A stretch of 64,000 bases of DNA from an uncultured Lachnospiraceae bacterium (GTDB lineage: Bacteria; Bacillota; Clostridia; Oscillospirales; CAG-272). This document shows, one piece after another, positions 1-64,000 of this stretch (positions are counted from its first letter, which is position 1; each line of letters begins with the position of its first letter). A program made the translations under genes and the position numbers. A model generated the notes under the pieces. That model had not been told where the DNA came from. It searched no databases and saw only the letters and a program-made list of their open reading frames with translations. The stretch is from positions 627 through 64,626 of the forward strand of contig CAYWVC010000001.1 of the NCBI GenBank assembly GCA_964461635.1, written 5' to 3'.

Positions 1-48
1 CTCAAGACCGATGACGTTAAAACGATACTGGCGAAGTACAAGGACTGA
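1..48 (+). CDS. 3' end of an ORF cut by the window edge; probably the NuoE-like (HydC) hydrogenase subunit
   Basis: Frame 1 reads LKTDDVKTILAKYKD followed by TGA at 46-48. It lies directly upstream of the HK-like ATPase/ferredoxin/hydB/hydA genes. Identity is by context only, since 15 aa are visible. Confidence 0.3.
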   Translation, partial: LKTDDVKTILAKYKD

Positions 49-57
49 TCTCTCGGT

Positions 58-612
58 ATGAAGGAGCTGTCGCTGAATATTCTTGATATAACGCAGAATT
101 CGATAAGTGCCGGTGCCGACCGTATAAGCATTGAGTTGACCGAGGATGCCTCGCATCTGCTGACCGTTGCGATACGCGATAACGGTTGCGGTATGTCGGC
201 GGAAACGGTAGCAAGGGTGGTCGATCCGTTTTATACCACGAGGACCACGAGAAAGGTGGGTATGGGTATACCGCTGTTCAAGCTTGCGTCTGAGCAGACG
301 GGCGGGGAGCTTAAGATAGACTCCGTTACCTCGGATGCCGATCCGCACAACCACGGGACTTCGGTCGTCGCGACCTTTCATACCGACAGCATCGATTTTA
401 CCCCGATCGGGGATATCGTGTCTACCGTTTGCGTTATCATTCAGGGACATCCCGAGATCAATTATGTATTCAGGCATAAAACGCCCGAATACGACGTGTT
501 CCTCAACACGTCGGAATTGCGTGAGGTGCTTGGGGAGGGGATCTCCCTCGGTGAGCCCGAGATCATTGCGTGGATCGCCGATTACCTAACGCAACAATAT
601 AATAATGAATAA
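58..612 (+). CDS. Stand-alone histidine-kinase-like ATPase domain protein (HATPase_c only) of the hydrogenase operon
   Basis: 184 aa. N-box-like ELSLNILDITQNSISAG, G1 DNGCGM, G2 GMGIPL. No DHp/phospho-His or sensor domain is visible. Confidence 0.75.
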   Translation: MKELSLNILDITQNSISAGADRISIELTEDASHLLTVAIRDNGCGMSAETVARVVDPFYTTRTTRKVGMGIPLFKLASEQTGGELKIDSVTSDADPHNHGTSVVATFHTDSIDFTPIGDIVSTVCVIIQGHPEINYVFRHKTPEYDVFLNTSELREVLGEGISLGEPEIIAWIADYLTQQYNNE

Positions 613-632
613 TATTCGGAGGATAAAAGGCT

Positions 633-1004
633 ATGAAATCATTAGCGGAACTTGCAGCAATCAGAGACAAAATGAAGGATCGCGTTGCTATGCGTGAGAG
701 CTCGGGTCAGGTGCGTGTCGTAGTCGGAATGGCTACCTGCGGCATCGCGGCGGGAGCTCGCCCCGTGCTTGCAGCCTTCGTTGAGAAGGTCAGCGAAGCC
801 GGACTTGCCGAAAAGGTGACCGTGTCTCAGACCGGTTGTATAGGCATTTGCCAGTTCGAACCCGTGGTAGAGGTTTTTGAAGAGGGCAAAGAAAAGGTTA
901 CTTACGTAAAAATGACCGCCGAAAAAGCGGCAGAGATCGTGGAAAAGCACCTGAAGGGCGGTCAGGTCGTCGAGCAGTATACGATCGGCAATTATAAGGA
1001 TTAA
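633..1004 (+). CDS. Thioredoxin-like [2Fe-2S] ferredoxin
   Basis: 123 aa. Cys pattern MATCGIAAG ... TGCIGICQFEP. SD ggagg is 9 nt upstream of the ATG. Confidence 0.8.
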   Translation: MKSLAELAAIRDKMKDRVAMRESSGQVRVVVGMATCGIAAGARPVLAAFVEKVSEAGLAEKVTVSQTGCIGICQFEPVVEVFEEGKEKVTYVKMTAEKAAEIVEKHLKGGQVVEQYTIGNYKD

Positions 1005-1026
1005 GGTCAAGGAGGAATAACGCATT

Positions 1027-2820
1027 ATGATACGCTCACATGTCCTGATCTGCGGCGGAACGGGTTGTACCTCTTCCGGAAGTGCAGCGGTAAGGGAAGC
1101 TCTTGAAAAGGAGCTTGAGGCAAAGGGACTTACCGAAGAAATTAAGATAGTGACCACCGGGTGCTTCGGACTTTGCGCCCTCGGTCCGGTTATGATCGTA
1201 TATCCGGACGGCACGTTCTACAGTATGGTTAAACCGGAGGACGTTACCGAGATCGTTGAGGAGCATCTTCTCAAGGGTCGTCCGGTTGCAAGACTTGAAT
1301 ACCACGAAAAGAGCGGTGATCACCACATCCCGACCTCTCTTTCGGACACGCAGTTCTATAAGAGACAGCACCGCGTCGCGCTTCGCAACTGCGGTGTTAT
1401 AAACCCCGAGGATATTAACGAATACATAGCCGTTGACGGATATCAGGCACTTGGTAAGGTGCTTACCGAGATGACCCCCGATGAGGTCATTCAGACTATG
1501 CTTGATTCGGGACTTCGCGGGCGCGGCGGCGCGGGCTTCCCGACCGGTCTGAAATGGAAGTTTGCCTCCGGTAACCGCGGCAAGGTCCAGAAGTACGTTT
1601 GCTGTAACGCCGATGAGGGCGACCCCGGAGCCTTTATGGACAGATCCATACTTGAGGGTGACCCCCACGCAGTGCTTGAGGCTATGGCTATCGCCGGATA
1701 TGCGATCGGTTCAAATCAGGGCTACATTTATGTCCGCGCCGAGTACCCGATAGCTATTCACCGTCTTGAGATCGCAATAAAGCAGGCACACGAGCTCGGC
1801 TTGCTCGGAACCGATATTTTCGGTACCGGATTTGATTTTGACGTTCAGCTCAGATTCGGTGCGGGTGCTTTCGTTTGCGGTGAGGAAACCGCACTTATGA
1901 CCTCTATTGAGGGCAAGCGCGGCGAGCCGCGTCCCCGTCCTCCTTTCCCGGCGGTCAAGGGTCTGTTTGCTCAGCCTACCATACTCAATAACGTCGAGAC
2001 CTACGCAAACATCCCGCAGATCATTCTTAAGGGTGCCGACTGGTTTGCATCTATGGGAAGTGAGAAGTCAAAGGGCACCAAGGTTTTCGCCCTTGGCGGT
2101 AAGATCACGAATACGGGACTTATCGAGATCCCGATGGGAACCTCTCTGCGTGAGATAATTTACGATATCGGCGGCGGAGTGCCGAACGGCAAGAAGCTTA
2201 AGGCGGTTCAGACCGGCGGTCCTTCCGGCGGATGTATCCCCGCAAGCCTTATCGACACACCCGTTGACTACGAGAGCCTTGCGGCGATCGGTTCGATCAT
2301 CGGTTCGGGCGGTATGATCGTTATGGACGAGGATAACTGTATGGTCGATATCGCGAAATTCTTCCTTGAATTCACGGTCGACGAATCCTGCGGAAAGTGT
2401 ACCGCGTGCCGCGTTGGTACGAGAAGACTCCTTGAGCTCTTGGATAAGGTCATCTCCGGAAACGGTGAGATGGAGGACCTTGACAAAATGGAGCAGCTCG
2501 CAATGTATATCAAGACCAATTCGCTCTGCGGTCTTGGTCAGACGGCACCTAACCCCGTTCTTTCCACGCTCAAATATTTCCGTGAGGAATATATTGCTCA
2601 TATCGTGGACAAGAAGTGCCCGGCGCACGTTTGCAAGAAGCTCGTAAGATATAAGATCCTTGAGGATAAGTGCCGCGGATGCACGAAGTGCGCGAGAAAC
2701 TGCCCGGTCAACGCCATCAGCGGCTCGGTCAAGCAGCTTCATACGATCGATCAGCAGAAGTGCATAAAGTGCGGAGCCTGTATGACCGGTTGTGCGTTTA
2801 AGGCTATTGTCAAGGAATAA
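1027..2820 (+). CDS. hydB: NuoF-like NAD(P)H-binding flavoprotein subunit of bifurcating [FeFe]-hydrogenase (HydB)
   Basis: 597 aa. N-terminal Trx-like 2Fe-2S (CGGTGC...CFGLCALGP), FMN/NADH site GRGGAGFPTGLKW, and C-terminal CRGCTKCARNCP and CIKCGACMTGC 4Fe-4S motifs. Confidence 0.9.
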   Translation: MIRSHVLICGGTGCTSSGSAAVREALEKELEAKGLTEEIKIVTTGCFGLCALGPVMIVYPDGTFYSMVKPEDVTEIVEEHLLKGRPVARLEYHEKSGDHHIPTSLSDTQFYKRQHRVALRNCGVINPEDINEYIAVDGYQALGKVLTEMTPDEVIQTMLDSGLRGRGGAGFPTGLKWKFASGNRGKVQKYVCCNADEGDPGAFMDRSILEGDPHAVLEAMAIAGYAIGSNQGYIYVRAEYPIAIHRLEIAIKQAHELGLLGTDIFGTGFDFDVQLRFGAGAFVCGEETALMTSIEGKRGEPRPRPPFPAVKGLFAQPTILNNVETYANIPQIILKGADWFASMGSEKSKGTKVFALGGKITNTGLIEIPMGTSLREIIYDIGGGVPNGKKLKAVQTGGPSGGCIPASLIDTPVDYESLAAIGSIIGSGGMIVMDEDNCMVDIAKFFLEFTVDESCGKCTACRVGTRRLLELLDKVISGNGEMEDLDKMEQLAMYIKTNSLCGLGQTAPNPVLSTLKYFREEYIAHIVDKKCPAHVCKKLVRYKILEDKCRGCTKCARNCPVNAISGSVKQLHTIDQQKCIKCGACMTGCAFKAIVKE

Positions 2821-2840
2821 GATAAGGAGAGTTCAGGATA

Positions 2841-4595
2841 ATGGATAACATTACAGTTACGATTAACGGCAAAGAATATGAGGTTGCCGCCGGTGTGACG
2901 GTCCTTGAGGCCGCCAGAGCGGCAAACATCAACATCCCGACTCTTTGCTATTTGAAGGATATCAACGAGATCGGCGCGTGCCGTATGTGCGTGGTCGAGG
3001 TATCCGAGGGCGGAAAGCCCTTCAGAATGGTCACGGCGTGCGTTTATCCCGTGTCCAACGGTATGGTCATTAAGACCGATTCGCCGAAGATCAACGAGTC
3101 AAGAAAGCTCAACCTTGAGCTGCTTCTTTCCAACCATAATCAGGATTGCCTGTCCTGCGTGCGCTCTACCACCTGCGAGCTTCAGAAGCTTTGCCGCGAT
3201 TACGGCGTTTCAAGCAGCAGATTCGGCGGTGCGAAGACCGAGACACACACCGACTATTCGTCCGCGGCAATTATGCGCGATAATTCCAAGTGCATTCTTT
3301 GTCGTCGTTGCGTTGCGGCGTGTAAGACTATGCAGGATATCGGCGTTATAGGCGCAAATAACCGTGGATTCGATACCGAGATAGGGTGCGCATTCGAGAT
3401 GAAGCTTGCCGATACCGCTTGTGTAAATTGCGGTCAGTGCATCGTTGCGTGCCCGACCGGTGCGCTTCATGAGAAGGATCAGACCGCAGAGGTGTTTGAG
3501 GCACTTGCCGATCCCGATAAGAAGGTCTACCTTTGCACGGCGCCCTCGGTACGTGCGACGTTGGGCGAATGCTTCGGCTATGCACCCGGCACCGACGTTG
3601 AGGGTAAGATGGTCGCGGCCGCCAAGCGCCTCGGCTTTGACGGCGTGTTCGATATGAACTTTACCGCCGACCTTACGATTATGGAGGAGGGCTACGAGCT
3701 CATCAGCCGTATAAAGGAAAACAAGAATCTTCCTTTGATCACCTCCTGCTCGCCCGGTTGGGTCAAGTATTGTGAGCATTATTTCCCGGAATTTACCGAT
3801 AATCTTTCGACCTGCAAGTCTCCTCAGCAGATGTTCGGCGCGGTGATGAAGACCTATTTCGCAGAGAAGAACGGTATTGATCCGGCAGACATTTACTTCG
3901 TGTCCGCCATTCCTTGTACCGCGAAGAAGTTTGAGGTCAGACGCGAGCACGAATGTGCCGCGGGTGAGGGCATCTACGACGTGGACGTTGCGATCACTAC
4001 CCGCGAGCTCGGCAGAATGATCGAGAAGGCAGGCATCGACTTTAAGGCTCTGGACGACGAGCAGTTTGACGATCCGTTCAGCATCGGCTCCGGTGCGGGT
4101 GCCATCTTCGGCGCGACCGGCGGAGTTATGGAGGCGGCTCTTCGTACTGCCGCAGAGGTCTTGACCGGCAAAGAGCTCAAGAAGGTCGACTTCAGTGAGG
4201 TTCGCGGTAATGCCGCCATCAAGCTTGCGACCTACGATCTCGGCGGTCTGACCGTCAAGGTTGCCGTTGCCAGCGGAACGAAGAACGCCAAAGAGCTTCT
4301 GAATAAGATCAAGTCGGGCGAGATCGAGGCACAGTTTGTCGAGATTATGTGTTGCCCGGGCGGATGCGTAAACGGCGGCGGTCAGCCGACTCAGCCCGCT
4401 TACGTGCGTAACAACACCGATCTTCAGGGACTTCGCGCTGCGGTGCTTTATAATGCCGATGCCAATAAGCTTCAGTACAGAAAGTCGCACGAGAATCCCC
4501 GTATCAAGCAGATCTACGAGGAATTCTTCGGTGAGCCCAACAGCCACAAAGCGCACGAGATACTTCACACCTCGTACGTTAAGCGTGGCGTTTGA
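2841..4595 (+). CDS. hydA: [FeFe]-hydrogenase catalytic subunit (HydA), with a non-canonical L1 motif
   Basis: 584 aa. N-terminal 2Fe-2S (CYLKDINEIGACRMC), HNQDCLSCVRSTTC, two ferredoxin-type CxxCxxCxxxC motifs. H-domain motifs are TSCSPGW, IPCTAKKFE and EIMCCPGGCVNGGGQP. Confidence 0.9.
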   Translation: MDNITVTINGKEYEVAAGVTVLEAARAANINIPTLCYLKDINEIGACRMCVVEVSEGGKPFRMVTACVYPVSNGMVIKTDSPKINESRKLNLELLLSNHNQDCLSCVRSTTCELQKLCRDYGVSSSRFGGAKTETHTDYSSAAIMRDNSKCILCRRCVAACKTMQDIGVIGANNRGFDTEIGCAFEMKLADTACVNCGQCIVACPTGALHEKDQTAEVFEALADPDKKVYLCTAPSVRATLGECFGYAPGTDVEGKMVAAAKRLGFDGVFDMNFTADLTIMEEGYELISRIKENKNLPLITSCSPGWVKYCEHYFPEFTDNLSTCKSPQQMFGAVMKTYFAEKNGIDPADIYFVSAIPCTAKKFEVRREHECAAGEGIYDVDVAITTRELGRMIEKAGIDFKALDDEQFDDPFSIGSGAGAIFGATGGVMEAALRTAAEVLTGKELKKVDFSEVRGNAAIKLATYDLGGLTVKVAVASGTKNAKELLNKIKSGEIEAQFVEIMCCPGGCVNGGGQPTQPAYVRNNTDLQGLRAAVLYNADANKLQYRKSHENPRIKQIYEEFFGEPNSHKAHEILHTSYVKRGV

Positions 4596-4620
4596 TATCG
4601 AAGATCATAAAATAATGTGG

Positions 4621-4658
4621 ATCATCCCCGCCGCATAGTAGCGGCGGGGATGATTTTT
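4621..4658 (+). terminator. Rho-independent terminator of the hyd operon
   Basis: 14-bp perfect stem atcatccccgccgc / gcggcggggatgat, 6-nt loop, then TTTT. Confidence 0.85.
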
Positions 4659-4730
4659 GCCTAATATGCGCAAAAACGGAGCTTGATTTTGTGCTTATTT
4701 TACAAAAATAGAGAAATGCTCTTTATGCGG

Positions 4731-4759
4731 TTGACAAACGTCAGAGTGTGTGGTATTAT
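4731..4759 (+). promoter_or_regulatory. Sigma-A-type promoter of the amino-acid ABC operon
   Basis: TTGACA (4731-4736), 17-nt spacer, TATTAT (4754-4759) preceded by TGg. Confidence 0.6.
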
Positions 4760-4760
4760 A

Positions 4761-4788
4761 TTAACGCTTTAGCAAAGTAAAGCGTTAA
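4761..4788. promoter_or_regulatory. Perfect 10-bp inverted repeat over the predicted transcription start (candidate operator or 5' stem-loop)
   Basis: TTAACGCTTT (4761-4770), 8-nt gap, AAAGCGTTAA (4779-4788). It starts 2 nt after the -10 box. Confidence 0.45.
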
Positions 4789-4808
4789 AGCGGAACGGAG
4801 AAAATAAA

Positions 4809-5609
4809 ATGAAAAAGATCATCGCGGTTATTCTGGTTACGGTTATCCTTGCATTTTCGCTTGTATCGTGCTCCGACAGTACGGCAAGCGACGCGGAGTA
4901 CATAAAGGGCAAGGGCACGCTTGTGATAGGCATCACCTATTTTGAGCCTATGAACTATATCGAAGATGGCGAGCTCACCGGATTTGAAACCGAATTTGCC
5001 ACCGAGGTATGCAAGATCATCGGTGTTACACCCGAATTTCAAGAAATAAATTGGGGCACGAAAGAAATAGAGCTGCAGGGTAAAACTATAGACTGCATTT
5101 GGAATGGCTTTACGATTGATGACGACCGTCTTCAGGCTATGTCGATCTCAACGCCGTATATGAAAAATTATCAGGTCCTTGTTATGAAGAGCGATAAGGT
5201 TAACAGCTATACCGATGCCGGATCGTTTAACGGTGCAAAGATAGTTGCCGAGATGGAATCGACGGGCGAAGCGGTGGCTATGAACAATAAGCTTTTCGCT
5301 TCGGCAAAATATACCGCCGTCAAGTCAATGAAGGATGCGGTTATGGAGGTTAAGAACGGCACGGCTGATATGTGCATCATCGACTATATTACCGCGCTCG
5401 GTATGGTCGGGGAGGGAACCGCTTACGCCGACCTTGCCGTTGATAAGAATTTTACCTTTGAAAACGAAAATTACGGTATCGCCTTCAGAAAGGGCAGTGA
5501 CTTCACGGCTCTTGTAAATGCCGCGATCGCGGAGCTGCAAAGCAACGGTAAATTGGCGGAGATTGCCGCAAAATACAAGCTTACGGAACAATTGATCGTC
5601 AACGGTTAA
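4809..5609 (+). CDS. Polar amino-acid ABC transporter substrate-binding lipoprotein
   Basis: 266 aa. Signal peptide with lipobox FSLVSC. SBP_bac_3-like core (GTLVIGITYFEPMNY, IDCIWNGFTI). Followed by permease and ATPase genes. Confidence 0.85.
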   Translation: MKKIIAVILVTVILAFSLVSCSDSTASDAEYIKGKGTLVIGITYFEPMNYIEDGELTGFETEFATEVCKIIGVTPEFQEINWGTKEIELQGKTIDCIWNGFTIDDDRLQAMSISTPYMKNYQVLVMKSDKVNSYTDAGSFNGAKIVAEMESTGEAVAMNNKLFASAKYTAVKSMKDAVMEVKNGTADMCIIDYITALGMVGEGTAYADLAVDKNFTFENENYGIAFRKGSDFTALVNAAIAELQSNGKLAEIAAKYKLTEQLIVNG

Positions 5610-5629
5610 GGGCTTTATTCGCGCAAATT

Positions 5630-6265
5630 ATGACTGAAATAATCAAATCCTTGGCATCGGGCTTTGGATTGAACGTTTTGATATTTTTCGCCACCTTGAT
5701 CGGTGCCGTCCCGCTCGGTATGCTCATTATGTTCTGCACACGTTCGAGGATCAAGCCCATCTCGTGGCTGTCAAAGCTGTTCGTCTGGGTCATTCGGGGC
5801 ACTCCGCTTATGCTTCAGCTTATTGCGGTGTTCTTCCTTCCGAGCATTCTTTGGCATCAAACGTTCGATCGCGAGGTCGCGGCGATCATCGCCTTTATTA
5901 TCAATTACGCCTGCTACTTTTCGGAGATATTCCGCGGCGGATTGGAGAGCATTCCGCACGGACAGTATGAGGCGGGCGCAGTCCTCGGTATGACGAGCGG
6001 TCAAGTGTTCTTCAAGGTAATATTTATGCAGCTTATCAAACGGATAGTGCCGCCTATGGGCAATGAGATCATTACGCTCATCAAGGACACCTCGCTGTCG
6101 AACGTGATCGCCGTGGCGGAGATTATTATGACCTCCCAACGCTTCTTGGCTAAAGGAATACTCTGGCCATTCTTCTCGACCGCAATATTTTTCCTGATAT
6201 TTAACGGTATAGTTACCGTCATCTTGAATCGGGTCGAGAAAAAGCTTAGCTATTACAAGGTTTGA
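5630..6265 (+). CDS. Amino-acid ABC transporter permease
   Basis: 211 aa, multi-TM. His/Glu/Gln/Arg-type permease motif region (EIFRGGLESIPHGQYEAGAVLGM). Confidence 0.85.
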   Translation: MTEIIKSLASGFGLNVLIFFATLIGAVPLGMLIMFCTRSRIKPISWLSKLFVWVIRGTPLMLQLIAVFFLPSILWHQTFDREVAAIIAFIINYACYFSEIFRGGLESIPHGQYEAGAVLGMTSGQVFFKVIFMQLIKRIVPPMGNEIITLIKDTSLSNVIAVAEIIMTSQRFLAKGILWPFFSTAIFFLIFNGIVTVILNRVEKKLSYYKV

Positions 6266-6277
6266 ACGGGGGGAGCT

Positions 6278-7060
6278 ATGTCGTTTCTTGAAGTAGAAAA
6301 TATATACAAGCGCTTCGGTAATACCGAGGTAATAAAAGGAGTCAGCTTTTCGGTCGAGCGAGGCGAGGTGGTCAGTATTATAGGCTCCTCGGGCGGCGGC
6401 AAGACGACGCTGTTCCGCTGTCTCAACCTTTTGGAGCTCCCCGACAGCGGCTCGATCAGGGTGAACGGCAACACCGTCTTTGATGGGGCAAGTGATAAAA
6501 GGATAAAGGACCGTGAACTTCGCCGCAGACGGTTGCACTTTGGCTTGGTGTTTCAGCAATTCAATCTTTTTCCGCAGTACAACGTATTTGATAATATCTG
6601 CTTAGCTCCCAAGCTGATGGCAAAGGAGTCCCCCGAGTACCGGCAGAATAAGCGATCGATCAATGAGGAGATCGAAGCTAACGCCATGCAATTGCTTGAG
6701 CGCATCGGTCTGGCGGATAAGGTCAAGAGTTATCCGTCGGAACTCTCGGGCGGACAGCAGCAACGGGTCGCAATTGCACGCGCTTTGGCTATGCATCCCG
6801 ACGTTCTGTGCTTTGACGAGCCGACGAGTGCGCTTGATCCCGAGCTGACGGGCGAGGTTCTCGACGTTATAAGGGGACTGAAAAACGGTGATATGACGAT
6901 GATGATCGTCACGCACGAAATGGCGTTTGCGCGGAGTGTATCAGACCGCGTGATCTTCATATCCGAAGGGGTGATAGAGGAGGAGGGCACTCCCGATCAG
7001 ATCTTCCTTAACCCCAAGAGCGAAAAGACAAAAACGTTCGTCAGCAATTCGATTAAGTAA
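6278..7060 (+). CDS. Amino-acid ABC transporter ATP-binding protein
   Basis: 260 aa. Walker [10 protein letters not shown], signature [15 protein letters not shown], Walker [13 protein letters not shown]. Confidence 0.9.
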
Positions 7061-7068
7061 ATATTTAT

Positions 7069-7112
7069 GCTCAGATTTGCCTCTTTTGCGGAGAGTGGAT
7101 CTGAGCTTTTTT
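7069..7112 (+). terminator. Rho-independent terminator after the ABC operon
   Basis: gctcagat ... atctgagc stem followed by TTTTTT. Confidence 0.7.
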
Positions 7113-7141
7113 AGCATAATGATGATTTTTTAACGATCTTA

Positions 7142-7170
7142 TTGATTGTCGTGCCGGATAATGGTATAAT
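7142..7170 (+). promoter_or_regulatory. Sigma-A-type promoter of copA
   Basis: TTGATT, 17-nt spacer, TGgTATAAT (7165-7170). Confidence 0.55.
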
Positions 7171-7236
7171 AAAGTAAAAGAATGACGGTGATCTGATCTG
7201 CTGATCATCGGGAAGGCAAAAAAGGAGAAGGTTATC

Positions 7237-9747
7237 TTGAAACAGTTTAACGTGACCGGGATGAGCTGTGCCGCTTGCAGTGCAAGAGTAGAGAAGGCGG
7301 TGTCAAATGTTAAGGGCGTTACGTCGTGTTCGGTGAGCCTTTTGACCAATTCGATGGGGGTCGAGGGCACTGCCGAGGACAGCGCGATCATCGCGGCAGT
7401 GGAAAAAGCGGGCTATGGTGCGACGCTTAAGGGGGGCGCGGCTTCGCCCGAAAGGTCTGCGGACGATCCCTTGCGTGACCGTGAGACGCCGAGGCTCGTT
7501 CGGCGACTTAGTGCGTCGGCGGTATTTCTGCTGTTGTTAATGTATATATCTATGGGTCATATGATGTGGGGCTGGTGGCTCCCGTCGTGGCTTGCCGATA
7601 ATCATATTGCTATGGGACTTGCTCAAATGATCCTGTCTGCTACCGTTATGGTAATTAACCAAAAGTTCTTCATCAGCGGCTTTAAGGCATTGATCAAGCG
7701 TTCCCCGAATATGGACACCTTGGTCGCTCTCGGCTCCGCCGCGTCGTTCGGATGGAGCGTCGTAGTGCTTTTCCTTATGACCGACGCTCAGATGCGCGGC
7801 GATACCAACGCCGTTATGCAATATATGGATAGCTTTTATTTTGAGTCGGCGGCAATGATTCTTACCCTTATTACAGTCGGCAAGCTGCTTGAGGCGCGAT
7901 CGAAGGGCAAGACCACCGACGCGCTCAGGAGCCTTATGAAGCTTGCACCGCAGAGCGCGACCGTAGTGACCGATGAAGGGGAGACCGTGGTGCCGATCGA
8001 ACGCGTTAAGATAGGGGACGTTTTTGCGGTTCGCCCCGGGGAGAATATTCCGGTCGACGGCATAGTGATCGACGGTAGCAGTGCGGTAAACGAAGCGGCG
8101 TTGACGGGTGAAAGCATACCGGTGGATAAGCACGTCGGCGATCGGGTATCGGCGGCTACGGTCAATCAATCCGGATATATAAAGTGTGAGGCAACCAGAG
8201 TCGGCGAAGATACCACCTTGTCGCAGATAATCAAGATGGTGAGTGATGCCGCCGCAACGAAGGCTCCGATAGCCAAGGTTGCCGATCGTGTTTCGGGAGT
8301 TTTCGTTCCGATAGTTATGGGCATTTCTCTCGTTGCGCTTGCGGTTTGGCTTATTATAACCGGGGATTTCGGATATTCGTTGGCAAGGGGCATATCGGTG
8401 CTCGTGATAAGCTGTCCTTGCGCGCTTGGACTTGCCACACCGGTAGCTATAATGGTCGGAAACGGAGTTGGGGCACGAAACGGAATTCTGTTCAAAAATG
8501 CGTCTGCTCTTGAGGCGGCGGGAAAAACAAGGATAATTGCGCTTGATAAGACGGGTACTATCACAAACGGCGAGCCTCTCGTGACCGATCTGCTTCCCGC
8601 GGACGGTGTGTCGGAACGCGAGCTCCTTGAGCTTGCCGCGGCTGTCGAGGCAAAGAGTGAGCATCCCTTGGCGAAGGCGATATTGAAAAAGGGCGAGGAG
8701 CTTGGGCTTTCCGTGCCCGACGTATATGACTTTAAGGCTCTTACGGGAAGCGGAGTTTCCGGTAATGTCGGAGATAGTCTTATCTTGGGCGGAAGCTTGA
8801 AATTCATATCGGAAGGTGTTGCGATAGACGACGGCGTGACACGTATGGCGGGAAGCTTGGCTGAGGACGGCAAGACCCCGCTTCTGTTTACGCGCAACGG
8901 AAAGCTGCTTGGAATGATCGCGGTTGCGGATACGGTCAAGGCAGACAGCCCCGCCGCGATACGTGCCCTGAGAGATATGGGAATCAGCGTGGTAATGCTT
9001 ACGGGCGATAATGAACGCACGGCAAAGGCAATAGGAACCTTGGCGGGTGTTGACGAGGTGATAGCCGACGTTTTGCCCGACGGCAAGGAGGCTGTCATTA
9101 GGGAGCTTAAAAAGCAGGGCAGGGTAGCTATGGTCGGCGACGGCATAAACGATGCGCCCGCGCTTGTACGTGCCGACGTCGGTATAGCCATCGGTGCCGG
9201 TGCCGACGTCGCGATAGATGCCGCCGATATCGTCCTTATGAAAAGCTCGCTTGCCGACGTTCCCGCGGCGATAAGCCTGAGCCGCGCTACGCTGAGGAAT
9301 ATTCACGAAAATCTCTTCTGGGCGTTCATATATAACGGAATCGGAATACCCTTGGCGGCGGGATGCTTCGTGGCGTTCGGACTTACCTTAAACCCTATGT
9401 TCGGTGCGGCGGCTATGAGCCTTTCGAGCTTTTGCGTGGTCACGAATGCTTTGCGCCTGAACTTCTGCAATATCTACCGCGCACCAAGGCATCGGACTCA
9501 TAGCCGTCAGACGGACGTTCACGCAACATTGACCCAAAACGTCTTGCGCGAGCAGACGGTACGTATCGACGGAATGATGTGCGGCCATTGTGAAGCACGC
9601 GTAAAGGAAGCGCTTGAAGCATTGCCTTTTGTCACAAGTGCGAAGGCCGATCACACCAAAGGGGAGGCTCTGCTGAAGCTTAACGGCGAACCCTCCGATA
9701 AAGAGATCAAAAAAGCAGTGAAAAAAGCAGGTTATAAGGTGATATGA
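7237..9747 (+). CDS. copA: Copper-translocating P1B-type ATPase with N- and C-terminal HMA domains
   Basis: 836 aa. TTG start 9 nt after GGAG. N-terminal GMSCAAC, TM CPC motif ([11 protein letters not shown]), [16 protein letters not shown]-terminal second HMA (GMMCGHC). Confidence 0.9.
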
Positions 9748-10739
9748 GCTATTCGGAGCCTAATCCCCAATGGCGCATAAGTTATAAGACCGACAAGGAA
9801 ATGTCAAAGCAATGGCATATGAGCCGACGTCGGGTGATTGAGTTTTGCCTTGACGAAAAGATCAATGATATTATCTCGGTGGATTGGTGGGCATATCGCA
9901 TAGCGGATGATTTGCCCAAGCCAATACCGCAGAGAACTTACCTGCGGCAGATAGATGCCAAACAGCGTGAGTTTGCCTCGATCGATCCGCCCGATAAATT
10001 CGTCGTTCAGTGGATGGAGAACGAGCTCATTGCCGGCTTCATCTACCATACCAACCGTATATGCGGCAGCTTGCTTACCTTTGACGACACGGTCAACGTT
10101 TTGAACGGGGCGGAGGTCAATGCCAGATTTCCCGAAGACGTTGACGCAGTTATAAGACAAAGGGACGCTTTGCTTTATCTTCGGTCTGCCGCTCGGAACG
10201 GCGAAACGCTTTCGCACGAGCTTATCAAACACGTTCATTATTTGCTGATGAACGGCAAATGCGAATCCGCAGGTGATTATCGCACAAGGCGAGTGGGTCT
10301 TGAGACCGGGGATCTTACGATCCAACCGTATAAGGAAATTACGAAAAAGATCCGGAAGCTGATCTCCGAAAATGCCCGTTCCTGCAAAAAGAATATGCCT
10401 GCCGCCATGCGGATGGCGAGACTCTATCTGACGTTTTTGGATATGAGACCGTTTTACGACGGTAATCGCAGGGTTGCACGGTTACTTGTTAACTTTGAGC
10501 TTATGCGCGCGGGCTTCCCGATTATAATCGTGCGGTTTTGTGACAGTGCCCGCGTTTTCCGCGCCACTGAAACGTTCATCGAGCAAGGTAGCTTTGAGCA
10601 TATGGCGGAGCTTATGGCGATGGCGATTGACCGAAGTCTGGATATCTACCTTCCGGTATACAAGAAGGTAGACGAGAACCGTAGGGCACCGCGCCGTCAA
10701 TTATACAAACGGACGAAAAGAAAGATACAAAGCAGATGA
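9744..10739 (+). CDS. Fic-fold protein with a degenerate active-site motif and an N-terminal HTH-like segment
   Basis: 331 aa. ATGA overlap with the copA stop. Fic core is recognisable (AGDYRTRRV; [14 protein letters not shown] in place of HPFxDGNGRxxR). N-terminus [21 protein letters not shown]...DLPKP resembles HTH_17-type modules. Confidence 0.7.
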
Positions 10740-10755
10740 CAGGAGGCACTTTGAA

Positions 10756-11226
10756 ATGAAGCTATTGCTGCGTCAGCGTATTTTTTCGTGGTTTGACAGC
10801 TACGATATCTATGATGAGGGCGGCAACACGGCGTATACCGTCCGCGGGCAACTTTCCTGGGGACACAGATTTCGCATTACCGATGCCGACGGGCGTGAGG
10901 TTGGCGAGATTGCCGAGCGTGTCCTGTCCTTTTTTCCGAGCTTTGATATCTATATGCACGGGGAGTATTGCGGCTGTATACGTAAGAGGTTCAGCTTGTT
11001 TAAGCCGGTCTTTGATATGGAGTTCAACGGGTGGCATATTGAGGGCGATTTTATGGAATGGGATTACAGTATAGTCGATTCCTGCGGTAACGATGTGGCG
11101 ATCATATCAAAACAATTGTTCAATTGGTCCGATACATATGAGATCAACATAATAAAATCTACCGATAATCTGTCTGCATTGATGGTTGTTTTGGCAATTG
11201 ATGCCGAAAAATGCTCCAGAAATTGA
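10756..11226 (+). CDS. LURP-one-related / tubby C-terminal-like (DUF567) family protein
   Basis: 156 aa. MKLLLRQRIFSWFDSYDIYDEGGN...FDIYMHGEY...WDYSIVD pattern typical of the family as I recall it. SD aggagg upstream. Confidence 0.6.
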   Translation: MKLLLRQRIFSWFDSYDIYDEGGNTAYTVRGQLSWGHRFRITDADGREVGEIAERVLSFFPSFDIYMHGEYCGCIRKRFSLFKPVFDMEFNGWHIEGDFMEWDYSIVDSCGNDVAIISKQLFNWSDTYEINIIKSTDNLSALMVVLAIDAEKCSRN

Positions 11227-11414
11227 CGCTGTAGAGGCACATAATGTTGACGCAAAATGTACGCAATATTAAAATTGGTTTCTAAATATAAAACTTGAGA
11301 AAAACGAGGCTAAAAAGCCCCGAAAATCGCCTATTTTCGAATCGACTTTTTTCGCTTTTTGACCGTGATATAATGGAGTTGACCTCTCAATGAGGCAGAA
11401 AGGTGGAAAAAGAG

Positions 11415-11750
11415 ATGACATCAGAAACAAGAGTTCCGATTCGATCGGGTTCTGCACGGCAGAACGAGGTTCAAACGGTCAAAGTATTGCGCAGAGCAAT
11501 ATGCGAGACGGCAAAGCCGCACACGGAGTATTTACTGTTGGAGCTTGAATCGCCCGATCGCACGGATTACGCCCTCGCGGTCGGCGAGACGGATTATCGT
11601 GTACGGATCTTCAATGACCGGGCTTCGGCTGAACGGGTATTTGAGACTGTATCCGAAAACGAAGTTGCGAGTTACGTGCTTGACGAAATTTTGCACGATC
11701 TCGGATATGAATCTCCGTATGACGGAATTCTACTGACCGATCCGGCGTGA
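11415..11750 (+). CDS. Hypothetical protein
   Basis: 111 aa from the ATG at 11415 (SD aaaggtgg 9 nt upstream). The ORF track starts at GTG 11403. No motif recognised. Confidence 0.45.
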   Translation: MTSETRVPIRSGSARQNEVQTVKVLRRAICETAKPHTEYLLLELESPDRTDYALAVGETDYRVRIFNDRASAERVFETVSENEVASYVLDEILHDLGYESPYDGILLTDPA

Positions 11751-11761
11751 GCTTTCATTGA

Positions 11762-11797
11762 ATCGGTCGGGCATCGCTTATGCGATGCCCGACCGAT
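11762..11797. terminator. Hairpin terminator between convergent genes
   Basis: 16-bp perfect stem atcggtcgggcatcgc / gcgatgcccgaccgat, loop ttat, then cTTTT on the + strand. Confidence 0.75.
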
Positions 11798-11800
11798 CTT

Positions 11801-12325
11801 TTATATTCCGTAGCTTCCGGTTATCGGATCTTCAAAAATTCCGAGCTGCGGGGGTATGAAGGTAAATACTATAAACGAGACGGCAATGAGACAAAGCACC
11901 GCAAATGGGGCGATCCGCGTTCTGAGGTCCGCCGTGCCGTGACGGAAACGCCGGGCCTCGTAATAATATTCAGCAGCGGCGGCGATGAAGAATATTGCGA
12001 TATTGACCCAATCGGGCGATCTCCCTATCACGCCGTTGTACGTGTAGAAAATGACCGGTATTAAGGTCAGACCGAGAACGGATCCGCTGAGCTTTATGCC
12101 CCAATAAGACGGTACGTCCTTGAAGAAAAAGCTTTGTACAATAGCATAGATGAAAGTGGGAAAGAATAAAAGCTTCATATGTTCCCACGTGGATTCGTTT
12201 ACCCCCGAAAACGGGGCGAGCAATATGCAATTTCCGGTCCATTCGTATAAAAAGTGCAATAGTGTTCCGACTAACGAGGTCGTTGCAAACCCCATAAGCT
12301 GCCAAAGTCCTATAGATTTTTTCAT
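11801..12325 (-). CDS. Small polytopic membrane protein, family not confidently recognised
   Basis: 174 aa, about 5 hydrophobic helices (LMGFATTSLVGTLLHFLY..., LLFFPTFIYAIV...). Confidence 0.6.
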   Translation of the reverse strand: MKKSIGLWQLMGFATTSLVGTLLHFLYEWTGNCILLAPFSGVNESTWEHMKLLFFPTFIYAIVQSFFFKDVPSYWGIKLSGSVLGLTLIPVIFYTYNGVIGRSPDWVNIAIFFIAAAAEYYYEARRFRHGTADLRTRIAPFAVLCLIAVSFIVFTFIPPQLGIFEDPITGSYGI

Positions 12326-12411
12326 ACTTACCTCACAATAGTATTTTTCAAATTTATATTATTCGGACATTGGCTGAACTATGACTTCAAGCCTTCGGAC
12401 AAACGTATAAA

Positions 12412-12443
12412 AATCGGCAGTCGCTAAGAAGCGACTGCCGATT
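12412..12443 (-). terminator. Rho-independent terminator of the Ldh_2 gene
   Basis: aatcggcagtcgc / gcgactgccgatt stem, loop taagaa. On the minus strand it is followed by TTTTTA. Confidence 0.75.
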
Positions 12444-12462
12444 AGGTTTAATATTTCGGGGA

Positions 12463-13572
12463 TCAGTCCTCGAAGGGGAAGTGATACTGATCGAGGTGAA
12501 GCTCGTTGCGAACCGCGATGAGCTCCTTCTGAACTGCGTCGTTGATCGGAACGCCGTTCTTTCTGGCAAGGCGTACGTCGAATTCCTTCTCGCCCGCGGT
12601 GTAGATGCGGTCTGCACCGGGAGCCTTCTCGGATGCACGAAGAGCGCGGCAGATATCGCCGGCGGTCTTTCTGAAGGTGCACTCGCCCATAAAGTGATCG
12701 GTGTCGATGGCAAAGAAGAAGTGTCCGAGGTGGAACTGCTTCTTGGAGCCGTCCTCGGCGATACCCGAAAGCTGCTTCATGAAGGGACCGCCGGTGAGAG
12801 CGGCAGAGAGGATCTCAACGGTCGCTGCGTAGCCGTAGCCCTTGTAGCCCGCAAGCTCCTCGCCTGCGCCGCCGAGCGGGCAGAGAGCTGCTTCGCCGGT
12901 GTTGAGCTCCTTAAGGATAGCGTCGGAATCGGTGTGATACTTGCCGTCACGGCCGATGACCTGACCCTCGGGAGTGTTCTTGCCGATTCTGGAGTAATAT
13001 TCGATCTTACCGCGCTGAACGATCGAGGTAGCGCAGTCAAGGATGAAATCAAAGGGCTCGTCGGTGGGGAGTCCGAAGGTAAGGGGGTTGGTGCCCATCA
13101 TATTCTCTACGCCGAAGGTAGGAGCAATGGAAGGACGGGCGTTGGTTCCGGTGATACCGATGCAGCCGCACTTGGTTGCCATGGTAGCATAGTAGCCGGC
13201 GATGCCGTAATGGCAGGAGTTCTGAACGGCAACGCCGCCCATACCGTACTTCTTGGCCTTTTCGATAGCCATGCTCATGGCCTTGTGACCAACGACCTGA
13301 CCCATACCGTCGCCGCCGTCGAGAACTGCGGTGCACTCGGTTTCCTTAAGTACCGTGATGTTGGTAACGGGGTTCTGGATACCCGCCTTGATTCTGTCAA
13401 GGTAGATGGGCTTGAAGCGGTTTACACCGTGGGATTCAATGCCGCGCTTGTCGGACTCAAGGAGCACGTCCGCGCAGATGATAGCATCCTGACGGGGAAT
13501 GCCGTAGCCGACGAAAGAGTCGACAACAAAATTAGTTATTGTTGTCCAATCGACAATGTTGTTCTTTGCCAT
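12463..13572 (-). CDS. Malate/L-lactate dehydrogenase type 2 (Ldh_2) family oxidoreductase
   Basis: 369 aa. LLESDKRGIESHGVNRF and NSCHYGIAGYYA motifs typical of the Ldh_2 family. SD ggagga upstream. Confidence 0.8.
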   Translation of the reverse strand: MAKNNIVDWTTITNFVVDSFVGYGIPRQDAIICADVLLESDKRGIESHGVNRFKPIYLDRIKAGIQNPVTNITVLKETECTAVLDGGDGMGQVVGHKAMSMAIEKAKKYGMGGVAVQNSCHYGIAGYYATMATKCGCIGITGTNARPSIAPTFGVENMMGTNPLTFGLPTDEPFDFILDCATSIVQRGKIEYYSRIGKNTPEGQVIGRDGKYHTDSDAILKELNTGEAALCPLGGAGEELAGYKGYGYAATVEILSAALTGGPFMKQLSGIAEDGSKKQFHLGHFFFAIDTDHFMGECTFRKTAGDICRALRASEKAPGADRIYTAGEKEFDVRLARKNGVPINDAVQKELIAVRNELHLDQYHFPFED

Positions 13573-13585
13573 ATTTTTTCCTCCG

Positions 13586-13602
13586 TGAAAGCTTAGCTTT
13601 CA
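13586..13602. promoter_or_regulatory. Palindrome TGAAAGC-tta-GCTTTCA in the 5' UTR of the Ldh_2 gene (candidate operator)
   Basis: Perfect 7-bp arms between the predicted -10 box and the SD. The arms equal the half-sites of the cre consensus TGAAAGCGCTTTCA but carry a 3-nt insert. Confidence 0.35.
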
Positions 13603-13620
13603 ATAAATTTTGGTATGTTA

Positions 13621-13649
13621 ATTATATCACAATCCTTTTTACTTTGCAA
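13621..13649 (-). promoter_or_regulatory. Sigma-A-type promoter of the Ldh_2 gene
   Basis: On the minus strand: TTGCAA (13649-13644), 17-nt spacer, TGaTATAAT (13626-13621). Confidence 0.55.
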
Positions 13650-13843
13650 TACATTTTTCGATACTCGGGCATTTTTAGTAGGTAGTTATAATATAGTTGA
13701 GTTTACATCGCTTTTTATAGGTCATTTTTTACTGCCGGGCGAAACAGTACCTCGCTTGGCGAATAACTTGTCGAAAAAGATAAAATTTCCGTTTTATATG
13801 GTTATCAACAAAAAATGAATTGAAAAATCGGTAAAAATGATAG

Positions 13844-13872
13844 TTTACAAATGCGGGAGGATGTGGTATAAT
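13844..13872 (+). promoter_or_regulatory. Strong sigma-A-type promoter driving the candidate RNA upstream of lon
   Basis: TTTACA (13844-13849), 17-nt spacer, TGgTATAAT (13867-13872). Confidence 0.6.
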
Positions 13873-13878
13873 CTTCTC

Positions 13879-14003
13879 ACCGGATCGCGCCATGGGCCAA
13901 TAGGCACGTTTCGGTTATAAATCACAGCGGACACGGGTTTGCGGCGGAATATCAATCTTATGATATCACCTCGCCACGGGCAGTCACCGCTGTGCGTTTT
14001 TTT
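13879..14003 (+). ncRNA. Candidate ~125-nt structured RNA (orphan sRNA or lon leader/attenuator); family not recognised
   Basis: Bounded by the promoter above and by a helix cacagcgg (13923-13930)/ccgctgtg (13987-13994) followed by cg and T7. An internal hairpin at 13879-13915 and the hairpin atatca-atctta-tgatat (13949-13966) are predicted by eye. No SD-led ORF. Confidence 0.4.
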
Positions 14004-14108
14004 ATTGTAAAAAATCATTCGTAACGGTAGAAAAAAAGTCGGAAGTGTGATATAATATAAAATCAGATAATTATAATCGCTTTTTGTTGCACGTTGAAAG
14101 GAAAGATA

Positions 14109-16535
14109 ATGCCCGCATACATAGAAAAAGCCGAAATGATGACGTTGCCCGTGGTAATACTTCACGATGCCGTCGCATTTCCTTCCATAACGTTAAATTT
14201 TGAACTTTCGGATGCCGCAAGCCTTGCAGCCGTTGCCTCGGCAAATGCCGGGAGCGGTTGTGTCTTATTGATCACCGCAAAGCCGGGCGAGGATGACGGT
14301 AACGGTGCCGATAAGCTCCCCGCAGTCGGAACTGCGGCTCGCATAAGACAAACCATAACCGAGAACGGCGGAGAGCTGCGAGTGATCGTCGAGGGCTTTG
14401 CCAGAGCCACGTTGCAAAGAACGGAACGCACGGGTAACTACCTTACCGCCGAGGTCATATGTAAGGCGCATTCCTTACCCGACAACGGAGGGGTCCGCGG
14501 CGAGGCGCTGGTGCGTGAGGCAAGGATCGCCTTCGAACAGATAATGACGTATTTTCCGTCCGCCCCGACAAACGTGGTGGCGGCGGCATCGCATATTGAC
14601 GATCCCGGGGTGCTGGCGGATTTTATCGCGTCGAACGCCTTGGTGAGGACAGAGGATAAGCAATTGGTGCTTGAGGCATTCGAGCCCTTGCGCCGTATCG
14701 AGCTCCTCATATATCTGTTGGCGAACGAGACCGAGCTGCTCAAGTGCGAATTTTCAATTCATAAAAAGGTTCACGACAGGATAAACGAGAGTCAGAAGGA
14801 ACGGTATCTGCATGAACAGCTCAACGCCATTCGCGAGGAGCTTGGCGAGAACGACGACGATGACGATTATTTTAAAAAGATAAAGGCTGCGCATCTGCCG
14901 GATGAGATCAGTGAAAAGCTTTTCCGCGAGGCAGTGCGTATGGAAAAGTCGCAGTTCGGCTCGGCTGAGGCAAGCGTGATACGGAACTATCTTGACATTT
15001 GTCTTGAGCTCCCGTGGACTCGCAGAACGAAGGACCGTACCGACGTTGCGGCGGCAAAGAAGATACTTGATGCCGATCACGACGGCTTGGATAAGGTAAA
15101 AGAGCGCGTGCTTGAATATCTGGCGGTCCGCACCCTTAATCCGGAGCTGAAAAATCAGATAATCTGCCTTGTCGGACCTCCCGGAACGGGAAAGACCTCC
15201 ATCGCGCGTTCAATGGCAAGGGCAATGCACCGCAAATACGTCCGTGTGTCGCTTGGCGGTGTGCGTGACGAGGCGGATATCAGAGGACATCGAAAAACTT
15301 ACGTTGGAGCGATGCCGGGGCGGATCATCAACGCCCTGTCGCAGGTAAAGGTCAATAATCCGCTTATGCTGCTTGACGAGATCGACAAGGTCGGCTCGGA
15401 CGGCAGGGGCGATCCCGCGGCGGCACTCCTTGAGCTGCTTGATCCCGAGCAAAACAAGTATTTCAGGGATCATTTTATAGAGCTGCCATTCGACCTTTCG
15501 GACTGCCTGTTCGTTTGTACCGCTAATTCGCTGGAGACGGTGCCGCGACCGCTGATCGACAGAATGGAGATAATCGAGCTTAAGAGCTATACGGACACGG
15601 AAAAGCTCGGAATTGCGCGACGTCACCTTCTGCCGAAGCAGATCAGGCGGCACGGTATGAACCTTCGTATGATGCGGGTCACCGACGCGGCGTTGACCGA
15701 GGTGATAAACGGTTATACGGCAGAGGCGGGGGTCAGAGGTCTTGAGCGTGAGCTTGCGACCCTTTGCCGCAAGGCGGCTATGCGGATAGTCGAGGAGGGA
15801 CTGACACGGGTGACCGTGGATCGGCAGGACGTTTCCGGCTATCTCGGCGTAAGAAAGATCATACCGGAGCGTATCTCATCTACCGACGAGGTTGGCGTTG
15901 TCAACGGGCTCGCTTATACCGAGGTCGGCGGGGATATGCTGAAGGTCGAGGTTGCGGTGCTTGACGGTACCGGTAAGCTTGAGCTTACGGGATCGCTCGG
16001 CGACGTTATGAAGGAATCGGCTCAGGCGGCGGTAAGCTATATCCGTTCGATCGCCGTTTCACTCGGCATAAAGACCGATTTTTATAAAACGAAGGATCTT
16101 CATATACACGTTCCGGAGGGGGCGGTGCCGAAGGACGGACCGTCCGCGGGCGTAACCATTATGACCGCGCTTGTCAGTGCGCTGACGGGGCGCCCCGTGC
16201 GGCGGGACGTGGCTATGACGGGTGAGATAACTCTTCGCGGCAACGTTCTGGCGATAGGCGGGTTGCGCGAAAAGACTATGGCGGCGTATAAGGCGGGTGT
16301 TAAAAAGGTAATAATTCCTTCGGATAATACACCCAACCTTGAGGATATAGACGCCGAGGTCGCGAGCAAGCTGACCTTTATCCCGGCGCGTCACGCCTCG
16401 GAGGTTCTTAACAATGCCTTGGTCCCCGAGCTTAAGGCGAGCGACGTGACGCGGACGTTTCCATCTGAAATTAAGGGAGCACCGATCACCGACAGCTCGG
16501 TGACCGTTGACAAACTTGGAAGAACGGAGATCTGA
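14109..16535 (+). CDS. lon: ATP-dependent Lon protease
   Basis: About 808 aa from ATG 14109 (SD gaaagg upstream; the track starts at TTG 14094). Walker A GPPGTGKTS, catalytic PKDGPSAG, and the LON substrate-binding N-domain. Confidence 0.92.
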   Translation: MPAYIEKAEMMTLPVVILHDAVAFPSITLNFELSDAASLAAVASANAGSGCVLLITAKPGEDDGNGADKLPAVGTAARIRQTITENGGELRVIVEGFARATLQRTERTGNYLTAEVICKAHSLPDNGGVRGEALVREARIAFEQIMTYFPSAPTNVVAAASHIDDPGVLADFIASNALVRTEDKQLVLEAFEPLRRIELLIYLLANETELLKCEFSIHKKVHDRINESQKERYLHEQLNAIREELGENDDDDDYFKKIKAAHLPDEISEKLFREAVRMEKSQFGSAEASVIRNYLDICLELPWTRRTKDRTDVAAAKKILDADHDGLDKVKERVLEYLAVRTLNPELKNQIICLVGPPGTGKTSIARSMARAMHRKYVRVSLGGVRDEADIRGHRKTYVGAMPGRIINALSQVKVNNPLMLLDEIDKVGSDGRGDPAAALLELLDPEQNKYFRDHFIELPFDLSDCLFVCTANSLETVPRPLIDRMEIIELKSYTDTEKLGIARRHLLPKQIRRHGMNLRMMRVTDAALTEVINGYTAEAGVRGLERELATLCRKAAMRIVEEGLTRVTVDRQDVSGYLGVRKIIPERISSTDEVGVVNGLAYTEVGGDMLKVEVAVLDGTGKLELTGSLGDVMKESAQAAVSYIRSIAVSLGIKTDFYKTKDLHIHVPEGAVPKDGPSAGVTIMTALVSALTGRPVRRDVAMTGEITLRGNVLAIGGLREKTMAAYKAGVKKVIIPSDNTPNLEDIDAEVASKLTFIPARHASEVLNNALVPELKASDVTRTFPSEIKGAPITDSSVTVDKLGRTEI

Positions 16536-16567
16536 GTCGCTTTTACAGCGGCGGAAAGGATGTACAA

Positions 16568-17158
16568 ATGGCACAGGCAGAGCTTAAGATCAGCGCGGGC
16601 TTGCCCGAGCAGTTTCCCGGGGATACTATGCCGCAGATAGCTTTTTCCGGACGTTCAAACGTGGGCAAATCGTCGCTTATCAACACACTGCTCGGACGGA
16701 AGGCATTGGCGCGGGTAAGCTCCTCGCCGGGAAAGACGATCACGGTGAACTTTTATACCGTCGACGGAAAGTATTATCTTGTGGATCTTCCGGGGTACGG
16801 ATTTGCCAAGCGTCCGGAGGCGGATAAACGCAAATGGTCTGCGCTCACCGACGGGTACTTTACCTCAAATCGCAATATCGACAGATTACGCGCGGTCGTT
16901 CAGCTCGTGGATTCCAGAATAGGTCCCACAAAGGACGATCTTATGATGATAAATTATATGAACGATATGGGGATACCGTATATTATCGTTGCCTCAAAGA
17001 CCGATAAGCTAAATAAGACCGAATACGGCAAGAGCCTTGATGCCCTTCGCCACAATCCGGTTATAAAAGAGGGAACGCCGATAATTCCTTTTTCTTCGTT
17101 GAACGGCACGGGGAAGGATGAGCTTCTTCGTGAGATCCTGCGCCGTACGGAAAAGTAA
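16568..17158 (+). CDS. engB: Ribosome-biogenesis GTPase YihA/YsxC (EngB)
   Basis: 196 aa. G1 GRSNVGKSSLIN, DLPGYG, SKTDK. Conserved lon-engB synteny. Confidence 0.9.
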   Translation: MAQAELKISAGLPEQFPGDTMPQIAFSGRSNVGKSSLINTLLGRKALARVSSSPGKTITVNFYTVDGKYYLVDLPGYGFAKRPEADKRKWSALTDGYFTSNRNIDRLRAVVQLVDSRIGPTKDDLMMINYMNDMGIPYIIVASKTDKLNKTEYGKSLDALRHNPVIKEGTPIIPFSSLNGTGKDELLREILRRTEK

Positions 17159-17160
17159 AG

Positions 17161-18462
17161 ATGTTGCTTTATCCGCATATCGGAATTAACGAAAAGGGGC
17201 ATCTGACCCTCGGCGGGCTTGACTGTATCGAGCTTGCCGCCGAGTACGGAACTCCGCTTTACCTCCTTGACGTTGACGCGGTACGGTCGCATTGCCGTGA
17301 TTATATGTGCGCGTTGAAGGATAACTTTTTCGGGCACGGCTGCGTTGCATACGCTTCAAAGGCGCTTTGCTTTGCCGGTATATATCGCGTTATATCCGAG
17401 GAAGGAATGTATGCGGATTGCGTATCGGGCGGGGAACTGTATACGGCTTTGCGCGGCGGCTTCCCGGCGGAGAAGATATTTTTTCACGGCAACCTCAAGA
17501 CCCGCCGCGAAATAGGTGAAGCGTTGGATGCCGGCGTCGGGTACGTTGTCGTAGACAGTGAAGAGGAGCTTGACCTTTTGGAAAATGAAGCGGCTTTGCG
17601 GCAAAAGACGGTTGGGATATTGCTCCGCATTACTCCCGGGATTGATCCGCATACGCATCGGTACGTGACCACCGGAACTGTCGATTCGAAATTCGGCAGT
17701 GCCATATCGACCGGCCGCGCCGATGAAATGATAGCCGTCGCGCTTAAAAAGGCGCATTTACGGCTTGAGGGCTTTCACTGTCACGTCGGATCGCAGATAT
17801 TCGGTCACGAGCCCTTCGTTGCCGAGGCAGAGAGACTTGCGAGCTTCTCGGCTGAAAGCGTGCGAAAATACGGCATCAAGGTAAACGTCCTTGATCTCGG
17901 CGGAGGTATCGGGGTCAGATATACGGAGAACGACCCCGAAGTTAACGTCGGAGCTGTTGTTAAGCTGATGGCTGACGCAGTCAAAAAAAGCTTTGGAGCA
18001 TACGGACTTCCGGTGCCGCGTATAGTGCTTGAGCCGGGGAGATCGATCGTTGCCGATGCGGGTGTTACGCTCTATACCGTCGGATCGGTAAAGCGAATTC
18101 CGGGTGTACGTACTTACGTGTCGGTCGACGGCGGAATGACCGACGATCCGAGATATGCCCTTTATTCCTCCCGTTATACTGCGGTGATCGCCGACCGTGC
18201 GGGTGATGACGCGTCGGATACCGTGACGGTTGCGGGGCGTTGCTGTGAGTCGGGCGACCTGCTGGGGGAGGATATGAAGCTTCAATCCCCGCAAGTCGGT
18301 AACATTCTTGCATTTTTGACCACAGGAGCTTATAATTATTCAATGGCTTCAAATTATAATCGTTTGCCGCGCCCGCCGATAGTTACGGTAGAGGGCGGGA
18401 GCGCGCGGCTTGCGGTTCGAAGAGAGAACTACGAGGATCTTGTCTCAAACGATATTATCTGA
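17161..18462 (+). CDS. lysA: Diaminopimelate decarboxylase
   Basis: 433 aa. Orn/DAP/Arg decarboxylase fold motifs (YASKA, HCHVGSQI, EPGRSIVA, CESGD). Confidence 0.9.
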   Translation: MLLYPHIGINEKGHLTLGGLDCIELAAEYGTPLYLLDVDAVRSHCRDYMCALKDNFFGHGCVAYASKALCFAGIYRVISEEGMYADCVSGGELYTALRGGFPAEKIFFHGNLKTRREIGEALDAGVGYVVVDSEEELDLLENEAALRQKTVGILLRITPGIDPHTHRYVTTGTVDSKFGSAISTGRADEMIAVALKKAHLRLEGFHCHVGSQIFGHEPFVAEAERLASFSAESVRKYGIKVNVLDLGGGIGVRYTENDPEVNVGAVVKLMADAVKKSFGAYGLPVPRIVLEPGRSIVADAGVTLYTVGSVKRIPGVRTYVSVDGGMTDDPRYALYSSRYTAVIADRAGDDASDTVTVAGRCCESGDLLGEDMKLQSPQVGNILAFLTTGAYNYSMASNYNRLPRPPIVTVEGGSARLAVRRENYEDLVSNDII

Positions 18463-18480
18463 TCCGAAAGGGAAGAGATT

Positions 18481-19209
18481 ATGATACTTGATTTGATAAG
18501 TGCCCTGAGAACGGGCGATACCGAATATGCCAAAATGCTTCTGATCGTGTTCCTTATGTGGTTGCCGATCATATTGCTGTCGCTGTCCTTTCACGAGGCA
18601 TCGCACGCTTTTATGGCGTATAAGCTTGGCGATCCGACGGCGCGGAACTTCGGTCGGGTCACGCTGAATCCCGCAAAGCACCTTGACCCCATTGGCTTTA
18701 TCGCGATGCTCGTTATGGGATTCGGTTGGGCAAAGCCGTGTCCCGTGAACACGAGAAATTTCAAAAAGCCGCGTGTCGGAATGGCGCTTACCGCGCTGGC
18801 GGGACCCGTGTCCAATCTGATACTTGCCCTGTGCTTCACCGTTCTGATGACAGTTGCGAACGTGATTACGGCCGTTTTCGGTCTGTGGGAGACCGCGGCA
18901 ATGATCTATGTCTATTATTTTCTGCGCGCCGGTATATACCTTAATGTCTCGTTGGCGATATTCAATTTTATTCCGGTCCCTCCGCTTGACGGATCCAGAA
19001 TACTCGGATTGATACTTCCGACCAAGGCTTACTATTGGTTCTTAAAGTACGAGCGATATATCGGAATAGCCTTTGCCGGAATTGTGATCGTCCTCAGCCA
19101 ATTTGGAATCTCTATTGTAGACGGCATCGTCACTCCGGTAACCGATATGCTTGAGACGCTGGCGTGGTTGCCGGCAAGCGTTATATACGCGTTACTATGG
19201 GCGAGTTAA
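18481..19209 (+). CDS. Site-2 protease family (peptidase M50) membrane metalloprotease
   Basis: 242 aa, multi-TM. HEASHAF zinc motif and a downstream FNFIPVPPLDG motif. Confidence 0.85.
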   Translation: MILDLISALRTGDTEYAKMLLIVFLMWLPIILLSLSFHEASHAFMAYKLGDPTARNFGRVTLNPAKHLDPIGFIAMLVMGFGWAKPCPVNTRNFKKPRVGMALTALAGPVSNLILALCFTVLMTVANVITAVFGLWETAAMIYVYYFLRAGIYLNVSLAIFNFIPVPPLDGSRILGLILPTKAYYWFLKYERYIGIAFAGIVIVLSQFGISIVDGIVTPVTDMLETLAWLPASVIYALLWAS

Positions 19210-20000
19210 CCTACCGGTTGGAGCAATTTGAGGGGCCCCTTGACCTGCTCCTGTCGTTGATATCAAAAAACAAGGTGAATATCGAGGATATCCCGATATC
19301 CTTGATCTGCGATCAGTATATGGAGTACATCTCCGAGCTTCAACGGCTTGATATGGAGGTCGCATCGGAGTTTATCGTTATGGCGTCGGAGCTTATGCTG
19401 ATAAAAAGCCGTATGCTGTTGCCGCGAGCCGAGGAAGAAACGGATGATCCCAGAAAGGAACTGACCGACGCGCTGTTGCGTTATCAGCAGGCAAAGGCGG
19501 CGTCGACACTGTTTGCTCCGCTTTACGCTTACTATTCTGGCAGAGCGGTAAAGGACACCGACGAGGTCACGGTCGATCGCTCGTTTGTTGCCGATCAGAA
19601 GCCGGAGGCACTCAGCTTGGCTGTCCGTCGGATACTTGCCAATACAAGTGCCGATATGCGTAACTCGGTGCAGGTCTTTACACCGATGATCAAAAAGCCG
19701 ATAGTTCCCGTCGAGGTCAAGATCGTCGGAATCATAAAGCATCTTGACACCTCGGGCGGCAAGGCTTCGCTCGGCGAGCTTCTTGACGACTCTGTATCAC
19801 TGCCCGATATGATAGCGATATTTATAGGGGTTTTGGAGCTCGTTAAGGTCAGAAGGCTGATAATAGATTCCGAAGACGGCGAAGCCGACGGAATACATTC
19901 GATCAATACGGGCTTTATACTTAATACGGATGATTCTACCGTGCTTACCGACGAGGAAGCCGATTTTATGGGAAGTGAGGCGACAGGCGATGACAGATGA
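19197..20000 (+). CDS. scpA: Segregation and condensation protein A
   Basis: Starts MGELTYRLEQFEGPLDLLLSLI (typical ScpA N-terminus) at ATG 19197. The track ORF begins upstream at 19164, inside the M50 gene. Confidence 0.88.
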   Translation: MGELTYRLEQFEGPLDLLLSLISKNKVNIEDIPISLICDQYMEYISELQRLDMEVASEFIVMASELMLIKSRMLLPRAEEETDDPRKELTDALLRYQQAKAASTLFAPLYAYYSGRAVKDTDEVTVDRSFVADQKPEALSLAVRRILANTSADMRNSVQVFTPMIKKPIVPVEVKIVGIIKHLDTSGGKASLGELLDDSVSLPDMIAIFIGVLELVKVRRLIIDSEDGEADGIHSINTGFILNTDDSTVLTDEEADFMGSEATGDDR

Positions 20001-20649
20001 TATAGAACGCGTGTCGGATGTCCGATCGGAGGCAACGTCCGATGAGGCTTTGAATACTGTTGCCGATATACGTCGGGCGATAGAAGCGATACTTTTCGCC
20101 GCGGGCTATCCTATGAGCTATGATAAGCTGGGCGAGGTGCTGGGACTTGCACCTAATGACGTCAAACTTATGGTAGAGGATATGCAAAGAGATTTCAACG
20201 GGGACGACTCGCCGCGCGGGATACAACTGTTGACCTTTCCCGATACCTGTCAGCTTTGTACGAAGGAACGTTTTATGCCGTATATCCGTGAAGCACTCGG
20301 AATCAAGCGTGGCGGAAATTTGTCGGCATCATCTCTTGAGGTGATGGCGGTCGTGGCTTACAATCAGCCGGTAACGCGCGCTTTTATTGATCAAGTTCGC
20401 GGCGTGGACAGCAGCTACGCCGTTAATTCGCTTATTGATAAGGGACTTATTGAATCGTGCGGCAGGCTTGACGCACCGGGTCGCCCGATGCTTTTTGCCA
20501 CAACCGACAAATTCCTGCGTGTGTTCGGCTTTAATTCGCTTGACGATCTCCCCGTGACCGAGCCGCTCGTCGATCCCGCGGCGAACAAGGCTCCCGAGGC
20601 GGACGTGAATAGTGCCGAAGTTCCCGCTTTGGCGGCAGACTCGGAATAA
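19990..20649 (+). CDS. scpB: Segregation and condensation protein B
   Basis: From ATG 19990 (MTDDIERV...). AIEAILFAAGYPMSY, VVAYNQPVTRAFIDQVRGVDS, GRPMLFATTDKFL motifs. Confidence 0.88.
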   Translation: MTDDIERVSDVRSEATSDEALNTVADIRRAIEAILFAAGYPMSYDKLGEVLGLAPNDVKLMVEDMQRDFNGDDSPRGIQLLTFPDTCQLCTKERFMPYIREALGIKRGGNLSASSLEVMAVVAYNQPVTRAFIDQVRGVDSSYAVNSLIDKGLIESCGRLDAPGRPMLFATTDKFLRVFGFNSLDDLPVTEPLVDPAANKAPEADVNSAEVPALAADSE

Positions 20650-20677
20650 AAACTGTTATTTCCCTAAAAGGAGAGGT

Positions 20678-21364
20678 ATGACGGTAGTATTGATAGTGTT
20701 GGGCGTGCTCATCCTGCTGATTGCGGGAGTGTTGCTTTTGCGCGCTACTGTTACAATTAAATACCGTGATGAGGTTACTTTGACCTTACGGGTGCTTTTC
20801 TTTAACCTTCGCCTCTTGCCCGCCAAGGAAAAAAAGCCCCCGCGACTTCGGGACTATACCCCCGCGAGGTTCAGAAGGATGCTGAAAAAGAAGCGGCGCA
20901 AGGCTGAAAAGAAACGGCTTAAGGCTAAGAAAAAGGCAGAGAAGAAAGCGGCAAAGAAAGCCTTGAAAAAGAGCCAAAAGCAGATGCCGGGTCATCAAAG
21001 CTCCAAGAAGCGCGACCTGCTTGAAAACATAGAGCTTGTGAAGGCACTTGTCGAAGTCTTTTGCAAAAGATTTGCAAAGCACCTGCGTGTGACCGTTGCG
21101 CGTCTTAAGATCACGGTGGCATCGGATGAGGCTGCAAAGACTGCGTATATGTACGGGGCTGTCTCGCAATCGGTGGCATATTTGACGGAAGTGCTTGACC
21201 GAATCACCAATCTGCGTTATACTAATGACGCGGAGCTGGGGGTGTTGGTGGATTTCAGCGAAACCAAACCTACCGCAGATATAGATATATCGGTATCAAT
21301 GCGGGTGTGGCAGCTTTTGGATGTGCTGTTGCGCACCGGATTTACCTTTTTACAGAAAAGATAG
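20678..21364 (+). CDS. DUF2953 (YtfI-like) sporulation-associated membrane protein
   Basis: From ATG 20678 (SD aaaggagagg). N-terminal TM, then the LRVLFFNLRLLPAK pattern and a Lys-rich linker. Precedes ytfJ as in Bacillus ytfI-ytfJ. Confidence 0.7.
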   Translation: MTVVLIVLGVLILLIAGVLLLRATVTIKYRDEVTLTLRVLFFNLRLLPAKEKKPPRLRDYTPARFRRMLKKKRRKAEKKRLKAKKKAEKKAAKKALKKSQKQMPGHQSSKKRDLLENIELVKALVEVFCKRFAKHLRVTVARLKITVASDEAAKTAYMYGAVSQSVAYLTEVLDRITNLRYTNDAELGVLVDFSETKPTADIDISVSMRVWQLLDVLLRTGFTFLQKR

Positions 21365-21398
21365 AATATAAAAAAACATATATCGAAAGGAAGAAGTT

Positions 21399-21848
21399 AT
21401 GCAAAACGATACCAAGCTTCAGGACATGATCCGCACGTCACTTGAAAATATCCGTTCGTTGGTGGATGCCAATACCGTTATAGGCAATCCCATCAATACC
21501 GAATCGGGAACGACCATAATTCCCGTTTCGAAGATCTCGGTCGGATATGTATCCGGCGGACTTGACTACGCCGTCAAGAACGAGCCGGTAAATTCGACAA
21601 AGCCCAAGAACTTCGGCGGAGGCGGTGGCACCGGGCTCACCGTTACGCCGCTCGGCTTTCTCGCAGTGACGAAGGACGGCCGCGTTGAGATGATCAACGT
21701 AGATGGAAAGGCTCCCGCCGATCCGGTCGGACAGATAACCTCCTTGATCGATCGCTCCCCTGAGATCATTGCGAAGATTAAGGCACTCTTCGAAAAAATC
21801 GTTCCCGACAAAGAAGAAAAGACCGAGGACGTAGAAAACCCCGATTAA
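21399..21848 (+). CDS. ytfJ: GerW/YtfJ family sporulation protein
   Basis: 149 aa. TIIPVSKISVGYVSGG...GGGGGTGLTVTPLGFL pattern typical of YtfJ. Confidence 0.85.
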   Translation: MQNDTKLQDMIRTSLENIRSLVDANTVIGNPINTESGTTIIPVSKISVGYVSGGLDYAVKNEPVNSTKPKNFGGGGGTGLTVTPLGFLAVTKDGRVEMINVDGKAPADPVGQITSLIDRSPEIIAKIKALFEKIVPDKEEKTEDVENPD

Positions 21849-21919
21849 AAGCACGTAAGATAAAGGCATATATTTCCCCGATTTTTATATAATTAATTGT
21901 GTGATAAAGGGGGAAGTAT

Positions 21920-23005
21920 ATGCCTTTAAGATGCAGATTCACGGCGGCCCTGCTTGCCGTGCTTATAGTTGTGCCTTTGTTGACCTTTCCGATCGGCGCG
22001 GACTCGGTCATTCCGTCGCTGTCGGCAAAAAGCGCGATCTTGATCGACGCCTTCGACGGGCGAGTCCTTTACGAGCTGAACGCGCGTGTTCGGATGCCAA
22101 TGGCAAGCACGACGAAGATAATGACGGCTCTTGTGGCATTGGAGCACGGAAAGCTTGACGATACCGTGGAGATAGCCTCCGATGCGACGGGAGTTGAAGG
22201 CTCATCGGTATATCTTCGCGTGGGCGAGAGGTGGACCTTGAGGGAGCTGCTGTACGCGCTGATGCTTGCATCTGCAAACGACGCGGCGACCGCGATAGCG
22301 ATACATATAGGCGGATCGGTAGAGAATTTTGCTTGCCTTATGAATGAGAGGGCGATCGAGCTTGGCTTGCGGGATACTCATTTTCAAAATCCTCACGGCT
22401 TGGATGCCGAGGGGCACTATACCTCTGCTTACGATCTTGCCTTGCTCACCGCCGAAGCGTTGAAAAATCGCGATTTTCTTGCTGTCGTGTCAACGCCCTC
22501 ATATACGGTAAGCGGCAACGGCGCCGATGGTGCTCGCTATTTGACCAATCATAACCGTATGCTGCGAACCTATTCCGGGGCGATCGGTGTAAAAACAGGG
22601 TATACGAAAAAAAGCGGCAGGTGCCTCGTTACCGCGGCGGAGCGAGGTGGCTTGCGCCTTGTTGCAGTCACGCTTTCAGCCCCCGATGATTGGAACGATC
22701 ATAAAAAGCTGCTTGACTTTGGCTTTGAATATTATCGCGCGTATAAATTCGGCAATGCCGGAGATGTCTTTTATGAGGTGCCGTTGGTATCCGGGGATGA
22801 TTATAGCGTGTTTGGCGTGTTGAAGGCTGACGTTATCGGCACTGTGCTTCGTTACGGCGGGCAGATCACGTACGTTGTGGAGGCTCCGCGCTTTTTATGG
22901 AGATTGCCGAAGGACGGCGACGTTATCGGGCGTGTGGTCTTCTTGCGCAACGGAGAGTACGTTGCCGAGGGTGAGCTCGCGGTAAAGCTTAAATACGGAA
23001 AATAA
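21920..23005 (+). CDS. D-alanyl-D-alanine carboxypeptidase (peptidase S11, DacB-like)
   Basis: 361 aa. Signal peptide, SxxK (ASTTKIM), KTG (GVKTGYT), C-terminal PBP5_C-like domain. Confidence 0.88.
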   Translation: MPLRCRFTAALLAVLIVVPLLTFPIGADSVIPSLSAKSAILIDAFDGRVLYELNARVRMPMASTTKIMTALVALEHGKLDDTVEIASDATGVEGSSVYLRVGERWTLRELLYALMLASANDAATAIAIHIGGSVENFACLMNERAIELGLRDTHFQNPHGLDAEGHYTSAYDLALLTAEALKNRDFLAVVSTPSYTVSGNGADGARYLTNHNRMLRTYSGAIGVKTGYTKKSGRCLVTAAERGGLRLVAVTLSAPDDWNDHKKLLDFGFEYYRAYKFGNAGDVFYEVPLVSGDDYSVFGVLKADVIGTVLRYGGQITYVVEAPRFLWRLPKDGDVIGRVVFLRNGEYVAEGELAVKLKYGK

Positions 23006-23025
23006 ACTTATTGTGGAAATTTGTG

Positions 23026-23766
23026 ATGGAAGTAAGGATACAAAAATATTTTACCGATTGCGGGGTTATGTCGCGACGCGCCGCCGAGGCTGAGATACTT
23101 GCCGGACGCGTGACCGTGAACGGAGCCTGCGCTACGGTGGGACAGAAAATTGATACCGAGCGCGACGTGGTTAGCTATAACGGCAGACGGGTAGAGCCCG
23201 TTTCCGACCGACACGTTTACGTTATGCTGAACAAACCGCGCGGATACGTCACTACGGCTTCGGATGAAAAGGGAAGGCGTTGCGTTACCGACCTTGTTGC
23301 CGACGCGGGGGTGAGGCTCTATCCCGTCGGGCGGCTCGATATGGATTCGGACGGGCTTTTGTTGCTTACCAACGACGGTGAGCTGACAAACTTTTTGACG
23401 CATCCGAGACATTCGATCCCCAAAATATATCAAGTGTACCTGAAAGGACGGATCTCGCCCGAAAAGCTTGCAACACTTGGTGAAGGTATCAATATCGACG
23501 GAAAAATGACAAGGAAAGCCGACGTGCGTTTGATCGGGCTTGATAATACCTCGACGCTCGTTGAAATAACGCTGTTTGAGGGGAGAAACCGTCAGATACG
23601 CCGTATGTGCGAGGATAAAGGGCTTGATATCGTACGTTTGTCGCGGGTAGCCATCGGAAAGGTAAAGCTCGGCAATTTAGCCCCCGGAAAGTGGAGAAAG
23701 CTGAACGGAGATGAGGTAAGGTACTTTCGAAATGCTATGAAAAGAGAGGAAAAAGATAATGCTTGA
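23026..23766 (+). CDS. rluB: rRNA pseudouridine synthase (RsuA/RluB family)
   Basis: From ATG 23026. S4 domain (IQKYFTDCGVMSRRAAE), catalytic GRLDMDSDGLLLLTNDG. Confidence 0.88.
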   Translation: MEVRIQKYFTDCGVMSRRAAEAEILAGRVTVNGACATVGQKIDTERDVVSYNGRRVEPVSDRHVYVMLNKPRGYVTTASDEKGRRCVTDLVADAGVRLYPVGRLDMDSDGLLLLTNDGELTNFLTHPRHSIPKIYQVYLKGRISPEKLATLGEGINIDGKMTRKADVRLIGLDNTSTLVEITLFEGRNRQIRRMCEDKGLDIVRLSRVAIGKVKLGNLAPGKWRKLNGDEVRYFRNAMKREEKDNA

Positions 23767-24172
23767 GGTCTTGCCGATACAGACGAAGGAAGAGCAGAGA
23801 AGTGCTTGCGAGGCGTGCCGTATTCCCTATGATTGCGATCTTCTTGCATATAAGCTGCTTGATGACGGTAAGCTTGCCGCTGCGTGCCAATTCAGGCTGT
23901 CACCGCGCGGCGGAGAGCTTTTGAATATCTCGTGCGTGAGCGAGGTGCAGGATACCGTTTATATTATGCTGCTTGGCAGGGGATTTTTTAACTTTGCGGA
24001 TCTGTGCGGAATGAAACGGGCGTTTCTCTGCGATAAAACGTTAGAGCGGCGCCTGGCACTGGTAATAGGCTTCTCGGGCAATGACGGAGAAGAGATGTCC
24101 GTTGATCTGACAAGCTTTTTTCATTCGCCGTGTCAGCACGGTCACGGTTTCTCGGATACCGGGGCAAAATAA
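23759..24172 (+). CDS. Hypothetical protein
   Basis: 137 aa. 8-nt overlap with the rluB end. No motif recognised. Confidence 0.45.
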   Translation: MLEVLPIQTKEEQRSACEACRIPYDCDLLAYKLLDDGKLAAACQFRLSPRGGELLNISCVSEVQDTVYIMLLGRGFFNFADLCGMKRAFLCDKTLERRLALVIGFSGNDGEEMSVDLTSFFHSPCQHGHGFSDTGAK

Positions 24173-24216
24173 TACAAATACTGCTATATGTAGTAGTTAA
24201 AATCAGAAAAGCATAT

Positions 24217-24246
24217 CGGGGCAGGTCTGCATGCAGACCTGCCCCG
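24217..24246. terminator. Bidirectional terminator (30-nt perfect palindrome)
   Basis: cggggcaggtctgcatgcagacctgccccg. On the minus strand it is followed by atatgcTTTTcTgaTTTT, downstream of the SASP gene. Confidence 0.75.
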
Positions 24247-24285
24247 AGTCCGATATTTCGGACGGTCAAGCGTAAATCGCCTTGC

Positions 24286-24474
24286 TTACTTGGACTTTAT
24301 CTCGTTCTCGTACTTCTCGACCATCTTCTTGACCATCTGACCGCCGATGGAGCCGGCCTGACGGGCAGTAAGATCGCCGTTATATCCCTGATTCAGAGTA
24401 ACGCCTACTTCGTTAGCCGCCTCGGTCTTGAACTGATCAAGAGCCTTCTTTGCTTCGGGTACAAGTGTTGCCAT
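24286..24474 (-). CDS. Alpha/beta-type small acid-soluble spore protein
   Basis: 62 aa. LDQFKTEAANEVGV ... LTARQAGSIGGQMVKKMV is the classic SASP signature. SD aaggaga. Confidence 0.92.
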   Translation of the reverse strand: MATLVPEAKKALDQFKTEAANEVGVTLNQGYNGDLTARQAGSIGGQMVKKMVEKYENEIKSK

Positions 24475-24656
24475 ATTGATTCTCCTTATTGGGTCAATTA
24501 TTTGACCGTTTTTTCATACTATCTATGATTAATTGAGCCGCATTCGCGCGCTCTGTTATTATTATTTTCGCGATGTCGCCGTTTATGAATGGCAATTATT
24601 TGTCGATGAATTTCATTTCAAAGATGGAAGCAACACGTTTGAAAAGCAAAAGAATC

Positions 24657-24693
24657 GGCTCCGCCCGGGCACATAAAGTGCCTGAGCGGAGCC
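24657..24693 (-). terminator. Rho-independent terminator of the SBP-GLUG operon
   Basis: ggctccgc / gcggagcc outer stem with inner gggcac/gtgcc. The minus strand continues gattcTTTTgcTTTT. Confidence 0.7.
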
Positions 24694-24717
24694 TGCTGAT
24701 CTTTATATAGTTTTGAA

Positions 24718-26436
24718 TTAATATTTTTTCTTAACAACGACGAATGCCGCGCCGCCTATGAGGACCGCAACAACCGCCGCAACCGTGGTTATGCCACCGC
24801 ATCCGCCGGGGTTATTGTCACTCGCCGGTGCATTGGTGGACGGAGCGGAGGTGTTGTTCGGAACCTTCGTAGTAGTGTTCGTTTGCGGAGTATTCGTGTT
24901 TGTGGGTTCATCATCCGCCACTGTCGTATCGGGGTTATCGGCTTTATACAGGGCGTAAAGCCGATCGAATTCCTCGGCGATCAAAGCTTTGACTGCGCTC
25001 TGAATTCCCGAAAGCTTGACGGCTGCTTCGTAGTTTCCGACCGTCGGGATATCTCCCGCATTGGCGACCCAAGCGCCGCCCGTAATGCCGGCATCGTAGT
25101 TCGTTGCAACGAATTCGGTCATATAATCCATCATAGCTTTTCCGTTGGTGTACGCTTCCATCGCCGTAATCTCTTCGTGATAGTAATTGGCATACAAAAC
25201 AGAGTCCTCAATAGCGGCGGCGATCTCGCCCTCTGCCGTTGTGCCGAGGTTCATATTGACAAGAGCCGCATCGCCTTGCATTTCAATTAAGGAGAGCTTC
25301 TTAAAAAGTGTAGTATCCACGTTTTGAGCGTCGGTGCCTATGAAGTGCTCATCAAGCGCATAGCAATCCGCAAATGTCATAGCGTTTTTGCAGTGCCCTG
25401 CGATCGAACCGTAGAAGGTATCCTCGTCAGAGGTAGTCTCACTTGTTTGGGCATCCTTTGTAAATTTGATCGTAGCGGTGGTGAAGCAGTTCGTTATGGA
25501 TCCGCCTGCAACGTGTCCGGCTCTTCCGGATATACCTCCGGCGAAGTTACTTGACTCTTTTGCCACGTCCGCACGGCTGACGATAGTGCCGGTGGAGTAG
25601 CAATATTTAATATGCGTAGGGGCACTGCTTGCTCCTTGACATCCTATAATTCCGCCGAGCAATACCGCTTTTTTCGCGCTTGTCTCTCTTTCGGGGGCGA
25701 TCGAAATATCCGAGTTACTTCCGCAGTATGATATCGTTGTGCCGCCCGCAACTCCCACGATACCGCCGGCAAAAATGTCCTTGCTTTCAACGTTAGTCGT
25801 AATGACGATGGTTGAATCGGAAACGCATCCGGTGATCTCGTTTGTGCCGGTATCTAATCTTCCGACAATGCCTCCGACCGCAAATCCGTCGATGTTGTCG
25901 ATCTTTGTGCGGCAGTTAATGAACTTGCAGTTATTATAAGCATATCCCGCTATACCGCCGACGTAGGTTCCGCTGCACAGCGATCCGGTAACTTTGAGGT
26001 TCTTTATAGTGCATTCGCTGACACCGCCGAAAAGACCGCCGTTGTCTTGAGTGCTCGACGGAACGGTGCTGACCTTGAGTCCCGAAACGGTGTGATTGTC
26101 ACCGTCGAATACGCCCGTAAAGGGTTTGTCCTTGACCCTGTATCCGATCGGTGTCCATTCGTTATCTTGAAGGTTGATATCCGTAGTTAGCTTGTAATAT
26201 ACGGGCGAGCTGTCGGCGTTTGTTATGTCGTTATAGTTTTTGGAAAGATAAGCAAGCTCGGTAGCCGAACCGATCAGATAAGGCGATGCCTCGGTGCCTT
26301 CGCCGCCGCTGAAGCCGGACGCGATCGACTGTCCGTCCCACGAGTCGGCAGAAGCGGGGATAGCGAGAAGCATAGGAACGGAAAGTGCTACGAGAGCCGC
26401 GGCAAGTATTATTGCTGTTATATTCTTGATCTTCAT
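24718..26436 (-). CDS. GLUG-motif repeat cell-surface protein with a C-terminal PGGC-TM-KKKY tail
   Basis: 572 aa. Signal peptide. Repeated GG(I/L)(A/V/I)G...I.NC units (GGIAGYAYNNCKFINC, GGIVGRL, GGIVGVAGG, GGIIGC, GGISGRAG). T/N/P-rich linker and a C-terminal TM. Confidence 0.8.
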   Translation of the reverse strand: MKIKNITAIILAAALVALSVPMLLAIPASADSWDGQSIASGFSGGEGTEASPYLIGSATELAYLSKNYNDITNADSSPVYYKLTTDINLQDNEWTPIGYRVKDKPFTGVFDGDNHTVSGLKVSTVPSSTQDNGGLFGGVSECTIKNLKVTGSLCSGTYVGGIAGYAYNNCKFINCRTKIDNIDGFAVGGIVGRLDTGTNEITGCVSDSTIVITTNVESKDIFAGGIVGVAGGTTISYCGSNSDISIAPERETSAKKAVLLGGIIGCQGASSAPTHIKYCYSTGTIVSRADVAKESSNFAGGISGRAGHVAGGSITNCFTTATIKFTKDAQTSETTSDEDTFYGSIAGHCKNAMTFADCYALDEHFIGTDAQNVDTTLFKKLSLIEMQGDAALVNMNLGTTAEGEIAAAIEDSVLYANYYHEEITAMEAYTNGKAMMDYMTEFVATNYDAGITGGAWVANAGDIPTVGNYEAAVKLSGIQSAVKALIAEEFDRLYALYKADNPDTTVADDEPTNTNTPQTNTTTKVPNNTSAPSTNAPASDNNPGGCGGITTVAAVVAVLIGGAAFVVVKKKY

Positions 26437-26442
26437 TGTCTT

Positions 26443-27936
26443 TTAACCTCCCAACGCGGTATTGATTGCTTCAATATCTTTTTCGATTATTGCTCTGCTG
26501 CGGTTAAGGTCACCCTTCCACGTGTTATTTCCACTCAGAACGACCTCACGGAAATGGTTTGCGGTATAATAATCGCAGATTTTGAATATGCGTCCCACCT
26601 CAAACACTATGTTGCTCTTTATCATATCGAACATCTTTCCGGTGGTCGTATCGGGCGCATACTTGACCTTCATAACACGCTCGTAAAGCTGGGGAGTTAC
26701 GTTTCTGTAGGATTCCGAGGCAAGGCACTCAAGCACGGCGGCCGCATCGTTCTTGCGATCTTCCGATATGTAGCTGGGAACGCTGTACAGCGTGAAAGGA
26801 TGTCCGACGTTGGTATAATAGGGATCCTTTGAATTGAGCTTGGGATTCGGAACTACTCCGTAATCAAACTGAATGTACTTTTTTTCGGTAGCACTGTCTT
26901 TGCCGTAGATGATGAAAACTCTGTCTGTGGTGAACAAAGCGCGCTCGTCAAAGAAGATGTCGCGGATAGACGTTTTAGTGCTTGTTTGCACGTCGTCGGT
27001 TGCAAAGAACCTGATGAATGAATCGCAGAGATCGGTTATCGCAGCTCTTGAATAGCTGTCGCTGAGGCTAAGCACTCCGTTGTCGTTGTCTACGGCAAAA
27101 ATACCGGCAGAGGTCTGATATGCATCGATATTTACCGTGTAAAGAACACAACCGTAGACCTCATTACCGCCGTTTACCGCGTACTTTCCTTCGCACATCT
27201 CAAAGAATTTGTCGAAGGTCCACTTGTTATCAAGAACAAGCGCCATCGGATCCTCAAGATTGTACGCCGCTATCTGATCTTTGTTGTAGAACGTAGCCTC
27301 CATCATCCACAGCAGGTTGGTGGAGATATCTCCCGAGCAGAAGTAGATACTGTCGCCTATGGTCATCTCGCTCACGAGCGAATCCGGCCACCACGGTTTG
27401 TCGAGATTGATATTTTCGAGCGCGGAAAGGTCGGTCGTAAGACCGCGTGTCGCAAGGGTCGCGGCGGTACGGCTGTAGCTTGCTACGATATCGTATTCGC
27501 CGTCTGCTTTGTCGGTTTCGACCTTCTGAATGAACGAGGTCATATTTCCGCTATCACCGAGCTCGGGTATAAAATTGAAATCGACCCCAAGCCTGCTCTC
27601 AACGTTATAGTTGCGGGTGATAAGCGCGTCGTTGATCTCGTCCGCATTGGGAGTTTCGCTCGCGGGGAAGAACTCCATGTTCGTAGCGTCCGACCAATAC
27701 AGCATATTGATCTTTTTGTTGATCTTAAGCGTGTCGGGAAGATCGTCGAGCTCGTAACCGTTTGCGTCGACGTTTCCGTTTTGATCGGTAATGTTGCCCG
27801 AGCCGCTGTCGGCGGGATCGGTTGGGTCAGTAGTGCTTGCGGTTGTATCACCGCCGTTGCCGGTGTTCGTACAGGCAATGAGCGACGATGCCAAAAGAAT
27901 CAAGCACAAAATGGTCGCGATAATGCGAAGCTTCAT
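26443..27936 (-). CDS. Large extracellular solute-binding lipoprotein (ABC SBP family 1-like), with no adjacent permeases
   Basis: About 497 aa from MKLRII. Lipobox LIAC. The overall pattern resembles ~500-aa sugar/oligosaccharide SBPs. Its last codons GGAGGT-TAA form the SD for the GLUG gene. Confidence 0.7.
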   Translation of the reverse strand: MKLRIIATILCLILLASSLIACTNTGNGGDTTASTTDPTDPADSGSGNITDQNGNVDANGYELDDLPDTLKINKKINMLYWSDATNMEFFPASETPNADEINDALITRNYNVESRLGVDFNFIPELGDSGNMTSFIQKVETDKADGEYDIVASYSRTAATLATRGLTTDLSALENINLDKPWWPDSLVSEMTIGDSIYFCSGDISTNLLWMMEATFYNKDQIAAYNLEDPMALVLDNKWTFDKFFEMCEGKYAVNGGNEVYGCVLYTVNIDAYQTSAGIFAVDNDNGVLSLSDSYSRAAITDLCDSFIRFFATDDVQTSTKTSIRDIFFDERALFTTDRVFIIYGKDSATEKKYIQFDYGVVPNPKLNSKDPYYTNVGHPFTLYSVPSYISEDRKNDAAAVLECLASESYRNVTPQLYERVMKVKYAPDTTTGKMFDMIKSNIVFEVGRIFKICDYYTANHFREVVLSGNNTWKGDLNRSRAIIEKDIEAINTALGG

Positions 27937-28046
27937 TATTATCAACACCTCCAAATGTTATAAAGACAGTGTAACAAATAATGCAGTTTTTGTCAAGTCA
28001 AAACGAAAAATTTTGAGCAGTTTGACGAAAATTTTTGTTTGATTTT

Positions 28047-29594
28047 TCAATCGTTACGTTTAAGAATCCCGCGAAGCCAAATTCTGTCGTCTCGGCCGAT
28101 CGTTCCGGTAGCCGTTAAAAGCAGTAAATACACGGTGACCGCAGTGACAATATGAACTGTAGCCGCAAACCATCCCGGAATTGACAACGGTATGAAACGG
28201 AAGATAAGATTGGATATGCAGGCGGCACCTATCGCACAGAACAGGGGCTTGATCACCCATTGCGTTATATTGGGCTTCATACCGGATGAGCTCAGCAGTT
28301 TAACGGCACTTGCGGAAAAGTTCAGCACCTCCATAGCGAATACTATGAATATATATCCGTTTATCCCGAATCTCGGAACGAGGAGCTTAACAAGCACGAC
28401 CGACAGTGCCGCGTCGATTATGTTTACGTTCATCGAATACAACTGATGACCGAGTCCCTTTAACATCGCATCGGTCGTGCTGTCAAGGTACATAACCGGA
28501 ATCAGCGGTGCAAGGAGCTTTATGTAGGTCGCTGCCTCCGCGCTGTTATAAAGCAGCATACCGAGCTCCTCGGCAAAGCAGATGAGTATCCCCGACACCC
28601 CTATGGCAAATATCAGCGAAAATTGCCATACCCGCCCGGCAATATACCGTACCCGATTTCGGTTGCCCCGCGCCAGGCATTCGGACAGCTCCGGAATAGT
28701 CATACCGGCAAACGACGTAATGAGGGCGGCGGGGAAAAGGATGACGGGAAATGCCATACTTTGAAAGGTTCCGTACGCGGCAAGTGAGCCCTCCTTGGAG
28801 GCTCCGCTCTTTCGCAGTCCGTCGGGAATCAGGATGTGCTCGACAGTCAGAAGTCCCGACCGTACGTACGTTGAGAACGCGACGGGCAAGGCGATCCCGA
28901 GCAGGTGCCTTGTGACCTTATTTTCATTCTCGGCTCGTCCGTGGGATTTTATGAACCTTTTGCGATCGCGCACGTAAAGCACGGTCATAAGGAAAAAGGA
29001 AAATATCTCCGACACCGTGCCCCCGAGAACAAGGGCTATGCAGGCATTTTCTATTCCCTCGGGCAGGATCGCAACGAGCAGGGCAGAGGTGACGGCAATC
29101 TTTATCGCCTGTTCAATGACCTGCGATGCGGCATTCTTTGCCACACGCCTGACGGCGGTAAAATATCCGTTCAGCGCCGAGCATATCGCAATCAGCGGAA
29201 GCGAGATCGACATAAGACGCAGTGGAACGAGCGTTCTGGCATCATCCAACCAACGCGAGCTGATAACGGGAGCGAGAAAAAACAGCAACGCCGCGGATAG
29301 GGTGCCGAAAAAAACTGCGTAGCCGACGCACCTTCGCATTGAAGCAACCGCAAGGGCTTCGTCGTCGTGCCCGAGAGCCTCGGCCACCAATCGTGTCGTT
29401 GCAAGCGATATTCCGGACGTAGCCAGAGTCAATGCGGAGCCGTATACGCCGGATATAAGCGAAAAGAGTCCGAGAGCCTCGGCTCCTACCTTGTTGGATA
29501 TCCAGACGTTGAACGCCAACGCCACTCCCCGCATAAAAAGCGAGGTTAAGGTGAGCAGGACGGCGTTGTATACGTAACGTTTCAGCCTTTTCAT
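28047..29594 (-). CDS. MOP-superfamily flippase (SpoVB / polysaccharide biosynthesis protein-like)
   Basis: 515 aa, about 14 TM. N-terminus MKRLKRYVYNAVLLTLTSLFMRGVALAFNVWISNKVGAEALG is typical of SpoVB-like proteins. Confidence 0.8.
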   Translation of the reverse strand: MKRLKRYVYNAVLLTLTSLFMRGVALAFNVWISNKVGAEALGLFSLISGVYGSALTLATSGISLATTRLVAEALGHDDEALAVASMRRCVGYAVFFGTLSAALLFFLAPVISSRWLDDARTLVPLRLMSISLPLIAICSALNGYFTAVRRVAKNAASQVIEQAIKIAVTSALLVAILPEGIENACIALVLGGTVSEIFSFFLMTVLYVRDRKRFIKSHGRAENENKVTRHLLGIALPVAFSTYVRSGLLTVEHILIPDGLRKSGASKEGSLAAYGTFQSMAFPVILFPAALITSFAGMTIPELSECLARGNRNRVRYIAGRVWQFSLIFAIGVSGILICFAEELGMLLYNSAEAATYIKLLAPLIPVMYLDSTTDAMLKGLGHQLYSMNVNIIDAALSVVLVKLLVPRFGINGYIFIVFAMEVLNFSASAVKLLSSSGMKPNITQWVIKPLFCAIGAACISNLIFRFIPLSIPGWFAATVHIVTAVTVYLLLLTATGTIGRDDRIWLRGILKRND

Positions 29595-29676
29595 ACTTGC
29601 TCCTTTGATCTGCTTTTATCATTAAATCATATGAGCCGGCTTGTCGCCTTAGAATTTTTATTTTGAAATATAGTTA

Positions 29677-29705
29677 TTTACAAGGGGAGCGTAATATGTT
29701 ATAAT
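29677..29705 (+). promoter_or_regulatory. Sigma-A-type promoter
   Basis: TTTACA, 17-nt spacer, TGtTATAAT (29700-29705). Confidence 0.55.
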
Positions 29706-29726
29706 TAAGCCGAAGGAGGGATGATA

Positions 29727-30356
29727 ATGAAAAACAACGTCGTTATTACCATAGCAAGACAGTACGGAAGCGGCGGACGCGAAATAGGAAATCGCGTTGC
29801 GGAGCTGCTTGGTATCAGTCTTTATGACCGTGAGCTGATCGTAATGGCAGCTCAGAAGAGCGGTATAGCAACAGAGGCACTTGACAGCGTGGACGAAAAG
29901 GCCACCAACAGCCTGCTTTACACGCTGGCGGTGGGATCATCGTATTTTGGCGGAGCCTCCTCCGGCTTCAATCTGCCGGTCAACGACAAGCTCTTTATAG
30001 TTCAGTCGGAGATAATTCGCGGTATTGCGGATTCCGAGAGCTGCGTGATCGTCGGGCGTTGCGGGGATTACGTTTTGCGGGATCATCCCGATAAGCTCAG
30101 CGTGTTTATCTACGCCGAGCCCGAAGCGCGGATAAAACGCATAATGGAGCGTCACAGCGTAGGATATGACGAGGCAAAGAGCCTTATGAATAAGACGGAC
30201 CGCCGCAGGATCAATTATTATAACTTTTATACCGGCCGCAAATGGGGAAAACACGATCACTACGATATAATGCTGAACAGTCAGCTGCTCGGTATCGAGG
30301 GCTCGGCAAGGCTTATCGCGGATATGGCGGAGAGAATGAACAAGGATGAGAAGTAA
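29727..30356 (+). CDS. Cytidylate kinase-like family protein
   Basis: MKNNVVITIARQYGSGGREIG ... typical of the cytidylate-kinase-like (AAA_28/Cytidylate_kin2) family. SD gaaggaggg is 7 nt upstream of ATG 29727. Confidence 0.75.
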   Translation: MKNNVVITIARQYGSGGREIGNRVAELLGISLYDRELIVMAAQKSGIATEALDSVDEKATNSLLYTLAVGSSYFGGASSGFNLPVNDKLFIVQSEIIRGIADSESCVIVGRCGDYVLRDHPDKLSVFIYAEPEARIKRIMERHSVGYDEAKSLMNKTDRRRINYYNFYTGRKWGKHDHYDIMLNSQLLGIEGSARLIADMAERMNKDEK

Positions 30357-31482
30357 GGGTAAAGTAAAGGTACTGAACGGCGTCGACAGACTTTCGTCGG
30401 CATCGTCGCTTTTCCGCGGAAAACGCATCGGCTTGCTGACAAATGCCTCCGGTGTCGATCGCAACGGTGTTCCGACCGTCGATCTGATAGCCGACAAATA
30501 CGAGCTTGCCGTGTTGTTTGCCCCGGAGCACGGCATTCGCACAAATCTTCAGGACGGAATGTGGAACGGAGATGCCCGGGATCCGGAGACGGGAGCGCTC
30601 CTCGTAACTCTGAAGCACGGGAAGACCGAGGGCATTGCCGAAGCGCTTGAAAATATTGATATTTTCGTGTATGATATTCAGGACGTTGGGGCAAGATTTT
30701 ACACGTATATATATTGCCTTGCCGATATGATGCGACTTTGCGCGTCCGCCGGCAAGGACGTCGTGGTGCTGGATCGCATCAACCCTATCGGCGGAACGGG
30801 AATAGAGGGTGCGATTCTTGACGAGAAAAGGTATTCGTCTGGAATCGGGGAATTTGCCATACCTACGCGTTACGGGTTAACGGTCGGAGAATTTGCCAAG
30901 TATATCAACACCGAATACGGTATCAACTGCCGCTTAAATGTCGTGCCGTGTATGGGATGGGATCGCCGACTTTATGCCGACGATACCGATCTGCTTTGGG
31001 TAAATCCCTCGCCGAATATGCCGTCGGTCAATTGCGCGATAAACTATATCGGCACCTGCATCTTTGAGGCAACGAATATCTCGGAGGGCAGGGGAACCAC
31101 CCGCCCGTTCGATATAATAGGTGCCCCGTTCGTCGATTCGGCAAGACTTACCGAACGTATGAACGCCCTGAAGCTTGACGGCGTTATATTCCGACGCGCC
31201 TTCTTCACGCCGCAATTCGGAAAATACACGGGTGAGGTGTGTGAGGGAGTTGAGCTTCATATCAGAGACCGCGCGGCTTATTCTCCGTTTGAGACTATGC
31301 TGTATCTTTACCGCGAGCTGTCGTATTATCGCGAATTTGAGGCAAAAGAGAACAGCGTCTGCCTGCGCTTCGGCAACGATGCCCTGTGCGGTGAATATAT
31401 AGACCCCGAAGCAATAATGAAATCGGTAAATTCCTCGTTAAAGGAATACCGTAAGCGTGCCTCCGCATATCTCATATACTGA
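30346..31482 (+). CDS. namZ: DUF1343 family protein (exo-beta-N-acetylmuramidase NamZ-like)
   Basis: 378 aa. LNGVDRL...GKRIGLLTNASGVD...LFAPEHG...FVYDIQDVGARFYTYI pattern of DUF1343. Confidence 0.8.
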   Translation: MRSKGKVKVLNGVDRLSSASSLFRGKRIGLLTNASGVDRNGVPTVDLIADKYELAVLFAPEHGIRTNLQDGMWNGDARDPETGALLVTLKHGKTEGIAEALENIDIFVYDIQDVGARFYTYIYCLADMMRLCASAGKDVVVLDRINPIGGTGIEGAILDEKRYSSGIGEFAIPTRYGLTVGEFAKYINTEYGINCRLNVVPCMGWDRRLYADDTDLLWVNPSPNMPSVNCAINYIGTCIFEATNISEGRGTTRPFDIIGAPFVDSARLTERMNALKLDGVIFRRAFFTPQFGKYTGEVCEGVELHIRDRAAYSPFETMLYLYRELSYYREFEAKENSVCLRFGNDALCGEYIDPEAIMKSVNSSLKEYRKRASAYLIY

Positions 31483-31516
31483 CAGCAGAAAAACATTCGG
31501 GAATTTCAAAAAGCCC

Positions 31517-31545
31517 TTGACATATGCAGATGTATGCATTATTAT
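31517..31545 (+). promoter_or_regulatory. Sigma-A-type promoter of rubredoxin
   Basis: TTGACA, 17-nt spacer, TATTAT. Confidence 0.55.
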
Positions 31546-31580
31546 ATAGACGGTCATTTTCCCGGAAAGGAGGAACATCG

Positions 31581-31775
31581 ATGAAACTTTACGTCTGCGA
31601 GCTGTGTGGATATGAGTACAATCCGGAAAAGGGGGATCCCGATAACGGTATCGAACCCGGCACCGATTTTGAGGATCTGCCCGCCGATTTCGTGTGCCCG
31701 CTGTGCGGCGCCGGCAAGGAGGACTTCGAGATAGTCGAGGTCGAGGACAGTAATAAAACAAATGTTGAGGACTGA
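31581..31775 (+). CDS. Rubredoxin
   Basis: 64 aa from [19 protein letters not shown]...[13 protein letters not shown] (two CxxCG knuckles). SD ggaaaggagg. The track ORF starts upstream at 31524. Confidence 0.92.
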
Positions 31776-31803
31776 GCCGACAGGCTCTCCGTGAAAAAAG
31801 ATA

Positions 31804-31840
31804 AAGACGCTGTCTCGGGCTTTGCCCGGGACAGTGTCTT
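31804..31840. terminator. Bidirectional terminator
   Basis: aagacgctgtctcgggc / gcccgggacagtgtctt (two G-U pairs), with T-rich flanks on both strands. Confidence 0.75.
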
Positions 31841-31853
31841 TTCGTATCTTTTG

Positions 31854-32576
31854 TTATGTCAATGAGTAGAGATTTTCTCTTCCGCGCTTGCCGACATGCC
31901 TGATAATACCGAGCTTGCGGAGTATGGCAACCCCGGCGTTGGCGCGGCGATAGTTAACCTTTGCGGCGGCGGCATATTCCTTTAACGTGAATTCTGCCGA
32001 CAAACCTGACGGAACGAGTATACGGTAATCCTCCGGCGCGGAGAGCTCGATCTCGCGCTCTACGCGTAGCGGAAAGCGCTCAAGTCGGTGTGAGCCGCGT
32101 TTCCCTCCGTTTCCCCAACCGTCAAGGCTCCGATGCTCCTCCATATCAAGGAGTATTACTGTGACCGAAAAGCCCGGTGCCCCGATGAACTGTTTCAGCT
32201 TGCCGAGCTCGTAAAGTGCGTCGAAAACGCTTCCGGTTTTGGGACTTTTCCGCGGCTTGCTCATCTCTCCTGTGGAAGGATCTACCCAAGCAAGCCATTT
32301 GCGATACGGAAAGGGAAGCACCACTCTAACGTTTGACTCACCCAATAAAGCCGGGAGCTTTTTCAGAAGCTTTTCACAGCTCCGCGTCTGTATTTCGGTT
32401 ATTCCGTCGGCGTTGCGGATATCGGCGATCTTGCCGCCGACTTTAACCTCGTGATGCGAGCTGTCGGGCTCAAAATAATATTTAAGTACGGCGTGAAGCG
32501 TTTTTTCGCCGAGAGTACCTATCCCCCCGTCGCGCTCGGCGGACAGGATAGCCGCCGTCAGCCTTTCCTCATTCAT
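31854..32576 (-). CDS. Hypothetical protein; possible PD-(D/E)xK-like nuclease fold with a C-terminal winged-helix
   Basis: 240 aa. GEKTLHAVLKYY...KIADIRNADGITEIQTRS resembles CoiA-type nuclease cores. C-terminus RRANAGVAILRKLGIIRHVGKRGRENLYSL looks wHTH-like. This is inference only. Confidence 0.35.
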   Translation of the reverse strand: MNEERLTAAILSAERDGGIGTLGEKTLHAVLKYYFEPDSSHHEVKVGGKIADIRNADGITEIQTRSCEKLLKKLPALLGESNVRVVLPFPYRKWLAWVDPSTGEMSKPRKSPKTGSVFDALYELGKLKQFIGAPGFSVTVILLDMEEHRSLDGWGNGGKRGSHRLERFPLRVEREIELSAPEDYRILVPSGLSAEFTLKEYAAAAKVNYRRANAGVAILRKLGIIRHVGKRGRENLYSLT

Positions 32577-32940
32577 CCAATACCTCTATGCTTGATATGT
32601 AGTATTTTTCCTGAAAATCAACCGCCCTTCTGATCTCGGCGACCGAGCGCGGGAGCCCGTCGATCGCGGCGACAAGCTTGTCCTCACAATCGTTTTCGCG
32701 GAAAATTATTGCAATAACTCTCGCTTCGGCGCGACTTGCGGCGACCGTGCCGTCTATGATATATATGTCGAGCTCCTCGCCGTCTCCGCCTATAACGTCG
32801 GGAACGTACCCGTAATTAATGGGATAGATCAAGGTCTTCTCGCCTTTTTTGTGTACGTATCCCACCGGACGGTCTATTTCTGCCATAACCGTCTTGCCGA
32901 GAAAGGCGCGCTCAAAACTTCTCAAGCTTTCATCTGTCAT
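32569..32940 (-). CDS. Short inorganic-diphosphatase-fold protein
   Basis: About 123 aa from ATG 32940 (SD gaggaga 9 nt upstream). DRPVGY...YPINYGYVPDVIGGDGEELDIYII matches the family I PPase core. Confidence 0.6.
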   Translation of the reverse strand: MTDESLRSFERAFLGKTVMAEIDRPVGYVHKKGEKTLIYPINYGYVPDVIGGDGEELDIYIIDGTVAASRAEARVIAIIFRENDCEDKLVAAIDGLPRSVAEIRRAVDFQEKYYISSIEVLDE

Positions 32941-34591
32941 TTCGAACATTCTCCTCAATCAATCGGTTTATAGCTTCCCGTGCGTCAAGGACCGTAGAGG
33001 CGGTCCGGGCGCAGTTGTCAAATTCCACGGCGCCGTAAAAGCTCTCAAGGACGGCGACCGTTTTTTCTTTGCCTATAAAGGAGGCACACAGTCTGAATGC
33101 GGACAGATCCTGAAGTGCCTCGTGAAAGACCGCGAGCCGAAGGGACTCGTAGACCTCGCCGTTCTGCCCGGGATATACGGAAAATGCGTCACCGGAAGGC
33201 ACGAAATAGTTCGCGGTCGTATCAAGGTACGGATTTACCGCCGACAACGAATATTGTGAGTTGTAAAAATTATATCCCCATTGCAGAAAGCCCGCGATGT
33301 CGTATTTGAAGAATTGAGCGCCTATACAGCGGTTTCGGCAGGAGGGCATTGCAAAATAGCGGTTGCTGACGTTTACCGATTGACCGCAGCAGTAATATGT
33401 CCAAAGGTCCTTTATCCCCGCATCAATAAACGGTTTGATATGATTGTTCGCGGGTATGGGGGTCTTTACCGTTCCGGTATTGTAGAAATCTATGCTTGAC
33501 AGAGCATCGGCAACCGTGCAATCGTCAAGCAGATCGGCGACTACGGCTCGTGAACGCGCATATTGATCAAGGTCGTTGATGTTGGGCTCGTCGGAGATAT
33601 GAAATATACAGCGTTCAAGTCGCCCGCTTTTACGCATATATTCCTTAAGTGCCGGAATAAAGGTGCGCAGGAAATGCGAATATTCTTCTCCGTCGGCAGA
33701 CGTCTCCCATCCGAAAATGCGTTTGTACGTGCCGTTTTCGGTTGCCATTATCTTCGGAGCGTGCGCGGCACCCCACTGAGTAAACAGATGCGATATCTCA
33801 TAGTACCGTATTCCGCAACGGTCACACATCTTTAACCATTTGCCGAGCTTTGCAAAGTCAAAGGCATATTCGCCTTTGCCATCCGAACGGATATCCACAA
33901 GCTGCACGGTCATACGCTCGTGCCCGGGCGCGGTGTCGAGCGGAGGCGTGAATACGGGAGTTAAAAGCGTATTTATGCCGTTGCGAACGGCAACTCTTAC
34001 ATAATTTTCGGTGATTTTCCACCATTTGCGAGAAAATACGTCACAGCCGTGATACTGTGCCACGCAGTCGCCGTGGAACCATTGGGTCACCTTTATATCT
34101 TGCTCGGGGAGCACCGCGTCTATGATCCGCACGTCAAAGCTCTCGGCGGCATAAACGGTGTTCCCGTCGATAAGCGAAACGGTCACGGTAAAGTCCCCCG
34201 AGATCCTTCCGTCGGGCTCAAAGGTTATCCAATACGCCCTCGCTTCGTCCTTCACGAGCGGAGCTCTCTCGCCGTTCCCGAGCGGCAACAGCAGGTCGGG
34301 GTACATTCCCGGCAAGGTGCTTATGTAATTGTCATCGTATTTTCCGGGATAGCAGGGAAGAGCCGAGGGCAGACACTCCACCGTTCGTACGCTGAAATCG
34401 CAGGGTGCTCCGTCGACCTTGACGTTTACAAAGCTTCGGTGCGGAACGTCACTGCCCGTCGCCTTGGCAAGCAGTTGGACCGAAAATCGCTCGTTTTTGA
34501 GGACCGATATCCGGGAAAGCGGCGCAAATTTTTCCGGACTGTCGTTCGGAAAGCATTTTTCAAGTGAGGAAACAAGTCTTGCTTCTGTCAT
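32930..34591 (-). CDS. DUF4091 domain-containing protein (glycoside-hydrolase-like)
   Basis: About 553 aa from ATG 34591 (SD aaggag). The N-terminus ...SSLEKCFPNDSP... and overall pattern resemble DUF4091 proteins as I recall them. Confidence 0.6.
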   Translation of the reverse strand: MTEARLVSSLEKCFPNDSPEKFAPLSRISVLKNERFSVQLLAKATGSDVPHRSFVNVKVDGAPCDFSVRTVECLPSALPCYPGKYDDNYISTLPGMYPDLLLPLGNGERAPLVKDEARAYWITFEPDGRISGDFTVTVSLIDGNTVYAAESFDVRIIDAVLPEQDIKVTQWFHGDCVAQYHGCDVFSRKWWKITENYVRVAVRNGINTLLTPVFTPPLDTAPGHERMTVQLVDIRSDGKGEYAFDFAKLGKWLKMCDRCGIRYYEISHLFTQWGAAHAPKIMATENGTYKRIFGWETSADGEEYSHFLRTFIPALKEYMRKSGRLERCIFHISDEPNINDLDQYARSRAVVADLLDDCTVADALSSIDFYNTGTVKTPIPANNHIKPFIDAGIKDLWTYYCCGQSVNVSNRYFAMPSCRNRCIGAQFFKYDIAGFLQWGYNFYNSQYSLSAVNPYLDTTANYFVPSGDAFSVYPGQNGEVYESLRLAVFHEALQDLSAFRLCASFIGKEKTVAVLESFYGAVEFDNCARTASTVLDAREAINRLIEENVRNDR

Positions 34592-34705
34592 AACCAAGCT
34601 CCTTTTTATACTGAACGTAAAAATATTTTACCACAAAATCCTATTCAATTCAATGATAAATATTGAAATCCCCTCGAAAGTATGCTATAATTCAGTCATA
34701 TTATA

Positions 34706-35881
34706 ATGGATAATCGGAGTAATTGGACCGTAATGCAATTTGTAGCAACGTGTATGTTCGGCTTGGAACGGTTTCTCGGGGAGGAGATCGAGGCGCTCGG
34801 CTGTAAAAAGCTTGAAACGATCGACGGACGTGTGACCTTTGAGGGCAACGCCGAAACCGCCGCCCGAGCCAATATTTATCTGCGATGCGCCGAACGCGTC
34901 CTGCTTAAGGTCGGTTCGTTTGAGGCAAGAACCTTTACCGAGCTTTTCGATGGGACGAAGGCACTTCCGTGGGAGAATTACATAGGTAAAACGGATGCGT
35001 TTCCCGTGCGGGGACATTCGGTAAAAAGCACCCTGTTTTCGGTATCGGACTGCCAAAGCATCACAAAAAAAGCAATAGTCGACCGTTTGTCGTCGAAATA
35101 CGGGATATCCTGGTTCGAGGAAACGGGGATAACGTATCAGATCGAGTTCTTCATTCTTCGCGACCGTGTAACCGTTATGCTTGACCTTTCGGGCGTCGGA
35201 CTGCATAAGCGAGGGTATCGCCCCGCGGCAGGTGCCGCACCGTTGCGGGAAACGCTTGCCGCGGCACTTGTGCTAAATTCGCGCCCGAGAGATAACGTAC
35301 TGCTTTGGGATCCCTTTTGCGGTTCGGGCACGATACCGATCGAGGCGGCAATGATAATGACCCACCGCGCTCCGGGAATTGACAGACATTTTGCGGGCGA
35401 AGCATATAACTTTTTACCCGCAAAAATATGGGAGGAGGCTCGGTGCGAGGCACGGGATCTGATCGACGGCTCGGTAGCATTTGAGGCGTTCGGAAGCGAC
35501 GTTGACGGCGGCGTGCTTGAGTTTGCACGTGAAAACGCCAAACGCGCGGGTGTAAGCGACAGAATAAAATTTTTTGAAGCGGATGCACGTAAGATAAAAA
35601 AGCCCGCCGACCGACGCGGAACGATAGTTTGCAATCCGCCTTACGGTGAGCGGATGATGTCCTCGGCAGAGGTCGAAGCGCTTTACCGTGCGGTCGGTAA
35701 GAACTTTTTGTCTCTTGCGCCTTGGCAGGTATACGTGCTGTCGTCTTATCCTAACTTTGAGCGCTTTTACGGCGCAAAGGCGGATAAGGTAAGAAAGCTT
35801 TACAACGGTATGATACCGTGTAATTTATATCAATATTTCAAAAATCCGGCGAAGAACTCGCCGACGCAAAAAAAGAATTGA
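34706..35881 (+). CDS. THUMP-domain class I SAM-dependent RNA methyltransferase (RlmL/YpsC-like)
   Basis: 391 aa. CMFGLERFLGEEIEALG (N-terminal ferredoxin-like/THUMP), DPFCGSGTIPIEAA SAM site, NPPYGERM motif IV. The start could be ATG 34733. Confidence 0.85.
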   Translation: MDNRSNWTVMQFVATCMFGLERFLGEEIEALGCKKLETIDGRVTFEGNAETAARANIYLRCAERVLLKVGSFEARTFTELFDGTKALPWENYIGKTDAFPVRGHSVKSTLFSVSDCQSITKKAIVDRLSSKYGISWFEETGITYQIEFFILRDRVTVMLDLSGVGLHKRGYRPAAGAAPLRETLAAALVLNSRPRDNVLLWDPFCGSGTIPIEAAMIMTHRAPGIDRHFAGEAYNFLPAKIWEEARCEARDLIDGSVAFEAFGSDVDGGVLEFARENAKRAGVSDRIKFFEADARKIKKPADRRGTIVCNPPYGERMMSSAEVEALYRAVGKNFLSLAPWQVYVLSSYPNFERFYGAKADKVRKLYNGMIPCNLYQYFKNPAKNSPTQKKN

Positions 35882-35897
35882 CAGGAGGAAAATTTCT

Positions 35898-36392
35898 ATG
35901 GTATGTAAATTTTGCGGCAAAGAGATCGAGGACGGCTCAAAATTCTGTCCCGATTGCGGTAAGCCGTTGATCGAGGAGGAGATCACACCTCCCGAGCCGG
36001 CAACCGATTCAAAGCAATCCGATGCCCCGGCAGAAAAGAAAAAGGAAGGCGAATGGAACGTATTGTCTATCGTTGCATTCTGCATCACGATGGGCGCTGT
36101 GCTTCAGATACTCTCGTTCGGCGGCTTGACCTACATAGCAACGCTCGTGCTCGGCATAATTGCGCTCAATCAGATCAAGAAGGATCCGTCACAGCAGGGC
36201 AAGGGCTTTGCCGTTGCAACCGTTATAATTTCTGCCGTTTCTCTCGGCATTGCATTGATCGGCGGAATCGTTGTCGCTGTCCTGAGTATTTTGGGAATGG
36301 CTATACCTGCGTTTTTCGAATTGCTTTTCGGCGGACTTTTCAATGCCTTCTTTGACGAGCTTATTGGTGAAATAATGATGTTCATCATCTGA
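35898..36392 (+). CDS. Zinc-ribbon plus DUF4190-like membrane protein
   Basis: 164 aa. CKFCGKEIEDGSKFCPDCG zinc ribbon, Pro/Glu linker, two or three TM helices. Confidence 0.75.
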   Translation: MVCKFCGKEIEDGSKFCPDCGKPLIEEEITPPEPATDSKQSDAPAEKKKEGEWNVLSIVAFCITMGAVLQILSFGGLTYIATLVLGIIALNQIKKDPSQQGKGFAVATVIISAVSLGIALIGGIVVAVLSILGMAIPAFFELLFGGLFNAFFDELIGEIMMFII

Positions 36393-36414
36393 GCCGGAGA
36401 GGGGTAAGATAACA

Positions 36415-36939
36415 ATGCTTTGCTCGAATTGTAACTCGTCGGTCAGCGACGGTTGCGTATTTTGCCCGATCTGCGGATCAAAGCTTGAGCTTAAGGAGGA
36501 TGCTCCCGCAGTTCCCGAAGCTGCCGAGCCGACGCCCCAAACTGCAACGGACAGCGCTCAACAGACTGTTGAGCGGACAGAATGTCACGCGGCTCCGGTT
36601 GCACCGACCCCTTCATCGGATTATTCCACCCGCCCCGTTAACGCTATCGCGATAACCGGTTTTATTTTAAGCTTTTTCTCGATGGGAACCGGCGCACCGT
36701 TCTTTCCCGCGGCGCTTACGCTGTGCATCGTCGGATTGGTGATCGGCATTAAATATTGGAACGGAAGCGGCAAGGGCTTTGCCATAGCAGGTATTGTGAT
36801 TTCCGTTGCGCTTGCGTTGCTGTTTTGGATCGGCATTATCTTTTTCGTACTGCTCTGCATAATAATGGAGGCAGAGGGGCCCGCAAACGTTGATGGCGGC
36901 GTTCAGATCGCCGCCGCCCTGATCGGTTACTTCGCTTGA
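36415..36939 (+). CDS. Zinc-ribbon plus DUF4190-like membrane protein (tandem paralogue)
   Basis: 174 aa. CSNCNSSVSDGCVFCPICG, linker, TM helices. Same architecture as the preceding gene. Confidence 0.75.
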   Translation: MLCSNCNSSVSDGCVFCPICGSKLELKEDAPAVPEAAEPTPQTATDSAQQTVERTECHAAPVAPTPSSDYSTRPVNAIAITGFILSFFSMGTGAPFFPAALTLCIVGLVIGIKYWNGSGKGFAIAGIVISVALALLFWIGIIFFVLLCIIMEAEGPANVDGGVQIAAALIGYFA

Positions 36940-36968
36940 TAATAATTTAAGAAAGAGAGCAATCTAAA

Positions 36969-38459
36969 ATGAAAAAATACATCATACCCTTTACCGCCGC
37001 AATGCTTCTTTGCGGCATGGCGTTTTCATCTTGTACACCCGCTTCGGTTCCGCCGACAGAGAGCTCCGATGACGCATCCGATTCGGGCAACCGCATTCCT
37101 GCAACCGACAGCGTTCAGGATGACGTATCCTCCGACGGGACGGCGGATCCGACACCGATCGAGGCTCCCAAATCGCTTAAGGTCCTTGCGATCGGCAACA
37201 GCTTCTCCACCGATTGTATGCAATATCTCTATGAAATGCTGAAAGACGGAGGAGTAGAAAATGTTGTGCTCGGCAATCTGTATTACGGCGGATGCAGCCT
37301 GGCACAGCACCTTGATTTCGCAACCAACGGTAAAGCGGAATACAAGTATTACAAAAACACGTCGGGTTCGTGGGAAAAGACCGAAAATTACCTCTTATCG
37401 GATGCCTTGAAGGATGAGCAGTGGGACTATATCACCTTTCAGCAGACCTCAAAGACCTGCGGACTTCAATCAAGCTACGGCAAGACTCTGACCGAGCTTG
37501 TAAATTATGTGGAGGAGCGCGCTCCGGAGGGGGCAAAATTCCTTTGGAATATGACGTGGGCGTATCAGCAGGACAGCACGCATTCATCCTTCCCGAAGTA
37601 TGATAACGATCAGCAAAAGATGTATAATATGATACTTGATTGCGTGGAAAACTGCATTAAGCCCGAAACCCGCTTCGTCGGCATTATACCGTGTATGACG
37701 TCCGTGCAAAATGCGAGAACGTCCTTCCTCGGCGATACCTTGACCCGTGACGGATACCATATGGATTATTACATAGGAAGGTATGTTGTGGGTCTTACGT
37801 GGTTCTGCGCATTGACGGGGCTTGAGCCCGATGCGGTCAGCTTCAATCCGTCATCGGCTATGATATCGGACGATATGATTGCCGTGGCGCGTGAAGCCGT
37901 CGCCGCCGCGATCAGCAATCCGTACAGTGTGACTCAATCGAAGATCACCGAGGGCAAGCGCGGCGAAGGTGTTCAGACCGACAATCCGTCGATCGAGCTT
38001 GATCCCGCAGACTTCTTTGAGGCGGATAAGCGCTTGGCAGCCGGATATAACGTTGACCTTTCCAACTATACGCTTTACAAATGGGAGTATTCCGAAAATC
38101 AGTATTGGTATTGCACGAAGCAAACGACAAAGGTCACGCCCAAATCAACAGCCGGTGCGTATCAGCAAAACGTTTGCACCAAGGTCCTGCATTCGACCGC
38201 CGATATCCCCGTCGGAAGCATTATTATAAGCGATGAGGGATGGCAGTACCGTATGGAGATATTCCCGAATGCCACCACGAAATACACCGGCAGCCGTCCG
38301 GGTATCACGACCGCGCGCTTTTTCGTATTGACGGATGAGTTCTTGAACGGATGCACATATATGGGCTGGAACGTTTCAAGCAACCCGAAGAGCGATATAT
38401 CGTCGATCTACGCTCAGGCAGCGTGTCACGTTCGCGTATACGTTCCGAAAAACAGTTAA
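36969..38459 (+). CDS. SGNH/DUF4886-like lipoprotein with a C-terminal extension
   Basis: 496 aa. Lipobox AFSSC. LKVLAIGNSFSTDCMQYL (the GNSFS block typical of DUF4886/SGNH). Confidence 0.6.
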   Translation: MKKYIIPFTAAMLLCGMAFSSCTPASVPPTESSDDASDSGNRIPATDSVQDDVSSDGTADPTPIEAPKSLKVLAIGNSFSTDCMQYLYEMLKDGGVENVVLGNLYYGGCSLAQHLDFATNGKAEYKYYKNTSGSWEKTENYLLSDALKDEQWDYITFQQTSKTCGLQSSYGKTLTELVNYVEERAPEGAKFLWNMTWAYQQDSTHSSFPKYDNDQQKMYNMILDCVENCIKPETRFVGIIPCMTSVQNARTSFLGDTLTRDGYHMDYYIGRYVVGLTWFCALTGLEPDAVSFNPSSAMISDDMIAVAREAVAAAISNPYSVTQSKITEGKRGEGVQTDNPSIELDPADFFEADKRLAAGYNVDLSNYTLYKWEYSENQYWYCTKQTTKVTPKSTAGAYQQNVCTKVLHSTADIPVGSIIISDEGWQYRMEIFPNATTKYTGSRPGITTARFFVLTDEFLNGCTYMGWNVSSNPKSDISSIYAQAACHVRVYVPKNS

Positions 38460-38471
38460 TTAAATTATTCT

Positions 38472-38517
38472 AAAAGAAGCATAGGCGAGACTTTAAAAGT
38501 CTCGCCTATGCTTCTTT
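38472..38517. terminator. Bidirectional terminator (46-nt perfect palindrome)
   Basis: aaaagaagcataggcgagacttt|aaagtctcgcctatgcttctttt. It abuts the stop of the minus-strand gene at 38517. Confidence 0.8.
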
Positions 38518-39092
38518 TAGCGCTTACAGCCGTTTTTACGGGATGAGGCAGAGCCCTTCATCCCAAGCTTGTCCCGCAACCTCAATATGTAAAGAACTAT
38601 TATTCTTGAAAGCATAAGATCGTACAGAAAAAACGTAAAATTCCCGCAGGCGTAGAGCACAACGTATGCCCACGCGTTGCTAAGCCCCGGAATAAGTGAC
38701 AGGTCGACGTTAGGAAGGAAGAAGTGACAAAATATCACGATTACCGTCAGCACAACGTTGAAGAACCCGAATTTCCCGATCAGCGCGGGGATTTTGCGCA
38801 GCCTCTCAAACCTTCGCTTAACCGCGGGATAATATCCGGCAAGCAGATATATGACCGCCGGGAGCTTATTCGGCAAAATAAGGAATGCAATGGCGGAGGT
38901 CACGCCATAAGTGAGCCAAGGCCAATACTTTCCGTACTCGGTTACCGGTATTACGACAAGGATTGAGGCAAACATTGCCGCAGTCATATCGAGCACGTCG
39001 ATTATAGCTCCTAACCACAGGATCGTTACTCCGAGTGCCGATAGGGTTGCACAAACGGCAATGCACTTCGTTTTATCGGAGATACGGCTCAT
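38517..39092 (-). CDS. Polytopic membrane protein (last gene of the foldase/J-protein operon)
   Basis: 191 aa, 5-6 hydrophobic helices. ATGA overlap with the upstream J-protein gene. Confidence 0.65.
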
Positions 39093-39730
39093 CGACAGCC
39101 ACCGAAAATATTGCAGCAGCAGTTAACGCACGCAAGTGTTGAACAGATACTGCAAAGTGAGCAACCGTTACGGGTCGTTGAATAATACGTTCTGTTGTAT
39201 TGCTGAGTATGCGCCTTGAGCCCGTCACGGGCATTTTGATATTCCTGATTGTAGGGGTCCAAGGCACAGGCTCGGTCAAAAAAGCTCTGTGCATCTACGT
39301 AATGTCCACGTGCAACAGCCACCGCGCCGCTGAGAAAGAACCATTCGGCATCGCGCTTCTCTGCGGGTACAGTGGAAAGCAGGTATTCGGCGCGCTGGAT
39401 ATCACGGCTGTTGATAGCTACACGGATAGCGCGGTATAGCTCGTTCCCGGTGCCACCCTCGCTGTCCACTCGCGGTCCCCTTGAATAGCCGTACGCCGAC
39501 GAGGATGACGAGGATGATGCGGATGAAGAGGATTTTTTGCCCGAACGTTCGTTTTGAATATCCTCGTACGCGGCATTGATCTCCTTCATTTTCTCGGTAG
39601 CCATATCCGCGAGATCGGAATCCCTGTATTTATCGGGGTGATATTTGCGCGCCAGATTGCGGTACGCCTGCTTTACCTCGTCGTCCGATGCTTCCCGTGA
39701 GACTCCGAGTATCTTGTATGGATCATTCAT
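39089..39730 (-). CDS. J-domain protein with a Ser-rich linker, TPR-like region and Cys-rich C-terminal tail
   Basis: 213 aa. DPYKILGV...[13 protein letters not shown] (HPD motif). [12 protein letters not shown] linker. C-terminus [25 protein letters not shown]. Confidence 0.85.
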
Positions 39731-40607
39731 ACGAGCTTACTTTTCCTCCTGTCTTTCCAAATAGAACACGCTGTGCGGCATCCGGCATTCCCAAATGGAT
39801 AATGTTGTCGAGCAGCCCGAATATCTCCTTCTGCTCATCCGACCTTTCAAAGAGGTCGAGCGTGGCATCAAGCTTCATAAGCTCGGCGGTCAGCGCGTTG
39901 AACACGTCGCTTTTCCGTTCATCATTGAATGCACCGTCGGGGTAAGTCAGCAAAAAGGGATTGAAGCGCCCCGCCTTTCGATCTTCCTCAAAATCGTCTG
40001 CCGCGTCGATAACGTACAACCACCTGCCAAGGTGCATCCCCGCCGAGCGTGTCAGGCGTTCAGCCCCTCCGCTCAGCCCGTAGGAGAGCAGATCTGCCAA
40101 TGCCTCGCCGAAAATATCCGCCGGCATATCAACCGAGGGCTCGCGCCTTGCCTCAAGCTCTGATAACTTTGACAGAGAGCTCCTCAGCGCCTCGCTTGCG
40201 CCGGGAAGTGCTTCGGACGCACGTTTTTCCATACCGGACAGGGAAGTGCGAAGGAGCTGAGCCTTGTGCTTTTTTGATCCTTTTTCATCCACCGTATCGT
40301 CGTACGCTTTCTCGTATGAGAGCATTATTCCGGCTCTCGCGGCAAAGTCCAACGACGCGCAATCGGTTGCGGTAAGCAGCTTCTTCGACGGATGCGCAGG
40401 GCAACGCTCTTCGGTGACCTTCGGAGTTTCTCCGCAGGCTGCCATACGCAAAAGTGCCGCGAACACGAAGTCATAATTCAGCGTTAAGCGGGATGAGCAC
40501 CCGGTGCATTGCCCGAGCGAGCGGCACAAGCCGCAGTATACGGCTTTATAATAATCGTTTTCCCGAACCTTCAGCTCGGGGACAAAGGGTCTTACGTAAC
40601 CAAACAT
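39723..40607 (-). CDS. DUF5685 family protein
   Basis: 294 aa. [49 protein letters not shown] matches the DUF5685 N-terminus as I recall it. Confidence 0.7.
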
Positions 40608-40608
40608 T

Positions 40609-41838
40609 TTATCGCCTTTTTTTGTTTTTCAAAGTTATAATGATAACGGTAACTGCGATCCCCACTGCGCCGATTGCTACCGATACACCGATTATTATAA
40701 GGTTCCCGTCGGTGTTGCTTTGCGCCCCGGGCACCGTCGGATCGTATGTGATCCTGTCCGTGGTCTCCGTACCGCTATCTTCGATAAGGTACGCATAAAT
40801 ATCACGGTCGGTCGTTACCTCCGATTCCGCAAGCACCGTTCTGATGGCGTAATCCTTCATCAGCGCGATACGGCAATAGTCGGCACCGCCGAAATAGGCT
40901 TCAAGCTCCTCAACACTGACACCGGCAAGCTTGGCTTGAGCCTCTGCTTCGGAAGAGTAGAGCGCGTCGTCAAAGCGTATTCCGCGCTGATACAGGGCGG
41001 CGGCGAGAGCAATATCCTCTCTGATCGTTATACGGGCAAGAGCCTCAAGCTCCTCGTCGGTGTTCTCGGTGCTTGAATTTGCCTTTGTCCAACGGACGTA
41101 AAAATCGATTTGATCTTGAGGAAACGGCTTGTCAATAAGCTTTGTGCGCACGACAACCTCATCTGAAACGATACCGTAAAGAGTCGTGTCGTATGAATTC
41201 AGACTCTCAATGGCAAGATATTCGGCGATGAAGTGCTTAAGCTCTTCAACGCTTGAGTACTTGCCCTGAGTATAGACGTAGACGTCATTGTTTGTAAAGC
41301 GGTAGTCGCAGATATACTTGACCGTGATCTTATATTCGACCGTTTTGCCCGCCAGCTCCGGCTTATCCTCGTGATCCGCCGGATACTTGACCTTATTTGT
41401 GACCGTGACTCCGGGCATAATTCCATACAGTCCGATGTCAAAACCGTCGATAAATCCGCTATCGTTTGACAGAGTAAGCAATGCGTTCTTTGCGCTGTCA
41501 ACCTTTTCTCCGTCAATGCTGCCGACGTAATCTATGCAAAGAACGTCTCCGCCCGCGGTCGTGCGGGTCGTCAGCTCGCCGTAATATCCTCCGACCTTCG
41601 CCATTTCTACGTAATATTCGTTGACCGTCTCGTCGGTGGGCCACACGTTACATTCGATTTTAAGACCTTTGGTATTTGTATTATCAAGATCCACGTATGC
41701 GGAGATGTCGAAATCCTCGGCAAAGTAATCTATCGCTCCCGATACGGCAGTGCCGTCGGCATAAGAGTGAATGGCAAGCGGGAAGAGCAAGGTCAGCAGA
41801 ATACAGGCGGCAATTAACGATTTAATAACTTTTTTCAT
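40609..41838 (-). CDS. Exported trigger-factor-like FKBP-type PPIase with a C-terminal membrane anchor
   Basis: About 409 aa from ATG 41838. Signal peptide. GDVLCIDYVGSIDGEKV...GFIDGFDIGLYGIMPGVTV...LAGKTVEYKITV resembles the trigger-factor PPIase domain. C-terminal TM plus KNKKRR. Confidence 0.75.
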   Translation of the reverse strand: MKKVIKSLIAACILLTLLFPLAIHSYADGTAVSGAIDYFAEDFDISAYVDLDNTNTKGLKIECNVWPTDETVNEYYVEMAKVGGYYGELTTRTTAGGDVLCIDYVGSIDGEKVDSAKNALLTLSNDSGFIDGFDIGLYGIMPGVTVTNKVKYPADHEDKPELAGKTVEYKITVKYICDYRFTNNDVYVYTQGKYSSVEELKHFIAEYLAIESLNSYDTTLYGIVSDEVVVRTKLIDKPFPQDQIDFYVRWTKANSSTENTDEELEALARITIREDIALAAALYQRGIRFDDALYSSEAEAQAKLAGVSVEELEAYFGGADYCRIALMKDYAIRTVLAESEVTTDRDIYAYLIEDSGTETTDRITYDPTVPGAQSNTDGNLIIIGVSVAIGAVGIAVTVIIITLKNKKRR

Positions 41839-43091
41839 CAATTACTTTCCGTGCTGTTCGTCGTATCGGTATCAGATGGCGCGGCATCTGTTGACGGAGC
41901 CTCGGTATCGGTTGATTCCTCTAACAGATGTGAATATTGATCATAATCCGTCGTGATCTTGACGGAGGCGCGCAACGCTTTCATAGCCTTATCCTTCAGA
42001 ACGTAAAGCCTCATATACGTATCCCCAAGGTATTCGATAAGCTCCTCGGACGAATCGTATTCCCAAAGCTCGGCGAGCTCGGCAAGCTCAGCGGCATATT
42101 CGCTGTCGCTCAACGTCATACCGACGGATTTGGCGTAGGCAACGAGAACAAGGTCGCGCTTGACCTCCTCCTTGGCGTCTTCGGTGAGTTCCGACTCGGT
42201 CATTCCGAGCGCCTCAAGATACTGCTCAAACGACGTTATACCGTAGTAGTACTGAAACAGGACCTGATTGCTTTCATAATAGTTTTTGGCGGCGTTGTAG
42301 TTGGCATAGTAGTAATATTCTATTTGAGCCTGCGGCAGCTCCTTGAGCTCGGAGCGCTCAACGACAAGCTTGATTATCGCTTCTTCAACGTCGTCATCGA
42401 AATCGTTAAGATTGGCTTTTATAAGACTGTTCTTGGAGTATTCGCGGAACGCCTCGACTGTGGTATAATCGCCGTTGGTATACTCTGTGACGGTTTTGTC
42501 TGTGAAGCCGTAGGTCTTTATTATCCCCTGCACGGTAATGGCAAACGTTGCATTCTTGCCGGCAAGCGTTTCGGAATAATTATCGGGGAAGGTCACGTCT
42601 GTATTGACCGTTGTTCCGGGCATTATTCCGTAAAGATCCTTATCAAAGCCTTCGATATATCCCGTGCTTTCGGTAAGAGAAATAGTCGATCCTTCTGCAG
42701 TACCGCCGTCAAAGGCAACTCCGTCCATAGTGCCGACAAAATCAATTACGAGCACGTCACCCGCTTGTGTGGCTCTGTCGGTGATAAGCTCCGTATAGTA
42801 ACCGTAATTCTTTGCGATATTCAGCAGTACCTCGTCGATCACGTCATCTCCGACAGAGACGTTTTGGGTAACTTCCAGACCGTCACAGCTCCCAAGCACA
42901 ATGTATTGGCTAATATCGGCGTTGATCAGATCCATAACAGGGTGATCGCTGTCGACCGACGGGTTGTTGGCGGAACCCGAGCCGGAGGTGGTGTCATCGG
43001 GCTTGGTAAATTCAATATTCCCGCAGGAGGCAAGAAAAGTCGTGCATATCAAAAGCGCGGCAATCAGCAAGGTAAACGTTCTTTTTTTCAT
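41838..43091 (-). CDS. Trigger-factor-like FKBP-type PPIase lipoprotein
   Basis: 417 aa. Lipobox FLASC. GDVLVIDFVGTMDGVAFDGG...GYIEGFDKDLYGIMPGTTV...LAGKNATFAITV, plus a trigger-factor C-domain-like helical region. Confidence 0.78.
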   Translation of the reverse strand: MKKRTFTLLIAALLICTTFLASCGNIEFTKPDDTTSGSGSANNPSVDSDHPVMDLINADISQYIVLGSCDGLEVTQNVSVGDDVIDEVLLNIAKNYGYYTELITDRATQAGDVLVIDFVGTMDGVAFDGGTAEGSTISLTESTGYIEGFDKDLYGIMPGTTVNTDVTFPDNYSETLAGKNATFAITVQGIIKTYGFTDKTVTEYTNGDYTTVEAFREYSKNSLIKANLNDFDDDVEEAIIKLVVERSELKELPQAQIEYYYYANYNAAKNYYESNQVLFQYYYGITSFEQYLEALGMTESELTEDAKEEVKRDLVLVAYAKSVGMTLSDSEYAAELAELAELWEYDSSEELIEYLGDTYMRLYVLKDKAMKALRASVKITTDYDQYSHLLEESTDTEAPSTDAAPSDTDTTNSTESN

Positions 43092-43124
43092 AATGCTCTA
43101 TCCTAACATATAAATATTTATACT

Positions 43125-43153
43125 ATTATATCATAGATCGCCTCCCGTTTCAA
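43125..43153 (-). promoter_or_regulatory. Sigma-A-type promoter of the five-gene foldase/J-protein operon
   Basis: Minus strand: TTGAAA (43153-43148), 17-nt spacer, TATAAT (43130-43125). Confidence 0.55.
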
Positions 43154-43262
43154 GCGCAAGAACTAATTTTCACCCCGAATACACATAAAAAACAAAAAAT
43201 AATAAAGCTTGTACGCTTCATTGGCTTGTCCGCGATATATGAAAACGTACAATAACTAAATC

Positions 43263-43295
43263 GGGCTGTCTCAATTGCAAGAAATGAGACAGCCC
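43263..43295 (-). terminator. Rho-independent terminator of the Cys/Pro-rich protein gene
   Basis: gggctgtctca / tgagacagccc 11-bp stem, 11-nt loop, with a T-rich minus-strand flank. Confidence 0.7.
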
Positions 43296-43311
43296 TGTGA
43301 CTATAAGAGCT

Positions 43312-44184
43312 TCAGGATCCGCAGCGCCTTGGCGGTCTGTCGGTGGGAGTCGGCGGCTGTACCGTAGTGATGCCAAATTCGTTGACCGGGAAAGTCATAT
43401 TACGGAAAACGCCGCAGGGATCGCTTTGCGTGGGTTCGGAGCATTCTTTGTCGGGAACGGTATATTCCGTCGCGTTTACGATGTACTGGGTCGGGCGAAC
43501 GAGCCTTACTATTGAAAACAGTCCGACGGTTGCAAGCAGTGCACGTGTGTCGTTTTGCGTTATTTCGCCGTCAAGCGATGCAACTATGGCATCGGGTATC
43601 GCCACAACGGTCCCCGGCACGGTAACGCACCCACAGCTGCAACCGCATCCGCGCACCGGCGGACAGGGAGGTGTCGGCGGGCAAACGGGCAGGTCAACTA
43701 CCTTGAGGTCAAGCACTATCGGTTCTACCGCTTCAACTACGGCGCCCGGAGCATTTGAAGCCCCGGTATATAACTCCGCCGTCGAGCAGAAGCCCGTGCC
43801 GGGAGTGCTTCGGAACACCTTTGCACCCGTTTCGCCACCGTAGAGCACGACCGTCTTGTCGAGAACGGCAATGCCCTCAAACTCCTGCGGGTTTCCGGTA
43901 GTGACGCAAGCTTCGCACGTTAATTTTACGTAATATCTTACGGATACCGAATAAAATCCGCGATTAAACTGTATTTGATCGACGCCGATGGAGGTGCCGA
44001 GTATCTCCGCATATTTTGTACGGACAGCTCCGGTCCCGGAGATCAAAGTATTTCCGTTAGCCGTGAGGTATACTTGCACGTTATTAAAACAATCCCGATC
44101 GCGGCAGGAATCAAGGATCCTGTTAGCTTCAATACAGACGGTATCTCTCGTTGACGTACCGACGGGAAATCTGCAATCTGCCAT
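43312..44184 (-). CDS. Cysteine/proline-rich hypothetical protein (possible spore-coat or envelope component)
   Basis: About 290 aa from ATG 44184 (SD aaggagg 9 nt upstream). No signal peptide. CIEANRILDSCRDRDCF, PVCPPTPPCPPVRGCGCSCGC. Confidence 0.6.
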   Translation of the reverse strand: MADCRFPVGTSTRDTVCIEANRILDSCRDRDCFNNVQVYLTANGNTLISGTGAVRTKYAEILGTSIGVDQIQFNRGFYSVSVRYYVKLTCEACVTTGNPQEFEGIAVLDKTVVLYGGETGAKVFRSTPGTGFCSTAELYTGASNAPGAVVEAVEPIVLDLKVVDLPVCPPTPPCPPVRGCGCSCGCVTVPGTVVAIPDAIVASLDGEITQNDTRALLATVGLFSIVRLVRPTQYIVNATEYTVPDKECSEPTQSDPCGVFRNMTFPVNEFGITTVQPPTPTDRPPRRCGS

Positions 44185-44337
44185 AGGTATAAGTCCTCCT
44201 TGTTTGAATTTAAGAAGCCTCAAATAACTTCTTTCGATATCATAATATGCCGTTCAACAGGATGTGACACGTTTTTTCGTTAAAAGACGCAAAGCATATT
44301 TTCAACTTTTTTAAAAACGTGAGCATATTTGTAAGCA

Positions 44338-45246
44338 ATGAATATCATTTCCCGGCATAACTTCCGCGTCGGTGATAAAAATAATTTTGACCCGAATTTT
44401 CGGGATCGCAACGATCAAAGAAAGGAAGCCCGATATCGGGTTATAAACAACGTGAAAAGGATCGTATCGACCTTTGCGGGCGTTGCCGCGGCGCTGGCAT
44501 TAACGTTATGTCAGGTTGGCGCCGTCGGTTCGCCCAACGGGGCTTTCAATTGGTATTGTATGCGCAACGCGGATCACAGACAACCGGTCTGCGATCCCTC
44601 AATGCGCTTTATCGAGGATTATGACGGCTATTACGTGGATCACCGTTACGGCGACGATTGTAAGGAGAAGGTCATATATCTGACCTTTGACGCCGGATAT
44701 GAAAACGGGAACGTCGAAAAGGTACTTGACGTACTCGGCTCCGAGGGGGTTAAGGGCTCATTCTTTATTTTAAGTCATCTTGTGAAATCTTGTCCCGAAC
44801 TCGTACAGCGAATGACAGATGAGGGGCACGCCGTGTGTAATCATACGTCAAAGCACAAGGATATGACCAAGTATCACAGTGCCGAAGAGTTTGCCGCAGA
44901 GCTACGTGAGCTTGAACAGATCTACAAGACAACAACGGGGAAGGAAATGTTTAAAATATACCGTCCCCCCGAAGGCAGATTCAGCGAGGAAAATCTGAAA
45001 ATCGCGAATGAACTCGGATACAAGACCGTGTTCTGGAGCTTTGCATACGCGGATTGGGATAATGCTAATCAGCCCGATCCGGATATCGCGCTCAAAAAGA
45101 TACTTGACAACGTGCATAACGGCGAGATAATGCTGCTTCATCCGACCTCGGAGACGAACGTGAGGATACTCGGGAGCTTGATCCGCGAGCTCAAAGCAAA
45201 AGGCTATTCATTCCGTACCGTGAACAGCTTGGGGGACGCACGATGA
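44338..45246 (+). CDS. pdaA: Delta-lactam-biosynthetic de-N-acetylase (PdaA-like polysaccharide deacetylase)
   Basis: Colinear with B. subtilis PdaA as I recall it (NWYCMRN..HRQP, IYLTFDAGYENG, GHAVCNHTSKH, YRPPEGRFSE, TVFWSFAYADW, LLHPTS). The start is uncertain (no SD at 44338; GTG 44452 is an alternative). Confidence 0.85.
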   Translation: MNIISRHNFRVGDKNNFDPNFRDRNDQRKEARYRVINNVKRIVSTFAGVAAALALTLCQVGAVGSPNGAFNWYCMRNADHRQPVCDPSMRFIEDYDGYYVDHRYGDDCKEKVIYLTFDAGYENGNVEKVLDVLGSEGVKGSFFILSHLVKSCPELVQRMTDEGHAVCNHTSKHKDMTKYHSAEEFAAELRELEQIYKTTTGKEMFKIYRPPEGRFSEENLKIANELGYKTVFWSFAYADWDNANQPDPDIALKKILDNVHNGEIMLLHPTSETNVRILGSLIRELKAKGYSFRTVNSLGDAR

Positions 45247-45941
45247 GAAGCTTTCCGCGCAAGCTTGTATGCTTTCTCATCGCGGCTCTTATCTGCCTTG
45301 CCGCCCCAATGCGTGCGTCGGCAGAGAACTGCCGCATCTATGGGCATTGCAAAAACGAATCAAAGCTCATAGCACTGACCTTTGACGACGGACCTCATCC
45401 GAAGATAACTCCGACCGTGCTTGATATTCTCGCCTACTACGGTATTAAAGCGACCTTCTTTGAGGTGGGAAGCAACGTGGAGAATTACCCCGAGACGGCT
45501 CGGCGCGTAGCAGAGGAGGGGCACGAGATCGGCAATCACACCTACTCGCATCCCCACGTCAGCAATATTGATCAAATATCACTTGAGAAGGAAACAGACT
45601 CGTGTGCGGAGGCGATATTCAGGATAACCGGCGTTCGCCCCGTACTTTTCCGCCCGCCCGAGGGCGTGATCGACAGCGCGGTCAAGGTAATGTCCTCCGA
45701 CCGCGATTATTCGGTCATACTTTGGAGCATTGACACAAGGGATTGGGCAGGCACGTCTGTCGATGCTATAGTAAAAAATGTAACTTCCAATGTCAAATCG
45801 GGTGATATAATCCTTATGCACGATTATGTTTCACCGAAATGCAATACGGTTGCCGCGCTCAGAATAATTATTCCCGAACTGCTCGGCAGGGGATATACCT
45901 TCGTCACTGTCAGTAAACTTATAGAAGAAATGCAAGATTAA
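45243..45941 (+). CDS. Polysaccharide deacetylase family protein (NodB domain)
   Basis: 232 aa. Signal peptide. LTFDDGPH, GHEIGNHTYSHP, FRPPEG, LMHD motifs. Confidence 0.88.
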   Translation: MRSFPRKLVCFLIAALICLAAPMRASAENCRIYGHCKNESKLIALTFDDGPHPKITPTVLDILAYYGIKATFFEVGSNVENYPETARRVAEEGHEIGNHTYSHPHVSNIDQISLEKETDSCAEAIFRITGVRPVLFRPPEGVIDSAVKVMSSDRDYSVILWSIDTRDWAGTSVDAIVKNVTSNVKSGDIILMHDYVSPKCNTVAALRIIIPELLGRGYTFVTVSKLIEEMQD

Positions 45942-45944
45942 AAA

Positions 45945-45976
45945 GCGTGCATCCTGCCTTTTGACAGGATGCACGC
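45945..45976. terminator. Bidirectional terminator
   Basis: gcgtgcatcctg / caggatgcacgc 12-bp stem, with T-rich flanks on both strands. Confidence 0.75.
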
Positions 45977-45988
45977 CGTATGTTTTTA

Positions 45989-48058
45989 TTACTTGGCTTC
46001 TTCTTGCGATTTCTTATAGGCTTCGACTATCTTCTGCGCGTTGGTGGCGGGAACCTCCTCGTATCTGACGAACTTATAGTCGTAAGATCCGCGTCCCTGC
46101 GTCATAGCGCGAAGTGCGATAGGATAATCGAGGACCTCCGACTTCGGTGCCTCGGCTTCCACCACAGTGTAGCCCTTCTTGGTCTCGGAGGGAGTCATGC
46201 CCATAACGCGTCCGCGGCGCTTATTAAGATCGCCCATAACATCACCGACCATACTCTCGGGAACGAGGACCTTCATCTCTCCGACCGGCTCAAGCAGTAT
46301 CGGATTAGCGGTTTCAAGGCATTTTTTATATGCGAGTGACGCCGCAACCTTGAACGAGAGCTCATTGGAGTCAACGGGGTGATAAGAACCGTCGTAGAGG
46401 TTTGCCGCAAGTCCGACCATCGGATATCCGGCAACACCGCATTGCATAGCCTCAAGCAAGCCCTTCTCAACGGCAGGGAAGAAATTCTTCGGAACCGCAC
46501 CGCCGAATACCGTTTCGGTGAAGGTCAGACCGTCACCCTCTCCGGGGGCAAACTTGATCTTTACGTGACCGTACTGTCCGTGACCGCCGGACTGCTTCTT
46601 GTGCTTTCCTTCAACGTCGACCGACTTTTTGATCGTCTCACGGTACGGGATCTTAGGAGTCTCAAGCTTAACGGAAGTACCAAAGCGATTTTTCAGCTTC
46701 GAAACGACGACGTCAAGGTGCATATCTCCGATACCGGAGATGACCATCTGCTTCGTTTCGGGATTGTTCTCATACTTAATGGTGCGATCCTCTTCAAGCA
46801 GCTTTGCGATGCCCTGTGAGATCTTGTCCTCGTCGCCCTTGGCAAGGGGCTTGATCGCCATCTCCATCAGCGGCTTCGGATAAACCGTGGGGGCGTAGAA
46901 AACGTCCGCGCCGGAGGTAAGGGTATCGTTCGTGTTGGTGTTAGTGAGCTTTGCGATCATACCTATATCACCGCAGGAAAGCTCTTCGACCTCGGTCTGG
47001 GTCTTGCCCTTCATAACGTATATATGCGACATCTTTTCCTGAACGCCGGAGGTGGTGTTCTTGAGAACCATATCGCGCTTAACGTTGCCGTTCATAACCT
47101 TGAAGAAGGACATCTTACCGACGAACGGGTCGGCAACCGTCTTGAAAACGAAGAGAGCGGTCTCCCCGTTTTCCTCTATCTTTATCTTGTCGCCGTTTGC
47201 GGCTTTCTCGTATACCCTTGCAGTAAAGCGAGGGAAGGTATCGACGATCATATCGAGCAGATTGCGAACACCCCAAAGCTTGCCGGCGGAGCCACAGAAC
47301 ACGGGCACGATGTCACCCTTCTGAACGCCGTCGTGAAGCGCCTTGACTGCCTCGTCGCGAGTGATCTCCTCACCCTCAAAATACTTCATCATAAGCTCCT
47401 CGTCGGTTCCGGCGATGGCTTCGAGCAGCATATTGTGATATTCGTCCGCTTCGTCCTGGAAAGCGGCGGGAATATCCTTGGAGGTATAGTTACCCTTGTT
47501 GTCGTAACTGTAATCCTTCATATCAAGAAGGTCGAGGAAGCCGTTAACCTGTCCGTTTTCAACGGTAGGCACGGTAATCGGGCAAACGGCGGAGCCGTAC
47601 TTATCGTGAAGCTGAGTAAGTACCCGCTTAAAGCGCGCCTCGGGATCGTCAAATTTGTTTACAAAGAAAGCCTTGGGCAGCCCCGCTTCGGTCGCATTGT
47701 CCCATGCGAGCTCGGTGCCGACCTCCATCCCCGCTTTTCCGTCAACCGTGATAACGGCAAGACCAGCAACTCTGAGTGCCTGCGAGACCTCACCTGCAAA
47801 ATCAAGGAATCCGGGGGTGTCGAGGATGTTTATCTTCGTCCCGTTCCACATAACGGGCGCCACAGCCGTGGAGATAGAGAAGCCGCGCTTCTGCTCCTCG
47901 GCATCGTAATCACATACAGTGTTTCCGTCCGGAGTTTTGCCCAAGCGGTCGGTTCCGCCGCTGATGTAAAGCATAGCCTCCGCGAGAGAGGTCTTGCCGC
48001 TGCCGCCGTGTCCGAGCAGGGCAACGTTCCTTATTTTATCGGATTGAACTTTTGCCAT
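45989..48058 (-). CDS. Elongation factor G paralogue (EF-G2 type)
   Basis: 689 aa. G1 GHGGSGKTS (not the AHIDAGKT of canonical EF-G), DTPG, NKFD. Domains II-V are recognisable. Confidence 0.85.
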   Translation of the reverse strand: MAKVQSDKIRNVALLGHGGSGKTSLAEAMLYISGGTDRLGKTPDGNTVCDYDAEEQKRGFSISTAVAPVMWNGTKINILDTPGFLDFAGEVSQALRVAGLAVITVDGKAGMEVGTELAWDNATEAGLPKAFFVNKFDDPEARFKRVLTQLHDKYGSAVCPITVPTVENGQVNGFLDLLDMKDYSYDNKGNYTSKDIPAAFQDEADEYHNMLLEAIAGTDEELMMKYFEGEEITRDEAVKALHDGVQKGDIVPVFCGSAGKLWGVRNLLDMIVDTFPRFTARVYEKAANGDKIKIEENGETALFVFKTVADPFVGKMSFFKVMNGNVKRDMVLKNTTSGVQEKMSHIYVMKGKTQTEVEELSCGDIGMIAKLTNTNTNDTLTSGADVFYAPTVYPKPLMEMAIKPLAKGDEDKISQGIAKLLEEDRTIKYENNPETKQMVISGIGDMHLDVVVSKLKNRFGTSVKLETPKIPYRETIKKSVDVEGKHKKQSGGHGQYGHVKIKFAPGEGDGLTFTETVFGGAVPKNFFPAVEKGLLEAMQCGVAGYPMVGLAANLYDGSYHPVDSNELSFKVAASLAYKKCLETANPILLEPVGEMKVLVPESMVGDVMGDLNKRRGRVMGMTPSETKKGYTVVEAEAPKSEVLDYPIALRAMTQGRGSYDYKFVRYEEVPATNAQKIVEAYKKSQEEAK

Positions 48059-48130
48059 TGAAAATCCTCCTTGTGTGTCCCGGTTTGATTTTTCGGGAAT
48101 ATATGTAAGTTTTTTGCAACCACAAGAGGT

Positions 48131-48159
48131 ATTATACTACAATAGTGCACAAATTGCAA
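48131..48159 (-). promoter_or_regulatory. Sigma-A-type promoter of the EF-G2 gene
   Basis: Minus strand: TTGCAA, 17-nt spacer, TATAAT. Confidence 0.55.
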
Positions 48160-48182
48160 GGGCTAAATTCGATTTTTTTGGG

Positions 48183-48971
48183 TCAAACATCAAATATTCT
48201 TCGAGAATTTTCAAAAACGGCGCGCCCGAGACTCTCAACATCGGTCTGCCGTGCGTCGGCGATAGCCGTTAAGATATAGATCAAACGATCCGAACGGTTG
48301 AGCTTTCCGCGCATGGGCTCGGGGGAAAGATACGGGCAATCAGTCTCGGCAAGGATACGGTCAATCGGAACGGCAGCGGCAGCCTCGCGAGCTTTTCTGG
48401 CATTTTTAAAGCTGACGACACCGGAAAATGAAATGTACCATCCGCGCTTGACATACTCAAGAGCGAGCTCGGGGCTCCCGCTGAAGCTGTGCATAATTCC
48501 GACGACGCCGGGGTGCTTGAGTATCGTTTCAAAGCAATCCCCGTGCGCATCGCGATCGTGCACCACAGCCGGGAGACCGTATTCCTCCGCCAAAGCAAGC
48601 TGACGGTCAAAGTACTCGGCTTGCAATCCCTTGTGATCCTTGTCCCAATAGTAGTCAAGCCCGATCTCGCCCACTGCGACTATCTTGTTTTCTTTCTTGT
48701 GATCAAGCATAGCACGCAGTCTTTTAATCTCCGCGTCAATAGACGTAAGATTCAGGCAATCCTCCGGATGTATACCGACCGCGGCGTACATCCGGGGATA
48801 GCTTTGTGCCTGTGAAATAACGTTCTCGGCATTGTCGCAATTCGTTGCGGCGTTTATAATATACTCAACGTCGGCGGCAAAGAGTTCGCGAAGCAGTGCA
48901 TCGGCTCCGCCCGGGAACTCGTCGGCAAATCTTCGGTCGGTGTAATGTGCGTGGGAGTCAAACAGCTTCAT
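48183..48971 (-). CDS. tatD: TatD family metal-dependent hydrolase
   Basis: 262 aa. FDSHAHY, AVGEIGLDYYW, VVHDRDAH, ETDCPYL. Confidence 0.9.
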   Translation of the reverse strand: MKLFDSHAHYTDRRFADEFPGGADALLRELFAADVEYIINAATNCDNAENVISQAQSYPRMYAAVGIHPEDCLNLTSIDAEIKRLRAMLDHKKENKIVAVGEIGLDYYWDKDHKGLQAEYFDRQLALAEEYGLPAVVHDRDAHGDCFETILKHPGVVGIMHSFSGSPELALEYVKRGWYISFSGVVSFKNARKAREAAAAVPIDRILAETDCPYLSPEPMRGKLNRSDRLIYILTAIADARQTDVESLGRAVFENSRRIFDV

Positions 48972-50983
48972 CTTATACGTTCACCGAGAGGCGTGTCGTC
49001 GGCAAGGAATATAACACGCACCTTTTCCTCGCCGGAGGCAAGGATCATACCGTTACTCTCTATCCCGCACAGCGTCGCCGGACGAAGATTTACGACAAGT
49101 ATCACTTTCTTCCCGACAAGCTCTTCGGGTTTGTAAAACTTGGCGATTCCCGATACGACCTGACGCGTCTCATAGCCGAGATCGACCTTAAGCTTAAGAA
49201 GCTTTTTCGCTTTCGGTACGGCTTCGCATTCAAGGATAGCGGCAGAACGAAGCTCAACCTTCATAAAATCGTCAATGCCGATCAGCGCACATCCCTCGGG
49301 CTTTTCTGTCTTGGACTCCGATTTCTGCACCGCTGCGGCAGCTTCTTTTTCGGCGTTGATCTCCGCCATCACCTTTTTTTCGTCCATACGTGCGAAGAGT
49401 ACCTTGGAATCTCCCGTGATCGTTCCCGCCTTCAGCTGACCGAAGACCGCAAAATCATCAAAGAGCAGATATCCCGCATTGGCACGTCCGATCTCATTTG
49501 CGCTCTCGCTCAGAGCTTTCAGCTCGGCTTCCGCGTTCAGCTCACGCAAAATCTCCTCGGCAGTCTCGGGAACAAAGGGAAGCAGAAGAACGGCAGAGAA
49601 GCGTATAGTCTCAAGCAGCTCGTAAAGCACAGTGCCGAGGCGTTCACGCTTCGATTCGTCCTTTGCCAATACCCACGGCGCGGTTTCGTCGATGTATTTG
49701 TTGGCGCGGCTGAGCAACGCCATAATTGCCGAAGTCGCGTCGGCGATCCGATAGGAATCCATCAGCGAGCAGACTTTTTCAAGCGTAATCTTGCAAGTGT
49801 TTTTAAGCTCCTCGTCGATCGGCTCGGGCGCGATAGGTGCCTGCACGACCTTGTCAAAGTATTTTTTCTGCATATCAAGGGTACGCTTGACAAGGTTTCC
49901 GAGGTTATTGACAAGATCGGTGTTAAAGCGGTTTATAACGTTTTCATAGGTTATGCTCCCGTCATTTCCGTAAGGCATCTCGGAGAGCGCGTAATATCTC
50001 ACGCCGTCAACCGTGAAGCGTTCGGCAAGCGCATCTGCGTATATGACGTTTCCTTTCGATTTCGACATCTTGTCGGTTCCGAAATTAAACCAAGGGTGTC
50101 CGAAGATCTTCTTCGGCAACGGGAGATCCAGCGCCATCAGGAAGATGGGCCAATATATCGTATGGAAGCGAAGTATATCCTTGCCTATAATGTGCACGTC
50201 GGCGGGCCAATTCTTTTTGAAAAGCTCCGACTGCCCGTCGTAGGACTTATCGGGATCGTAGCCTATCGCGGTAATATAGTTCGCCAGCGCATCAAGCCAG
50301 ACGTATATAACGTGACGCTCGTCGAAGGTCGGCACACCCCAAGTAAACGAGGTTCGCGACACGCAAAGATCCTGAAGCCCGCCTTCAACCTTAAGGAAGT
50401 TGTTTATCATTTCCTTTTTACGCGACTCGGGCTCGATAAAATCGGGATGCTCCTCAATGTAGGCAAGAAGTCGGTCGGCGTACTTGTTCATCTTGAAGAA
50501 ATACGCTTCTTCGCTCGCTCTTTGTACGGGGGCTCCGCAATCGGGGCATTTTCCGTCGACCGCCTGCGTATCGGTGAAGAAGGACTCGCACGGTGTGCAA
50601 TACCAGCCCTCGTAACAGCCCTTGTATATATCTCCTTGCTCAAAAAAGCGTTTGAAGATCTTCTCGACCGCCTTCACGTGACCTTCATCGGTGGTGCGTA
50701 TGAAATGATCGTAGCTCGTGTTCATCTTGTCCCATATGCCGCGCACCTCGCCCGAGACCGCGTCAACGTATTTTTGCGGCGTGATCCCCGCATCGTTTGC
50801 GTAGTTTTCTATTTTCTGCCCGTGCTCATCGGTTCCCGTGCAGAAAAATACGTCATACCCGCGGGAGCGTTTGTATCTTGCCAGCGCATCGGTCATTATT
50901 ACCTCGTACGTATTACCGAAGTGCGGCTTGCGCGAGGCGTATGCTATCGCAGTGGTTATATAAAATTTTTCCTTGTTGTTCAT
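48968..50983 (-). CDS. metG: Methionine--tRNA ligase with a C-terminal tRNA-binding (EMAP-like) domain
   Basis: About 671 aa from ATG 50983 (SD ggagga). Class I signatures PHFGNTYE and KMSKSKGN, Zn knuckle CTPC...CPDCG, C-terminal GKKVILVVNLRPATLCGIESNGMILA. The track ORF is extended upstream to 51106. Confidence 0.92.
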   Translation of the reverse strand: MNNKEKFYITTAIAYASRKPHFGNTYEVIMTDALARYKRSRGYDVFFCTGTDEHGQKIENYANDAGITPQKYVDAVSGEVRGIWDKMNTSYDHFIRTTDEGHVKAVEKIFKRFFEQGDIYKGCYEGWYCTPCESFFTDTQAVDGKCPDCGAPVQRASEEAYFFKMNKYADRLLAYIEEHPDFIEPESRKKEMINNFLKVEGGLQDLCVSRTSFTWGVPTFDERHVIYVWLDALANYITAIGYDPDKSYDGQSELFKKNWPADVHIIGKDILRFHTIYWPIFLMALDLPLPKKIFGHPWFNFGTDKMSKSKGNVIYADALAERFTVDGVRYYALSEMPYGNDGSITYENVINRFNTDLVNNLGNLVKRTLDMQKKYFDKVVQAPIAPEPIDEELKNTCKITLEKVCSLMDSYRIADATSAIMALLSRANKYIDETAPWVLAKDESKRERLGTVLYELLETIRFSAVLLLPFVPETAEEILRELNAEAELKALSESANEIGRANAGYLLFDDFAVFGQLKAGTITGDSKVLFARMDEKKVMAEINAEKEAAAAVQKSESKTEKPEGCALIGIDDFMKVELRSAAILECEAVPKAKKLLKLKVDLGYETRQVVSGIAKFYKPEELVGKKVILVVNLRPATLCGIESNGMILASGEEKVRVIFLADDTPLGERIR

Positions 50984-51750
50984 CTTTGTTTTTCCTCCGT
51001 TGAAAATAGAATGTGATCCGAATAACAGATCTCTGTAACAGTTAAGTAATGTAATGTGAAGATCATAAAAAGCACCCCGACCGTGCAGAGCGAAAGCAGT
51101 ACCCACGGCAAAGAACCGAGGATCAGCAAAAGCATCTGCGGGAAATTCTTAAATGCAAGCCTTACAGACAGCGCAAAGCATCTGAAGGGGTTTTTATCGT
51201 GAGATAAGACGAATACGCTTGCCAGCGGAAGCACCGTTACAAGCAATATTATGCAGAGTATCGCGGCGGCAACCGCAATCGCCATCACCAACAATACGCC
51301 TGTGATGCCGTCCCCAAGCCGAGAGATCACCTCCGCAGCTATTGCCGCAGGCACGAGCGGCAAAGCCGAAAGAAGCGCGACGCAACAGCTTTTCATAAAA
51401 AGCCCGAACGAAGAATAATACCGAAAAAGCTCCGCCAAGCCGATACATTCGCCTCCCGCCGCCTTTGCCGCCATACGGTGATAACCCGTAAACAGCGGTG
51501 CCGTGAAGATGACCGATAGCAATATAAACGCCGGATCGCAAAGTCGGCGGACAGTTTCCTCTGCCGACGGATCGGAGATCAGAATTACCGTGTCCGCGAC
51601 CGCTGCGACGATGATATACGTTGCTATTACCGCAAGGGCGTATATCATAACGGCGAAGATCAACGTCAGCCTTGCGTTGCCGTCGGAGAGTGCTTCCTTT
51701 GCAGCGACTCTTGCAAGCTTTATCGGTGATGACGGCTTCTTTTCTTTCAA
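50980..51750 (-). CDS. Polytopic membrane protein, function unknown
   Basis: 256 aa. TTG start with SD gggggtgag. 5-6 TM helices. Overlaps the nagA stop and the metG start. Confidence 0.6.
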   Translation of the reverse strand: MKEKKPSSPIKLARVAAKEALSDGNARLTLIFAVMIYALAVIATYIIVAAVADTVILISDPSAEETVRRLCDPAFILLSVIFTAPLFTGYHRMAAKAAGGECIGLAELFRYYSSFGLFMKSCCVALLSALPLVPAAIAAEVISRLGDGITGVLLVMAIAVAAAILCIILLVTVLPLASVFVLSHDKNPFRCFALSVRLAFKNFPQMLLLILGSLPWVLLSLCTVGVLFMIFTLHYLTVTEICYSDHILFSTEEKQR

Positions 51751-52877
51751 ATCCGCTCACCCCCGATAAAAATATCCTCAATGAATATTTTTCCGTTTTC
51801 AAGCCGAACGAGCAGAGCATCGGCGCATTTGCCGACGGCAAGAGATCCAACGGTGCCGTCCGCTCCGATCTCACGTGCCGGGTTCAGGGTAGCGCATCTC
51901 ACGGCGTTCGCCAGCCCGATGTTGCAAAAGCTCATAAGATTTTCTACCGCAGTCTTAAGGTCAAGCGTGCTCCCGGCGAGCTTGCCGTCTGCTGTCAACG
52001 CCCGTCCGTTAACTACCCGACAGGGCGATCCGGCTATATCGTAATCACCGTCGGGACAGCCGGTAGCTTCCATTGAATCGGTTATCAGCACGAGATGCTC
52101 TTCGGTAAGACAACCGTACGCAAGCCGGACCATCTCGGGCGAAACGTGAAGCCCGTCGCATATCAGCTCGCAAAAGGCTCCCGAGGTAAGCCCCGCAACC
52201 GCCGCGCCCCCCGCGCGATGATGTATCGGCGGCATAGCGTTGAACAGGTGTGTAAAGCTTATGCCGTACTTTTCAAAGAGCGCGTGAGCCGTGTTGAAAT
52301 CGGCACCGGTGTGACCGAGCCCAAGCGTCGCGCCGAGTGAAAGCGCTCTGTCGGCAAACCGTCCGTCGCCGTCAAGCTCAAGTGCCGCGGTTATATGGCA
52401 GGGAAGACACATTCGAAAAACAAGCGCATCAAGCTCTTCGGGCTTGAGAGGGGCAAGGAGCTCTGCGTTATGAGCTCCGCGGAAATCGGGATTAAGATAT
52501 CTCCCCTCAAGATGTATGCCGAGGAAGCGAGCTCCGCCGGTACTGCTTTTTACGGAATTGATCCTGTCGGCGGCGGAAATCAGTTCACCGTAAGCGGCAG
52601 ACGCTAAGGTGGGCATTACCGAGGTGACCCCGGTCTCAAGATAGCTCCTTGCCATAGCTCTGAGCTTGTCCGTGTCGGCAGATACGAAATCGCCCCCCGC
52701 TCGGCCGTGCGTATGAACGTCCACAAATCCGGGAAGCAGATACGCACCGCGAGCGTCTATCACGTCATCCGAATCGGCATTCTCGATTTCACAGACCGAT
52801 CCGTGCGAAAAGCCGATACTGCCGCGCCGAAGTGTTACGGCATCGGTATCGCAAATAACAGCGTTATTTATGATCAT
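51747..52877 (-). CDS. nagA: N-acetylglucosamine-6-phosphate deacetylase
   Basis: 376 aa. GFVDVHTHGRAGGDF, IHLEGRYLN, HLFNAM, and the GAxxGLGHTGA region. Confidence 0.9.
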   Translation of the reverse strand: MIINNAVICDTDAVTLRRGSIGFSHGSVCEIENADSDDVIDARGAYLLPGFVDVHTHGRAGGDFVSADTDKLRAMARSYLETGVTSVMPTLASAAYGELISAADRINSVKSSTGGARFLGIHLEGRYLNPDFRGAHNAELLAPLKPEELDALVFRMCLPCHITAALELDGDGRFADRALSLGATLGLGHTGADFNTAHALFEKYGISFTHLFNAMPPIHHRAGGAAVAGLTSGAFCELICDGLHVSPEMVRLAYGCLTEEHLVLITDSMEATGCPDGDYDIAGSPCRVVNGRALTADGKLAGSTLDLKTAVENLMSFCNIGLANAVRCATLNPAREIGADGTVGSLAVGKCADALLVRLENGKIFIEDIFIGGERI

Positions 52878-52971
52878 ACAGTGATCGGACCTCCTTTCCG
52901 GTAATAGATAATATTATAGCAGTATTTTTGCGATTTTACAAGAGCTGCAACGGCGAAACGGCAGTTTTTTC

Positions 52972-53000
52972 TTGACATCTTTCCGAAAAAACTATATAAT
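52972..53000 (+). promoter_or_regulatory. Consensus sigma-A promoter of the esterase gene
   Basis: TTGACA (52972-52977), 17-nt spacer, TATAAT (52995-53000). Confidence 0.65.
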
Positions 53001-53031
53001 GAAGAAAAAACGGATGAAAGGGAACGTGCAT

Positions 53032-53772
53032 ATGTCTCTCATTACCTGCAAATTCAAGTCCTCTGTCCTGTCGACCGAGGCGGCTTATTACGTTGTTATC
53101 CCCGATACGGTGTCGGAGGACATCCCGGTAGTATACCTTCTTCACGGTTACAGCGGCGATCATACGTCGTGGATACGTCATTCGCGATGTGAGCGATATG
53201 CCAACGGCCGCGGCGTGGCTCTCGTTATGCCCGACGGCGGAAACAGCTTTTTTACGGATATGAGATACGGCGGTGCCTATTATACTCACGTGGCTCGGGA
53301 GGTATTTGAGCACTCGCATAAGCTCTTCAATCTGAGTTCCCGCCGCGATGCGACCTTCGTCGCGGGTCTGTCAATGGGCGGCTACGGTGCATTTAAGATA
53401 GCCCTTCGCGAGCCGGATACCTATGCGGCGGCCTGCAGTATGTCGGGGGCTCTTTGTGCGCACGAATACGTACACGACGAGAAATACAAGGGCTTGATCG
53501 AACAGCTTTACGGTCCCGGAATTACCGAAGCCCCCGAGCACGACGACCTTTTTAAGCTTGTCGAACGGGTCGGGCAGAGCGGGGGAGCGCGTCCGCGTAT
53601 GCTTCAATTCTGCGGAACGGAGGATTACCTTTATCCGCACAACGAAAAATTCCGCAGATTTATGGATGGAAAAGGCTTCGATTACGAATACCGTGAATGC
53701 CCCGGTGAGCACGAATGGCGGCTTTGGGATGCATGGTTGCCCGAGGCTCTCGATTTCTTCCTCGGCAGGTAA
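53032..53772 (+). CDS. Esterase family (esterase D / putative esterase) alpha/beta hydrolase
   Basis: From ATG 53032 (the track start 52972 lies inside the promoter). YLLHGYSGDHTSW, nucleophile elbow GLSMGGYGA. Confidence 0.8.
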   Translation: MSLITCKFKSSVLSTEAAYYVVIPDTVSEDIPVVYLLHGYSGDHTSWIRHSRCERYANGRGVALVMPDGGNSFFTDMRYGGAYYTHVAREVFEHSHKLFNLSSRRDATFVAGLSMGGYGAFKIALREPDTYAAACSMSGALCAHEYVHDEKYKGLIEQLYGPGITEAPEHDDLFKLVERVGQSGGARPRMLQFCGTEDYLYPHNEKFRRFMDGKGFDYEYRECPGEHEWRLWDAWLPEALDFFLGR

Positions 53773-53796
53773 TTTTGCGTAAAACCCGTGGATGGG

Positions 53797-53826
53797 TTTA
53801 CAAGCATCGGAAAATTGTGATATAAT
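53797..53826 (+). promoter_or_regulatory. Sigma-A-type promoter of the CHAP gene
   Basis: TTTACA, 18-nt spacer, TGaTATAAT (53821-53826). Confidence 0.5.
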
Positions 53827-53903
53827 CGTAAACGTACCGCGTAATCCGTATTTCTTCCGAATTATGCGGTCGCCCCAACGTAACGGTCAGGAAGGAGACA
53901 TCT

Positions 53904-55409
53904 ATGAAGAAAAGGATTATTGGCTTTTTGGTGGGATTCGCGATACTGTTGCCGCTTGCCGCACTGTCGGCATCGGCGCTTACCCCGTCTTATACGGTGA
54001 CCGATGCCTACAAGAGCAGTAAATTTTACGATCGGCTCTGCGCGGTCGAGCTTACCGGAGATCAAAGGCGAGATATACTGAACGTCGCTATGTCTCAGCT
54101 CGGGTATCACGAGGGAAACAGCAAGGACGATTTCAACGGATACAATTGGAGCGGAAGCAACAACTACGTTGAATACAATTACGGCAACCGAAATACATAC
54201 AGCAATAACGGAACGTACAGCTACGCCTGGTGCGCCTCATTCGTAACTTGGTGCGCAAGGCAGGCGCAGATCCCAACGTCGACTATCATCAATTCGGTAA
54301 GCTGCGATAAGTTCGTACAGAGCTTTTCATCAATGTCAAGATATCATACCCGCGATTCGGGATACGAGCCGACGCCGGGCGACCTCATCTTCTATTTATC
54401 GGCTAACGCCGAGCGCCAGAGCGCGTCGCATATAGGTATCGTCGTCGGCACCGATGAGAAGAACGTTTACGCAATAGAAGGCAACACGGGGCGCGGTCTT
54501 GTTAACCTCCGATCTTACGAAAAGAGCAATACCTACATAGTGGGCTACGCCGAGCCCGCATATACCGGCACGACCGGAGATTACAGCGGATATCCACTGC
54601 TCAGCGGCTATATTGAGGAGGGCTATTATACCGTTACCGCAAGCTCGTTGAATATGAGATCCTCTGCCGACACGTCATCAAGCGTAGTTTGCACGGTCCC
54701 GTACGGAACGGAGCTCTATATAACGGAGGCAAGCGGCGATTGGGGCAAGACCTCGTACGGCGGCAAGAGCGGATGGGTCTATCTCACATACGTACAGCCC
54801 AAGGAAAACATATATTGTACGATATCCTTTAACACCAACGGCAGTGATACGGAGATCGCTCCGATCAGCGTTAGACAGGGAAGCGTTGCGGTCATTTCAA
54901 GCAATACGCCGCGCTTGACGGGAAAGACCTTTTTGGGATGGTCAACCGTTTCGGACGCACAGACCGCAGAGTATATTCCGGGGAGCAAGATCACACTTGA
55001 CAGGGATATGACCCTTTACGCCGTATGGACAACACGTAAGATAACGATAGAATTTTACGATCACGACGGCACCTTGATCGACAAGACCGTTTATAACTAC
55101 GGCGATAAGCTTATTGAGCCCGCGCATCCCGTCAGGGAGTCCGACGGCGAATATGACTACGTTTTCAAGGATTGGGGAATGTGGTTGGAGGAATACGCCG
55201 TGCTCAACCGTACCTACATAGCTCAGTACATGAAAACCGAGCGCACCGACACCTTAACGGTAAATGAGAGCGACGCGGATGTACCCGTAATGGCAGAGCC
55301 GAATGAAGATCAGAGCCCCGGCGGATGCGCTTCCTTTGCCGCCGACTATTGTCTGCTTTCGCTCATACTTGCCGTCGGCACGGCGGTAATCCTTCGCAAG
55401 CGAGTATAA
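53904..55409 (+). CDS. CHAP-domain peptidoglycan hydrolase with an SH3b domain, two Listeria-Bacteroides-type repeats and a C-terminal PGGC-TM-RKRV tail
   Basis: 501 aa. Signal peptide. CHAP (YAWCASFVTWC ... SHIGIVVG ... EGNT). SH3b (YTVTASSLNMRSSAD...GWVYLTYV). Repeats (ISFNTNG...FLGWS...LYAVWT; ITIEFYDHDG). C-terminal TM. Confidence 0.85.
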   Translation: MKKRIIGFLVGFAILLPLAALSASALTPSYTVTDAYKSSKFYDRLCAVELTGDQRRDILNVAMSQLGYHEGNSKDDFNGYNWSGSNNYVEYNYGNRNTYSNNGTYSYAWCASFVTWCARQAQIPTSTIINSVSCDKFVQSFSSMSRYHTRDSGYEPTPGDLIFYLSANAERQSASHIGIVVGTDEKNVYAIEGNTGRGLVNLRSYEKSNTYIVGYAEPAYTGTTGDYSGYPLLSGYIEEGYYTVTASSLNMRSSADTSSSVVCTVPYGTELYITEASGDWGKTSYGGKSGWVYLTYVQPKENIYCTISFNTNGSDTEIAPISVRQGSVAVISSNTPRLTGKTFLGWSTVSDAQTAEYIPGSKITLDRDMTLYAVWTTRKITIEFYDHDGTLIDKTVYNYGDKLIEPAHPVRESDGEYDYVFKDWGMWLEEYAVLNRTYIAQYMKTERTDTLTVNESDADVPVMAEPNEDQSPGGCASFAADYCLLSLILAVGTAVILRKRV

Positions 55410-55443
55410 AACTTGCTACTTAAAAATTATTACGAACGCCAAA

Positions 55444-55484
55444 AAGGCATAACGGACGGACCGAGGTCATATCCGTTATGCCTT
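55444..55484. terminator. Bidirectional terminator
   Basis: aaggcataacgga / tccgttatgcctt 13-bp stem, with an A5 run on the upstream flank (read as T5 by the minus strand) and attcggttt on the plus-strand downstream flank. Confidence 0.75.
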
Positions 55485-55491
55485 ATTCGGT

Positions 55492-56169
55492 TTATTGCGG
55501 AGCGTCGGAGCCGTCATCCCAAACATATCCGGCGCTTATGAGTGCTTCAATGCTTGAAAACCAGCGTTCTCCGGCTTGATCTCTGACGAGAACGCCCTCA
55601 TCGTACGTGCAGGTGTAACAGCAATATATTTCCTCGGAGGAATAGTACGTTATCCCCGTCTCGGCGATCTGCACCAACGCACCGTTCAGCCATTTCCAAG
55701 TCATTTCGGCGCGGGTCTCCTCATATGCAACCTGAGACGCGACCTCGGTCGTGCAATATTCGATCCTGCTTAAGCGACTTGTCACGGTCTGAGTCTCCCC
55801 GTCCCACTCGGGATCTATCAAGGCAGAGAAAGCCGAACTCCGAACGAATTTCCCGATTGTCGGACGAAGGATAAAGCATTCGTAAGCTCCGAGCGACGGC
55901 GAAAGACTGTCAAGACGTATGTCCTCGTATCCGTCATAATTAAGGTCGACGAAGGTCAGATTTTTCCCGGTAACGTTTATTTCGGATTGATTGCGCCCGT
56001 CACTTTGCACTGTTATTCCGATCACGGTATCACCGCGCGACTTTACAGTAAAGGTATAGTCCCCGCGCTGTATGACCTCGGTCTCGTAATTGGCGCAGGA
56101 AGAGAACTGTAACGTGAGGATGATGCATACGGAGACCGCCGCAAGTAAGCGTTTAACGTGTACCGTCAT
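55492..56169 (-). CDS. Hypothetical lipoprotein
   Basis: 225 aa. Signal peptide with lipobox QFSSC. ATGA overlap with the upstream gene. Confidence 0.6.
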   Translation of the reverse strand: MTVHVKRLLAAVSVCIILTLQFSSCANYETEVIQRGDYTFTVKSRGDTVIGITVQSDGRNQSEINVTGKNLTFVDLNYDGYEDIRLDSLSPSLGAYECFILRPTIGKFVRSSAFSALIDPEWDGETQTVTSRLSRIEYCTTEVASQVAYEETRAEMTWKWLNGALVQIAETGITYYSSEEIYCCYTCTYDEGVLVRDQAGERWFSSIEALISAGYVWDDGSDAPQ

Positions 56170-57032
56170 ATTTTGTGATTCTCCCGTGCGTCGTATATAA
56201 GCTTCGCGATCCGGACTGCCCGCTCATATGCCCGACTCAGATATTCTTCGCAATTCAGCGAGGCATAAATGTCGTTTGCGTTTCGACCGGGATTGTTCTT
56301 CGTCTTAAGTTCAAACGTAAGGATTCCGTTATATCCAACGCCGACGAGCCTATCGGCAACGCTCTGCCAATCGACCTTGCCGTCAAACGGGAGCAGATGA
56401 TAATCGTCATACCACGTTATCGTGTCGCCCGTCATTCCGAGATTGTCGTCTATATGCGTGGCAACAAGCTTGCCGCCATTACCGTACGTTTCGATCATAT
56501 CTCTGCCGATATTGTAGCAAAATTCGTGCCCGGTATCAATGCAAAATCCTGCGGATGTCCTGTCCGACAGCCGGCTCCAGAGGTACGACAGGTATCCTTC
56601 GCCCTCCGTGTTCTCAAGTGCTACGGTCACGCCAAGCTTTTCGGCACGGTCGAGCAACCGCGAAAATCTGTCAACTCCGACGTCGTTCGGAGCCTCCGGC
56701 AAAAAGCCGATCCAAGCGTGCGACACCATAATATTTACCGAATTGGCGGCACAGTCGTCAAGGCATTGGCAAAGCTCGCTAAGCACTGCTTCGCCTTCGT
56801 CGCCCTCCTGCCACATACGGTCGATGCGTTTGAACGGCGCGTGAACCGATTGAAGGATCAATCCGTTCTCGGCCGCCAAGCGCGCGATCTTGCCGACGCA
56901 ACCGTCGGCTCGCCAACCGCAGAAAACAGCGTCAAATCCAACGTCTGCGATCGTTTTTATACGGTCCTCTACGCTGACCTCGGGCATACCGAAATCGATC
57001 CCTATCCCTATAAGGTTATTGTAAGCACTCAT
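56166..57032 (-). CDS. Sugar phosphate isomerase/epimerase (xylose isomerase-like TIM barrel)
   Basis: About 288 aa from ATG 57032 (SD gggagg). AP_endonuc_2-like pattern (GFDAVF, SVHAPF, ALENTEG, CIDTGH). Confidence 0.75.
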   Translation of the reverse strand: MSAYNNLIGIGIDFGMPEVSVEDRIKTIADVGFDAVFCGWRADGCVGKIARLAAENGLILQSVHAPFKRIDRMWQEGDEGEAVLSELCQCLDDCAANSVNIMVSHAWIGFLPEAPNDVGVDRFSRLLDRAEKLGVTVALENTEGEGYLSYLWSRLSDRTSAGFCIDTGHEFCYNIGRDMIETYGNGGKLVATHIDDNLGMTGDTITWYDDYHLLPFDGKVDWQSVADRLVGVGYNGILTFELKTKNNPGRNANDIYASLNCEEYLSRAYERAVRIAKLIYDARENHKI

Positions 57033-57201
57033 AATTATCCTCCCAATGGCACGAGCCGTCCGATCGGCACGCAAGTATGGTATCTGCAACAATTATATCA
57101 CAGATCCGACCGACTTTCAATATCTCGGCAAACAAAACAGACGTTATCACCGTCTCTTCGTAAAAAATCATTATTATCTGCATTTTGTGAAAAATATCCA
57201 T

Positions 57202-57230
57202 TTGCATTTTTTTGATTTTTATGTTATAAT
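57202..57230 (+). promoter_or_regulatory. Sigma-A-type promoter of the CarD-like gene
   Basis: TTGCAT, 17-nt spacer, TGtTATAAT. Confidence 0.55.
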
Positions 57231-57256
57231 AATATAAACAACCGAAAGGGGAGGAT

Positions 57257-57781
57257 ATGCAGATGCAGGCGACTTATAATGCGGGAACCCACGTTATGTA
57301 CCCAAGCGGAGGAATATGTTACGTTGATGCCGTCGAAAAACGTGACTTCTCGGGCACCGAGAGGGAATATTATATTATGCATCCGATATCCAACCCGTCG
57401 TCAACCATATACGTTCCGTTGGATTCCGAAAAGCTCACGTCACTTATGCTTCCGCTTGTAAGCGATGCTGATATTGACAGCTTGATAGCCGATGCCGAAA
57501 CCGTGGACCATCCGTGGATATCGGATCATAAGGTACGCGCCGAGAAGTTTGACGAGATACTTCACAGCGGAAGGCGTGCAGATCTTCTTTGGCTCATCAA
57601 GACACTCTCCGCACACAAGGAAGAGGTCACAAAACAAAGGAAACGTCTTTATGCCGCGGATGAAAGGATACTTTCCTCTGCTACTAAGCTTATTGTCGAG
57701 GAATTTGCATTCGTCCTCGGTCTCAACGAATCGGACGTTATACCGTACATAAAAGATCGAGCCGCAGCATTGCGCGCCTGA
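57257..57781 (+). CDS. CarD/CdnL family RNA-polymerase-binding transcription regulator
   Basis: 174 aa. N-terminal Tudor-like VMYPSGGICYVDAVEKRDFSGTEREYYIMHP...IYVPLD. Confidence 0.8.
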   Translation: MQMQATYNAGTHVMYPSGGICYVDAVEKRDFSGTEREYYIMHPISNPSSTIYVPLDSEKLTSLMLPLVSDADIDSLIADAETVDHPWISDHKVRAEKFDEILHSGRRADLLWLIKTLSAHKEEVTKQRKRLYAADERILSSATKLIVEEFAFVLGLNESDVIPYIKDRAAALRA

Positions 57782-57785
57782 TATC

Positions 57786-57826
57786 CGATCGATGTCCTCA
57801 GTTAGTCGGGACATCGATCGTTTTTT
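57786..57826 (+). terminator. Rho-independent terminator
   Basis: cgatcgatgtcc / ggacatcgatcg 12-bp stem followed by TTTTTT. Confidence 0.85.
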
Positions 57827-57893
57827 GTTCGCTTGTACTTTACAAGCGCGGAAAGATATGATATAATAATAGGAGTAATAATTTGGAGAAATA

Positions 57894-58352
57894 ATGATGT
57901 CCGAATGCATTTTTGATATTATATGTGCATCAACCGAAGAGACCGAGAATGCCGGGCGATCCCTGGCTGAATATATAACGGTTACGGGAGCGCCTCGCTT
58001 CGTGGCACTTTGCGGAGGCTTGGGAGCCGGAAAGACGGCTTTTGTACGCGGATTTTGCTCTCGTATATGCCCCGGCTGCCGTGTAAAATCCCCGTCCTTC
58101 GCCATCGTCAATGAATATCGCGGCAACCCAGACGTTTATCACTTTGACGTTTGGCGCATAACCGACGAGGATGATCTGTATTCCACCGGATTTTACGATT
58201 ATGCCGAACGTCCCGGCATAACCCTTTGCGAATGGGCAGACAACGTGGAATACGCTCTGCCGGACAGATATATCAGGGTGGACATATCCGGAAGCGGTGA
58301 TGAGCCGAGGCAAGTGACCGCAAATCTCAAGATTCGGGGGGAGAGTATCTGA
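57894..58352 (+). CDS. tsaE: tRNA t6A37 biosynthesis ATPase TsaE
   Basis: 152 aa. P-loop GGLGAGKTAFVRGF, SPSFAIVNEY, HFDVWR. Confidence 0.88.
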   Translation: MMSECIFDIICASTEETENAGRSLAEYITVTGAPRFVALCGGLGAGKTAFVRGFCSRICPGCRVKSPSFAIVNEYRGNPDVYHFDVWRITDEDDLYSTGFYDYAERPGITLCEWADNVEYALPDRYIRVDISGSGDEPRQVTANLKIRGESI

Positions 58353-59065
58353 TGATTATCCTAGCGCTTGAAAGCACCGCGCAGGTAGCTTCGGTTGCGA
58401 TCTGCGACGGCGAAAAAATGATTGGAGAATATTCTCTTCAAAACGGGAATACGCATAGCGAGACACTTTTACCGATGATAGAGTCGATGATAGGGCTCTC
58501 ATCGCTTGACCTCGATCAGATAGATATCTTTGCCTGTGCCGCAGGTCCCGGATCCTTCACGGGAGTGCGAATCGGTGCCGCAACGCTGAAGGGCTTGGCT
58601 TTCGATAGAAAAAAGCCTTGCATCGGAGTATCGTCGCTTGAGGCATTAGCCTACAATTCGCGCGGAACCGACGGCTTGCTGTGTCCCTGTATGAACGCGC
58701 GACGCGGGCAAGTGTACAATGCGCTTTTTGAGAGCGACGGAACCCGTATCTGCGAGGATCGGGCACTGTCAATAGACGAGCTTTGCGCCGAGCTTGAGAA
58801 GCGCGAGCAGCACGTTATTCTTTGCGGTGACGGCGCACAGCTTGCATATGACGGCTTCGGAAAAAGAATAAACGCTTCGCTCGCACCCGAGAGAAACCGG
58901 TACCAATCGGCATACGCCGTTGCACAGTGTGCGCTTTCCGCTTACGGCCGTGGAGAATATACGTCCGATGCCGAGCTTTCACCCGTATATTTGAGGCTTT
59001 CGCAAGCCGAACGTATGCGACTTGAACGTGAATCGGGATCACTTGAGAATCTCGGAAAACAATAA
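58352..59065 (+). CDS. tsaB: tRNA t6A37 biosynthesis protein TsaB
   Basis: 237 aa. ILALESTAQVASVAI, GPGSFTGVRIGAATLKGLA. Confidence 0.88.
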   Translation: MIILALESTAQVASVAICDGEKMIGEYSLQNGNTHSETLLPMIESMIGLSSLDLDQIDIFACAAGPGSFTGVRIGAATLKGLAFDRKKPCIGVSSLEALAYNSRGTDGLLCPCMNARRGQVYNALFESDGTRICEDRALSIDELCAELEKREQHVILCGDGAQLAYDGFGKRINASLAPERNRYQSAYAVAQCALSAYGRGEYTSDAELSPVYLRLSQAERMRLERESGSLENLGKQ

Positions 59066-59103
59066 TTTATATGCCGCAGATCTGCGGCGGAATGGAGATT
59101 ATT

Positions 59104-59547
59104 ATGATAAACAGAATAGTTATCGGATCGGATCACGCGGGATATGAGCTGAAGCTTAAGGTTATCGAGCACCTTGAGGATCGCGGCATAGCAGTTACCG
59201 ATGTCGGCACCGACTCGGCGGCGAGCTGTGATTATCCCGTGTTTGCAGACGCGCTTTGCAAGCGTATACAGCTTGGTGAGTTTGAGCTGGGGATCCTTGT
59301 TTGCGGGACCGGAATAGGAATGTCTATTGCCGCCAACAAGCATTCCGGTATCAGGGCGGCGTGCTGTTCCGACACCTATTCGGCAAGATTGACACGCGAG
59401 CATAACGACGCTAACGTGCTTTGCTTCGGTGCAAGAGTGATCGGTGAGGGCTTGGCGCTGGATCTCGTCGATTTATTCGTTGACACCGAATATGCGGGCG
59501 GCAAGCACGAGCGCCGCGTCAAGATGCTTGACGAATTGATGAAATAA
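59104..59547 (+). CDS. rpiB: Ribose-5-phosphate isomerase B
   Basis: From ATG 59104 (MINRIVIGSDHAGYELK). CGTGIGMSIAANK, RLTREHNDANVLCFGARV. Confidence 0.9.
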   Translation: MINRIVIGSDHAGYELKLKVIEHLEDRGIAVTDVGTDSAASCDYPVFADALCKRIQLGEFELGILVCGTGIGMSIAANKHSGIRAACCSDTYSARLTREHNDANVLCFGARVIGEGLALDLVDLFVDTEYAGGKHERRVKMLDELMK

Positions 59548-60338
59548 TGAAAACAAAATCGGAAAAGATCGCGTCGGCGGCGGCTGACGTAGTGCGCTCC
59601 GCGACAGGCAGGAAGAAGTACAAGAGAACAACGGCGATCATACTCGCCGCCGGTAGCTCCTCACGGATGCAAGGGCGCGATAAGCAGTTTCTGACAGTCG
59701 CGGGGATGCCCGTCTTGGCGCGCAGTATTCGCGCATTTCAAAATTCTGCGTGTATAACCGATATAATCGTGGTAACAAAAGAAAATAAAATCCGCGACGT
59801 GATCGAGCTTTGCAATAAATACGGATTTAGCAAGGTTTCTTCGGTGGTTGCGGGAGGCAAAAACCGACAGTCCTCCGCTTGGCTTGGATTCCGTCAGATA
59901 TCGGACAAAGCCGAATTCGTGGCTTTTCACGACGGTGCAAGGTGTCTTGTAACCGAAGACGATATCGAACGCGTATGCTTGGCGGCGTATGACTCGGGTG
60001 CGGCAACCGCCGCAACCGCGAGCTCAGATACCGTAAAAAAATCCACCCCCGGTGGGTACATCGAATGCTCGGAGGACCGCAATTTTATTTGGCTTGCGCA
60101 AACGCCGCAGGTCTTCGGCACGAATCTTTACCGCGCGGCGGCTTATACCGCCAAGGAAAATAACTTTTTCGCCACCGACGATTGCTCGCTTGCAGAGCGG
60201 ATCGGATTTAAGGGAATCAAGCTCGTAGAGTGCGGCAGAATGAATATTAAGATCACTACCGAGGATGACGTTTATCTCGCCGAAGCACTTTTGAAAGCCG
60301 CCAACCGTGTTGCGGAGGTAAAAAATGAGAATAGGTGA
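59547..60338 (+). CDS. ispD: 2-C-methyl-D-erythritol 4-phosphate cytidylyltransferase
   Basis: 263 aa. [20 protein letters not shown], and TPQVF motifs. Confidence 0.88.
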
Positions 60339-60798
60339 GGGCTACGACGTTCACCGTTTCGCCGTAGGACGAAAATTGATACTCGGGGGAGTGGTGATTC
60401 CTTACTCAATGGGGCTTGACGGTCATTCGGATGCCGACGTTTTGGCTCATTCGATAGCCGATGCGCTCCTCGGCGCGGCGGCGCTTGGCGATATCGGAAA
60501 GCTTTTTCCGGACACCGATCCGAAATTTTTGAACGCTGACAGTATGATATTGCTTGAGACAGTGGCAAAAAGGGTGTATGAGGCGGGTTACCGTATAGGT
60601 AACGTTGACTCCACCGTTATCGCGCAGGCTCCCAAGCTCGCGCCATATATCGACGAAATGCGAAAAAACATTTCCGTCGCCGTAGGCATTGACATCGGTG
60701 ACGTTAGCGTTAAGGCAACGACCGAGGAAGGATTGGGCTTTACCGGGCGTAAAGAAGGCATCGCGGCAAGAACAGTCTGCCTTATCTTCAAGCAATAG
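60325..60798 (+). CDS. ispF: 2-C-methyl-D-erythritol 2,4-cyclodiphosphate synthase
   Basis: 157 aa. [44 protein letters not shown]. Confidence 0.92.
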
Positions 60799-60972
60799 CA
60801 AACGGGGCACCACTTGATGCCCCGCAAAGCACGCGCAACGGTTTTATCAGCTTCACATCGTTTGTGTTGTACGTCCCGGACCGCCGTTCGTGCTTCCACA
60901 CTACATATTATGTTGAATTATGTCGTTTGACATGATCGCAGGCTTTGAAACGTTTTTATTGGAGGAATAAAA

Positions 60973-61650
60973 ATGATCTATATTTCACCGTCGTTGTTGG
61001 CTGCCGATTTTTCACGCCTCGGCGAAGAAGTCGAGCGAATAGAGAATGCCGGAGCAAATTACCTTCACCTTGATATAATGGACGGACATTTCGTTCCTAA
61101 TATCAGCTTCGGTCCGGGTACGGTCGCGGCATTGCGAAAAAAGAGTATGCTCATTTTTGACGTACATATGATGATCTCCGAGCCCGAACGATATATAAAC
61201 GACTTTATACGCGCGGGAGCCGATATCATTACCGTTCATTACGAGGCAACCGACGATCCCGCGCGCACTCTCGGCATCCTGCGTGAAAAGGAGGTCCGCG
61301 CCGGAATCGCAATATCTCCCGATACCCCGGTTGATGCAGTGATCCCTTTGGTTGACGCGGGGCTTTGCGATATGGTATTGGTGATGACGGTTCAGCCCGG
61401 CTTCGGCGGTCAGAAGCTGATCCCCGAAACGCTTGATAAGGTCAGAAAGCTTCGCCGATACGTTGACCGTCGCGGAATTGAGCTTGACATCGAGGTTGAC
61501 GGGGGGATTAATGCGGATAATATATATCAGTGCTCTTCTGCGGGAGCAAACGTCATAGTTGCGGGTACGGCTATTTTTGGATCGAAAAAGCCGAATTCGG
61601 TGATCAAGCAAATGCGCTTGCAGGCGAGGGACAATCCTTTTATGGGTTAA
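60973..61650 (+). CDS. rpe: Ribulose-phosphate 3-epimerase
   Basis: 225 aa. SLLAADF, HLDIMDGHFVPN, MTVQPGFGGQK, EVDGGI. Confidence 0.92.
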   Translation: MIYISPSLLAADFSRLGEEVERIENAGANYLHLDIMDGHFVPNISFGPGTVAALRKKSMLIFDVHMMISEPERYINDFIRAGADIITVHYEATDDPARTLGILREKEVRAGIAISPDTPVDAVIPLVDAGLCDMVLVMTVQPGFGGQKLIPETLDKVRKLRRYVDRRGIELDIEVDGGINADNIYQCSSAGANVIVAGTAIFGSKKPNSVIKQMRLQARDNPFMG

Positions 61651-61670
61651 CGGTTTAAATACCGCGAAAA

Positions 61671-61706
61671 GGGAAGAACGGATCTCAAACCGAGATCCGT
61701 TCTTCC
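61671..61706. terminator. Shared hairpin terminator of convergent rpe and the MATE gene
   Basis: gggaagaacggatctc / gagatccgttcttcct 16-bp stem, then tttgtaTTTT on +. The MATE stop (61685-61687) and its last codons lie inside the hairpin. Confidence 0.75.
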
Positions 61707-63109
61707 TTTGTATTTTCGCTTAAAGCCTTCTTTGCTTCCAGCTTCTTGGTCACCCTGTGTTGAATGATCAAAAATGCGATAAACTGTGCGATAACTGCTA
61801 TTGTCCACGAAATCGGATACGACATATACAGCCAATATATGTTGTGGAAGAATTCGTATTGATCGAAGAGCAGCTTTATCCAAAGGATCCGGATTCCGCA
61901 TACCCCGAACGTCGCGATCATCATTGGTATAAACGAATATCCCACACCGCGCAAGACTCCGGTCAATACCTCCATAATGCCGCAGAGGAAGTATGTCATT
62001 GTGGTTATTTCAAGCCTTAAAAGTCCGTTCTTAAGAGCCTCTGCCTTTGCTCCGTTTTCGGTGAGCCCGTACAAGCCGAGAAGCGGCGTGGCAAAAATAT
62101 CAACTATACCGCCAATGACTATGCCTATAACAGTCACGAGGATAACCGAGACCAAGCAAACCTTCCGCACGCGCTTCATATTACCCGCACCGTAGCTTTG
62201 CCCCGTGAATGCCATTGCCGCGTGATATACCGAGTTTTGCGCTATGTATATAAAGCCGTCAATGCTTGCCGCCGCCGAGTCGCCCGACATCGCCGACGTT
62301 CCGAGCACGTTTACGGAGGATTGGATCATAACGTTTGAGACCGAAAATACGACGCTTTGGAGTCCGGCGGGAAGTCCGACTCTGATAATACGCAGGAACT
62401 TGTCCTTCTTGATGCACAGCTTACGGAACTCCAATCGGCACGAATCCTTCAGACGGCAAAGATATATAACTACCATTACGGCAGATATAATCTGAGAGGC
62501 AACTGTAGCGATCGCCACGCCGTCCACGTGTCGGTCAAAAACGAAGACCATTATCAAGTTAAGTATAACGTTCGCACATCCGGATACGACAAGCACTATC
62601 AGAGGGAACTTCGTATCTCCCTTCGCACGTAAAACGGCAGATCCGAAATTATATACCATCGATGCCGGAAGCCCCGCAAAATATATGCGCATATAGAGTG
62701 CCGAAAGCTCGATAACGTCGGAATCCGTTCTCATCCAAAGCAGAAAATCGTAGGAAAGCACGATGCCGATCCCCCCGAGGATCACACCGATTATAACCGC
62801 TGTCAGCATTGCCGTGTGCACGACCTCGGAAACGTTTTTGTCATCCTTAGAGCCGAGGTACTGCGAGATAACGACACAAGCCCCGACCGAAAGGCCGAGA
62901 AAAAGTCCGATTATAAGGCTGGTCAACGAGCTCGTCGCGCCGATCGCCGCAACGTAAAGATCGCCGATCTCCCCCTTGTTACCGACCACCACGAGGTCGG
63001 CGGAATTATAAAGGAGCTGCAGCATTCCCGAAAACATCAGCGGCAGCGTGTATAATATCATCTTGCTGAGGATCGGTCCCTGTGCAAGGTTTACTTCTTT
63101 TTTAGCCAT
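61685..63109 (-). CDS. MATE family efflux transporter
   Basis: About 474 aa from ATG 63109 (MAKKEVNLAQGPILSKMILYTLPLMFSGMLQLLYN, a typical MATE N-terminus). 12 TM. Confidence 0.88.
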   Translation of the reverse strand: MAKKEVNLAQGPILSKMILYTLPLMFSGMLQLLYNSADLVVVGNKGEIGDLYVAAIGATSSLTSLIIGLFLGLSVGACVVISQYLGSKDDKNVSEVVHTAMLTAVIIGVILGGIGIVLSYDFLLWMRTDSDVIELSALYMRIYFAGLPASMVYNFGSAVLRAKGDTKFPLIVLVVSGCANVILNLIMVFVFDRHVDGVAIATVASQIISAVMVVIYLCRLKDSCRLEFRKLCIKKDKFLRIIRVGLPAGLQSVVFSVSNVMIQSSVNVLGTSAMSGDSAAASIDGFIYIAQNSVYHAAMAFTGQSYGAGNMKRVRKVCLVSVILVTVIGIVIGGIVDIFATPLLGLYGLTENGAKAEALKNGLLRLEITTMTYFLCGIMEVLTGVLRGVGYSFIPMMIATFGVCGIRILWIKLLFDQYEFFHNIYWLYMSYPISWTIAVIAQFIAFLIIQHRVTKKLEAKKALSENTKEERISV

Positions 63110-63220
63110 AGATTCCTCTCTTATACGCAAAAAGAACTGTCAAGTATATTATATAACCGATAGGCAAGTATGTCAATTAATTTTTGTGCCGAACCTTTTT
63201 CAATAATATCGGAAAAAATA

Positions 63221-63249
63221 TTGAAATAGTACGAAAACAGTGGTATAAT
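63221..63249 (+). promoter_or_regulatory. Sigma-A-type promoter upstream of the small ORF and glyQS
   Basis: TTGAAA, 17-nt spacer, TGgTATAAT (63244-63249). Confidence 0.6.
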
Positions 63250-63307
63250 TAAAAGCACGTATCGGGTATCCGATCGTTTGATACAGTAACGTTGCGGGAG
63301 GAAGGCT

Positions 63308-63550
63308 ATGGGAAGAGGTGCAAAGATCTTTTTCGTTTCCGGTGCCATAGCTCTTCTTGCTTTCGGATTAATAGCTTATTTTATCGTATCGGCTATTTTC
63401 GGTGTTGATCCCGGGAAACCTTCATCGGCTGACACGGAGACGGGAACGCAAGGTGAAAGTACCGCGTATCCGTATAATTATGATGAGCCCGCGGCAGTGG
63501 GACGCGGTACGCCGGATGCCGACGCATACCTCTTATGCTGTACGTTTTAG
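63308..63550 (+). CDS. Hypothetical small membrane-anchored protein
   Basis: 80 aa. SD GGGAGG is 6 nt upstream. One N-terminal TM (IFFVSGAIALLAFGLIAYFIVSAIF), then an acidic/Pro-Gly tail. No homology recognised. Confidence 0.4.
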   Translation: MGRGAKIFFVSGAIALLAFGLIAYFIVSAIFGVDPGKPSSADTETGTQGESTAYPYNYDEPAAVGRGTPDADAYLLCCTF

Positions 63551-63612
63551 AGGGCTACCTTTCGGTCCTTGCCGGATAAAGAGAAAATAAAAATTAAAAT
63601 ACAGGAGTCATT

Positions 63613-64000
63613 ATGAACAATCAGGAAAAAACAATGGAGAAGATCGTTGCACTGTGCAAAAATCGCGGAATCGTTTATCCGGGTTCCGAGATATACGGCG
63701 GTCTTGCAAACTCGTGGGATTACGGTCCCCTTGGCGTGGAGCTGAAAAACAACATCAAGCGCGCTTGGTGGAAGAAATTTGTCCAGGAAAATAAATATAA
63801 CGTCGGACTTGACAGCGCAATACTTATGAACCCCGAGACTTGGGTGGCTTCGGGTCACGTCGGCGGCTTCTCCGATCCCTTGATCGATTGCAAGGGCTGT
63901 AAAATGCGTCACCGCGCGGATAAGCTCATTGAGGACTATAACGCCGAGAACGGCATCGAAATGTCGGTCGAATCTATGACGAACGACGAGATGATCGCAT
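63613..64000 (+). CDS. glyQS: Glycine--tRNA ligase (alpha2 type), 5' part; continues beyond the window
   Basis: My translation from ATG 63613 gives [57 protein letters not shown], the classic GlyQS N-terminus. There is no stop before 64000, so it is not in the ORF track. Confidence 0.9.

Follow-up and report, generated by a model that had tools for sequence, protein, structure and literature searches.

The closest solved structure to the [FeFe]-hydrogenase subunit described here is HydA1 of Acetobacterium woodii (PDB 7q4v, 7q4w and 8a5e; 7q4v_A, E 1e-208, 54% identity), which is part of an electron-bifurcating HydABC(D) complex (Katsyv et al. 2023, PMC10021017). In this protein, the cluster A1 ligand Cys299 of the T. 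kivui enzyme is replaced by Ser301. The A. woodii enzyme was purified, its structure was solved by cryo-EM and its H-cluster showed a normal FTIR signature; the A. woodii and T. kivui complexes were both described as active and as containing a typical H-cluster. At the resolution of the A. woodii cryo-EM maps, the Fe-O bond was modelled rather than precisely measured (PMC10021017). In HydA1 of Chlamydomonas (CrHydA1), the corresponding exchange C115S resulted in poor [4Fe-4S] occupancy and an activity of <1 unit, and the variants C115S, C115A and C115D lost their activity altogether and the [4Fe-4S] cluster for the most part (Kertess et al. 2017, PMC5855289). In the same study, serine was noted at this position in ~20% of hydrogenase sequences, and the motif TSCSPGW is found in two confurcating hydrogenases of Melainabacteria (Di Rienzi et al. 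2013, PMC3787301). Records of this serine in alignments go back to 2017 at the latest, and in 2023 it was visualised in an active enzyme, where it is spectroscopically silent.

The HydA protein encoded at the locus investigated here is very probably an ordinary catalytic subunit of the HydABC type, an orthologue of A. woodii HydA1 with a working, Ser304-ligated H-cluster and a known, selected variant. L1 is identical in both proteins (...LPMITSCSPGW...), with serine at the position of the [4Fe-4S]H ligand, and the two also agree in their M3 domain architecture, L3 ligands and proton path (TM 0.93). Differences were found in L2 (I-M-P-C in A. woodii, A-I-P-C here), at the position of CpI I268 (Thr in A. 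woodii, Met272 here) and at two further sites, where Ile308 and Ala501 of A. woodii are replaced by Cys311 and Cys504. Moreover, A. woodii is an acetogen, whereas the lineage studied here is one of gut or rumen fermenters. HydA1 of Thermoanaerobacter kivui (8a6t), HydA of Thermotoga maritima (7p5h) and CpI of Clostridium pasteurianum (e.g. 4xdc, 3c8y) share the fold (TM 0.87–0.95). In T. kivui HydA1 (48% identity) and CpI (43% identity), the cluster-binding and proton-transfer residues and L3 are as in the protein described here, while L1 and L2 are canonical (TSCCP, MPC); T. maritima HydA was compared by fold, with 38–39% identity in the Foldseek alignment.

The hyd operon and its catalytic subunit

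The window, which is the whole stretch of 64,000 nucleotides analysed, opens in the 3' end of a putative hydC, which is followed by the four other genes of the operon (Table 1). The hydC fragment (frame 1) ends with ...DDVKTILAKYKD before the stop codon and matches the C-terminus ...ADVEGILAKYKN of a PF01257 (NuoE-like) gene, which precedes the HATPase gene in the related locus L014. The HATPase gene occupies the same place in L014, as does an open reading frame of 123 aa, for which no Pfam match was obtained at E<=1e-5. The 123-aa protein encoded in the window matches PF01257, while its match to NF041612 is below the cutoff of that profile. The gene order hydC-HATPase-2Fe2S-hydB-hydA is common to related genomes. 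In L014, a HydS-like homologue (Fe_hyd_lg_C and PF04060) and a PHP-domain gene are located upstream of the operon. Among the 30 other open reading frames of the window, none was assigned to hydE, hydF or hydG by Pfam and only housekeeping genes were found; scans of the window for tRNAs and Rfam families gave no match.

Table 1. Positions of the hyd genes and of the H-cluster motifs and codons of HydA in the window
Feature	Positions	Strand	Basis or remark
Putative hydC 3' end, NuoE-like	1..48	+	last 15 codons, cut by the window start
HATPase_c-domain protein, 184 aa, within the hyd operon	58..612	+	PF02518, E 3e-13
Small thioredoxin-like [2Fe-2S] ferredoxin protein, 123 aa	633..1004	+	PF01257, E 1e-6
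hydB, NuoF-like flavoprotein	1027..2820	+	Pfam, PDB; N-terminal [2Fe-2S], C-terminal 2x[4Fe-4S]
hydA, M3-type [FeFe]-hydrogenase catalytic subunit, 584 aa	2841..4595	+	Pfam, NF040763, PDB, AF2
Met272 codon	3654..3656	+	alignment; CpI I268 position, second sphere of [2Fe]H
L1, T301-S302-C303-S304-P305-G306-W307	3741..3761	+	acc tcc tgc tcg ccc ggt tgg
S304 codon, TCG	3750-3752	+	alignment to CpI C300; [4Fe-4S]H ligand position
Cys311 codon, TGT	3771..3773	+	alignment; in VKYCEHY, CpI A307 position
L2, A-I357-P-C359	3906-3917	+	I357 in place of CpI M353; C359 as [4Fe-4S]H ligand
I357 codon, ATT	3909-3911	+	
C359 codon	3915-3917	+	
L3, E501-I-M503-C504-C505-P-G-G-C509-V-N-G512	4341..4376	+	cluster ligands C505 and C509; additional cysteine C504
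C505 codon	4353-4355	+	
C509 codon	4365-4367	+	

HydB contains the Pfam domains 2Fe-2S_thioredx, Complex1_51K, SLBB, NADH_4Fe-4S and two Fer4. Its best PDB match is A. woodii HydB (7q4v_B, E 8e-285), which is covered in full length, and further full-length matches were obtained with HydB of T. kivui and T. maritima, in agreement with the HydB partner of HydABC complexes. HydA carries the domains Fer2_4, NADH-G_4Fe-4S_3, two Fer4, Fe_hyd_lg_C (PF02906, E 9e-94) and Fe_hyd_SSU (PF02256, E 3e-24). With 503 bits against TIGR02512 (cutoff 406), its H-domain belongs to group A, and against NF040763, the NCBIfam profile "NADH-dependent [FeFe] hydrogenase, group A6", it scored 849.3 bits (cutoff 765) over profile positions 1–571 of 571. 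In the literature, "group A6" was found only as an annotation label. The AlphaFold2 model of HydA (pLDDT 91.1, pTM 0.90) superimposes with a TM score of 0.93 on both 7q4w_A (A. woodii) and 8a6t_A (T. kivui) and of up to 0.95 across the T. kivui and CpI structures, which together with the Pfam domains identifies the M3 architecture of HydABC. The statement of an earlier note on this DNA that HydA and HydB look, apart from the motif deviations, like a standard HydABC is thus supported by the Pfam, NF040763 and PDB matches. The source would be one of the gut or rumen Clostridia and the complex a NuoE/NuoF-coupled hydrogenase of the bifurcating or confurcating kind.

HydA was aligned to the solved structures with phmmer and placed in a MAFFT alignment of 116 sequences including CpI, T. 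kivui HydA1 and A. woodii HydA1. In both, L1 is aligned without gaps to these three proteins. The counterparts of S304 are C300 in CpI, C299 in T. kivui and S301 in A. woodii, and according to the MAFFT alignment C303 corresponds to CpI C299, I357 to M353, C359 to C355, M503 to M497, C505 to C499 and C509 to C503. HydA does not match the textbook L1 motif TSCCPxW, as it carries TSCSPGW with the ligand Cys changed to Ser. In L2, which reads IPCTAKKFE against the consensus MPCxxKxxE, Met is changed to Ile while Cys359, K362 and E365 are retained; the L3 consensus ExMxCxxGCxxG is matched by EIMCCPGGCVNG at residues 501–512. The proton path is present (C303, E283, S323, E286 and R290, the counterparts of CpI C299, E279, S319, E282 and R286), and the residues of the di-iron pocket are kept (A234, P235, S236, P328, Q329, K362, E365, F423 and M503); both sets are invariant in 120 close homologues. 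On re-reading, the motif, its position, the residue numbers and the distance of 55 residues between S304 and C359 given in the earlier note were all found to be correct. Its assignment of the serine to the first cysteine ligand of [4Fe-4S]H, next to a retained proton-relay cysteine, is borne out by the alignment to CpI and by Ser301 as a ligand in A. woodii (PMC10021017).

Conservation and frequency of the serine

All of the 120 best database proteins (71–100% identity) contain S304, 119 of them in TSCSPGW and one in KSCSPGW, and TSCSPGW was also found in all of the 80 best loci from species-representative genomes (67–76% identity). The latter belong to gut or rumen Clostridia or Oscillospiraceae MAGs, Clostridium sp. 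CAG:448 and Eubacterium sp. CAG:180. Five different codons are used for the serine at these loci (TCG 29, TCT 26, TCA 19, TCC 5 and AGC 1). In addition, a Logan assembly (L081, run SRR10277269) encodes an identical protein of 584 aa; its 1755 nt differ at 47 silent sites, none of the differences replaces an amino acid, and the 21-nt DNA of the L1 motif is unchanged. Because the serine is found throughout the homologues, is encoded by five codons and is accompanied by silent differences only, S304 is taken to be under purifying selection.

The frequency of the variant in the family was estimated from the best 150 representatives of clusters at 50% identity, ~115 of which had a parsable motif. 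TSCSP or SSCSP was present in 19 and TSCCP in 86 of these, corresponding to ~16% TSCSP/SSCSP, in agreement with the published ~20%. The residue at +2 is Gly in 18/18 serine-type sequences compared to 29/70 of the cysteine type, in a count that ignores phylogeny. In a neighbour-joining tree of 116 sequences, the clade of the query is placed together with A. woodii and further sequences of the TSCSP type. The remaining TSCSP representatives are scattered in this quick tree, the deep branches of which are without resolution, so that it speaks neither for a single nor for multiple origins of the serine type.

Serine at the ligand position is a fixed and selected trait in a large share of group A hydrogenases. 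Since the same deviation is found in the active A. woodii enzyme and in ~16–20% of the family, the definition of L1 as TSCCPxW is too narrow and HydA is no outsider. The rarity and novelty of TSCSP implied by the earlier note did not hold for the same reason: TSCSPGW is common, occurs also in Melainabacteria and has already been characterised in an active group A enzyme, an outcome that the note itself had named as one speaking against its claim. The serine variant is already known, common and characterised, the identical protein is present in public databases, and the protein belongs to a curated family. If hydrogenases are validated by motif and TSCCPxW is required, the HydABC enzymes of this type from gut and rumen, a large and abundant group, would be discarded by mistake.

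Ser304 as a probable cluster ligand and competing readings

By analogy to A. woodii, the [4Fe-4S] cubane of the H-cluster would be held by Ser304 (via its oxygen), Cys359, Cys505 and Cys509, of which Cys509 would bridge the cubane to the di-iron site, while Cys303 beside Ser304 would remain the proton relay. The H-cluster with its serinate-ligated cubane would exchange electrons via the Fe-S chain of HydA with the flavin of HydB. NADH and ferredoxin would thereby be coupled to H2. In a gut organism that lives by fermentation, the reaction would probably run in the confurcating direction, with H2 as the product. Both the ligation of iron by the oxygen of Ser304 and electron bifurcation by the complex are predicted here from homology. 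In the one enzyme examined, that of A. woodii, serine is compatible with a normal H-cluster and with normal H2 turnover.

The cysteine-to-serine change at the equivalent ligand position is identical to that in CrHydA1 C115S. In contrast to the engineered variant, which lost cluster and activity, the natural serine types are selected, are active in A. woodii and always have Gly at +2. The failure of C115S in CrHydA1 therefore indicates that the tolerance towards serine depends on the protein context and is not automatic.

In an improbable alternative, the register of L1 is shifted, so that Cys303 binds [4Fe-4S]H and Ser304, Ser302 or water relays protons. This reading draws on the resolution of the A. 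woodii cryo-EM structure, which limits the certainty on O versus S ligation; Ser301 was nevertheless modelled as the ligand by the authors, and the canonical FTIR states and the activity of that enzyme need an intact proton relay. In HydA, the motif is gap-free in the alignment and the framing of L1 by strand 299–301 and helix 305–314 is preserved in the model. Furthermore, Gly at +2 is strictly coupled to serine, consistent with a ligand position that is kept and whose surroundings are locally adjusted.

In sensory and putative sensory [FeFe]-hydrogenases (groups C and D), the proton-relay Cys and the Met residues are altered, and a PAS domain or another extension, such as an extra Fe-S one, is present. 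HydA resembles TmHydS and TamHydS of these groups in that L1, L2 and L3 deviate from the canonical motifs, but unlike them it retains Cys303 and M503 and lacks a sensory domain. It is highly improbable that HydA is a degenerate or non-catalytic (regulatory) homologue in which the H-cluster is no longer assembled. The loss of most of the [4Fe-4S] cluster and of all activity in the three CrHydA1 variants and the absence of the canonical L2 Met would fit such a protein; however, the remaining ligands and the residues of the proton path do not vary and are under strong purifying selection, and A. woodii HydA1 is active with the same L1. In addition, the gene occupies the catalytic slot of a hydCBA operon, whereas the HydS-like homologue is separate and located upstream in related genomes, and no PAS or extra sensory domain was found in HydA by Pfam. 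A sensory or degenerate homologue was therefore rejected on the basis of the kept proton path, the operon position and the lack of sensory domains.

It was considered as well whether Cys311 or Cys504, the two additional cysteines, takes the place of the missing thiolate ligand, since Cys311 is invariant in the clade and Cys504 adjoins the ligand Cys505. This reading has a very low probability and was rejected in view of the helix geometry, the scattered occurrence and the lack of both cysteines in A. woodii. Cys311 is located in helix 305–314, two turns (seven residues) beyond S304 at the N-cap, and would be ~10 Å away as estimated from helix geometry; Cys is also found at this position in 5/70 cysteine-type sequences. 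Cys504 is present in only 7/120 close homologues, and A. woodii HydA1 works with Ile308 and Ala501, i.e. without either cysteine. The extra cysteine in VKYCEHY pointed out by the earlier note is real and invariant in the clade, but an unlikely substitute ligand.

A sequencing or assembly artefact with TGC as the true codon, which is an a priori possibility only, can practically be dismissed in view of serine in 200 homologues with five codons and of an independent assembly that shares the 21-nt motif but has 47 silent differences elsewhere in the gene; the earlier note had considered a single-base error unlikely, as TGC to TCG needs two substitutions.

Met272, Ile357 and Cys311 as a signature of the clade

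When L1 and L2 were tabulated in the relatives, as proposed in the earlier note, Ile357 was found to be as conserved as Ser304, namely in 120/120 proteins and 80/80 loci (codons ATT 57, ATC 21 and ATA 2). Other TSCSP representatives, including A. woodii, retain Met at this position. Met272 is also invariant in the 120 close homologues, while Thr is found in A. woodii and T. kivui and Ile in CpI; among the 116 aligned sequences, the pair of Met272 and Ile357 occurs only in the clade of the query. Cys311, too, is found without exception (120/120 proteins, 80/80 loci). The deviation of L2 described in the earlier note is thus real and clade-wide, but affects a site already known to vary: the position of CpI M353 is a naturally variable second-sphere site with Thr as the commonest substitute, and CpI I268 is listed as another residue close to the 2Fe subcluster (PMC5506873). 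As cited there from Knorzer et al. 2012, H2 production by CpI M353L was down to 15% of the wild type, while H2 oxidation was retained at 74%. In view of this loss in CpI, Ile357 could shift the rates or the bias relative to the A. woodii enzyme. A literature search found nothing on "IPCTAKK" or on a characterised member of the Ile357 clade, in a comparison from which HydA of Ruminococcus albus, a characterised enzyme, was left out.

The set of Ile357, Met272 and Cys311 is the only uncharacterised feature of HydA; it is clade-specific and of modest interest. The combination of Met272 and Ile357, as opposed to Ile or Thr and Met elsewhere, might tentatively be read as a reciprocal relocation of a second-sphere methionine, which together with the serine and Cys311 would tune the redox potential or the catalytic bias of HydABC towards H2 production in gut and rumen Clostridia, although this appears rather unlikely. 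If it were true, a comparison of the clade with A. woodii could reveal second-site residues that make the serine ligand tolerable. As the natural serine types work and the engineered C115S fails, the clade is useful for studying how an oxygen ligand is accommodated, with the invariant Gly306, Met272, Ile357 and Cys311 as material for comparison.

In L3 of HydA, M-C504-C505 is found where M-A-C is usual, an additional cysteine that is not mentioned in the earlier note.

Second-sphere residues near the di-iron site and an additional L3 cysteine

At two second-sphere positions close to the di-iron site, HydA carries Met272 and Ile357 where the Clostridium pasteurianum hydrogenase CpI has I268 and M353 in the alignment. 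Met and Ile appear to be exchanged between the two sites relative to CpI. The Met272/Ile357 pair was found in all of the 120 close homologues and, among 116 aligned group A sequences, was limited to the clade of this HydA. This is in contrast to HydA1 of A. woodii and T. kivui, in which the same sites are occupied by Thr and Met. Cys504, located next to the L3 ligand Cys505, is restricted among the 120 homologues to the query and its six closest relatives, and a residue of this type is also found sporadically in a few remote clusters.

Features in the window and in the related locus L014
Feature	Position	Strand	Remark
HATPase_c protein (histidine-kinase-type ATPase), stand-alone	58-612	+	between hydC and hydB
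Thioredoxin-like [2Fe-2S] protein, 123 aa	633-1004	+	between hydC and hydB
Met272 codon	3654-3656	+	CpI I268 position
Ile357 codon	3909-3911	+	CpI M353 position
Cys504 codon	4350-4352	+	additional Cys immediately N-terminal to ligand Cys505 (M-C-C-P-G-G-C)
Heavy-metal P-type ATPase	7237-9747		
Fic/DOC-domain protein	9744-10739		directly downstream of P-type ATPase gene
LURP-one-related (PF04525) protein	10756-11226		downstream of P-type ATPase, with Fic/DOC gene
HydS-like protein, 422 aa (L014)			upstream of hydCBA operon; Fe_hyd_lg_C and PF04060 'putative Fe-S cluster'
PHP-domain protein (L014)			upstream of hydCBA operon

Strain-level conservation of hydA

Between the window (2841-4595) and locus L081 (399-2153), on a contig assembled from run SRR10277269, hydA differs by 47 synonymous and no non-synonymous substitutions, the HydA proteins being identical, which indicates very strong purifying selection between closely related strains.

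Gene neighbourhood and an outsized predicted protein

The gene order hydC, HATPase_c, [2Fe-2S] protein, hydB is also kept in L014, a related Oscillospiraceae genome. Upstream of its hydCBA operon two genes are located (289-1557 and 1878-2642), encoding the HydS-like and PHP-domain proteins; the counterpart of this region falls upstream of the window start, outside the DNA covered. The Fic/DOC and LURP-one-related genes have no evident connection to the hydrogenase.

The highest bit score in the search of cluster representatives was obtained for P0121, a predicted protein of 4122 aa with seven stretches matching the H-domain, which could be a multi-hydrogenase fusion or else an assembly or gene-call artefact.

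Follow-up and report, generated by a model that had tools for sequence, protein, structure and literature searches.

A predicted small RNA gene, usually located beside lon and equipped with a promoter and a terminator, in uncultured gut, rumen and digester Clostridia

Judging from the sequence, positions 13844-14003 of the window (the whole stretch of 64,000 nt of DNA analyzed here) encode a small non-coding RNA and form a stand-alone gene, complete with promoter and terminator. The predicted transcript is ~125 nt long in the window genome and about 75-190 nt long in relatives. It defines a new orphan sRNA family, restricted to uncultured gut, rumen and digester Clostridia, and all carriers of the sRNA are uncultured MAGs. 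Four observations carry this reading: a promoter that matches the consensus, an intrinsic terminator (P1, with 8 bp of which 6 are G-C, followed by CG and U7), a secondary structure backed by compensatory changes (89-92% of the alignment cells are paired), and the absence of conserved coding potential.

The reality of the sRNA is strongly supported, and no new principle is indicated so far. The Oscillospirales-type MAGs, a large group of gut and rumen Clostridia in which RNA regulation is almost unstudied and a cultured model is absent, thereby gain a well-supported sRNA family that had not been annotated before. The gain is incremental rather than conceptual, as orphan sRNA motifs abound and a standard mechanism is proposed below. 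A very clear putative working part, a tip of 14 nt that stays invariant while its stem covaries freely, and a persistent link with lon nonetheless give an experimental handle.

Structure of the predicted transcript

The 127-nt segment 13879-14005 folds at -45.8 kcal/mol, compared with an average of -34.1 +/- 3.8 for shuffled sequences (z = -3.1), and 1 of 200 shuffles folded as well as the native sequence. The architecture consists of a variable 5' hairpin (P0), followed by one long imperfect hairpin at 13923-13994 that is built of P1, P2 and P3 (Table 1). The initial annotation had proposed the 5' hairpin, the closing helix and the inner hairpin (13949-13966), and all three were recovered in the minimum-energy fold. 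The run of seven U that it described after the closing helix and a CG can be read directly from the sequence. It had also drawn attention to two copies of CACGGG, said to be unpaired. Both copies are present (13932-13937 and 13975-13980). In the minimum-energy fold, however, GUUUG (13937-13941) pairs with the second; neither copy is conserved outside the two nearest relatives, and the motif is no feature of the family. What matters instead is the invariant apical hairpin, which had been treated merely as enclosed.

Table 1. Features of the predicted sRNA gene and its surroundings (positions in the window).
Feature	Position	Strand	Basis or remark
Conserved segment 5' of the promoter, with phased A-tracts and AAAATCGG motif ~14 nt before the -35	13790-13843	+	
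Predicted sigma-70-type promoter TTTACA-17-TGgTATAAT	13844-13872	+	11/12 match, TG extension
5' hairpin P0, loop AUGGGCCAAUA	13879-13915	+	in minimum-energy fold
P1 5' strand CACAGCGG, conserved ACAG core	13923-13930	+	pairs with 13987-13994
P2 5' strand GUUUG-C-GGCG	13937-13946	+	pairs with 13972-13981
GA junction, family consensus GRAA	13946-13949	+	
Apical element (GA junction, P3, hexaloop)	13947-13966	+	fold and alignments
P3 AUAUCA/UGAUAU	13949-13954 with 13961-13966	+	
Hexaloop AUCUUA	13955-13960	+	
P2 3' strand CGCC-A-CGGGC	13972-13981	+	fold and alignments
P1 3' strand CCGCUGUG, then CG and U7 run (13997-14003): intrinsic terminator	13987-14003	+	sequence
lon promoter-like site TAGAAA-17-TGaTATAAT, between the RNA and lon	14028-14056	+	10/12, TG extension
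lon, 808 aa, usual neighbour of the sRNA gene	14109-16535	+	Pfam Lon_C, LON_substr_bdg, AAA domains

All copies fold individually into P1-P2-P3, and the family shares a common plan: P1, a variable internal region, P2, an asymmetric internal loop (5' GRAA), and P3 with the hexaloop AUCUYA. The core of P1 across the family is ACAG/YUGU. Every family copy ends in a terminator, with the U-run following P1 in most of them; the L010 group has, instead of a U-run after P1, an additional hairpin plus a separate GGAAUCGG/CCGAUUCC terminator (loci are cited by L numbers).

The tip has the family consensus AA-UCA-AUCUYA-UGA. The top three pairs of P3 (UCA/UGA) are near-invariant, and hexaloop positions 1, 4 and 6 never vary in A4, an alignment described below, while positions 2, 3 and 5 differ in a few copies. 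A YUNR motif is kept in the hexaloop as CUYA (CUUA or CUCA). The lower pairs of P3 covary in L015, L022, L032 and L064, and four lineages show the compensatory variants ACGUCA/UGACGU, ACAUCA/UGAUGU, GCGUCA/UGGCGU and AUUUCA/UGAAAU, a pattern that points to an RNA hairpin rather than to a DNA operator. The long covarying stem thus looks like a scaffold displaying an almost invariant tip.

P0 lies outside the universal core. Its stem varies and yet is maintained in L001 and L002, and the hairpin is lineage-specific, being missing in L016, L041, L045 and L120. Its loop AUGGGCCAAUA (13891-13901 in the window) recurs in L121 (~11765-11775) on an unrelated 8-bp stem, and the 5' hairpin of L099 carries the reverse complement of this loop, CCUAUUGGCC. 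In some lineages, the P0 loop may act as a further functional loop.

Family members, covariation and promoter

Eighty lon loci, one genome per species, were fetched. By BLAST, nhmmer and pattern search, the inner hairpin was conserved beside lon in many of these 80 loci, with divergent stem flanks. A first covariance model gave 23 copies among the window and the 80 lon loci; it had been built from an N-padded alignment and aligned P2 poorly, and was therefore replaced by a second model, R2. With R2, 40 distinct copies were obtained at E<0.01 from genome and metagenome contigs, and members outside its training set were recovered as well (L120 with 65 bits, L010 with 47, L093 with 43). Neither a relaxed pattern nor R2 gave further divergent copies in the other 58 lon loci. 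An exact scan of metagenome contigs for the 19-nt tip yielded 60 loci, 17 of which are copies according to the model (16 full-length and L101 partial). The remaining matches (about 43), which agree only in the 19-mer, were dismissed as chance, and four exact 19-mer matches on viral contigs were treated in the same way (best full-length score 22.7 bits, in L144).

The window copy scores 74.6 bits with a covariance model built from the relatives, and the window holds a single copy of the RNA. The runner-up in the 64 kb (55441-55484, 23.4 bits) is an ordinary terminator hairpin. Between the window and its closest relatives, L001 and L002, whose Lon proteins are 78-80% identical to that of the window, the core 13923-13994 is 99-100% identical. 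In the same comparison, identity falls to 67-68% for the first 300 nt of lon, to 54-60% for the lon 5' UTR and to about 60% on the far side of the gap, and we counted this difference as evidence of selection on the core.

The initial annotation had made its proposal depend on conservation and covariation in relatives; both were found, with 40 copies and with changes on both sides at 11-14 of 19 pairs in two alignments, A4 and A5. In A4 (MAFFT, not structure-fitted, 25 sequences), 88.7% of the cells were paired, versus 21-50% when the partners were slid, and 11 of the 19 pairs changed on both sides. In A5 (model-based, 40 distinct sequences), 92.4% of the cells were paired, versus 21-57% with slid partners, and changes on both sides affected 14 of the 19 pairs and 95 cells. 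None of 500 shuffles reached the observed score in either alignment. Considering the helices separately, P1 showed changes on both sides in 5 of 6 modelled pairs, with 93.7% of cells paired over the 40 sequences, and all five modelled pairs of P2 covaried. An N-padded hand alignment gave 95% of paired cells, but because every sequence had been aligned according to its individual fold, this alignment is biased and counts for less. Unaided, RNAalifold recovered only P3 on the MAFFT alignments because arm lengths differ among copies, so the P1-P2-P3 structure was named by us; the support for P1 and P2 comes from this author-named structure, then tested on A4 and A5.

A scan of the 64-kb window with Rfam 15 (4227 models) gave no match at the gathering score; the initial annotation, too, had been unable to match the RNA to T-box, SRP, 6S, c-di-GMP, ykkC/guanidine, ZTP, cobalamin or other riboswitch consensus sequences. 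At E<=10 over 13500-14200, the RNA body (13879-14003) was also without any match; a noise-level match to RT-17 (14.9 bits, E 6.8) overlaps only the first 7 nt of the promoter. L018 carries a longer version of the RNA, with which only noise was obtained. An sRNA upstream of lon in Clostridia was not found in the literature searched, nor does the motif occur among the first 200 supplementary files that accompany Fremin and Bhatt 2021 (PMC8040213).

The promoter had been ranked among the best of the window. Its coordinates, like all the others given for the segment, were confirmed, and it is the best sigma-70-type site in the 7 kb scanned around it (positions 12-19 kb of the window). TTTACA-17-TATAAT occurs at the expected place before 38 of the 40 family copies. 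TTTACA by itself was rejected as a special -35, since it is an ordinary -35 hexamer that is common throughout this window. The 54 nt located 5' of the -35 are 94-98% identical to L001 and L002, where the lon CDS is 67-68% identical; this region is probably a UP-like or activator site. Most family members have an AAAATCGK motif at this same position, ~13-15 nt 5' of the -35, and together with the phased A-tracts this motif fits a strong, possibly activated, sRNA promoter. Transcription would start near 13879, from this strong sigma-70-type promoter with its A-tract-rich upstream region.

In L010 (1110-1127), cGTCAAAaatcGTCAAc is found just 5' of the sRNA -35, and it stands at the same place in L015, L018, L022, L023, L024 and L028. 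It is close to the tandem heptad RGTCAAA-NAN-RGTCAAA, which we take to be the consensus of the CtsR operator. This sequence is confined to the L010 group: the window has TTGAAAAatcGGTAAAA, a poor match to the presumed consensus, and a regex search with that consensus gave no CtsR-like box in the 64 kb. A CtsR operator was rejected as a family-wide feature, being clade-specific.

Proposed function and the relation to lon

We favour an independent sRNA that acts in trans by docking its apical loop on URAGAU in one or more target RNAs, a reading to which we give a probability of roughly 0.55. The tip would be the working part, and the RNA would act away from its own locus. The apical hexaloop with its YUNR (U-turn) motif would dock on the partner by loop-first pairing of the kissing type, most likely with one or more mRNAs that contain the complementary sequence URAGAU.

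Candidate targets were sought at lon and in the window. On average, the tip pairs with the 5' region of lon no better in the loci that carry the RNA (-6.37 kcal/mol, 32 loci) than in those without it (-6.32 kcal/mol, 52 loci), and lon was rejected as a target. When the start regions of the window were scanned, the best match reached -13.3 kcal/mol, a value equalled or beaten by 20% of shuffled queries. That match lies in 9684-9773 and concerns a 331-aa ORF (9744-10739), with AUAAGGUGAUAU over the SD and start codon. The exact complement of the tip occurs in the window as one 10-mer, at 51932, which is about the chance expectation. Two points speak against pairing: the loop comprises only 6 nt and is rich in A and U, and the invariant stem pairs below it fit protein recognition at least equally well.

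It is possible, if rather less probable, that the RNA binds a protein, as a decoy, a sponge or a component of an RNP, with the tip read by a sequence-specific RNA-binding protein and the stem serving as scaffold. Invariant pairs under an invariant loop, with covarying pairs further down, are the pattern of protein-recognised hairpins; the negative search for RNA targets in the lon 5' region and the start regions of the window points the same way, and the strong promoter with its A-tract upstream region suggests an abundant RNA. Set against this, no gene for an RNA-binding protein is consistently adjacent (the neighbours are lon, infC or unrelated genes, with infC beside the sRNA in L007, L022 and L106), each RNA has a single binding hairpin, unlike typical sponges, and neither a K-turn nor a GGA-type motif is conserved, the GGA located 5' of P3 being replaced by GAA or AAA in many copies.

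The initial annotation had hesitated between an independent sRNA and an attenuator of the lon-engB-lysA block. Its first proposal is borne out by the promoter found before 38 of 40 copies, the terminator, the covariation and the lack of a conserved ORF. The second, a cis-acting leader in which transcription would reach lon only when something, such as a factor bound to the tip, overrides the P1 terminator, now appears unlikely. It draws on the position of the RNA, which lies 100-300 nt upstream of lon and on the same strand in the window, in most loci selected for lon and in 9 of 13 informative metagenome contigs. Also, in L007 the next gene, which is lipoprotein-like, starts 28 nt past the U-run (L007:2440-2500, minus strand); this spacing leaves no room for a promoter of its own, so terminator read-through may drive that gene. 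The position and orientation upstream of lon, however, are not fixed as an attenuator requires. The sRNA is on the strand opposite lon in L005, L007, L020 and L106, and these inversions arose at least twice, since L096 and L013, which are close relatives, keep the usual orientation. In L010, a convergent 463-aa gene intervenes between the sRNA and lon, and lon was not seen in the fetched DNA of the metagenome contigs L088, L120 and L103. A leader would furthermore have no promoter between its terminator and the gene, and here the site at 14028-14056 intervenes. Described earlier as weak, this site in fact matches 10/12 positions and has a TG extension; it is 76-83% identical in L001 and L002, and in the L015 group an extended -10 also sits between the sRNA terminator and lon. 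Finally, no alternative antiterminator helix was seen by eye in the alignments, and the riboswitch and leader families gave no match.

The link between the sRNA and lon is thus strong synteny and not cis-regulation, and the sRNA is its own transcription unit. Lon is adjacent in 10 of the 13 metagenome contigs with enough flanking DNA, and as the metagenome search relied solely on the RNA motif, this sample is not biased toward lon. Between the sRNA terminator and the lon promoter, a motif ATTGTAAA(w)AA is present (14005-14015 in the window, ATTGTAAAAAA) and recurs at the same place in L001, L002, L015-L028, L016 and L121; it may be an operator for lon. The gap that holds the RNA, previously called the largest in the window, is the third largest on a crude ORF map, in which two other gaps of 0.6 kb (51107-51746 and 20001-20611) are without any ORF of at least 90 aa.

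A functional coupling of the RNA to Lon, in which Lon, a Lon adaptor or a Lon substrate would bind the tip of an abundant RNA, or in which the RNA would regulate proteostasis genes in trans, seems improbable to us at present. It would explain why the gene stays beside lon despite the flips in orientation and, if true, would represent an RNA layer of Lon control that is not known to have been described in Firmicutes.

Very improbable is a DNA element in which the palindrome TATCA-N6-TGATA would be the operator of a dimeric lon regulator and the remainder an ordinary terminator. The conserved core is indeed an inverted repeat beside a stress gene. Its central 6 nt, however, are conserved and yet asymmetric, changes at the outer positions of the half-sites are all compensatory, the spacing from the promoter varies between about 30 and about 100 nt, and the element always lies at the tip of a covarying stem, in fixed orientation between promoter and terminator. 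A small-peptide gene, opened by the AUG in the P3 3' strand (16 aa in the window, MISPRHGQSPLCVFLL), has next to no chance of being the explanation and was rejected: AUGAUAU is conserved with a GGA 11 nt upstream, but the ORFs range from 2 to 81 aa across copies and share no conserved peptide beyond M-I, the AUG is buried in P3, and substitutions track base pairing instead of codons.

Comparison with known RNAs

The trans-acting sRNA that we favour can be compared with several known systems. Like the attenuator leaders of Firmicutes (T-box, the L20 leader of infC, protein-dependent terminators), it has a promoter-proximal structure and an intrinsic terminator before a gene. Unlike them, its orientation relative to lon and infC flips, a second predicted promoter follows the terminator, the T-box and L20-leader models gave no match, and an antiterminator was not seen by eye.

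Gut-1 RNA (RF01706) and Clostridiales-1 (RF01699) are likewise short stand-alone structured RNAs of uncultured gut Clostridia that were defined comparatively. The present RNA differs from both in giving no covariance-model match and in its architecture, one long hairpin whose AUCUYA tip is invariant. Gut-1 RNA is absent from the window. It was detected downstream of lon-engB in four loci (L015:6091-6174, L022:5098-5181, L023:6098-6178 and L028:6090-6173), with 51-56 bits for a gathering score of 50, and the same loci carry the new RNA upstream of lon.

The new RNA is like RoxS/RsaE in its independent sigma-A promoter and intrinsic terminator, in its size of ~100 nt, in having a conserved loop as putative working part, and in its conservation across a family-level clade. 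RoxS/RsaE, however, use C-rich loops against the Shine-Dalgarno sequence, whereas the loop described here is A/U-rich and not anti-SD, and the RNA is without an Rfam match.

The loop itself is best compared with those of the antisense RNAs CopA, RNA I and Sok, in which YUNR U-turn loops reportedly allow fast pairing. As in these RNAs, a long stable stem presents a YUNR loop of 6-7 nt, here with CUUA or CUCA. CopA, RNA I and Sok are plasmid-encoded opposite their targets; the present gene is chromosomal, and the best promoter-like site on its opposite strand is weak (GTGACT-16-TATCAT, 9/12). By analogy with these antisense RNAs, the YUNR loop would suit a fast, loop-first recognition of a complementary RNA.

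Follow-up and report, generated by a model that had tools for sequence, protein, structure and literature searches.

The window analysed here is a 64-kb stretch of DNA that carries two genes for secreted proteins with the same form of C-terminus, hereafter the Gly-Cys tail. The first gene (24718–26436, minus strand) encodes a protein of 572 amino acids in which Pfam finds GLUG repeats (E = 1.1e-11) and which starts with a predicted Sec signal peptide, MKIKNITAIILAAALVALSVPMLLAIPASA|DS (26347–26436, minus strand), suggested by an n-region, an h-region and an ASA cleavage motif in the translation. Its tail, ...DNNPGGC-GGITTVAAVVAVLIGGAAFVVV-KKKY, is encoded by nucleotides 24721–24813 and ends at the stop codon at 24718–24720 (minus strand). 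The signature N-P-G-G-C lies at 24799–24813, with the Cys codon at 24799–24801, and is followed by the 22-residue hydrophobic segment GGITTVAAVVAVLIGGAAFVVV (24733–24798), where a hydropathy scan places a transmembrane (TM) segment from residue 543, and by the basic end KKKY (24721–24732), which is predicted to be cytoplasmic. The second gene (53904–55409, plus strand) encodes a protein of 501 amino acids with CHAP, SH3_3 and Flg_new (InlB-type) repeat domains according to Pfam, a putative peptidoglycan hydrolase, whose predicted Sec signal peptide as read off the translation is MKKRIIGFLVGFAILLPLAALSASA|LT (53904–53978, plus strand). Its C-terminus, ...DQSPGGC-ASFAADYCLLSLILAVGTAVIL-RKRV (55314–55406, plus strand), is built in the same way from the signature S-P-G-G-C (55314–55328, Cys codon 55326–55328), the 22-residue hydrophobic segment ASFAADYCLLSLILAVGTAVIL with one Asp and a second Cys (55329–55394; TM from residue 473 in the hydropathy scan) and the basic end RKRV (55395–55406), likewise predicted to be cytoplasmic. 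Both 22-residue segments are nearly uncharged, the Asp of the second copy being the sole charge. The preliminary description, according to which two otherwise unrelated secreted proteins end in PGGC, 22 residues and four residues with a basic cluster, is confirmed by translation of both ORFs, and the proteins have no Pfam domain in common. Neither protein was on record when looked up exactly on public contigs.

A third window protein with a C-terminal anchor, an FKBP-type PPIase (40609–41841) described earlier as trigger-factor-like, has, as had been stated, a TM segment and a basic tail (KNKKRR) with neither PGGC nor Cys. PGGC is found three times in the six-frame ORFs of at least 60 amino acids in the window, the third copy being internal, as part of a CCPGGC motif inside the ORF at 2841–4595. 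Given the amino-acid frequencies in 58 window proteins, the probability of PGGC is 4.6e-6 per position, i.e., 0.09 copies are expected in 19,320 residues, and as three are observed, its presence at the same offset in two of the three C-terminally anchored proteins is not a matter of chance. An identical 14-mer encodes PGGC in both tails; a shared DNA cassette was nevertheless rejected as its origin, because the hydrogenase-type CCPGGC at 4355–4368 uses the same codons save one base, so that codon preference explains the identity. Other window proteins carry N-terminal lipoboxes, e.g., those encoded at 26443–27954 (LIAC) and 41838–43091 (LASC). The tail itself was rejected as a classical lipobox (Lgt/LspA, L-[AS]-[GA]-C), as its Cys precedes a C-terminal helix and the topology is inverted.

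Comparison with relatives changes the definition of the motif. PGGC followed by exactly 22 residues does not hold as a general rule: the Pro is lost even in a GLUG orthologue that is 91% identical (NSGGC), and the distance from the Cys to the first basic residue varies between 17 and 25. The conserved core is instead [EK]-x-G-C-[GA]-[SAG], and what is constant in the tail is G-C followed by small residues. It is preceded by a disordered linker that is acidic or rich in Thr and Pro, and followed by an uncharged helix of about 17–25 residues, rich in Gly, Ala and Ser and often with Pro, and by a short end of 3–15 residues, predicted to be cytoplasmic, that is mostly KKKED or KRKEN. The tail is retained in orthologues of the GLUG protein at 91% and at about 50% identity, and G-C is invariant in the tails of both GLUG and CHAP homologues as well as in the tail alignments A1, A2 and A4. 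In a logo of 139 distinct tails Gly stands at position −1 in 135, G/A at +1, S/A/G at +2 and I/V at +4; as the tails for logo and profile were chosen by a pattern that requires [GSAN]-C, this invariance is partly by construction. The GLUG orthologues carry two Cys close together (GCAGCGG), and tails of the CHAP family have Pro within the helix. Among the best 120 matches to the CHAP protein, a pattern classifier assigned the Gly-Cys signature to 49 of the 114 TM-tailed homologues. Within a family the tail can be exchanged for a plain TM, LPXTG-like, dockerin or T9SS tail.

A profile of 34 positions was built from 43 Gly-Cys tails. Within the homologue set, which overlaps the training tails, it gives 19–44 bits to Gly-Cys tails and at most 10 bits to TM tails without the Gly-Cys-small signature. 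An hmmsearch of 1.84 billion (1.84e9) representative proteins returned 65 matches at E ≤ 1e-3, and in 64 of these the match stops no more than a few residues short of the protein's C-terminal end, a placement that the profile itself cannot know. The carriers have unrelated domains, namely CHB_HEX_C (chitobiase-C)/Fn3_assoc, FIVAR, GDPD, CBM6/CBM35, GH25 lysozyme, GLUG and CHAP, to which a related locus adds a BNR sialidase, and signal peptides could be read at the start of the full-length carriers inspected. Several carriers often occur together: there are two in the window, three in a fragment of 15.8 kb (L090), two in tandem in L083 and two in L089. All named sources but one are metagenome-assembled genomes (MAGs) of Clostridia, Eubacteriales, Oscillospiraceae, Lachnospiraceae, Ruminococcus, Anaerotruncus or Clostridium, the exception being a MAG of Candidatus Enteromonas. 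Other searches were less productive. When the tail profile was run as a word-indexed search of proteins, it gave six short proteins only, and a degenerate DNA pattern applied to metagenome contigs gave 58 matches, nearly all of them chance matches from environmental samples, with only three real tails (L120, L134). One cluster member (P0331) lies on a eukaryotic contig with Anoctamin genes, so that its membership is spurious. The condition that only the two window proteins carry the tail, their homologues lacking it, is thereby contradicted, as homologues and many unrelated proteins possess it; judged by these sequences, the tail is widely distributed in uncultured gut Clostridia, where it marks many surface proteins.

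No described sorting domain accounts for the tail. Both proteins, both tails and 21 further tails were scanned at E ≤ 10 against NCBIfam r20 (June 2026), where no model reached its cutoff on a tail and all matches were sub-threshold and lay over the helix part; Pfam likewise has nothing over the tail in the two full-length window proteins. The sub-threshold matches included MYXO-CTERM, Synerg-CTERM and families anchored by MYXO-CTERM, the last with E-values down to 0.003, far under their cutoffs. MYXO-CTERM (TIGR03901) itself missed its cutoff with a best E of 0.037, in one of 13 tails, and in 10 further tails no model's cutoff was reached. Synerg-CTERM (TIGR04564) also missed its cutoff, with E = 0.027 in one of the 13 tails and no match in the 10 others, and the taxonomy of the carriers differs from its Synergistales origin. 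The tail is under the cutoff of each of the MYXO, Synerg, JDVT and CGP models; PGF-CTERM gave weak matches over the helix part only, and GlyGly-CTERM was absent from the NCBIfam matches of all scanned tails at E ≤ 10. The search of curated C-terminal sorting models agrees with the earlier view that the domain is uncharacterised, and no named Clostridial Cys tail was found in the literature. The part of that view which describes a tripartite, MYXO-CTERM-like signal with an invariant Cys is upheld by the sequence analysis; that it serves in sorting is what we infer. The tail is a conserved, modular, C-terminal domain, distinct from the models searched, and in related genomes it coexists with sortase-type signals, often on the adjoining gene.

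By its sequence features the Gly-Cys tail is closest to the Cys-dependent sorting signals, which have hitherto been reported from Gram-negative bacteria and archaea alone. With MYXO-CTERM and its protease MrtX it has in common the tripartite order of an invariant Cys flanked by Gly, a TM helix and a basic cluster, the position after a disordered linker and the occurrence on unrelated secreted proteins, several per genome fragment, and the GCAGCGG of the GLUG orthologues parallels the GCGC of MYXO-CTERM. On the other hand its hosts are gut Clostridia (Firmicutes) and not Myxococcota, an outer membrane or T2SS step is not expected, and it falls under the TIGR03901 cutoff. Its basic cluster consists largely of Lys and runs into acidic residues (KKKED), whereas MYXO-CTERM has an Arg-rich one, and the helix often contains Pro, which the MYXO-CTERM helix lacks. 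Synerg-CTERM, the substrate of MrtS, is similar in its Ser/Gly-rich cluster, single invariant Cys and practically absent spacer to the helix, as well as in the Pro within the helix that many CHAP-family tails share, but it is confined to Synergistales, is tied to a divergent T2SS and stops abruptly at the Cys where the Gly-Cys tail continues with G/A-S/A/G. The GlyGly-CTERM/rhombosortase and PGF-CTERM/archaeosortase A systems are tripartite and C-terminal too, their helix being swapped for a lipid anchor, and Gly-Gly often precedes the Cys in Gly-Cys tails; their signatures, however, contain no Cys and their enzymes are confined to Proteobacteria and archaea, respectively. The eukaryotic and archaeal CAAX box with Rce1 offers a parallel to the logic proposed below, in which a Cys near the C-terminus would be lipidated and a CPBP-family protease would then cut after it, although the CAAX box is cytoplasmic with three residues after the Cys, and the Gly-Cys tail has about 26, including a TM helix, with the Cys predicted to be extracytoplasmic.

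The reading that we prefer, with a probability of roughly one half, is that both tails represent one modular C-terminal domain, which uncultured gut Clostridia (Eubacteriales/Oscillospiraceae-type MAGs) use on many unrelated Sec-exported surface proteins, and that these tails are lipidated and then cleaved. Upon export the tail would act as a stop-transfer anchor with its N-terminal side out and its C-terminus in, and the Cys would come to lie on the external surface of the cytoplasmic membrane. An Lgt-like enzyme might then lipidate the Cys thiol, an intramembrane protease, for which a CPBP (CaaX protease/bacteriocin-processing, Rce1-like; PF02517) glutamic protease is the prime candidate, would cut directly after the Cys and remove the helix, and the mature hydrolase or adhesin would be held in the outer leaflet through its C-terminal lipid. 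Topology, lipidation, cleavage and the enzymes involved are here inferred by analogy with MYXO-CTERM and myxosortase. Lipidation followed by CPBP cleavage is the published model for Cys-containing tails (10.1101/2023.06.07.544157; PMC11980579), and the cutting of MYXO-CTERM by MrtX needs the Cys and works in E. coli too (PMC11980579). The Cys-CTERM systems described to date all belong either to archaea or to diderm bacteria, in which a T2SS takes over the further transport of the protein. It counts against a lipid anchor that a single-membrane bacterium has no evident gain from trading a helix for a lipid.

The main rival is a plain and permanent membrane anchor, in which the helix is kept and the Gly-Cys would serve in a disulfide or thioether link, in reversible S-acylation or in helix capping; we regard this as less likely than the preferred reading. 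The tail has all that a stop-transfer anchor requires, a helix alone already retains a protein at the surface of a one-membrane bacterium, and 65 of the best 120 CHAP homologues listed carry a plain TM tail without Cys. The composition of the Gly-Cys tails nevertheless makes them look more like cleaved signals than permanent anchors, because they have Pro in the helix, a lower hydropathy and an ending that they share with sortase-type tails. Pro is found in the helix core in 58% of Gly-Cys tails vs. 6% of plain TM tails, hydropathy is 2.29 vs. 2.50 (p = 1.7e-4), and the ending [KR]2-5-[ED]-x is present in 47% vs. 4%; all five sortase-type NPxTG tails of related genomes end in KKREN, the same ending as in Gly-Cys tails. 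A plain anchor leaves unexplained these weaker, Pro-rich helices and a KKKED-type ending that sortase-cleaved tails also have but plain anchors seldom do, and also the near-invariant G-C-[GA]-[SAG] across unrelated families and many MAG lineages. In the anoxic gut, moreover, a structural disulfide outside the cytoplasm is probably an unlikely general role for the Cys.

A plain anchor would on the other hand fit the outcome of the search for a dedicated enzyme. In agreement with the preliminary description, which had found no sorting enzyme in the window, a check of 20 candidate ORFs with multi-pass, N-terminally anchored or lipoprotein-like products showed no CPBP protease, sortase or rhomboid. 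Among the multi-pass and N-terminally anchored ORFs, Pfam and NCBIfam recognise an M50 peptidase (18481–19209), DUF6512, a SpoVB-like flippase and polysaccharide deacetylases, and three unassigned multi-pass ORFs read by eye have no convincing CPBP motif. The match of a window protein to the SpoVB model (E = 2.5e-80) is below the equivalog cutoff and typical of Firmicutes. No CPBP, rhomboid or sortase was found among the Pfam-annotated neighbours within 10 kb of the carrier genes in eight loci (L001, L082–L085, L088–L090); MYXO-CTERM has its cognate MrtX, and the Gly-Cys tail has no counterpart in the ORFs and loci covered. A motif scan of 1.33 Mb of loci around CHAP homologues gave a single CPBP-like ORF; it belongs to L042, a locus in which no Gly-Cys tail could be detected.

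It is improbable that the tail is a signal for shedding or turnover, by which a general intramembrane protease for helices with the N-terminus out and the C-terminus in, e.g., a rhomboid, would free the ectodomain. Small residues at the boundary and Pro or Gly within a helix of this orientation are typical traits of rhomboid substrates, and the tail has the predicted orientation, small G, A and S at its outer boundary and Pro/Gly in its helix; GlyGly-CTERM with rhombosortase provides a precedent. Rhomboid substrates, however, need no Cys, and the Cys is the invariant residue of the tail; in addition the GlyGly-CTERM model was absent from the matches of the scanned tails, and neither the window ORFs checked nor the loci examined showed a rhomboid gene.

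Still less credit can be given to the idea that G-G-C-G is read by a specialised, non-canonical sortase, which would couple the protein to peptidoglycan. In its tripartite layout and its KK(K/R)E(D/N) ending (KKKED or KKREN) the tail does match the sortase substrates of related genomes, and on some tails the LPXTG model (TIGR01167, NF033846) comes close to its threshold, the best Gly-Cys tail reaching 15.2 bits vs. a cutoff of 15.9. In these near-threshold cases the alignment is limited to the helix and the basic part of the model (positions 11–34) and never extends to the LPXTG positions. As a positive control, four sortase-type tails of neighbouring genes in related MAGs all attained the LPXTG cutoff, three NPxTG tails with 19–22.2 bits over positions 3–34 and one GD-type variant with 15.9. 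The Gly-Cys tail has no LPXTG/NPXTG motif, and a Cys takes the place of the scissile Thr-Gly pair; to our knowledge no sortase motif contains a Cys. A chance likeness of two low-complexity anchors, for which one might cite that the window holds just two copies and that hydrophobic tails are compositionally alike anyway, is refuted by the probability of PGGC at a fixed position (4.6e-6), the conservation of the signature among CHAP homologues and in orthologues at 50% overall identity, and the 65 database matches, 64 of them C-terminal.

Returning to lipidation and cleavage as the preferred reading, it is tempting, at somewhat less than even odds, to propose that gut Clostridia possess an unmodelled Cys-dependent pathway of C-terminal sorting, the first of the myxosortase-like type (lipidate, then cleave) in single-membrane bacteria. 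It would give CHAP and GH25 autolysins, sialidases, glycan-binding proteins and GLUG adhesins a C-terminal lipid anchor, and sortase would operate alongside it within one cell. Should processing of the tail follow this scheme, Firmicutes would gain a further means of surface anchoring in addition to sortase, N-terminal lipoproteins and plain TM anchors, and the myxosortase (CPBP) paradigm, recently established for Gram-negative bacteria and archaea, would be extended to single-membrane bacteria. With a curated HMM of the tail, many surface proteins now listed as "hypothetical" in abundant uncultured Clostridia of the human and ruminant gut could be re-annotated, and peptidoglycan hydrolases, sialidases and carbohydrate-binding proteins of the cell surface would be flagged. 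The tail profile is also a query with which partner enzymes may be sought by phylogenetic profiling, including the one for lipidation of the Cys in all such systems.

The Gly-Cys tail, a C-terminal signature with a Cys, a hydrophobic helix and a basic end, is a real, conserved and modular domain at the C-terminus of surface proteins in gut Clostridia, and it matches no curated NCBIfam or Pfam model. Both tails claimed in the preliminary description were confirmed from the ORF translations. The protein with GLUG repeats (Pfam; 24718-26436, minus strand, 572 aa) ends ...TNAPASDNNPGGC-GGITTVAAVVAVLIGGAAFVVV-KKKY, and the second carrier (53904-55409, plus strand, 501 aa), with CHAP, SH3_3 and InlB-type (Flg_new) repeats in Pfam, ends ...EPNEDQSPGGC-ASFAADYCLLSLILAVGTAVIL-RKRV; as had been supposed, the two are unrelated, with zero Pfam domains in common. 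A six-frame scan found PGGC three times in the window, the third copy being internal to ORF 2841-4595. Given the composition of 58 window proteins, the probability of PGGC at a fixed position is 4.6e-6, and its occurrence at the same offset in two of the three C-terminally anchored window proteins is therefore not due to chance. The third anchored protein, an FKBP-type PPIase (40609-41841, minus), has a helix and KNKKRR without Cys. A near-identical 14-mer, CCC(C/G)GGCGGATGCG, encodes all three PGGC (24798-24811, 55316-55329 and, as CCPGGC of ORF 2841-4595, 4355-4368), i.e., three matches in the window vs 0.02 expected, which is most simply explained by codon preference rather than a common DNA cassette. 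The TM-anchored FKBP protein itself lies in a same-strand gene run (38517-43091, minus) resembling a set of folding factors, together with a trigger-factor-C/FKBP lipoprotein (41838-43091), a DUF5685 protein (39723-40607), a DnaJ/TPR protein with a Cys-rich C-terminal stretch (39089-39730) and a 5-TM protein without family (38517-39092), all on the minus strand. Elsewhere (35898-36939, plus) are two tandem small membrane proteins, each bearing a zinc ribbon at its N-terminus; the first of them also matches DUF4190.

Homologue searches were made with both window proteins and all C-termini were inspected. A GLUG orthologue at 91% identity has NSGGC in place of PGGC, orthologues at 50% identity have (S/A)GCAGCGG, and remoter members of the family carry KKGGCSSS, SEGGCGS, KKGCGG and similar; among CHAP-family relatives E(S/G)GCG(A/S) prevails. 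The conserved part is therefore G-C followed by small residues, and Pro is not conserved. In the homologue tails the first basic residue is 17-25 residues away from the Cys, so that "exactly 22" is a coincidence of the window's genome. The proposal of an uncharacterised sorting signal was right in substance and wrong on the PGGC motif and the fixed spacing. In 139 distinct tails the signature reads E/K at -3, G/K/S at -2, G at -1 (135/139), then C, followed by G/A, S/A/G, S/V/A and I/V at +1 to +4, an apparent invariance that is partly built in, as the collecting pattern demanded [GSAN]-C. The signature was present in 16 of 31 GLUG homologues and 49 of 114 CHAP homologues with a C-terminal helix, the remainder having a plain helix, and in other GLUG relatives the C-terminus is a dockerin, a T9SS tail or an LPXTG-like signal. 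Such exchange of tails among homologues is how a modular anchoring or sorting domain would be expected to behave.

A 34-position HMM was built from an alignment of 43 tails. In the homologue set, which overlaps the profile's own training tails, Gly-Cys tails reached 19-44 bits; TM tails lacking the Gly-Cys-small signature scored at most 10 bits. A HMMER search of 1.84 billion representative proteins gave 65 matches at E<=1e-3, and 64 of these are at the extreme protein C-terminus, a property that the profile cannot encode. The matched tails are highly uniform, with an acidic/Thr/Pro linker, (E/K)(E/K/G)GCG(S/G)x(I/V), about 20 uncharged residues and KKKED. The sole non-C-terminal match, P0250, is a 2011-aa Gly/Thr-rich protein with twelve internal QQNGCGSSAGSP repeats (...QQQNGCGSSAGSP(L/V)WVT(T/S)QD(Y/F)G(T/P)C...); it has an Arg-rich helix of its own at the C-terminus and is unrelated to the Clostridial tail.

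None of 23 tails (two from the window, 11 homologue and 10 further tails) attained the cutoff of any model in NCBIfam release 20.0 (June 2026), scanned at E<=10. There were weak matches to LPXTG_anchor, Rumino_NPXTG, Loki-, PGF-, PEF- and PTPA-CTERM, as well as to MYXO-CTERM-anchored families, MYXO-CTERM and Synerg-CTERM; where coordinates were given, matches to generic anchors were confined to the models' helix and basic stretch. In many related MAGs the gene immediately upstream of a Gly-Cys-tailed CHAP homologue ends ...NP(D/E)TGDNAIFF...KKREN (among others L018 7260-8498, L020 6772-8358, L024 8742-9719, L027 5356-6660 and L046 8351-9712, all minus). As a positive control, three of four sortase-type tails matched TIGR01167 (LPXTG_anchor) over positions 3-34, which take in the signature, with 19-22 bits for a cutoff of 15.9; the fourth, a GD-type variant, was barely at the cutoff. 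The scan is therefore able to detect a genuine short sorting domain, these lineages also use sortase signals, and the two types of tail occur on adjacent surface-protein genes. The Gly-Cys tail is a different signal from the sortase type. Full-text searches of the literature library turned up no paper on a tail of this kind from Firmicutes. Its nearest known parallel lies in the Cys-containing tripartite signals, surveyed as MYXO-, JDVT-, Synerg- and CGP-CTERM in a preprint that never mentions Firmicutes or Clostridia (Haft survey, 10.1101/2023.06.07.544157). Traits of two of these recur in Gly-Cys tails, namely the invariant Cys of MYXO-CTERM, often as GCGC, and, from Synerg-CTERM, a Cys that closes a Ser/Gly cluster together with a Pro-containing helix.

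The MYXO-CTERM tail is taken off by the CPBP protease MrtX, which needs the Cys and also works in E. coli (Guo, Haft and Wall, 2025, PMC11980579). In the working model an Lgt-like enzyme lipidates the Cys and cleavage follows just past it. By analogy we infer that the Gly-Cys tail may be processed in the same order: after Sec export the tail would act as stop-transfer with KKK positive-inside, the Cys would be lipidated at the outer face, and intramembrane cleavage would leave a surface protein with a C-terminal lipid anchor. The main rival is a permanent helix anchor in which the juxtamembrane Cys has another role, since no partner enzyme was found. CPBP, sortase and rhomboid proteins were absent among 20 candidate window ORFs, which agrees with the preliminary description in that it saw no sorting enzyme encoded in the window. 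Those ORFs include an M50 protease adjoining scpA/scpB, a DUF6512 membrane protein (11801-12325, minus) without CPBP motifs and a SpoVB-like flippase; two multi-pass ORFs without family, the 5-TM protein at 38517-39092 and a 256-aa 7-TM protein (50980-51750, minus; no Pfam or NCBIfam match), showed no convincing CPBP motifs. Eight carrier loci with annotated neighbours held no relevant enzyme gene, and motif searching across 1.33 Mb yielded just one CPBP-like ORF, whose locus had no detected Gly-Cys tail. Myxosortase and the Synerg-CTERM enzyme were found by profiling, not neighbourhood, and as non-adjacency is the rule for multi-substrate systems, the missing neighbour is weak evidence against processing. 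Compared with plain-tailed homologues, Gly-Cys tails have a less hydrophobic helix (mean hydropathy 2.29 vs 2.50, p=1.7e-4), more often Pro in it (58% vs 6%) and more often a [KR]2-5-[ED]-x ending (47% vs 4%), which is also found on sortase-type tails of related genomes; these features lend indirect support to a cleaved signal over a permanent anchor. Shedding of the rhomboid type and a role as non-canonical sortase substrate are less likely alternatives, given that it is the Cys that stays invariant and that the sortase models do not match the signature.

The carriers are secreted proteins with mutually unrelated Pfam domains (chitobiase-C/Fn3_assoc repeats, FIVAR, GDPD phosphodiesterase, CBM6/CBM35, GH25 lysozyme; a BNR sialidase at L089 13492-15348), and several have no Pfam domain at all. 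Those of full length start with ordinary signal peptides. In PGAP, carriers go by "hypothetical protein" or by the name of another domain that they contain. Nearly all named sources are uncultured gut MAGs of human (Hadza), ruminant and horse origin with the annotation Clostridia, Eubacteriales, Oscillospiraceae, "Lachnospiraceae", Ruminococcus, Anaerotruncus or Clostridium, in addition to a Candidatus Enteromonas MAG and a Clostridiales MAG of unstated source. The contig index has no entry for the window itself; in L002, the window's closest species-representative relative, the CHAP protein is 65% identical. Carriers may cluster, with two in the window, two in L089, two in tandem in L083 and three in 15.8 kb of the L090 contig (3027-5802 and 11504-14251; two adjacent paralogues and a 915-aa FIVAR protein), the latter adjoining rnpA, yidC and jag. 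Since the same contig also encodes an SLH-domain protein, S-layer-homology anchoring co-exists with Gly-Cys tails. Immediately upstream of a Gly-Cys-tailed, Cys-rich repeat protein of 686 aa there is a 120-aa ORF with a weak dockerin match (L084 9612-9974, L085 1743-2105), which hints at cohesin-dockerin and Gly-Cys-tail anchoring in the same organisms. Ahead of the GLUG-type carrier there is in every case a lipoprotein-like protein of about 500 aa (window 26443-29594, minus; L001 5926-11770; L088 8470-11854; L089 7299-11481), whose window copy has a lipobox and weakly resembles solute-binding proteins, and in the window and L001 a SpoVB/MurJ-like flippase is found further upstream. The relatives are located in glycan-utilisation loci with AraC regulators, GH127, rhamnosidase, BNR sialidases and GDPD. 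This suggests a pair of proteins for glycan capture at the surface.

Follow-up and report, generated by a model that had tools for sequence, protein, structure and literature searches.

A conserved gene cassette of gut Clostridia pairs a DUF5685 protein of predicted isoprenoid-synthase fold with a Cys-tailed J/TPR protein and a small membrane protein

Lipidated J proteins are familiar from eukaryotes, among them the farnesylated CaaX proteins Ydj1/DNAJA1-2 and the palmitoylated cysteine string protein (DNAJC5), and chaperones with Cys-rich metal sites are also well known, as exemplified by the zinc-finger region of DnaJ, the C-terminal tail of SlyD and HscB with IscU. Among bacterial peptide modification systems, comQ adjoins the gene for its substrate peptide ComX. 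Peptides are prenylated by ComQ, PalQ and ChrPC, enzymes of isoprenoid-synthase fold; every characterised trans-IDS-like peptide prenyltransferase modifies Trp and has a conserved Gln immediately ahead of its second Asp-rich motif, and PalQ modifies its acceptor only when that residue is terminal in the peptide (PMC13290415). Here we describe a three-gene cassette, on which we found no literature and by which bacteria may attach a chaperone cofactor to lipid or load it with metal.

In the window, i.e. the whole 64,000-nucleotide stretch of DNA analysed, the cassette forms the distal part of a five-gene operon, all on the minus strand and spanning 38517-43091 by ORF coordinates. The operon, claimed in the first-pass annotation, is confirmed as real in the window's genome, with ORFs and junctions as described there, and no description of the five-gene combination was found in the literature searched. 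Start and stop codons of consecutive genes overlap or, in one case, lie 1 nt apart: TGATG between TF1 and TF2 (TGA 41840-41838, ATG 41838-41836; an in-frame TTG at 41841, one codon upstream of the ATG, is a possible alternative start of TF2), a 1-nt gap between TF2 and the DUF5685 gene based on ORF coordinates, an 8-nt overlap of the DUF5685 stop with the J protein start, and a 4-nt ATGA overlap between the J and membrane protein genes. The near-consensus sigma-A-type promoter also proved to be present (43125..43153, minus strand; TTGAAA, 17 nt, TG-extended TATAAT), matching at 11 of 12 positions, 34 nt 5' of the TF1 start codon, and ranking as the top site of a 7-kb scan; because that scan overall was not enriched (11 sites vs. 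8.1 +/- 2.8 in shuffles), the call rests on position and quality rather than on statistics. The upstream Cys/Pro-rich gene is followed by a hairpin (43263-43295; -21.4 kcal/mol, z = -3.8), which speaks for 43153 as the operon's 5' limit. At the other end, what had been annotated as a 46-nt palindromic terminator is indeed a hairpin but slightly longer (38470..38520, minus strand; 24-bp stem, 3-nt loop), with a predicted RNA fold of -40.2 kcal/mol (z = -10.9) equalled in 0 of 200 shuffles. It overlaps the stop codon of the membrane protein gene, the last of the operon, and lies between the operon and a convergent DUF4886 gene (36969-38459, plus strand), so it may serve both.

The two promoter-proximal genes encode trigger-factor-like paralogues, with cross-matches of 1e-38 to 8e-45. 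TF1 (41838..43091, minus strand; 417 aa) is an exported lipoprotein with an FKBP PPIase and C-domain (Pfam Trigger_C 3.4e-11, FKBP_C 8.1e-7), and has a signal peptide with the lipobox ...TFLAS-C, in which Cys is residue 23, and an N-terminal hydrophobic segment (residues 4-28). TF2 (40609..41841, minus strand; 410 aa) begins with a signal sequence and has a transmembrane anchor near its C-terminus (hydrophobic segments 1-28 and 377-407, followed by KNKKRR), and matches FKBP_C (2.2e-5) plus, partially, trigger factor. Aligned to the trigger-factor model TIGR00115 (410 positions, cut-off 180 bits), TF1 covers positions 106-409 at 143 bits and TF2 positions 105-401 at 79 bits, both below the cut-off; coverage of only ~105-409 agrees with the earlier view that neither has the ribosome-binding N-domain, and the lipobox of TF1 and the signal and anchor of TF2 likewise uphold the predicted export. 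TF1 and TF2 share with trigger factor the FKBP PPIase and C-terminal chaperone domain but not the N-domain, and share with PrsA-type extracytoplasmic foldases their export and membrane tethering but not the parvulin PPIase.

The conserved unit is the last three genes, DUF5685, J/TPR/Cys-tail protein and small membrane protein in that order, found across hundreds of gut Clostridia. In 80 genome loci anchored on DUF5685, the J protein gene was alongside in 76 and the membrane protein gene in 72, with order and strand kept. A metagenome survey anchored solely on DNA encoding the tail motif CCCEC[MC]GGDLI yielded the same picture: at all 63 loci with room for it, a DUF5685 gene preceded the J protein gene, and the membrane protein gene followed at 70 of 72. 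The genes of the trio co-occur in a near-obligate fashion; the membrane protein gene is absent at a few loci (L006, L029 and L079). The DUF5685 stop overlaps the J start in 80 of 126 loci (median spacing -4 nt), and the median spacing from J to membrane gene is 12 nt. Flanking genes are mostly housekeeping, the commonest flanking family occurring in at most 13 loci of 80, and the cassette of relatives carries its own sigma-A-type promoter. As for spore or envelope context, 7 loci have SpoIIR directly upstream and a polysaccharide deacetylase precedes the cassette in one Ruthenibacterium locus.

The J protein (39089..39730, minus strand; 213 aa) comprises a J domain with HPD (residues 3-62; Pfam DnaJ 2.8e-18), a Ser-rich linker, a TPR region (~100-165) and a C-terminal Cys tail. 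Pfam matches to TPR were weak, but the region was upheld by a PDB profile search hitting consensus TPR proteins to E 3e-25. The tail, conserved in 76 genome and 78 metagenome loci, keeps 9-10 Cys, with C196 and C206 each present in 130 of 131 sequences and the non-Cys positions L199 and GGDLI also well conserved; it is better conserved than the HPD motif, which is lost in about 15% of the bacterial J/TPR proteins. It forms the extreme C-terminus, with a Cys among the last two residues in nearly all of the 76 genome-set proteins and a CC end in 53 (70%). In most tails, the cysteines are interspersed with 3-4 acidic residues (CDxC...CADCCCEC..GGD), whereas the window's tail has none and scores as a hydrophobic segment (192-210). 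One relative, L011, encodes a J-less TPR protein with a Cys/Asp-rich tail ending CCDCLYCCDCDGDGSCCDGPDGCCDCCDCSDGCN.

The DUF5685 protein (39723..40607, minus strand; 294 aa; PF18937, E = 1.4e-65) is predicted to be soluble. It had been read previously as a Cys-motif protein only; both quoted Cys motifs, its own and that of the J tail, are present in the translations, and the calls of DUF5685, HPD J domain, Cys tail and multi-helix membrane protein hold, but the isoprenoid-synthase fold was missed, and this changes the most likely mechanism. The AlphaFold2 model is confident (pLDDT 90.1, pTM 0.89) and has the class-I isoprenoid-synthase fold, the fold match itself being moderate: the top 50 Foldseek matches in the PDB were all trans-polyprenyl diphosphate synthases (best 5zlf_C, E 6.5e-4), and those with probability >= 0.97 had a query-normalised TM of 0.38-0.57, most about 0.5. 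No link to PF00348 or PF00494 was seen by sequence profile. In statistically weak hhalign alignments (probabilities 3.6% and 0.1%, the references being 100% identical to PDB 4e9u_A and 1rqj_A), D201/D205/E208/D209/R214 fall on CrtM N168/D172/E175/D176/R181, and the first Asp-rich motif of IspA pairs with D103/D104. Across 122 unique sequences, C25, C28, C69, D103, D107, Y198, D201, D205, D209 and N216 are invariant, and one third have N, S or K in place of H72; in addition to this CxxC...C site, the protein has a beta-hairpin at residues 64-80. Thiol-alkylating Zn sites (MetH, BHMT) likewise combine three constant Cys with a fourth ligand that can vary.

The third member (38517..39092, minus strand; 191 aa) belongs to an unnamed family of polytopic membrane proteins, with no match in Pfam, NCBIfam or PADLOC for the window's protein and no significant Pfam match for any of 120+ homologues. 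Its AlphaFold2 model (pLDDT 87.6) has seven helices of at least four residues followed by a short C-terminal helix, and most resembles ECF S components, which supply the top seven Foldseek matches (RibU 3p5n_A: E 0.086, TM 0.53/0.58), though with weak E-values of 0.09-2. K92, K107 and D158 are invariant, and P74, K76, Y88, P89, E96 and Y168 nearly so. Like RibU and FolT, the protein is small (~180 aa), polytopic and all-helical; it is set apart by conserved polar residues (K92, E96, K107, Y168, R173) that, based on the helices and the positive-inside rule, appear to lie on the cytoplasmic side.

Taking these features together, we surmise that the three-gene cassette, rather than the five-gene operon, is the functional unit, and tentatively propose, at a probability of roughly 0.3, that DUF5685, as a Mg/Zn-dependent prenyl-diphosphate transferase, S-alkylates the J protein tail and thereby tethers a DnaK co-chaperone to the membrane. 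As cytoplasmic enzyme and catalytic component, DUF5685 would use its DDxxD-type D103/D107 and D201-D205-D209(+N216) motifs to bind Mg2+ and the diphosphate of a farnesyl-, geranylgeranyl- or longer polyprenyl donor, and C25, C28, C69 and a variable fourth ligand would coordinate Zn2+ for thiolate activation, the acceptor being the Cys-string tail encoded directly downstream. The J/TPR protein would be kept at the cytoplasmic membrane face by its S-prenylated tail and by the ECF-S-like membrane protein, and would recruit DnaK there wherever the HPD is intact, as it is in roughly 85% of lineages; in the window's lineage, two exported trigger-factor-like FKBP foldases would have been added before the cassette under the sigma-A promoter. 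This prenylation is favoured by the co-occurrence and coupling of the genes, by the DUF5685 fold with invariant acidic residues aligned to the Mg2+ triad of CrtM (N168/D172/D176) and the IspA motif, by the three invariant Cys with exchangeable H72, by the position of the tail at the extreme C-terminus, often as -CC and, in the window, hydrophobic and non-acidic, by its conservation beyond that of the HPD motif, and by the precedents of ComQ, PalQ, ChrPC and eukaryotic lipidated J proteins. It is weakened by the moderate fold match, the missing profile link and the low hhalign probabilities, by 9 or 10 Cys far exceeding the need of an anchor, by the Trp specificity of the characterised trans-IDS-like enzymes, whose Gln DUF5685 does not have, and by the loci in which the membrane protein is absent; in addition, we know of no endogenous bacterial protein S-prenylation.

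Nearly as likely is metal binding by the tail, which instead of being lipidated would act as a Zn-thiolate, Fe-S cluster or Ni/Co/Cu-storing module; DUF5685 would then be a metallo-enzyme of isoprenoid/lipid metabolism with the J/TPR protein as its dedicated metallochaperone or maturation factor, and the membrane protein would handle its hydrophobic substrate or product. The acidic residues of most tails and the Cys/Asp-rich ending of the J-less TPR protein (CCDCLYCCDCDGDGSCCDGPDGCCDCCDCSDGCN) suit metal binding better than membrane insertion, and the CxxC spacings, the kept count of Cys, the three-Cys site of DUF5685 itself and the parallels of DnaJ, SlyD and HscB/IscU point the same way. However, metal binding leaves unexplained the extreme C-terminal position with its frequent -CC end and the conservation of L199 and GGDLI, sits poorly with retention of the window's tail after loss of all acidic residues, and would pair a metallochaperone with an isoprenoid-synthase-fold protein, for which we know of no precedent.

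We consider it unlikely that the cassette serves small-molecule uptake or salvage, with the membrane protein binding an isoprenoid-type vitamin or lipid (quinone, polyprenol), DUF5685 converting the ligand and the J/TPR protein only aiding assembly or regulation. S-component genes often adjoin salvage enzymes, the membrane protein's best fold matches are vitamin-binding S components, 3 of 35 family members give a faint, non-significant ECF_trnsprt Pfam match, and the DUF5685 fold is of a type that binds isoprenoid diphosphates; yet the Foldseek E-values are weak, no S-component Pfam family is matched significantly, annotation of window ORFs and flanking families turned up no ECF ATPase (EcfA) or T component (EcfT), the membrane protein is the trio's least constant member, and the invariant, tightly coupled Cys tail would go unexplained. 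Very improbable is the proposal of the first-pass annotation that all five genes constitute one envelope or spore-coat assembly system coupling a cytoplasmic Hsp70 co-chaperone to extracytoplasmic PPIase foldases. In its favour are the shared promoter and translational coupling in the window's genome and L001, a single trigger-factor-like lipoprotein gene 0.7 kb (L010) or 4.5 kb (L013) upstream of the cassette in two further genomes, and the SpoIIR or deacetylase genes preceding it in a few. Synteny in relatives, the refutation test preset for this claim, fails for TF1 and TF2, however: both adjoin the cassette only in L001, the closest relative (DUF5685 74% identical to the window's), the one locus with a full-length TF1 orthologue next to it, and no trigger-factor-like gene adjoins the cassette in 77 of the 80 genome loci or in any metagenome locus checked. 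The relatives' own promoter and the want of any other conserved flank tell against it as well, and the spore-coat or envelope hint drawn from the upstream Cys/Pro-rich gene and pdaA is weak, these recurring only in L001. TF1 and TF2 are, on comparison of gene neighbourhoods, lineage-specific additions outside the conserved cassette.

Returning to prenylation of the tail, comparison with known systems reveals both likeness and departure. DUF5685 shares with CrtM (PF00494) and IspA/IspB (PF00348) the predicted fold and a first motif, K-x-x-D-D-x-x-D, where a long helix reaches its C-terminal end, and, in the weak alignment, with CrtM a second motif (D201-x3-D205-x2-E-D209-x4-R) matching residue for residue, but it lacks Pfam-level membership among dehydrosqualene/squalene/phytoene or trans-polyprenyl diphosphate synthases, has a shorter stretch between the two Asp motifs and the added Cys site and hairpin, and is always paired with a Cys-tailed TPR protein, as CrtM/IspA/IspB-type synthases never are. 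Compared with ComQ, PalQ and the ChrPC P domain, with which no sequence-profile relationship was detected, DUF5685 has Y198-x-x-D201 in place of the conserved Gln and the extra three-Cys site with beta-hairpin, the J protein tail has no conserved Trp, and the putative acceptor is a 200-aa J/TPR protein instead of a secreted pheromone. On the other hand, the predicted fold and Asp-rich motifs are held in common, the candidate acceptor is terminal as for PalQ, here the C-terminal -CC, and the DUF5685 gene adjoins that of the J protein just as comQ adjoins comX. With respect to DNAJC5 and Ydj1, homology was detected only in the J domain, and the bacterial proteins differ in having a TPR domain, in losing the HPD in some lineages and in a partner enzyme outside both the DHHC acyltransferases and the alpha/beta CaaX prenyltransferases; shared are an N-terminal HPD J domain and a Cys cluster at or near the C-terminus, and the expected outcome of the putative lipidation would be the same, namely a membrane-tethered Hsp70 co-chaperone.

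The conserved unit at this locus is a three-gene cassette on the minus strand, a tightly coupled and obligate trio encoding in order a DUF5685 protein (39723-40607), a J-domain protein with TPR repeats and a cysteine-rich tail (39089-39730) and a membrane protein (38517-39092), as judged by neighborhood counts taken in both directions and by the coupling of the genes. For the forward test, an alignment of DUF5685 homologues was scanned against one genome per species and the best 80 of about 590 stretches were taken, the sample consisting of MAGs of Oscillospiraceae, "Eubacteriales" and other Clostridia and the counts covering these 80 loci, with distant DUF5685 subfamilies (e.g. that of C. difficile) lying outside it; among these loci, the J/Cys-tail gene came immediately after DUF5685 in 76 and the membrane-protein gene was third in 72, with order and strand always the same. 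The exceptions were mostly contig ends, the membrane gene being genuinely absent from three loci (L006, L029 and L079). In the reverse test, metagenome contigs were chosen solely by a degenerate DNA pattern encoding CCCEC[MC]GGDLI; a J protein was found in 78 of the 80 motif-selected loci, with DUF5685 upstream in all 63 that had room for it and the membrane protein downstream in 70 of 72. Coupling was likewise tight, as the DUF5685 stop overlaps the J start in 80 of 126 loci and the gap between the J and membrane-protein genes has a median of 12 nt. The first-pass annotation had read the five genes as one system, but the two exported trigger-factor-like FKBP foldases that open the operon, TF1 (41838-43091) and TF2 (40609-41841), adjoin the cassette only in the closest relative (L001) among the best 80 loci and are a lineage-specific addition ahead of it. 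Thus the observations of that annotation stand while its interpretation holds in part, the object of interest being smaller than proposed (three genes) and far more widespread.

In the window, five ORFs are read on the minus strand at 38517-43091, with the gene junctions as claimed, namely TGATG between TF1 and TF2, a 1-nt gap between TF2 and DUF5685, an 8-nt overlap between DUF5685 and the J gene, and ATGA between the J and membrane-protein genes. The proposed promoter is present (TTGAAA-17-(TG)TATAAT, 43153-43125, 11/12 positions) and is the best site of the region, in a scan that overall returned 11 sites vs. 8.1 ± 2.8 in shuffles and hence no enrichment; a second, weaker sigma-70-like site within TF2 (41298-41269, 10/12) may be an internal promoter. 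The palindromic terminator was recovered as a 24-bp hairpin at 38470-38520 (-40.2 kcal/mol, z = -10.9), sitting between the operon and a convergent DUF4886 gene, and the 5' boundary of the operon is clean since a hairpin at 43263-43295 closes the upstream Cys/Pro-rich gene. Domain calls for the operon proteins were borne out by Pfam and NCBIfam. Compared with trigger factor (TIGR00115, cut-off 180.2 bits), TF1 scored 143 bits and TF2 79 bits, with matches starting at model positions 105-106, and both proteins lack the ribosome-binding N-domain.

The DUF5685 protein matches PF18937 with 221.8 bits vs. a cut-off of 26.7, residues 1-277 covering profile positions 1-269 of 272. Its AlphaFold2 model (pLDDT 90.1, pTM 0.89) is all-helical except for a hairpin at residues 64-80, and a Foldseek search of the PDB returned trans-polyprenyl diphosphate synthases (trans-IDS) as all of its top 50 fold matches, with a best E of 6.5e-4 and query-normalized TM scores of 0.38-0.57 among matches of probability ≥ 0.97. 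This match, moderate rather than strong, suggests that DUF5685 adopts the all-alpha class-I isoprenoid-synthase fold. Ten residues are invariant in 122 unique sequences (C25, C28, C69, D103, D107, Y198, D201, D205, D209 and N216), and in the model two long helices (84-107 and 180-204/206-212) carry the acidic motifs at their C-terminal ends. Using hhalign with reference sequences of CrtM (dehydrosqualene synthase) and IspA that were verified against the PDB, we found D201/D205/E208/D209/R214 placed on N168/D172/E175/D176/R181 of CrtM (E 0.012) and D103/D104 on the first Asp-rich motif of IspA (E 0.42), statistics that are weak with these single-sequence templates; these placements, weak alone, appear consistent with the fold match. 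DUF5685 is therefore predicted, by its sequence, to carry two acidic motifs of the Mg2+/diphosphate-binding type with intact metal-binding signatures; in the superfamily, a DDxxD motif is paired with a second one of the DDxxD, NSE/DTE or DxxED type. C25, C28 and C69 may form a putative three-Cys site with a variable fourth ligand; one third of the sequences have N, S or K at position 72 instead of H, and C34 is kept in under half. No Pfam match at E ≤ 10 linked 44 DUF5685 members to polyprenyl_synt, SQS_PSY or terpene synthases, DUF5685 itself being the only family matched, PDB sequence searches with the single sequence and with the profile gave noise only, and a polyprenyl synthase gene for a comparison profile was found neither in the window nor in the loci. 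The analysis as a whole gives DUF5685 a probable fold and a candidate active site.

The J protein of the window (DnaJ Pfam match 2.8e-18, HPD at residues 31-33), which in these features agrees with class C J-domain proteins, consists of a J domain, a low-complexity linker, about two TPR repeats and the Cys tail, for which the consensus is GCSxCDxCSxLxCADCCCECMGGDLIxCC, with 9-10 cysteines and a -CC ending in 53 of 76 genome-set proteins. The tail is more conserved than the HPD motif, C196 and C206 each being present in 130 of 131 sequences vs. 111 of 131 for H31 and 115 of 131 for D33. Moreover, a whole clade, together with a Ruthenibacterium orthologue, has lost HPD but kept the tail, and it therefore seems that the tail, and not Hsp70 stimulation, is the indispensable feature of this protein. 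The HPD-less proteins (L081:7340-7999, L087, L091, L093, L100, L116, L148, L153 and L162) have DPE, SDS, QED, GDE, HAE and others in place of HPD and keep a CCCECMGGDLIPCC tail, and at these loci the partner DUF5685 mostly has N, not H, at position 72. In one further locus, the gene after DUF5685 (L011:7945-8433) encodes a 162-residue protein with the TPR region and no J domain; its Cys/Asp tail, CCDCLYCCDCDGDGSCCDGPDGCCDCCDCSDGCN, is of another kind and longer, and has more the look of a metal-binding sequence.

For the third protein, Pfam, NCBIfam and PADLOC returned nothing significant, and none of its more than 120 homologues, gathered by repeating with an alignment a search that had given 9 with the single sequence, carries an annotation; this work defines a new membrane-protein family, in which K92, K107 and D158 are invariant. 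In a Foldseek search with its AlphaFold2 model (pLDDT 87.6), the top seven matches were ECF S components, all of them weak (E 0.086-1.9, query-normalized TM 0.39-0.53), RibU being matched with E 0.086 and TM 0.53/0.58. The protein is not a member of the curated S-component families, and the ECF_trnsprt Pfam profile matches only 3 of 35 members, with a best E of 0.44. A salvage-transport reading of the cassette, to which an S-component-like protein could belong, is less likely than the lipidation and metal-binding readings set out below; neither the conserved families that flank the cassette nor the annotated portions of the window included an ECF module.

We speculate that DUF5685 would ionize a prenyl diphosphate on Mg2+ and transfer the prenyl group to the thiolates of the Cys tail, perhaps activated by Zn, so that the prenylated tail would anchor the J/TPR protein to the membrane next to the third protein; there, most versions of it would recruit DnaK. 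We put the probability of such prenylation and tethering at about 0.3. It is no less tentative that DUF5685 represents a previously unrecognized isoprenoid-synthase branch lipidating the Cys string of the J/TPR protein, with the product docked at the S-component-like protein, and we hold with similar reserve that the cassette may be the first known case of endogenous protein S-prenylation in bacteria, a system that would occur across hundreds of Clostridia species from the gut. The main rival, which we hold to be nearly as likely, has metal bound by the Cys/Asp/Glu-rich tail and makes the J/TPR protein a maturation factor or partner of a DUF5685 metallo-enzyme. Such a role would suit the acidic residues found in most tails and the Cys/Asp tail of the L011 protein, but the tail is placed strictly at the C-terminus and ends in -CC, and that of the window is free of acidic residues and hydrophobic, features that favor lipidation. 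Prenylation and metal binding are, in any event, not mutually exclusive.

The earlier five-gene reading, in which the foldases would act with the cassette in the envelope or spore coat, is also less likely than prenylation of the tail or metal binding by it. It had drawn on the neighboring pdaA and Cys/Pro-rich genes as a functional clue, but these recur only in L001. Two distant relatives do carry a single trigger-factor-like lipoprotein, at L010:632-1720 (0.7 kb upstream of the cassette, with a lipobox LAAC read from the sequence) and at L013:1449-2522 (4.5 kb upstream), a recurrence that is weak and possibly non-random. The commonest flanking genes (YicC, RemA, guanylate kinase, PriA, SpoIIR, acyl-ACP thioesterase and iPGM) were rejected as members of the system because each occurs in 13 or fewer of 80 loci, and a role in anti-phage defense was rejected because none of six proteins had a PADLOC match.

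Several features of the surrounding DNA deserve mention. In many relatives, the cassette has a conserved promoter of its own, a composite with (A/G)TTTACA(A/G), 7-8 nt, a -35-like TTG(T/C)A, 17 nt and a TATAAT-like -10, positioned 60-110 nt upstream of the DUF5685 start in loci ranging from L002 to L079 (e.g. L002, L019 and L026); the motif is found in 35 of 112 non-redundant upstream regions vs. 0.18 expected from shuffles. In some loci both elements form an inverted repeat, TTTACAA...TTGTAAA, and the composite motif could be the binding site of a regulator. It is absent across the whole window, in which the TF1 promoter drives expression of the cassette. Judging from the upstream DNA, an AraC-type gene apparently ends immediately ahead of the promoter of the cassette in L010, L013 and L029. 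SpoIIR is the immediate upstream gene in 7 loci, and about 9 have an acyl-ACP thioesterase gene no more than a few kb away from the cassette (L036:6180-6896, L081:12723-13445 and about 7 others); neither association is general. In the window, the Cys/Pro-rich protein (…PVCPPTPPCPPVRGCGCSCGCV…, 303 residues, 43312-44223, minus strand), whose gene has its own terminator hairpin, had no Pfam, NCBIfam or PADLOC match, and of the loci retrieved only L001 yielded a homologue. Two adjoining polysaccharide deacetylase genes follow at 44338-45941 (plus strand), the first of which scored 266.8 bits against the pdaA model TIGR02884 (cut-off 298) and is therefore pdaA-like rather than a confirmed pdaA. 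Elsewhere, 35898-36392 and 36415-36939 (plus strand) encode small membrane proteins that are tandem paralogues; both have a zinc ribbon at the N-terminus, and the first matches DUF4190 as well.

DUF5685 is widespread, with 4,355 clusters at 50% identity and E ≤ 1e-10, with 5,937 clusters at E ≤ 1e-3 and 1,691 at E ≤ 1e-30, and with about 590 matching stretches in species-representative genomes; most hosts are uncultured members of the Oscillospiraceae and of other Clostridia from human and ruminant guts. Among loci with readable neighborhoods, DUF5685 is paired with a Cys-tailed J/TPR protein almost every time. In the literature searched, which took in DUF5685, J proteins of bacteria with a cysteine string, prenylation of Cys and the motifs themselves, neither the cassette nor its motifs were found described. 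These data raise a testable question, namely whether bacteria attach isoprenoid lipids to cysteines of their own proteins by means of an enzyme not related to the prenyltransferases of eukaryotes. If so, the cassette would represent a new protein-lipidation chemistry in bacteria, a new means of bringing Hsp70 to the membrane and possibly a CaaX-independent Cys-prenylating biocatalyst; if instead the tail binds metal, the J/TPR protein and DUF5685 would still be a new dedicated chaperone/enzyme pair in isoprenoid metabolism.

Among known systems, comQ adjoins the gene for its substrate ComX, much as the J/Cys-tail gene adjoins DUF5685, a likeness of adjacency only and not of a substrate relationship. 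ComQ, PalQ and ChrPC have the isoprenoid-synthase fold and act as prenyltransferases on peptides, with PalQ needing a terminal acceptor residue, and the trans-IDS-like peptide prenyltransferases share a conserved Gln that directly precedes the second Asp-rich motif and use Trp as the acceptor (PMC13290415). In contrast to the ComQ family, DUF5685 has no such Gln, Y198-[IV]-x preceding D201 instead, and the tail is without a conserved Trp; nor does DUF5685 have a profile match to the curated polyprenyl or squalene/phytoene synthase families. The CaaX and Rab prenyltransferases employ an alpha-alpha-barrel beta subunit, for which no Pfam match exists in the cassette and from which the predicted DUF5685 fold differs. 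On the substrate side, eukaryotic J proteins are known to be lipidated on C-terminal cysteines, Ydj1/DNAJA being farnesylated and the cysteine string protein CSP palmitoylated, and the cassette product would be a bacterial counterpart of both. The likeness to CSP (DNAJC5) lies in an architecture of J domain and Cys-rich C-terminal segment; between the two, the bacterial protein has TPR repeats, which CSP is not known to contain, and its lipidation is a prediction. By analogy, then, the cassette may be likened to a peptide prenyltransferase encoded beside the gene of its substrate, combined with a membrane-tethered J protein.
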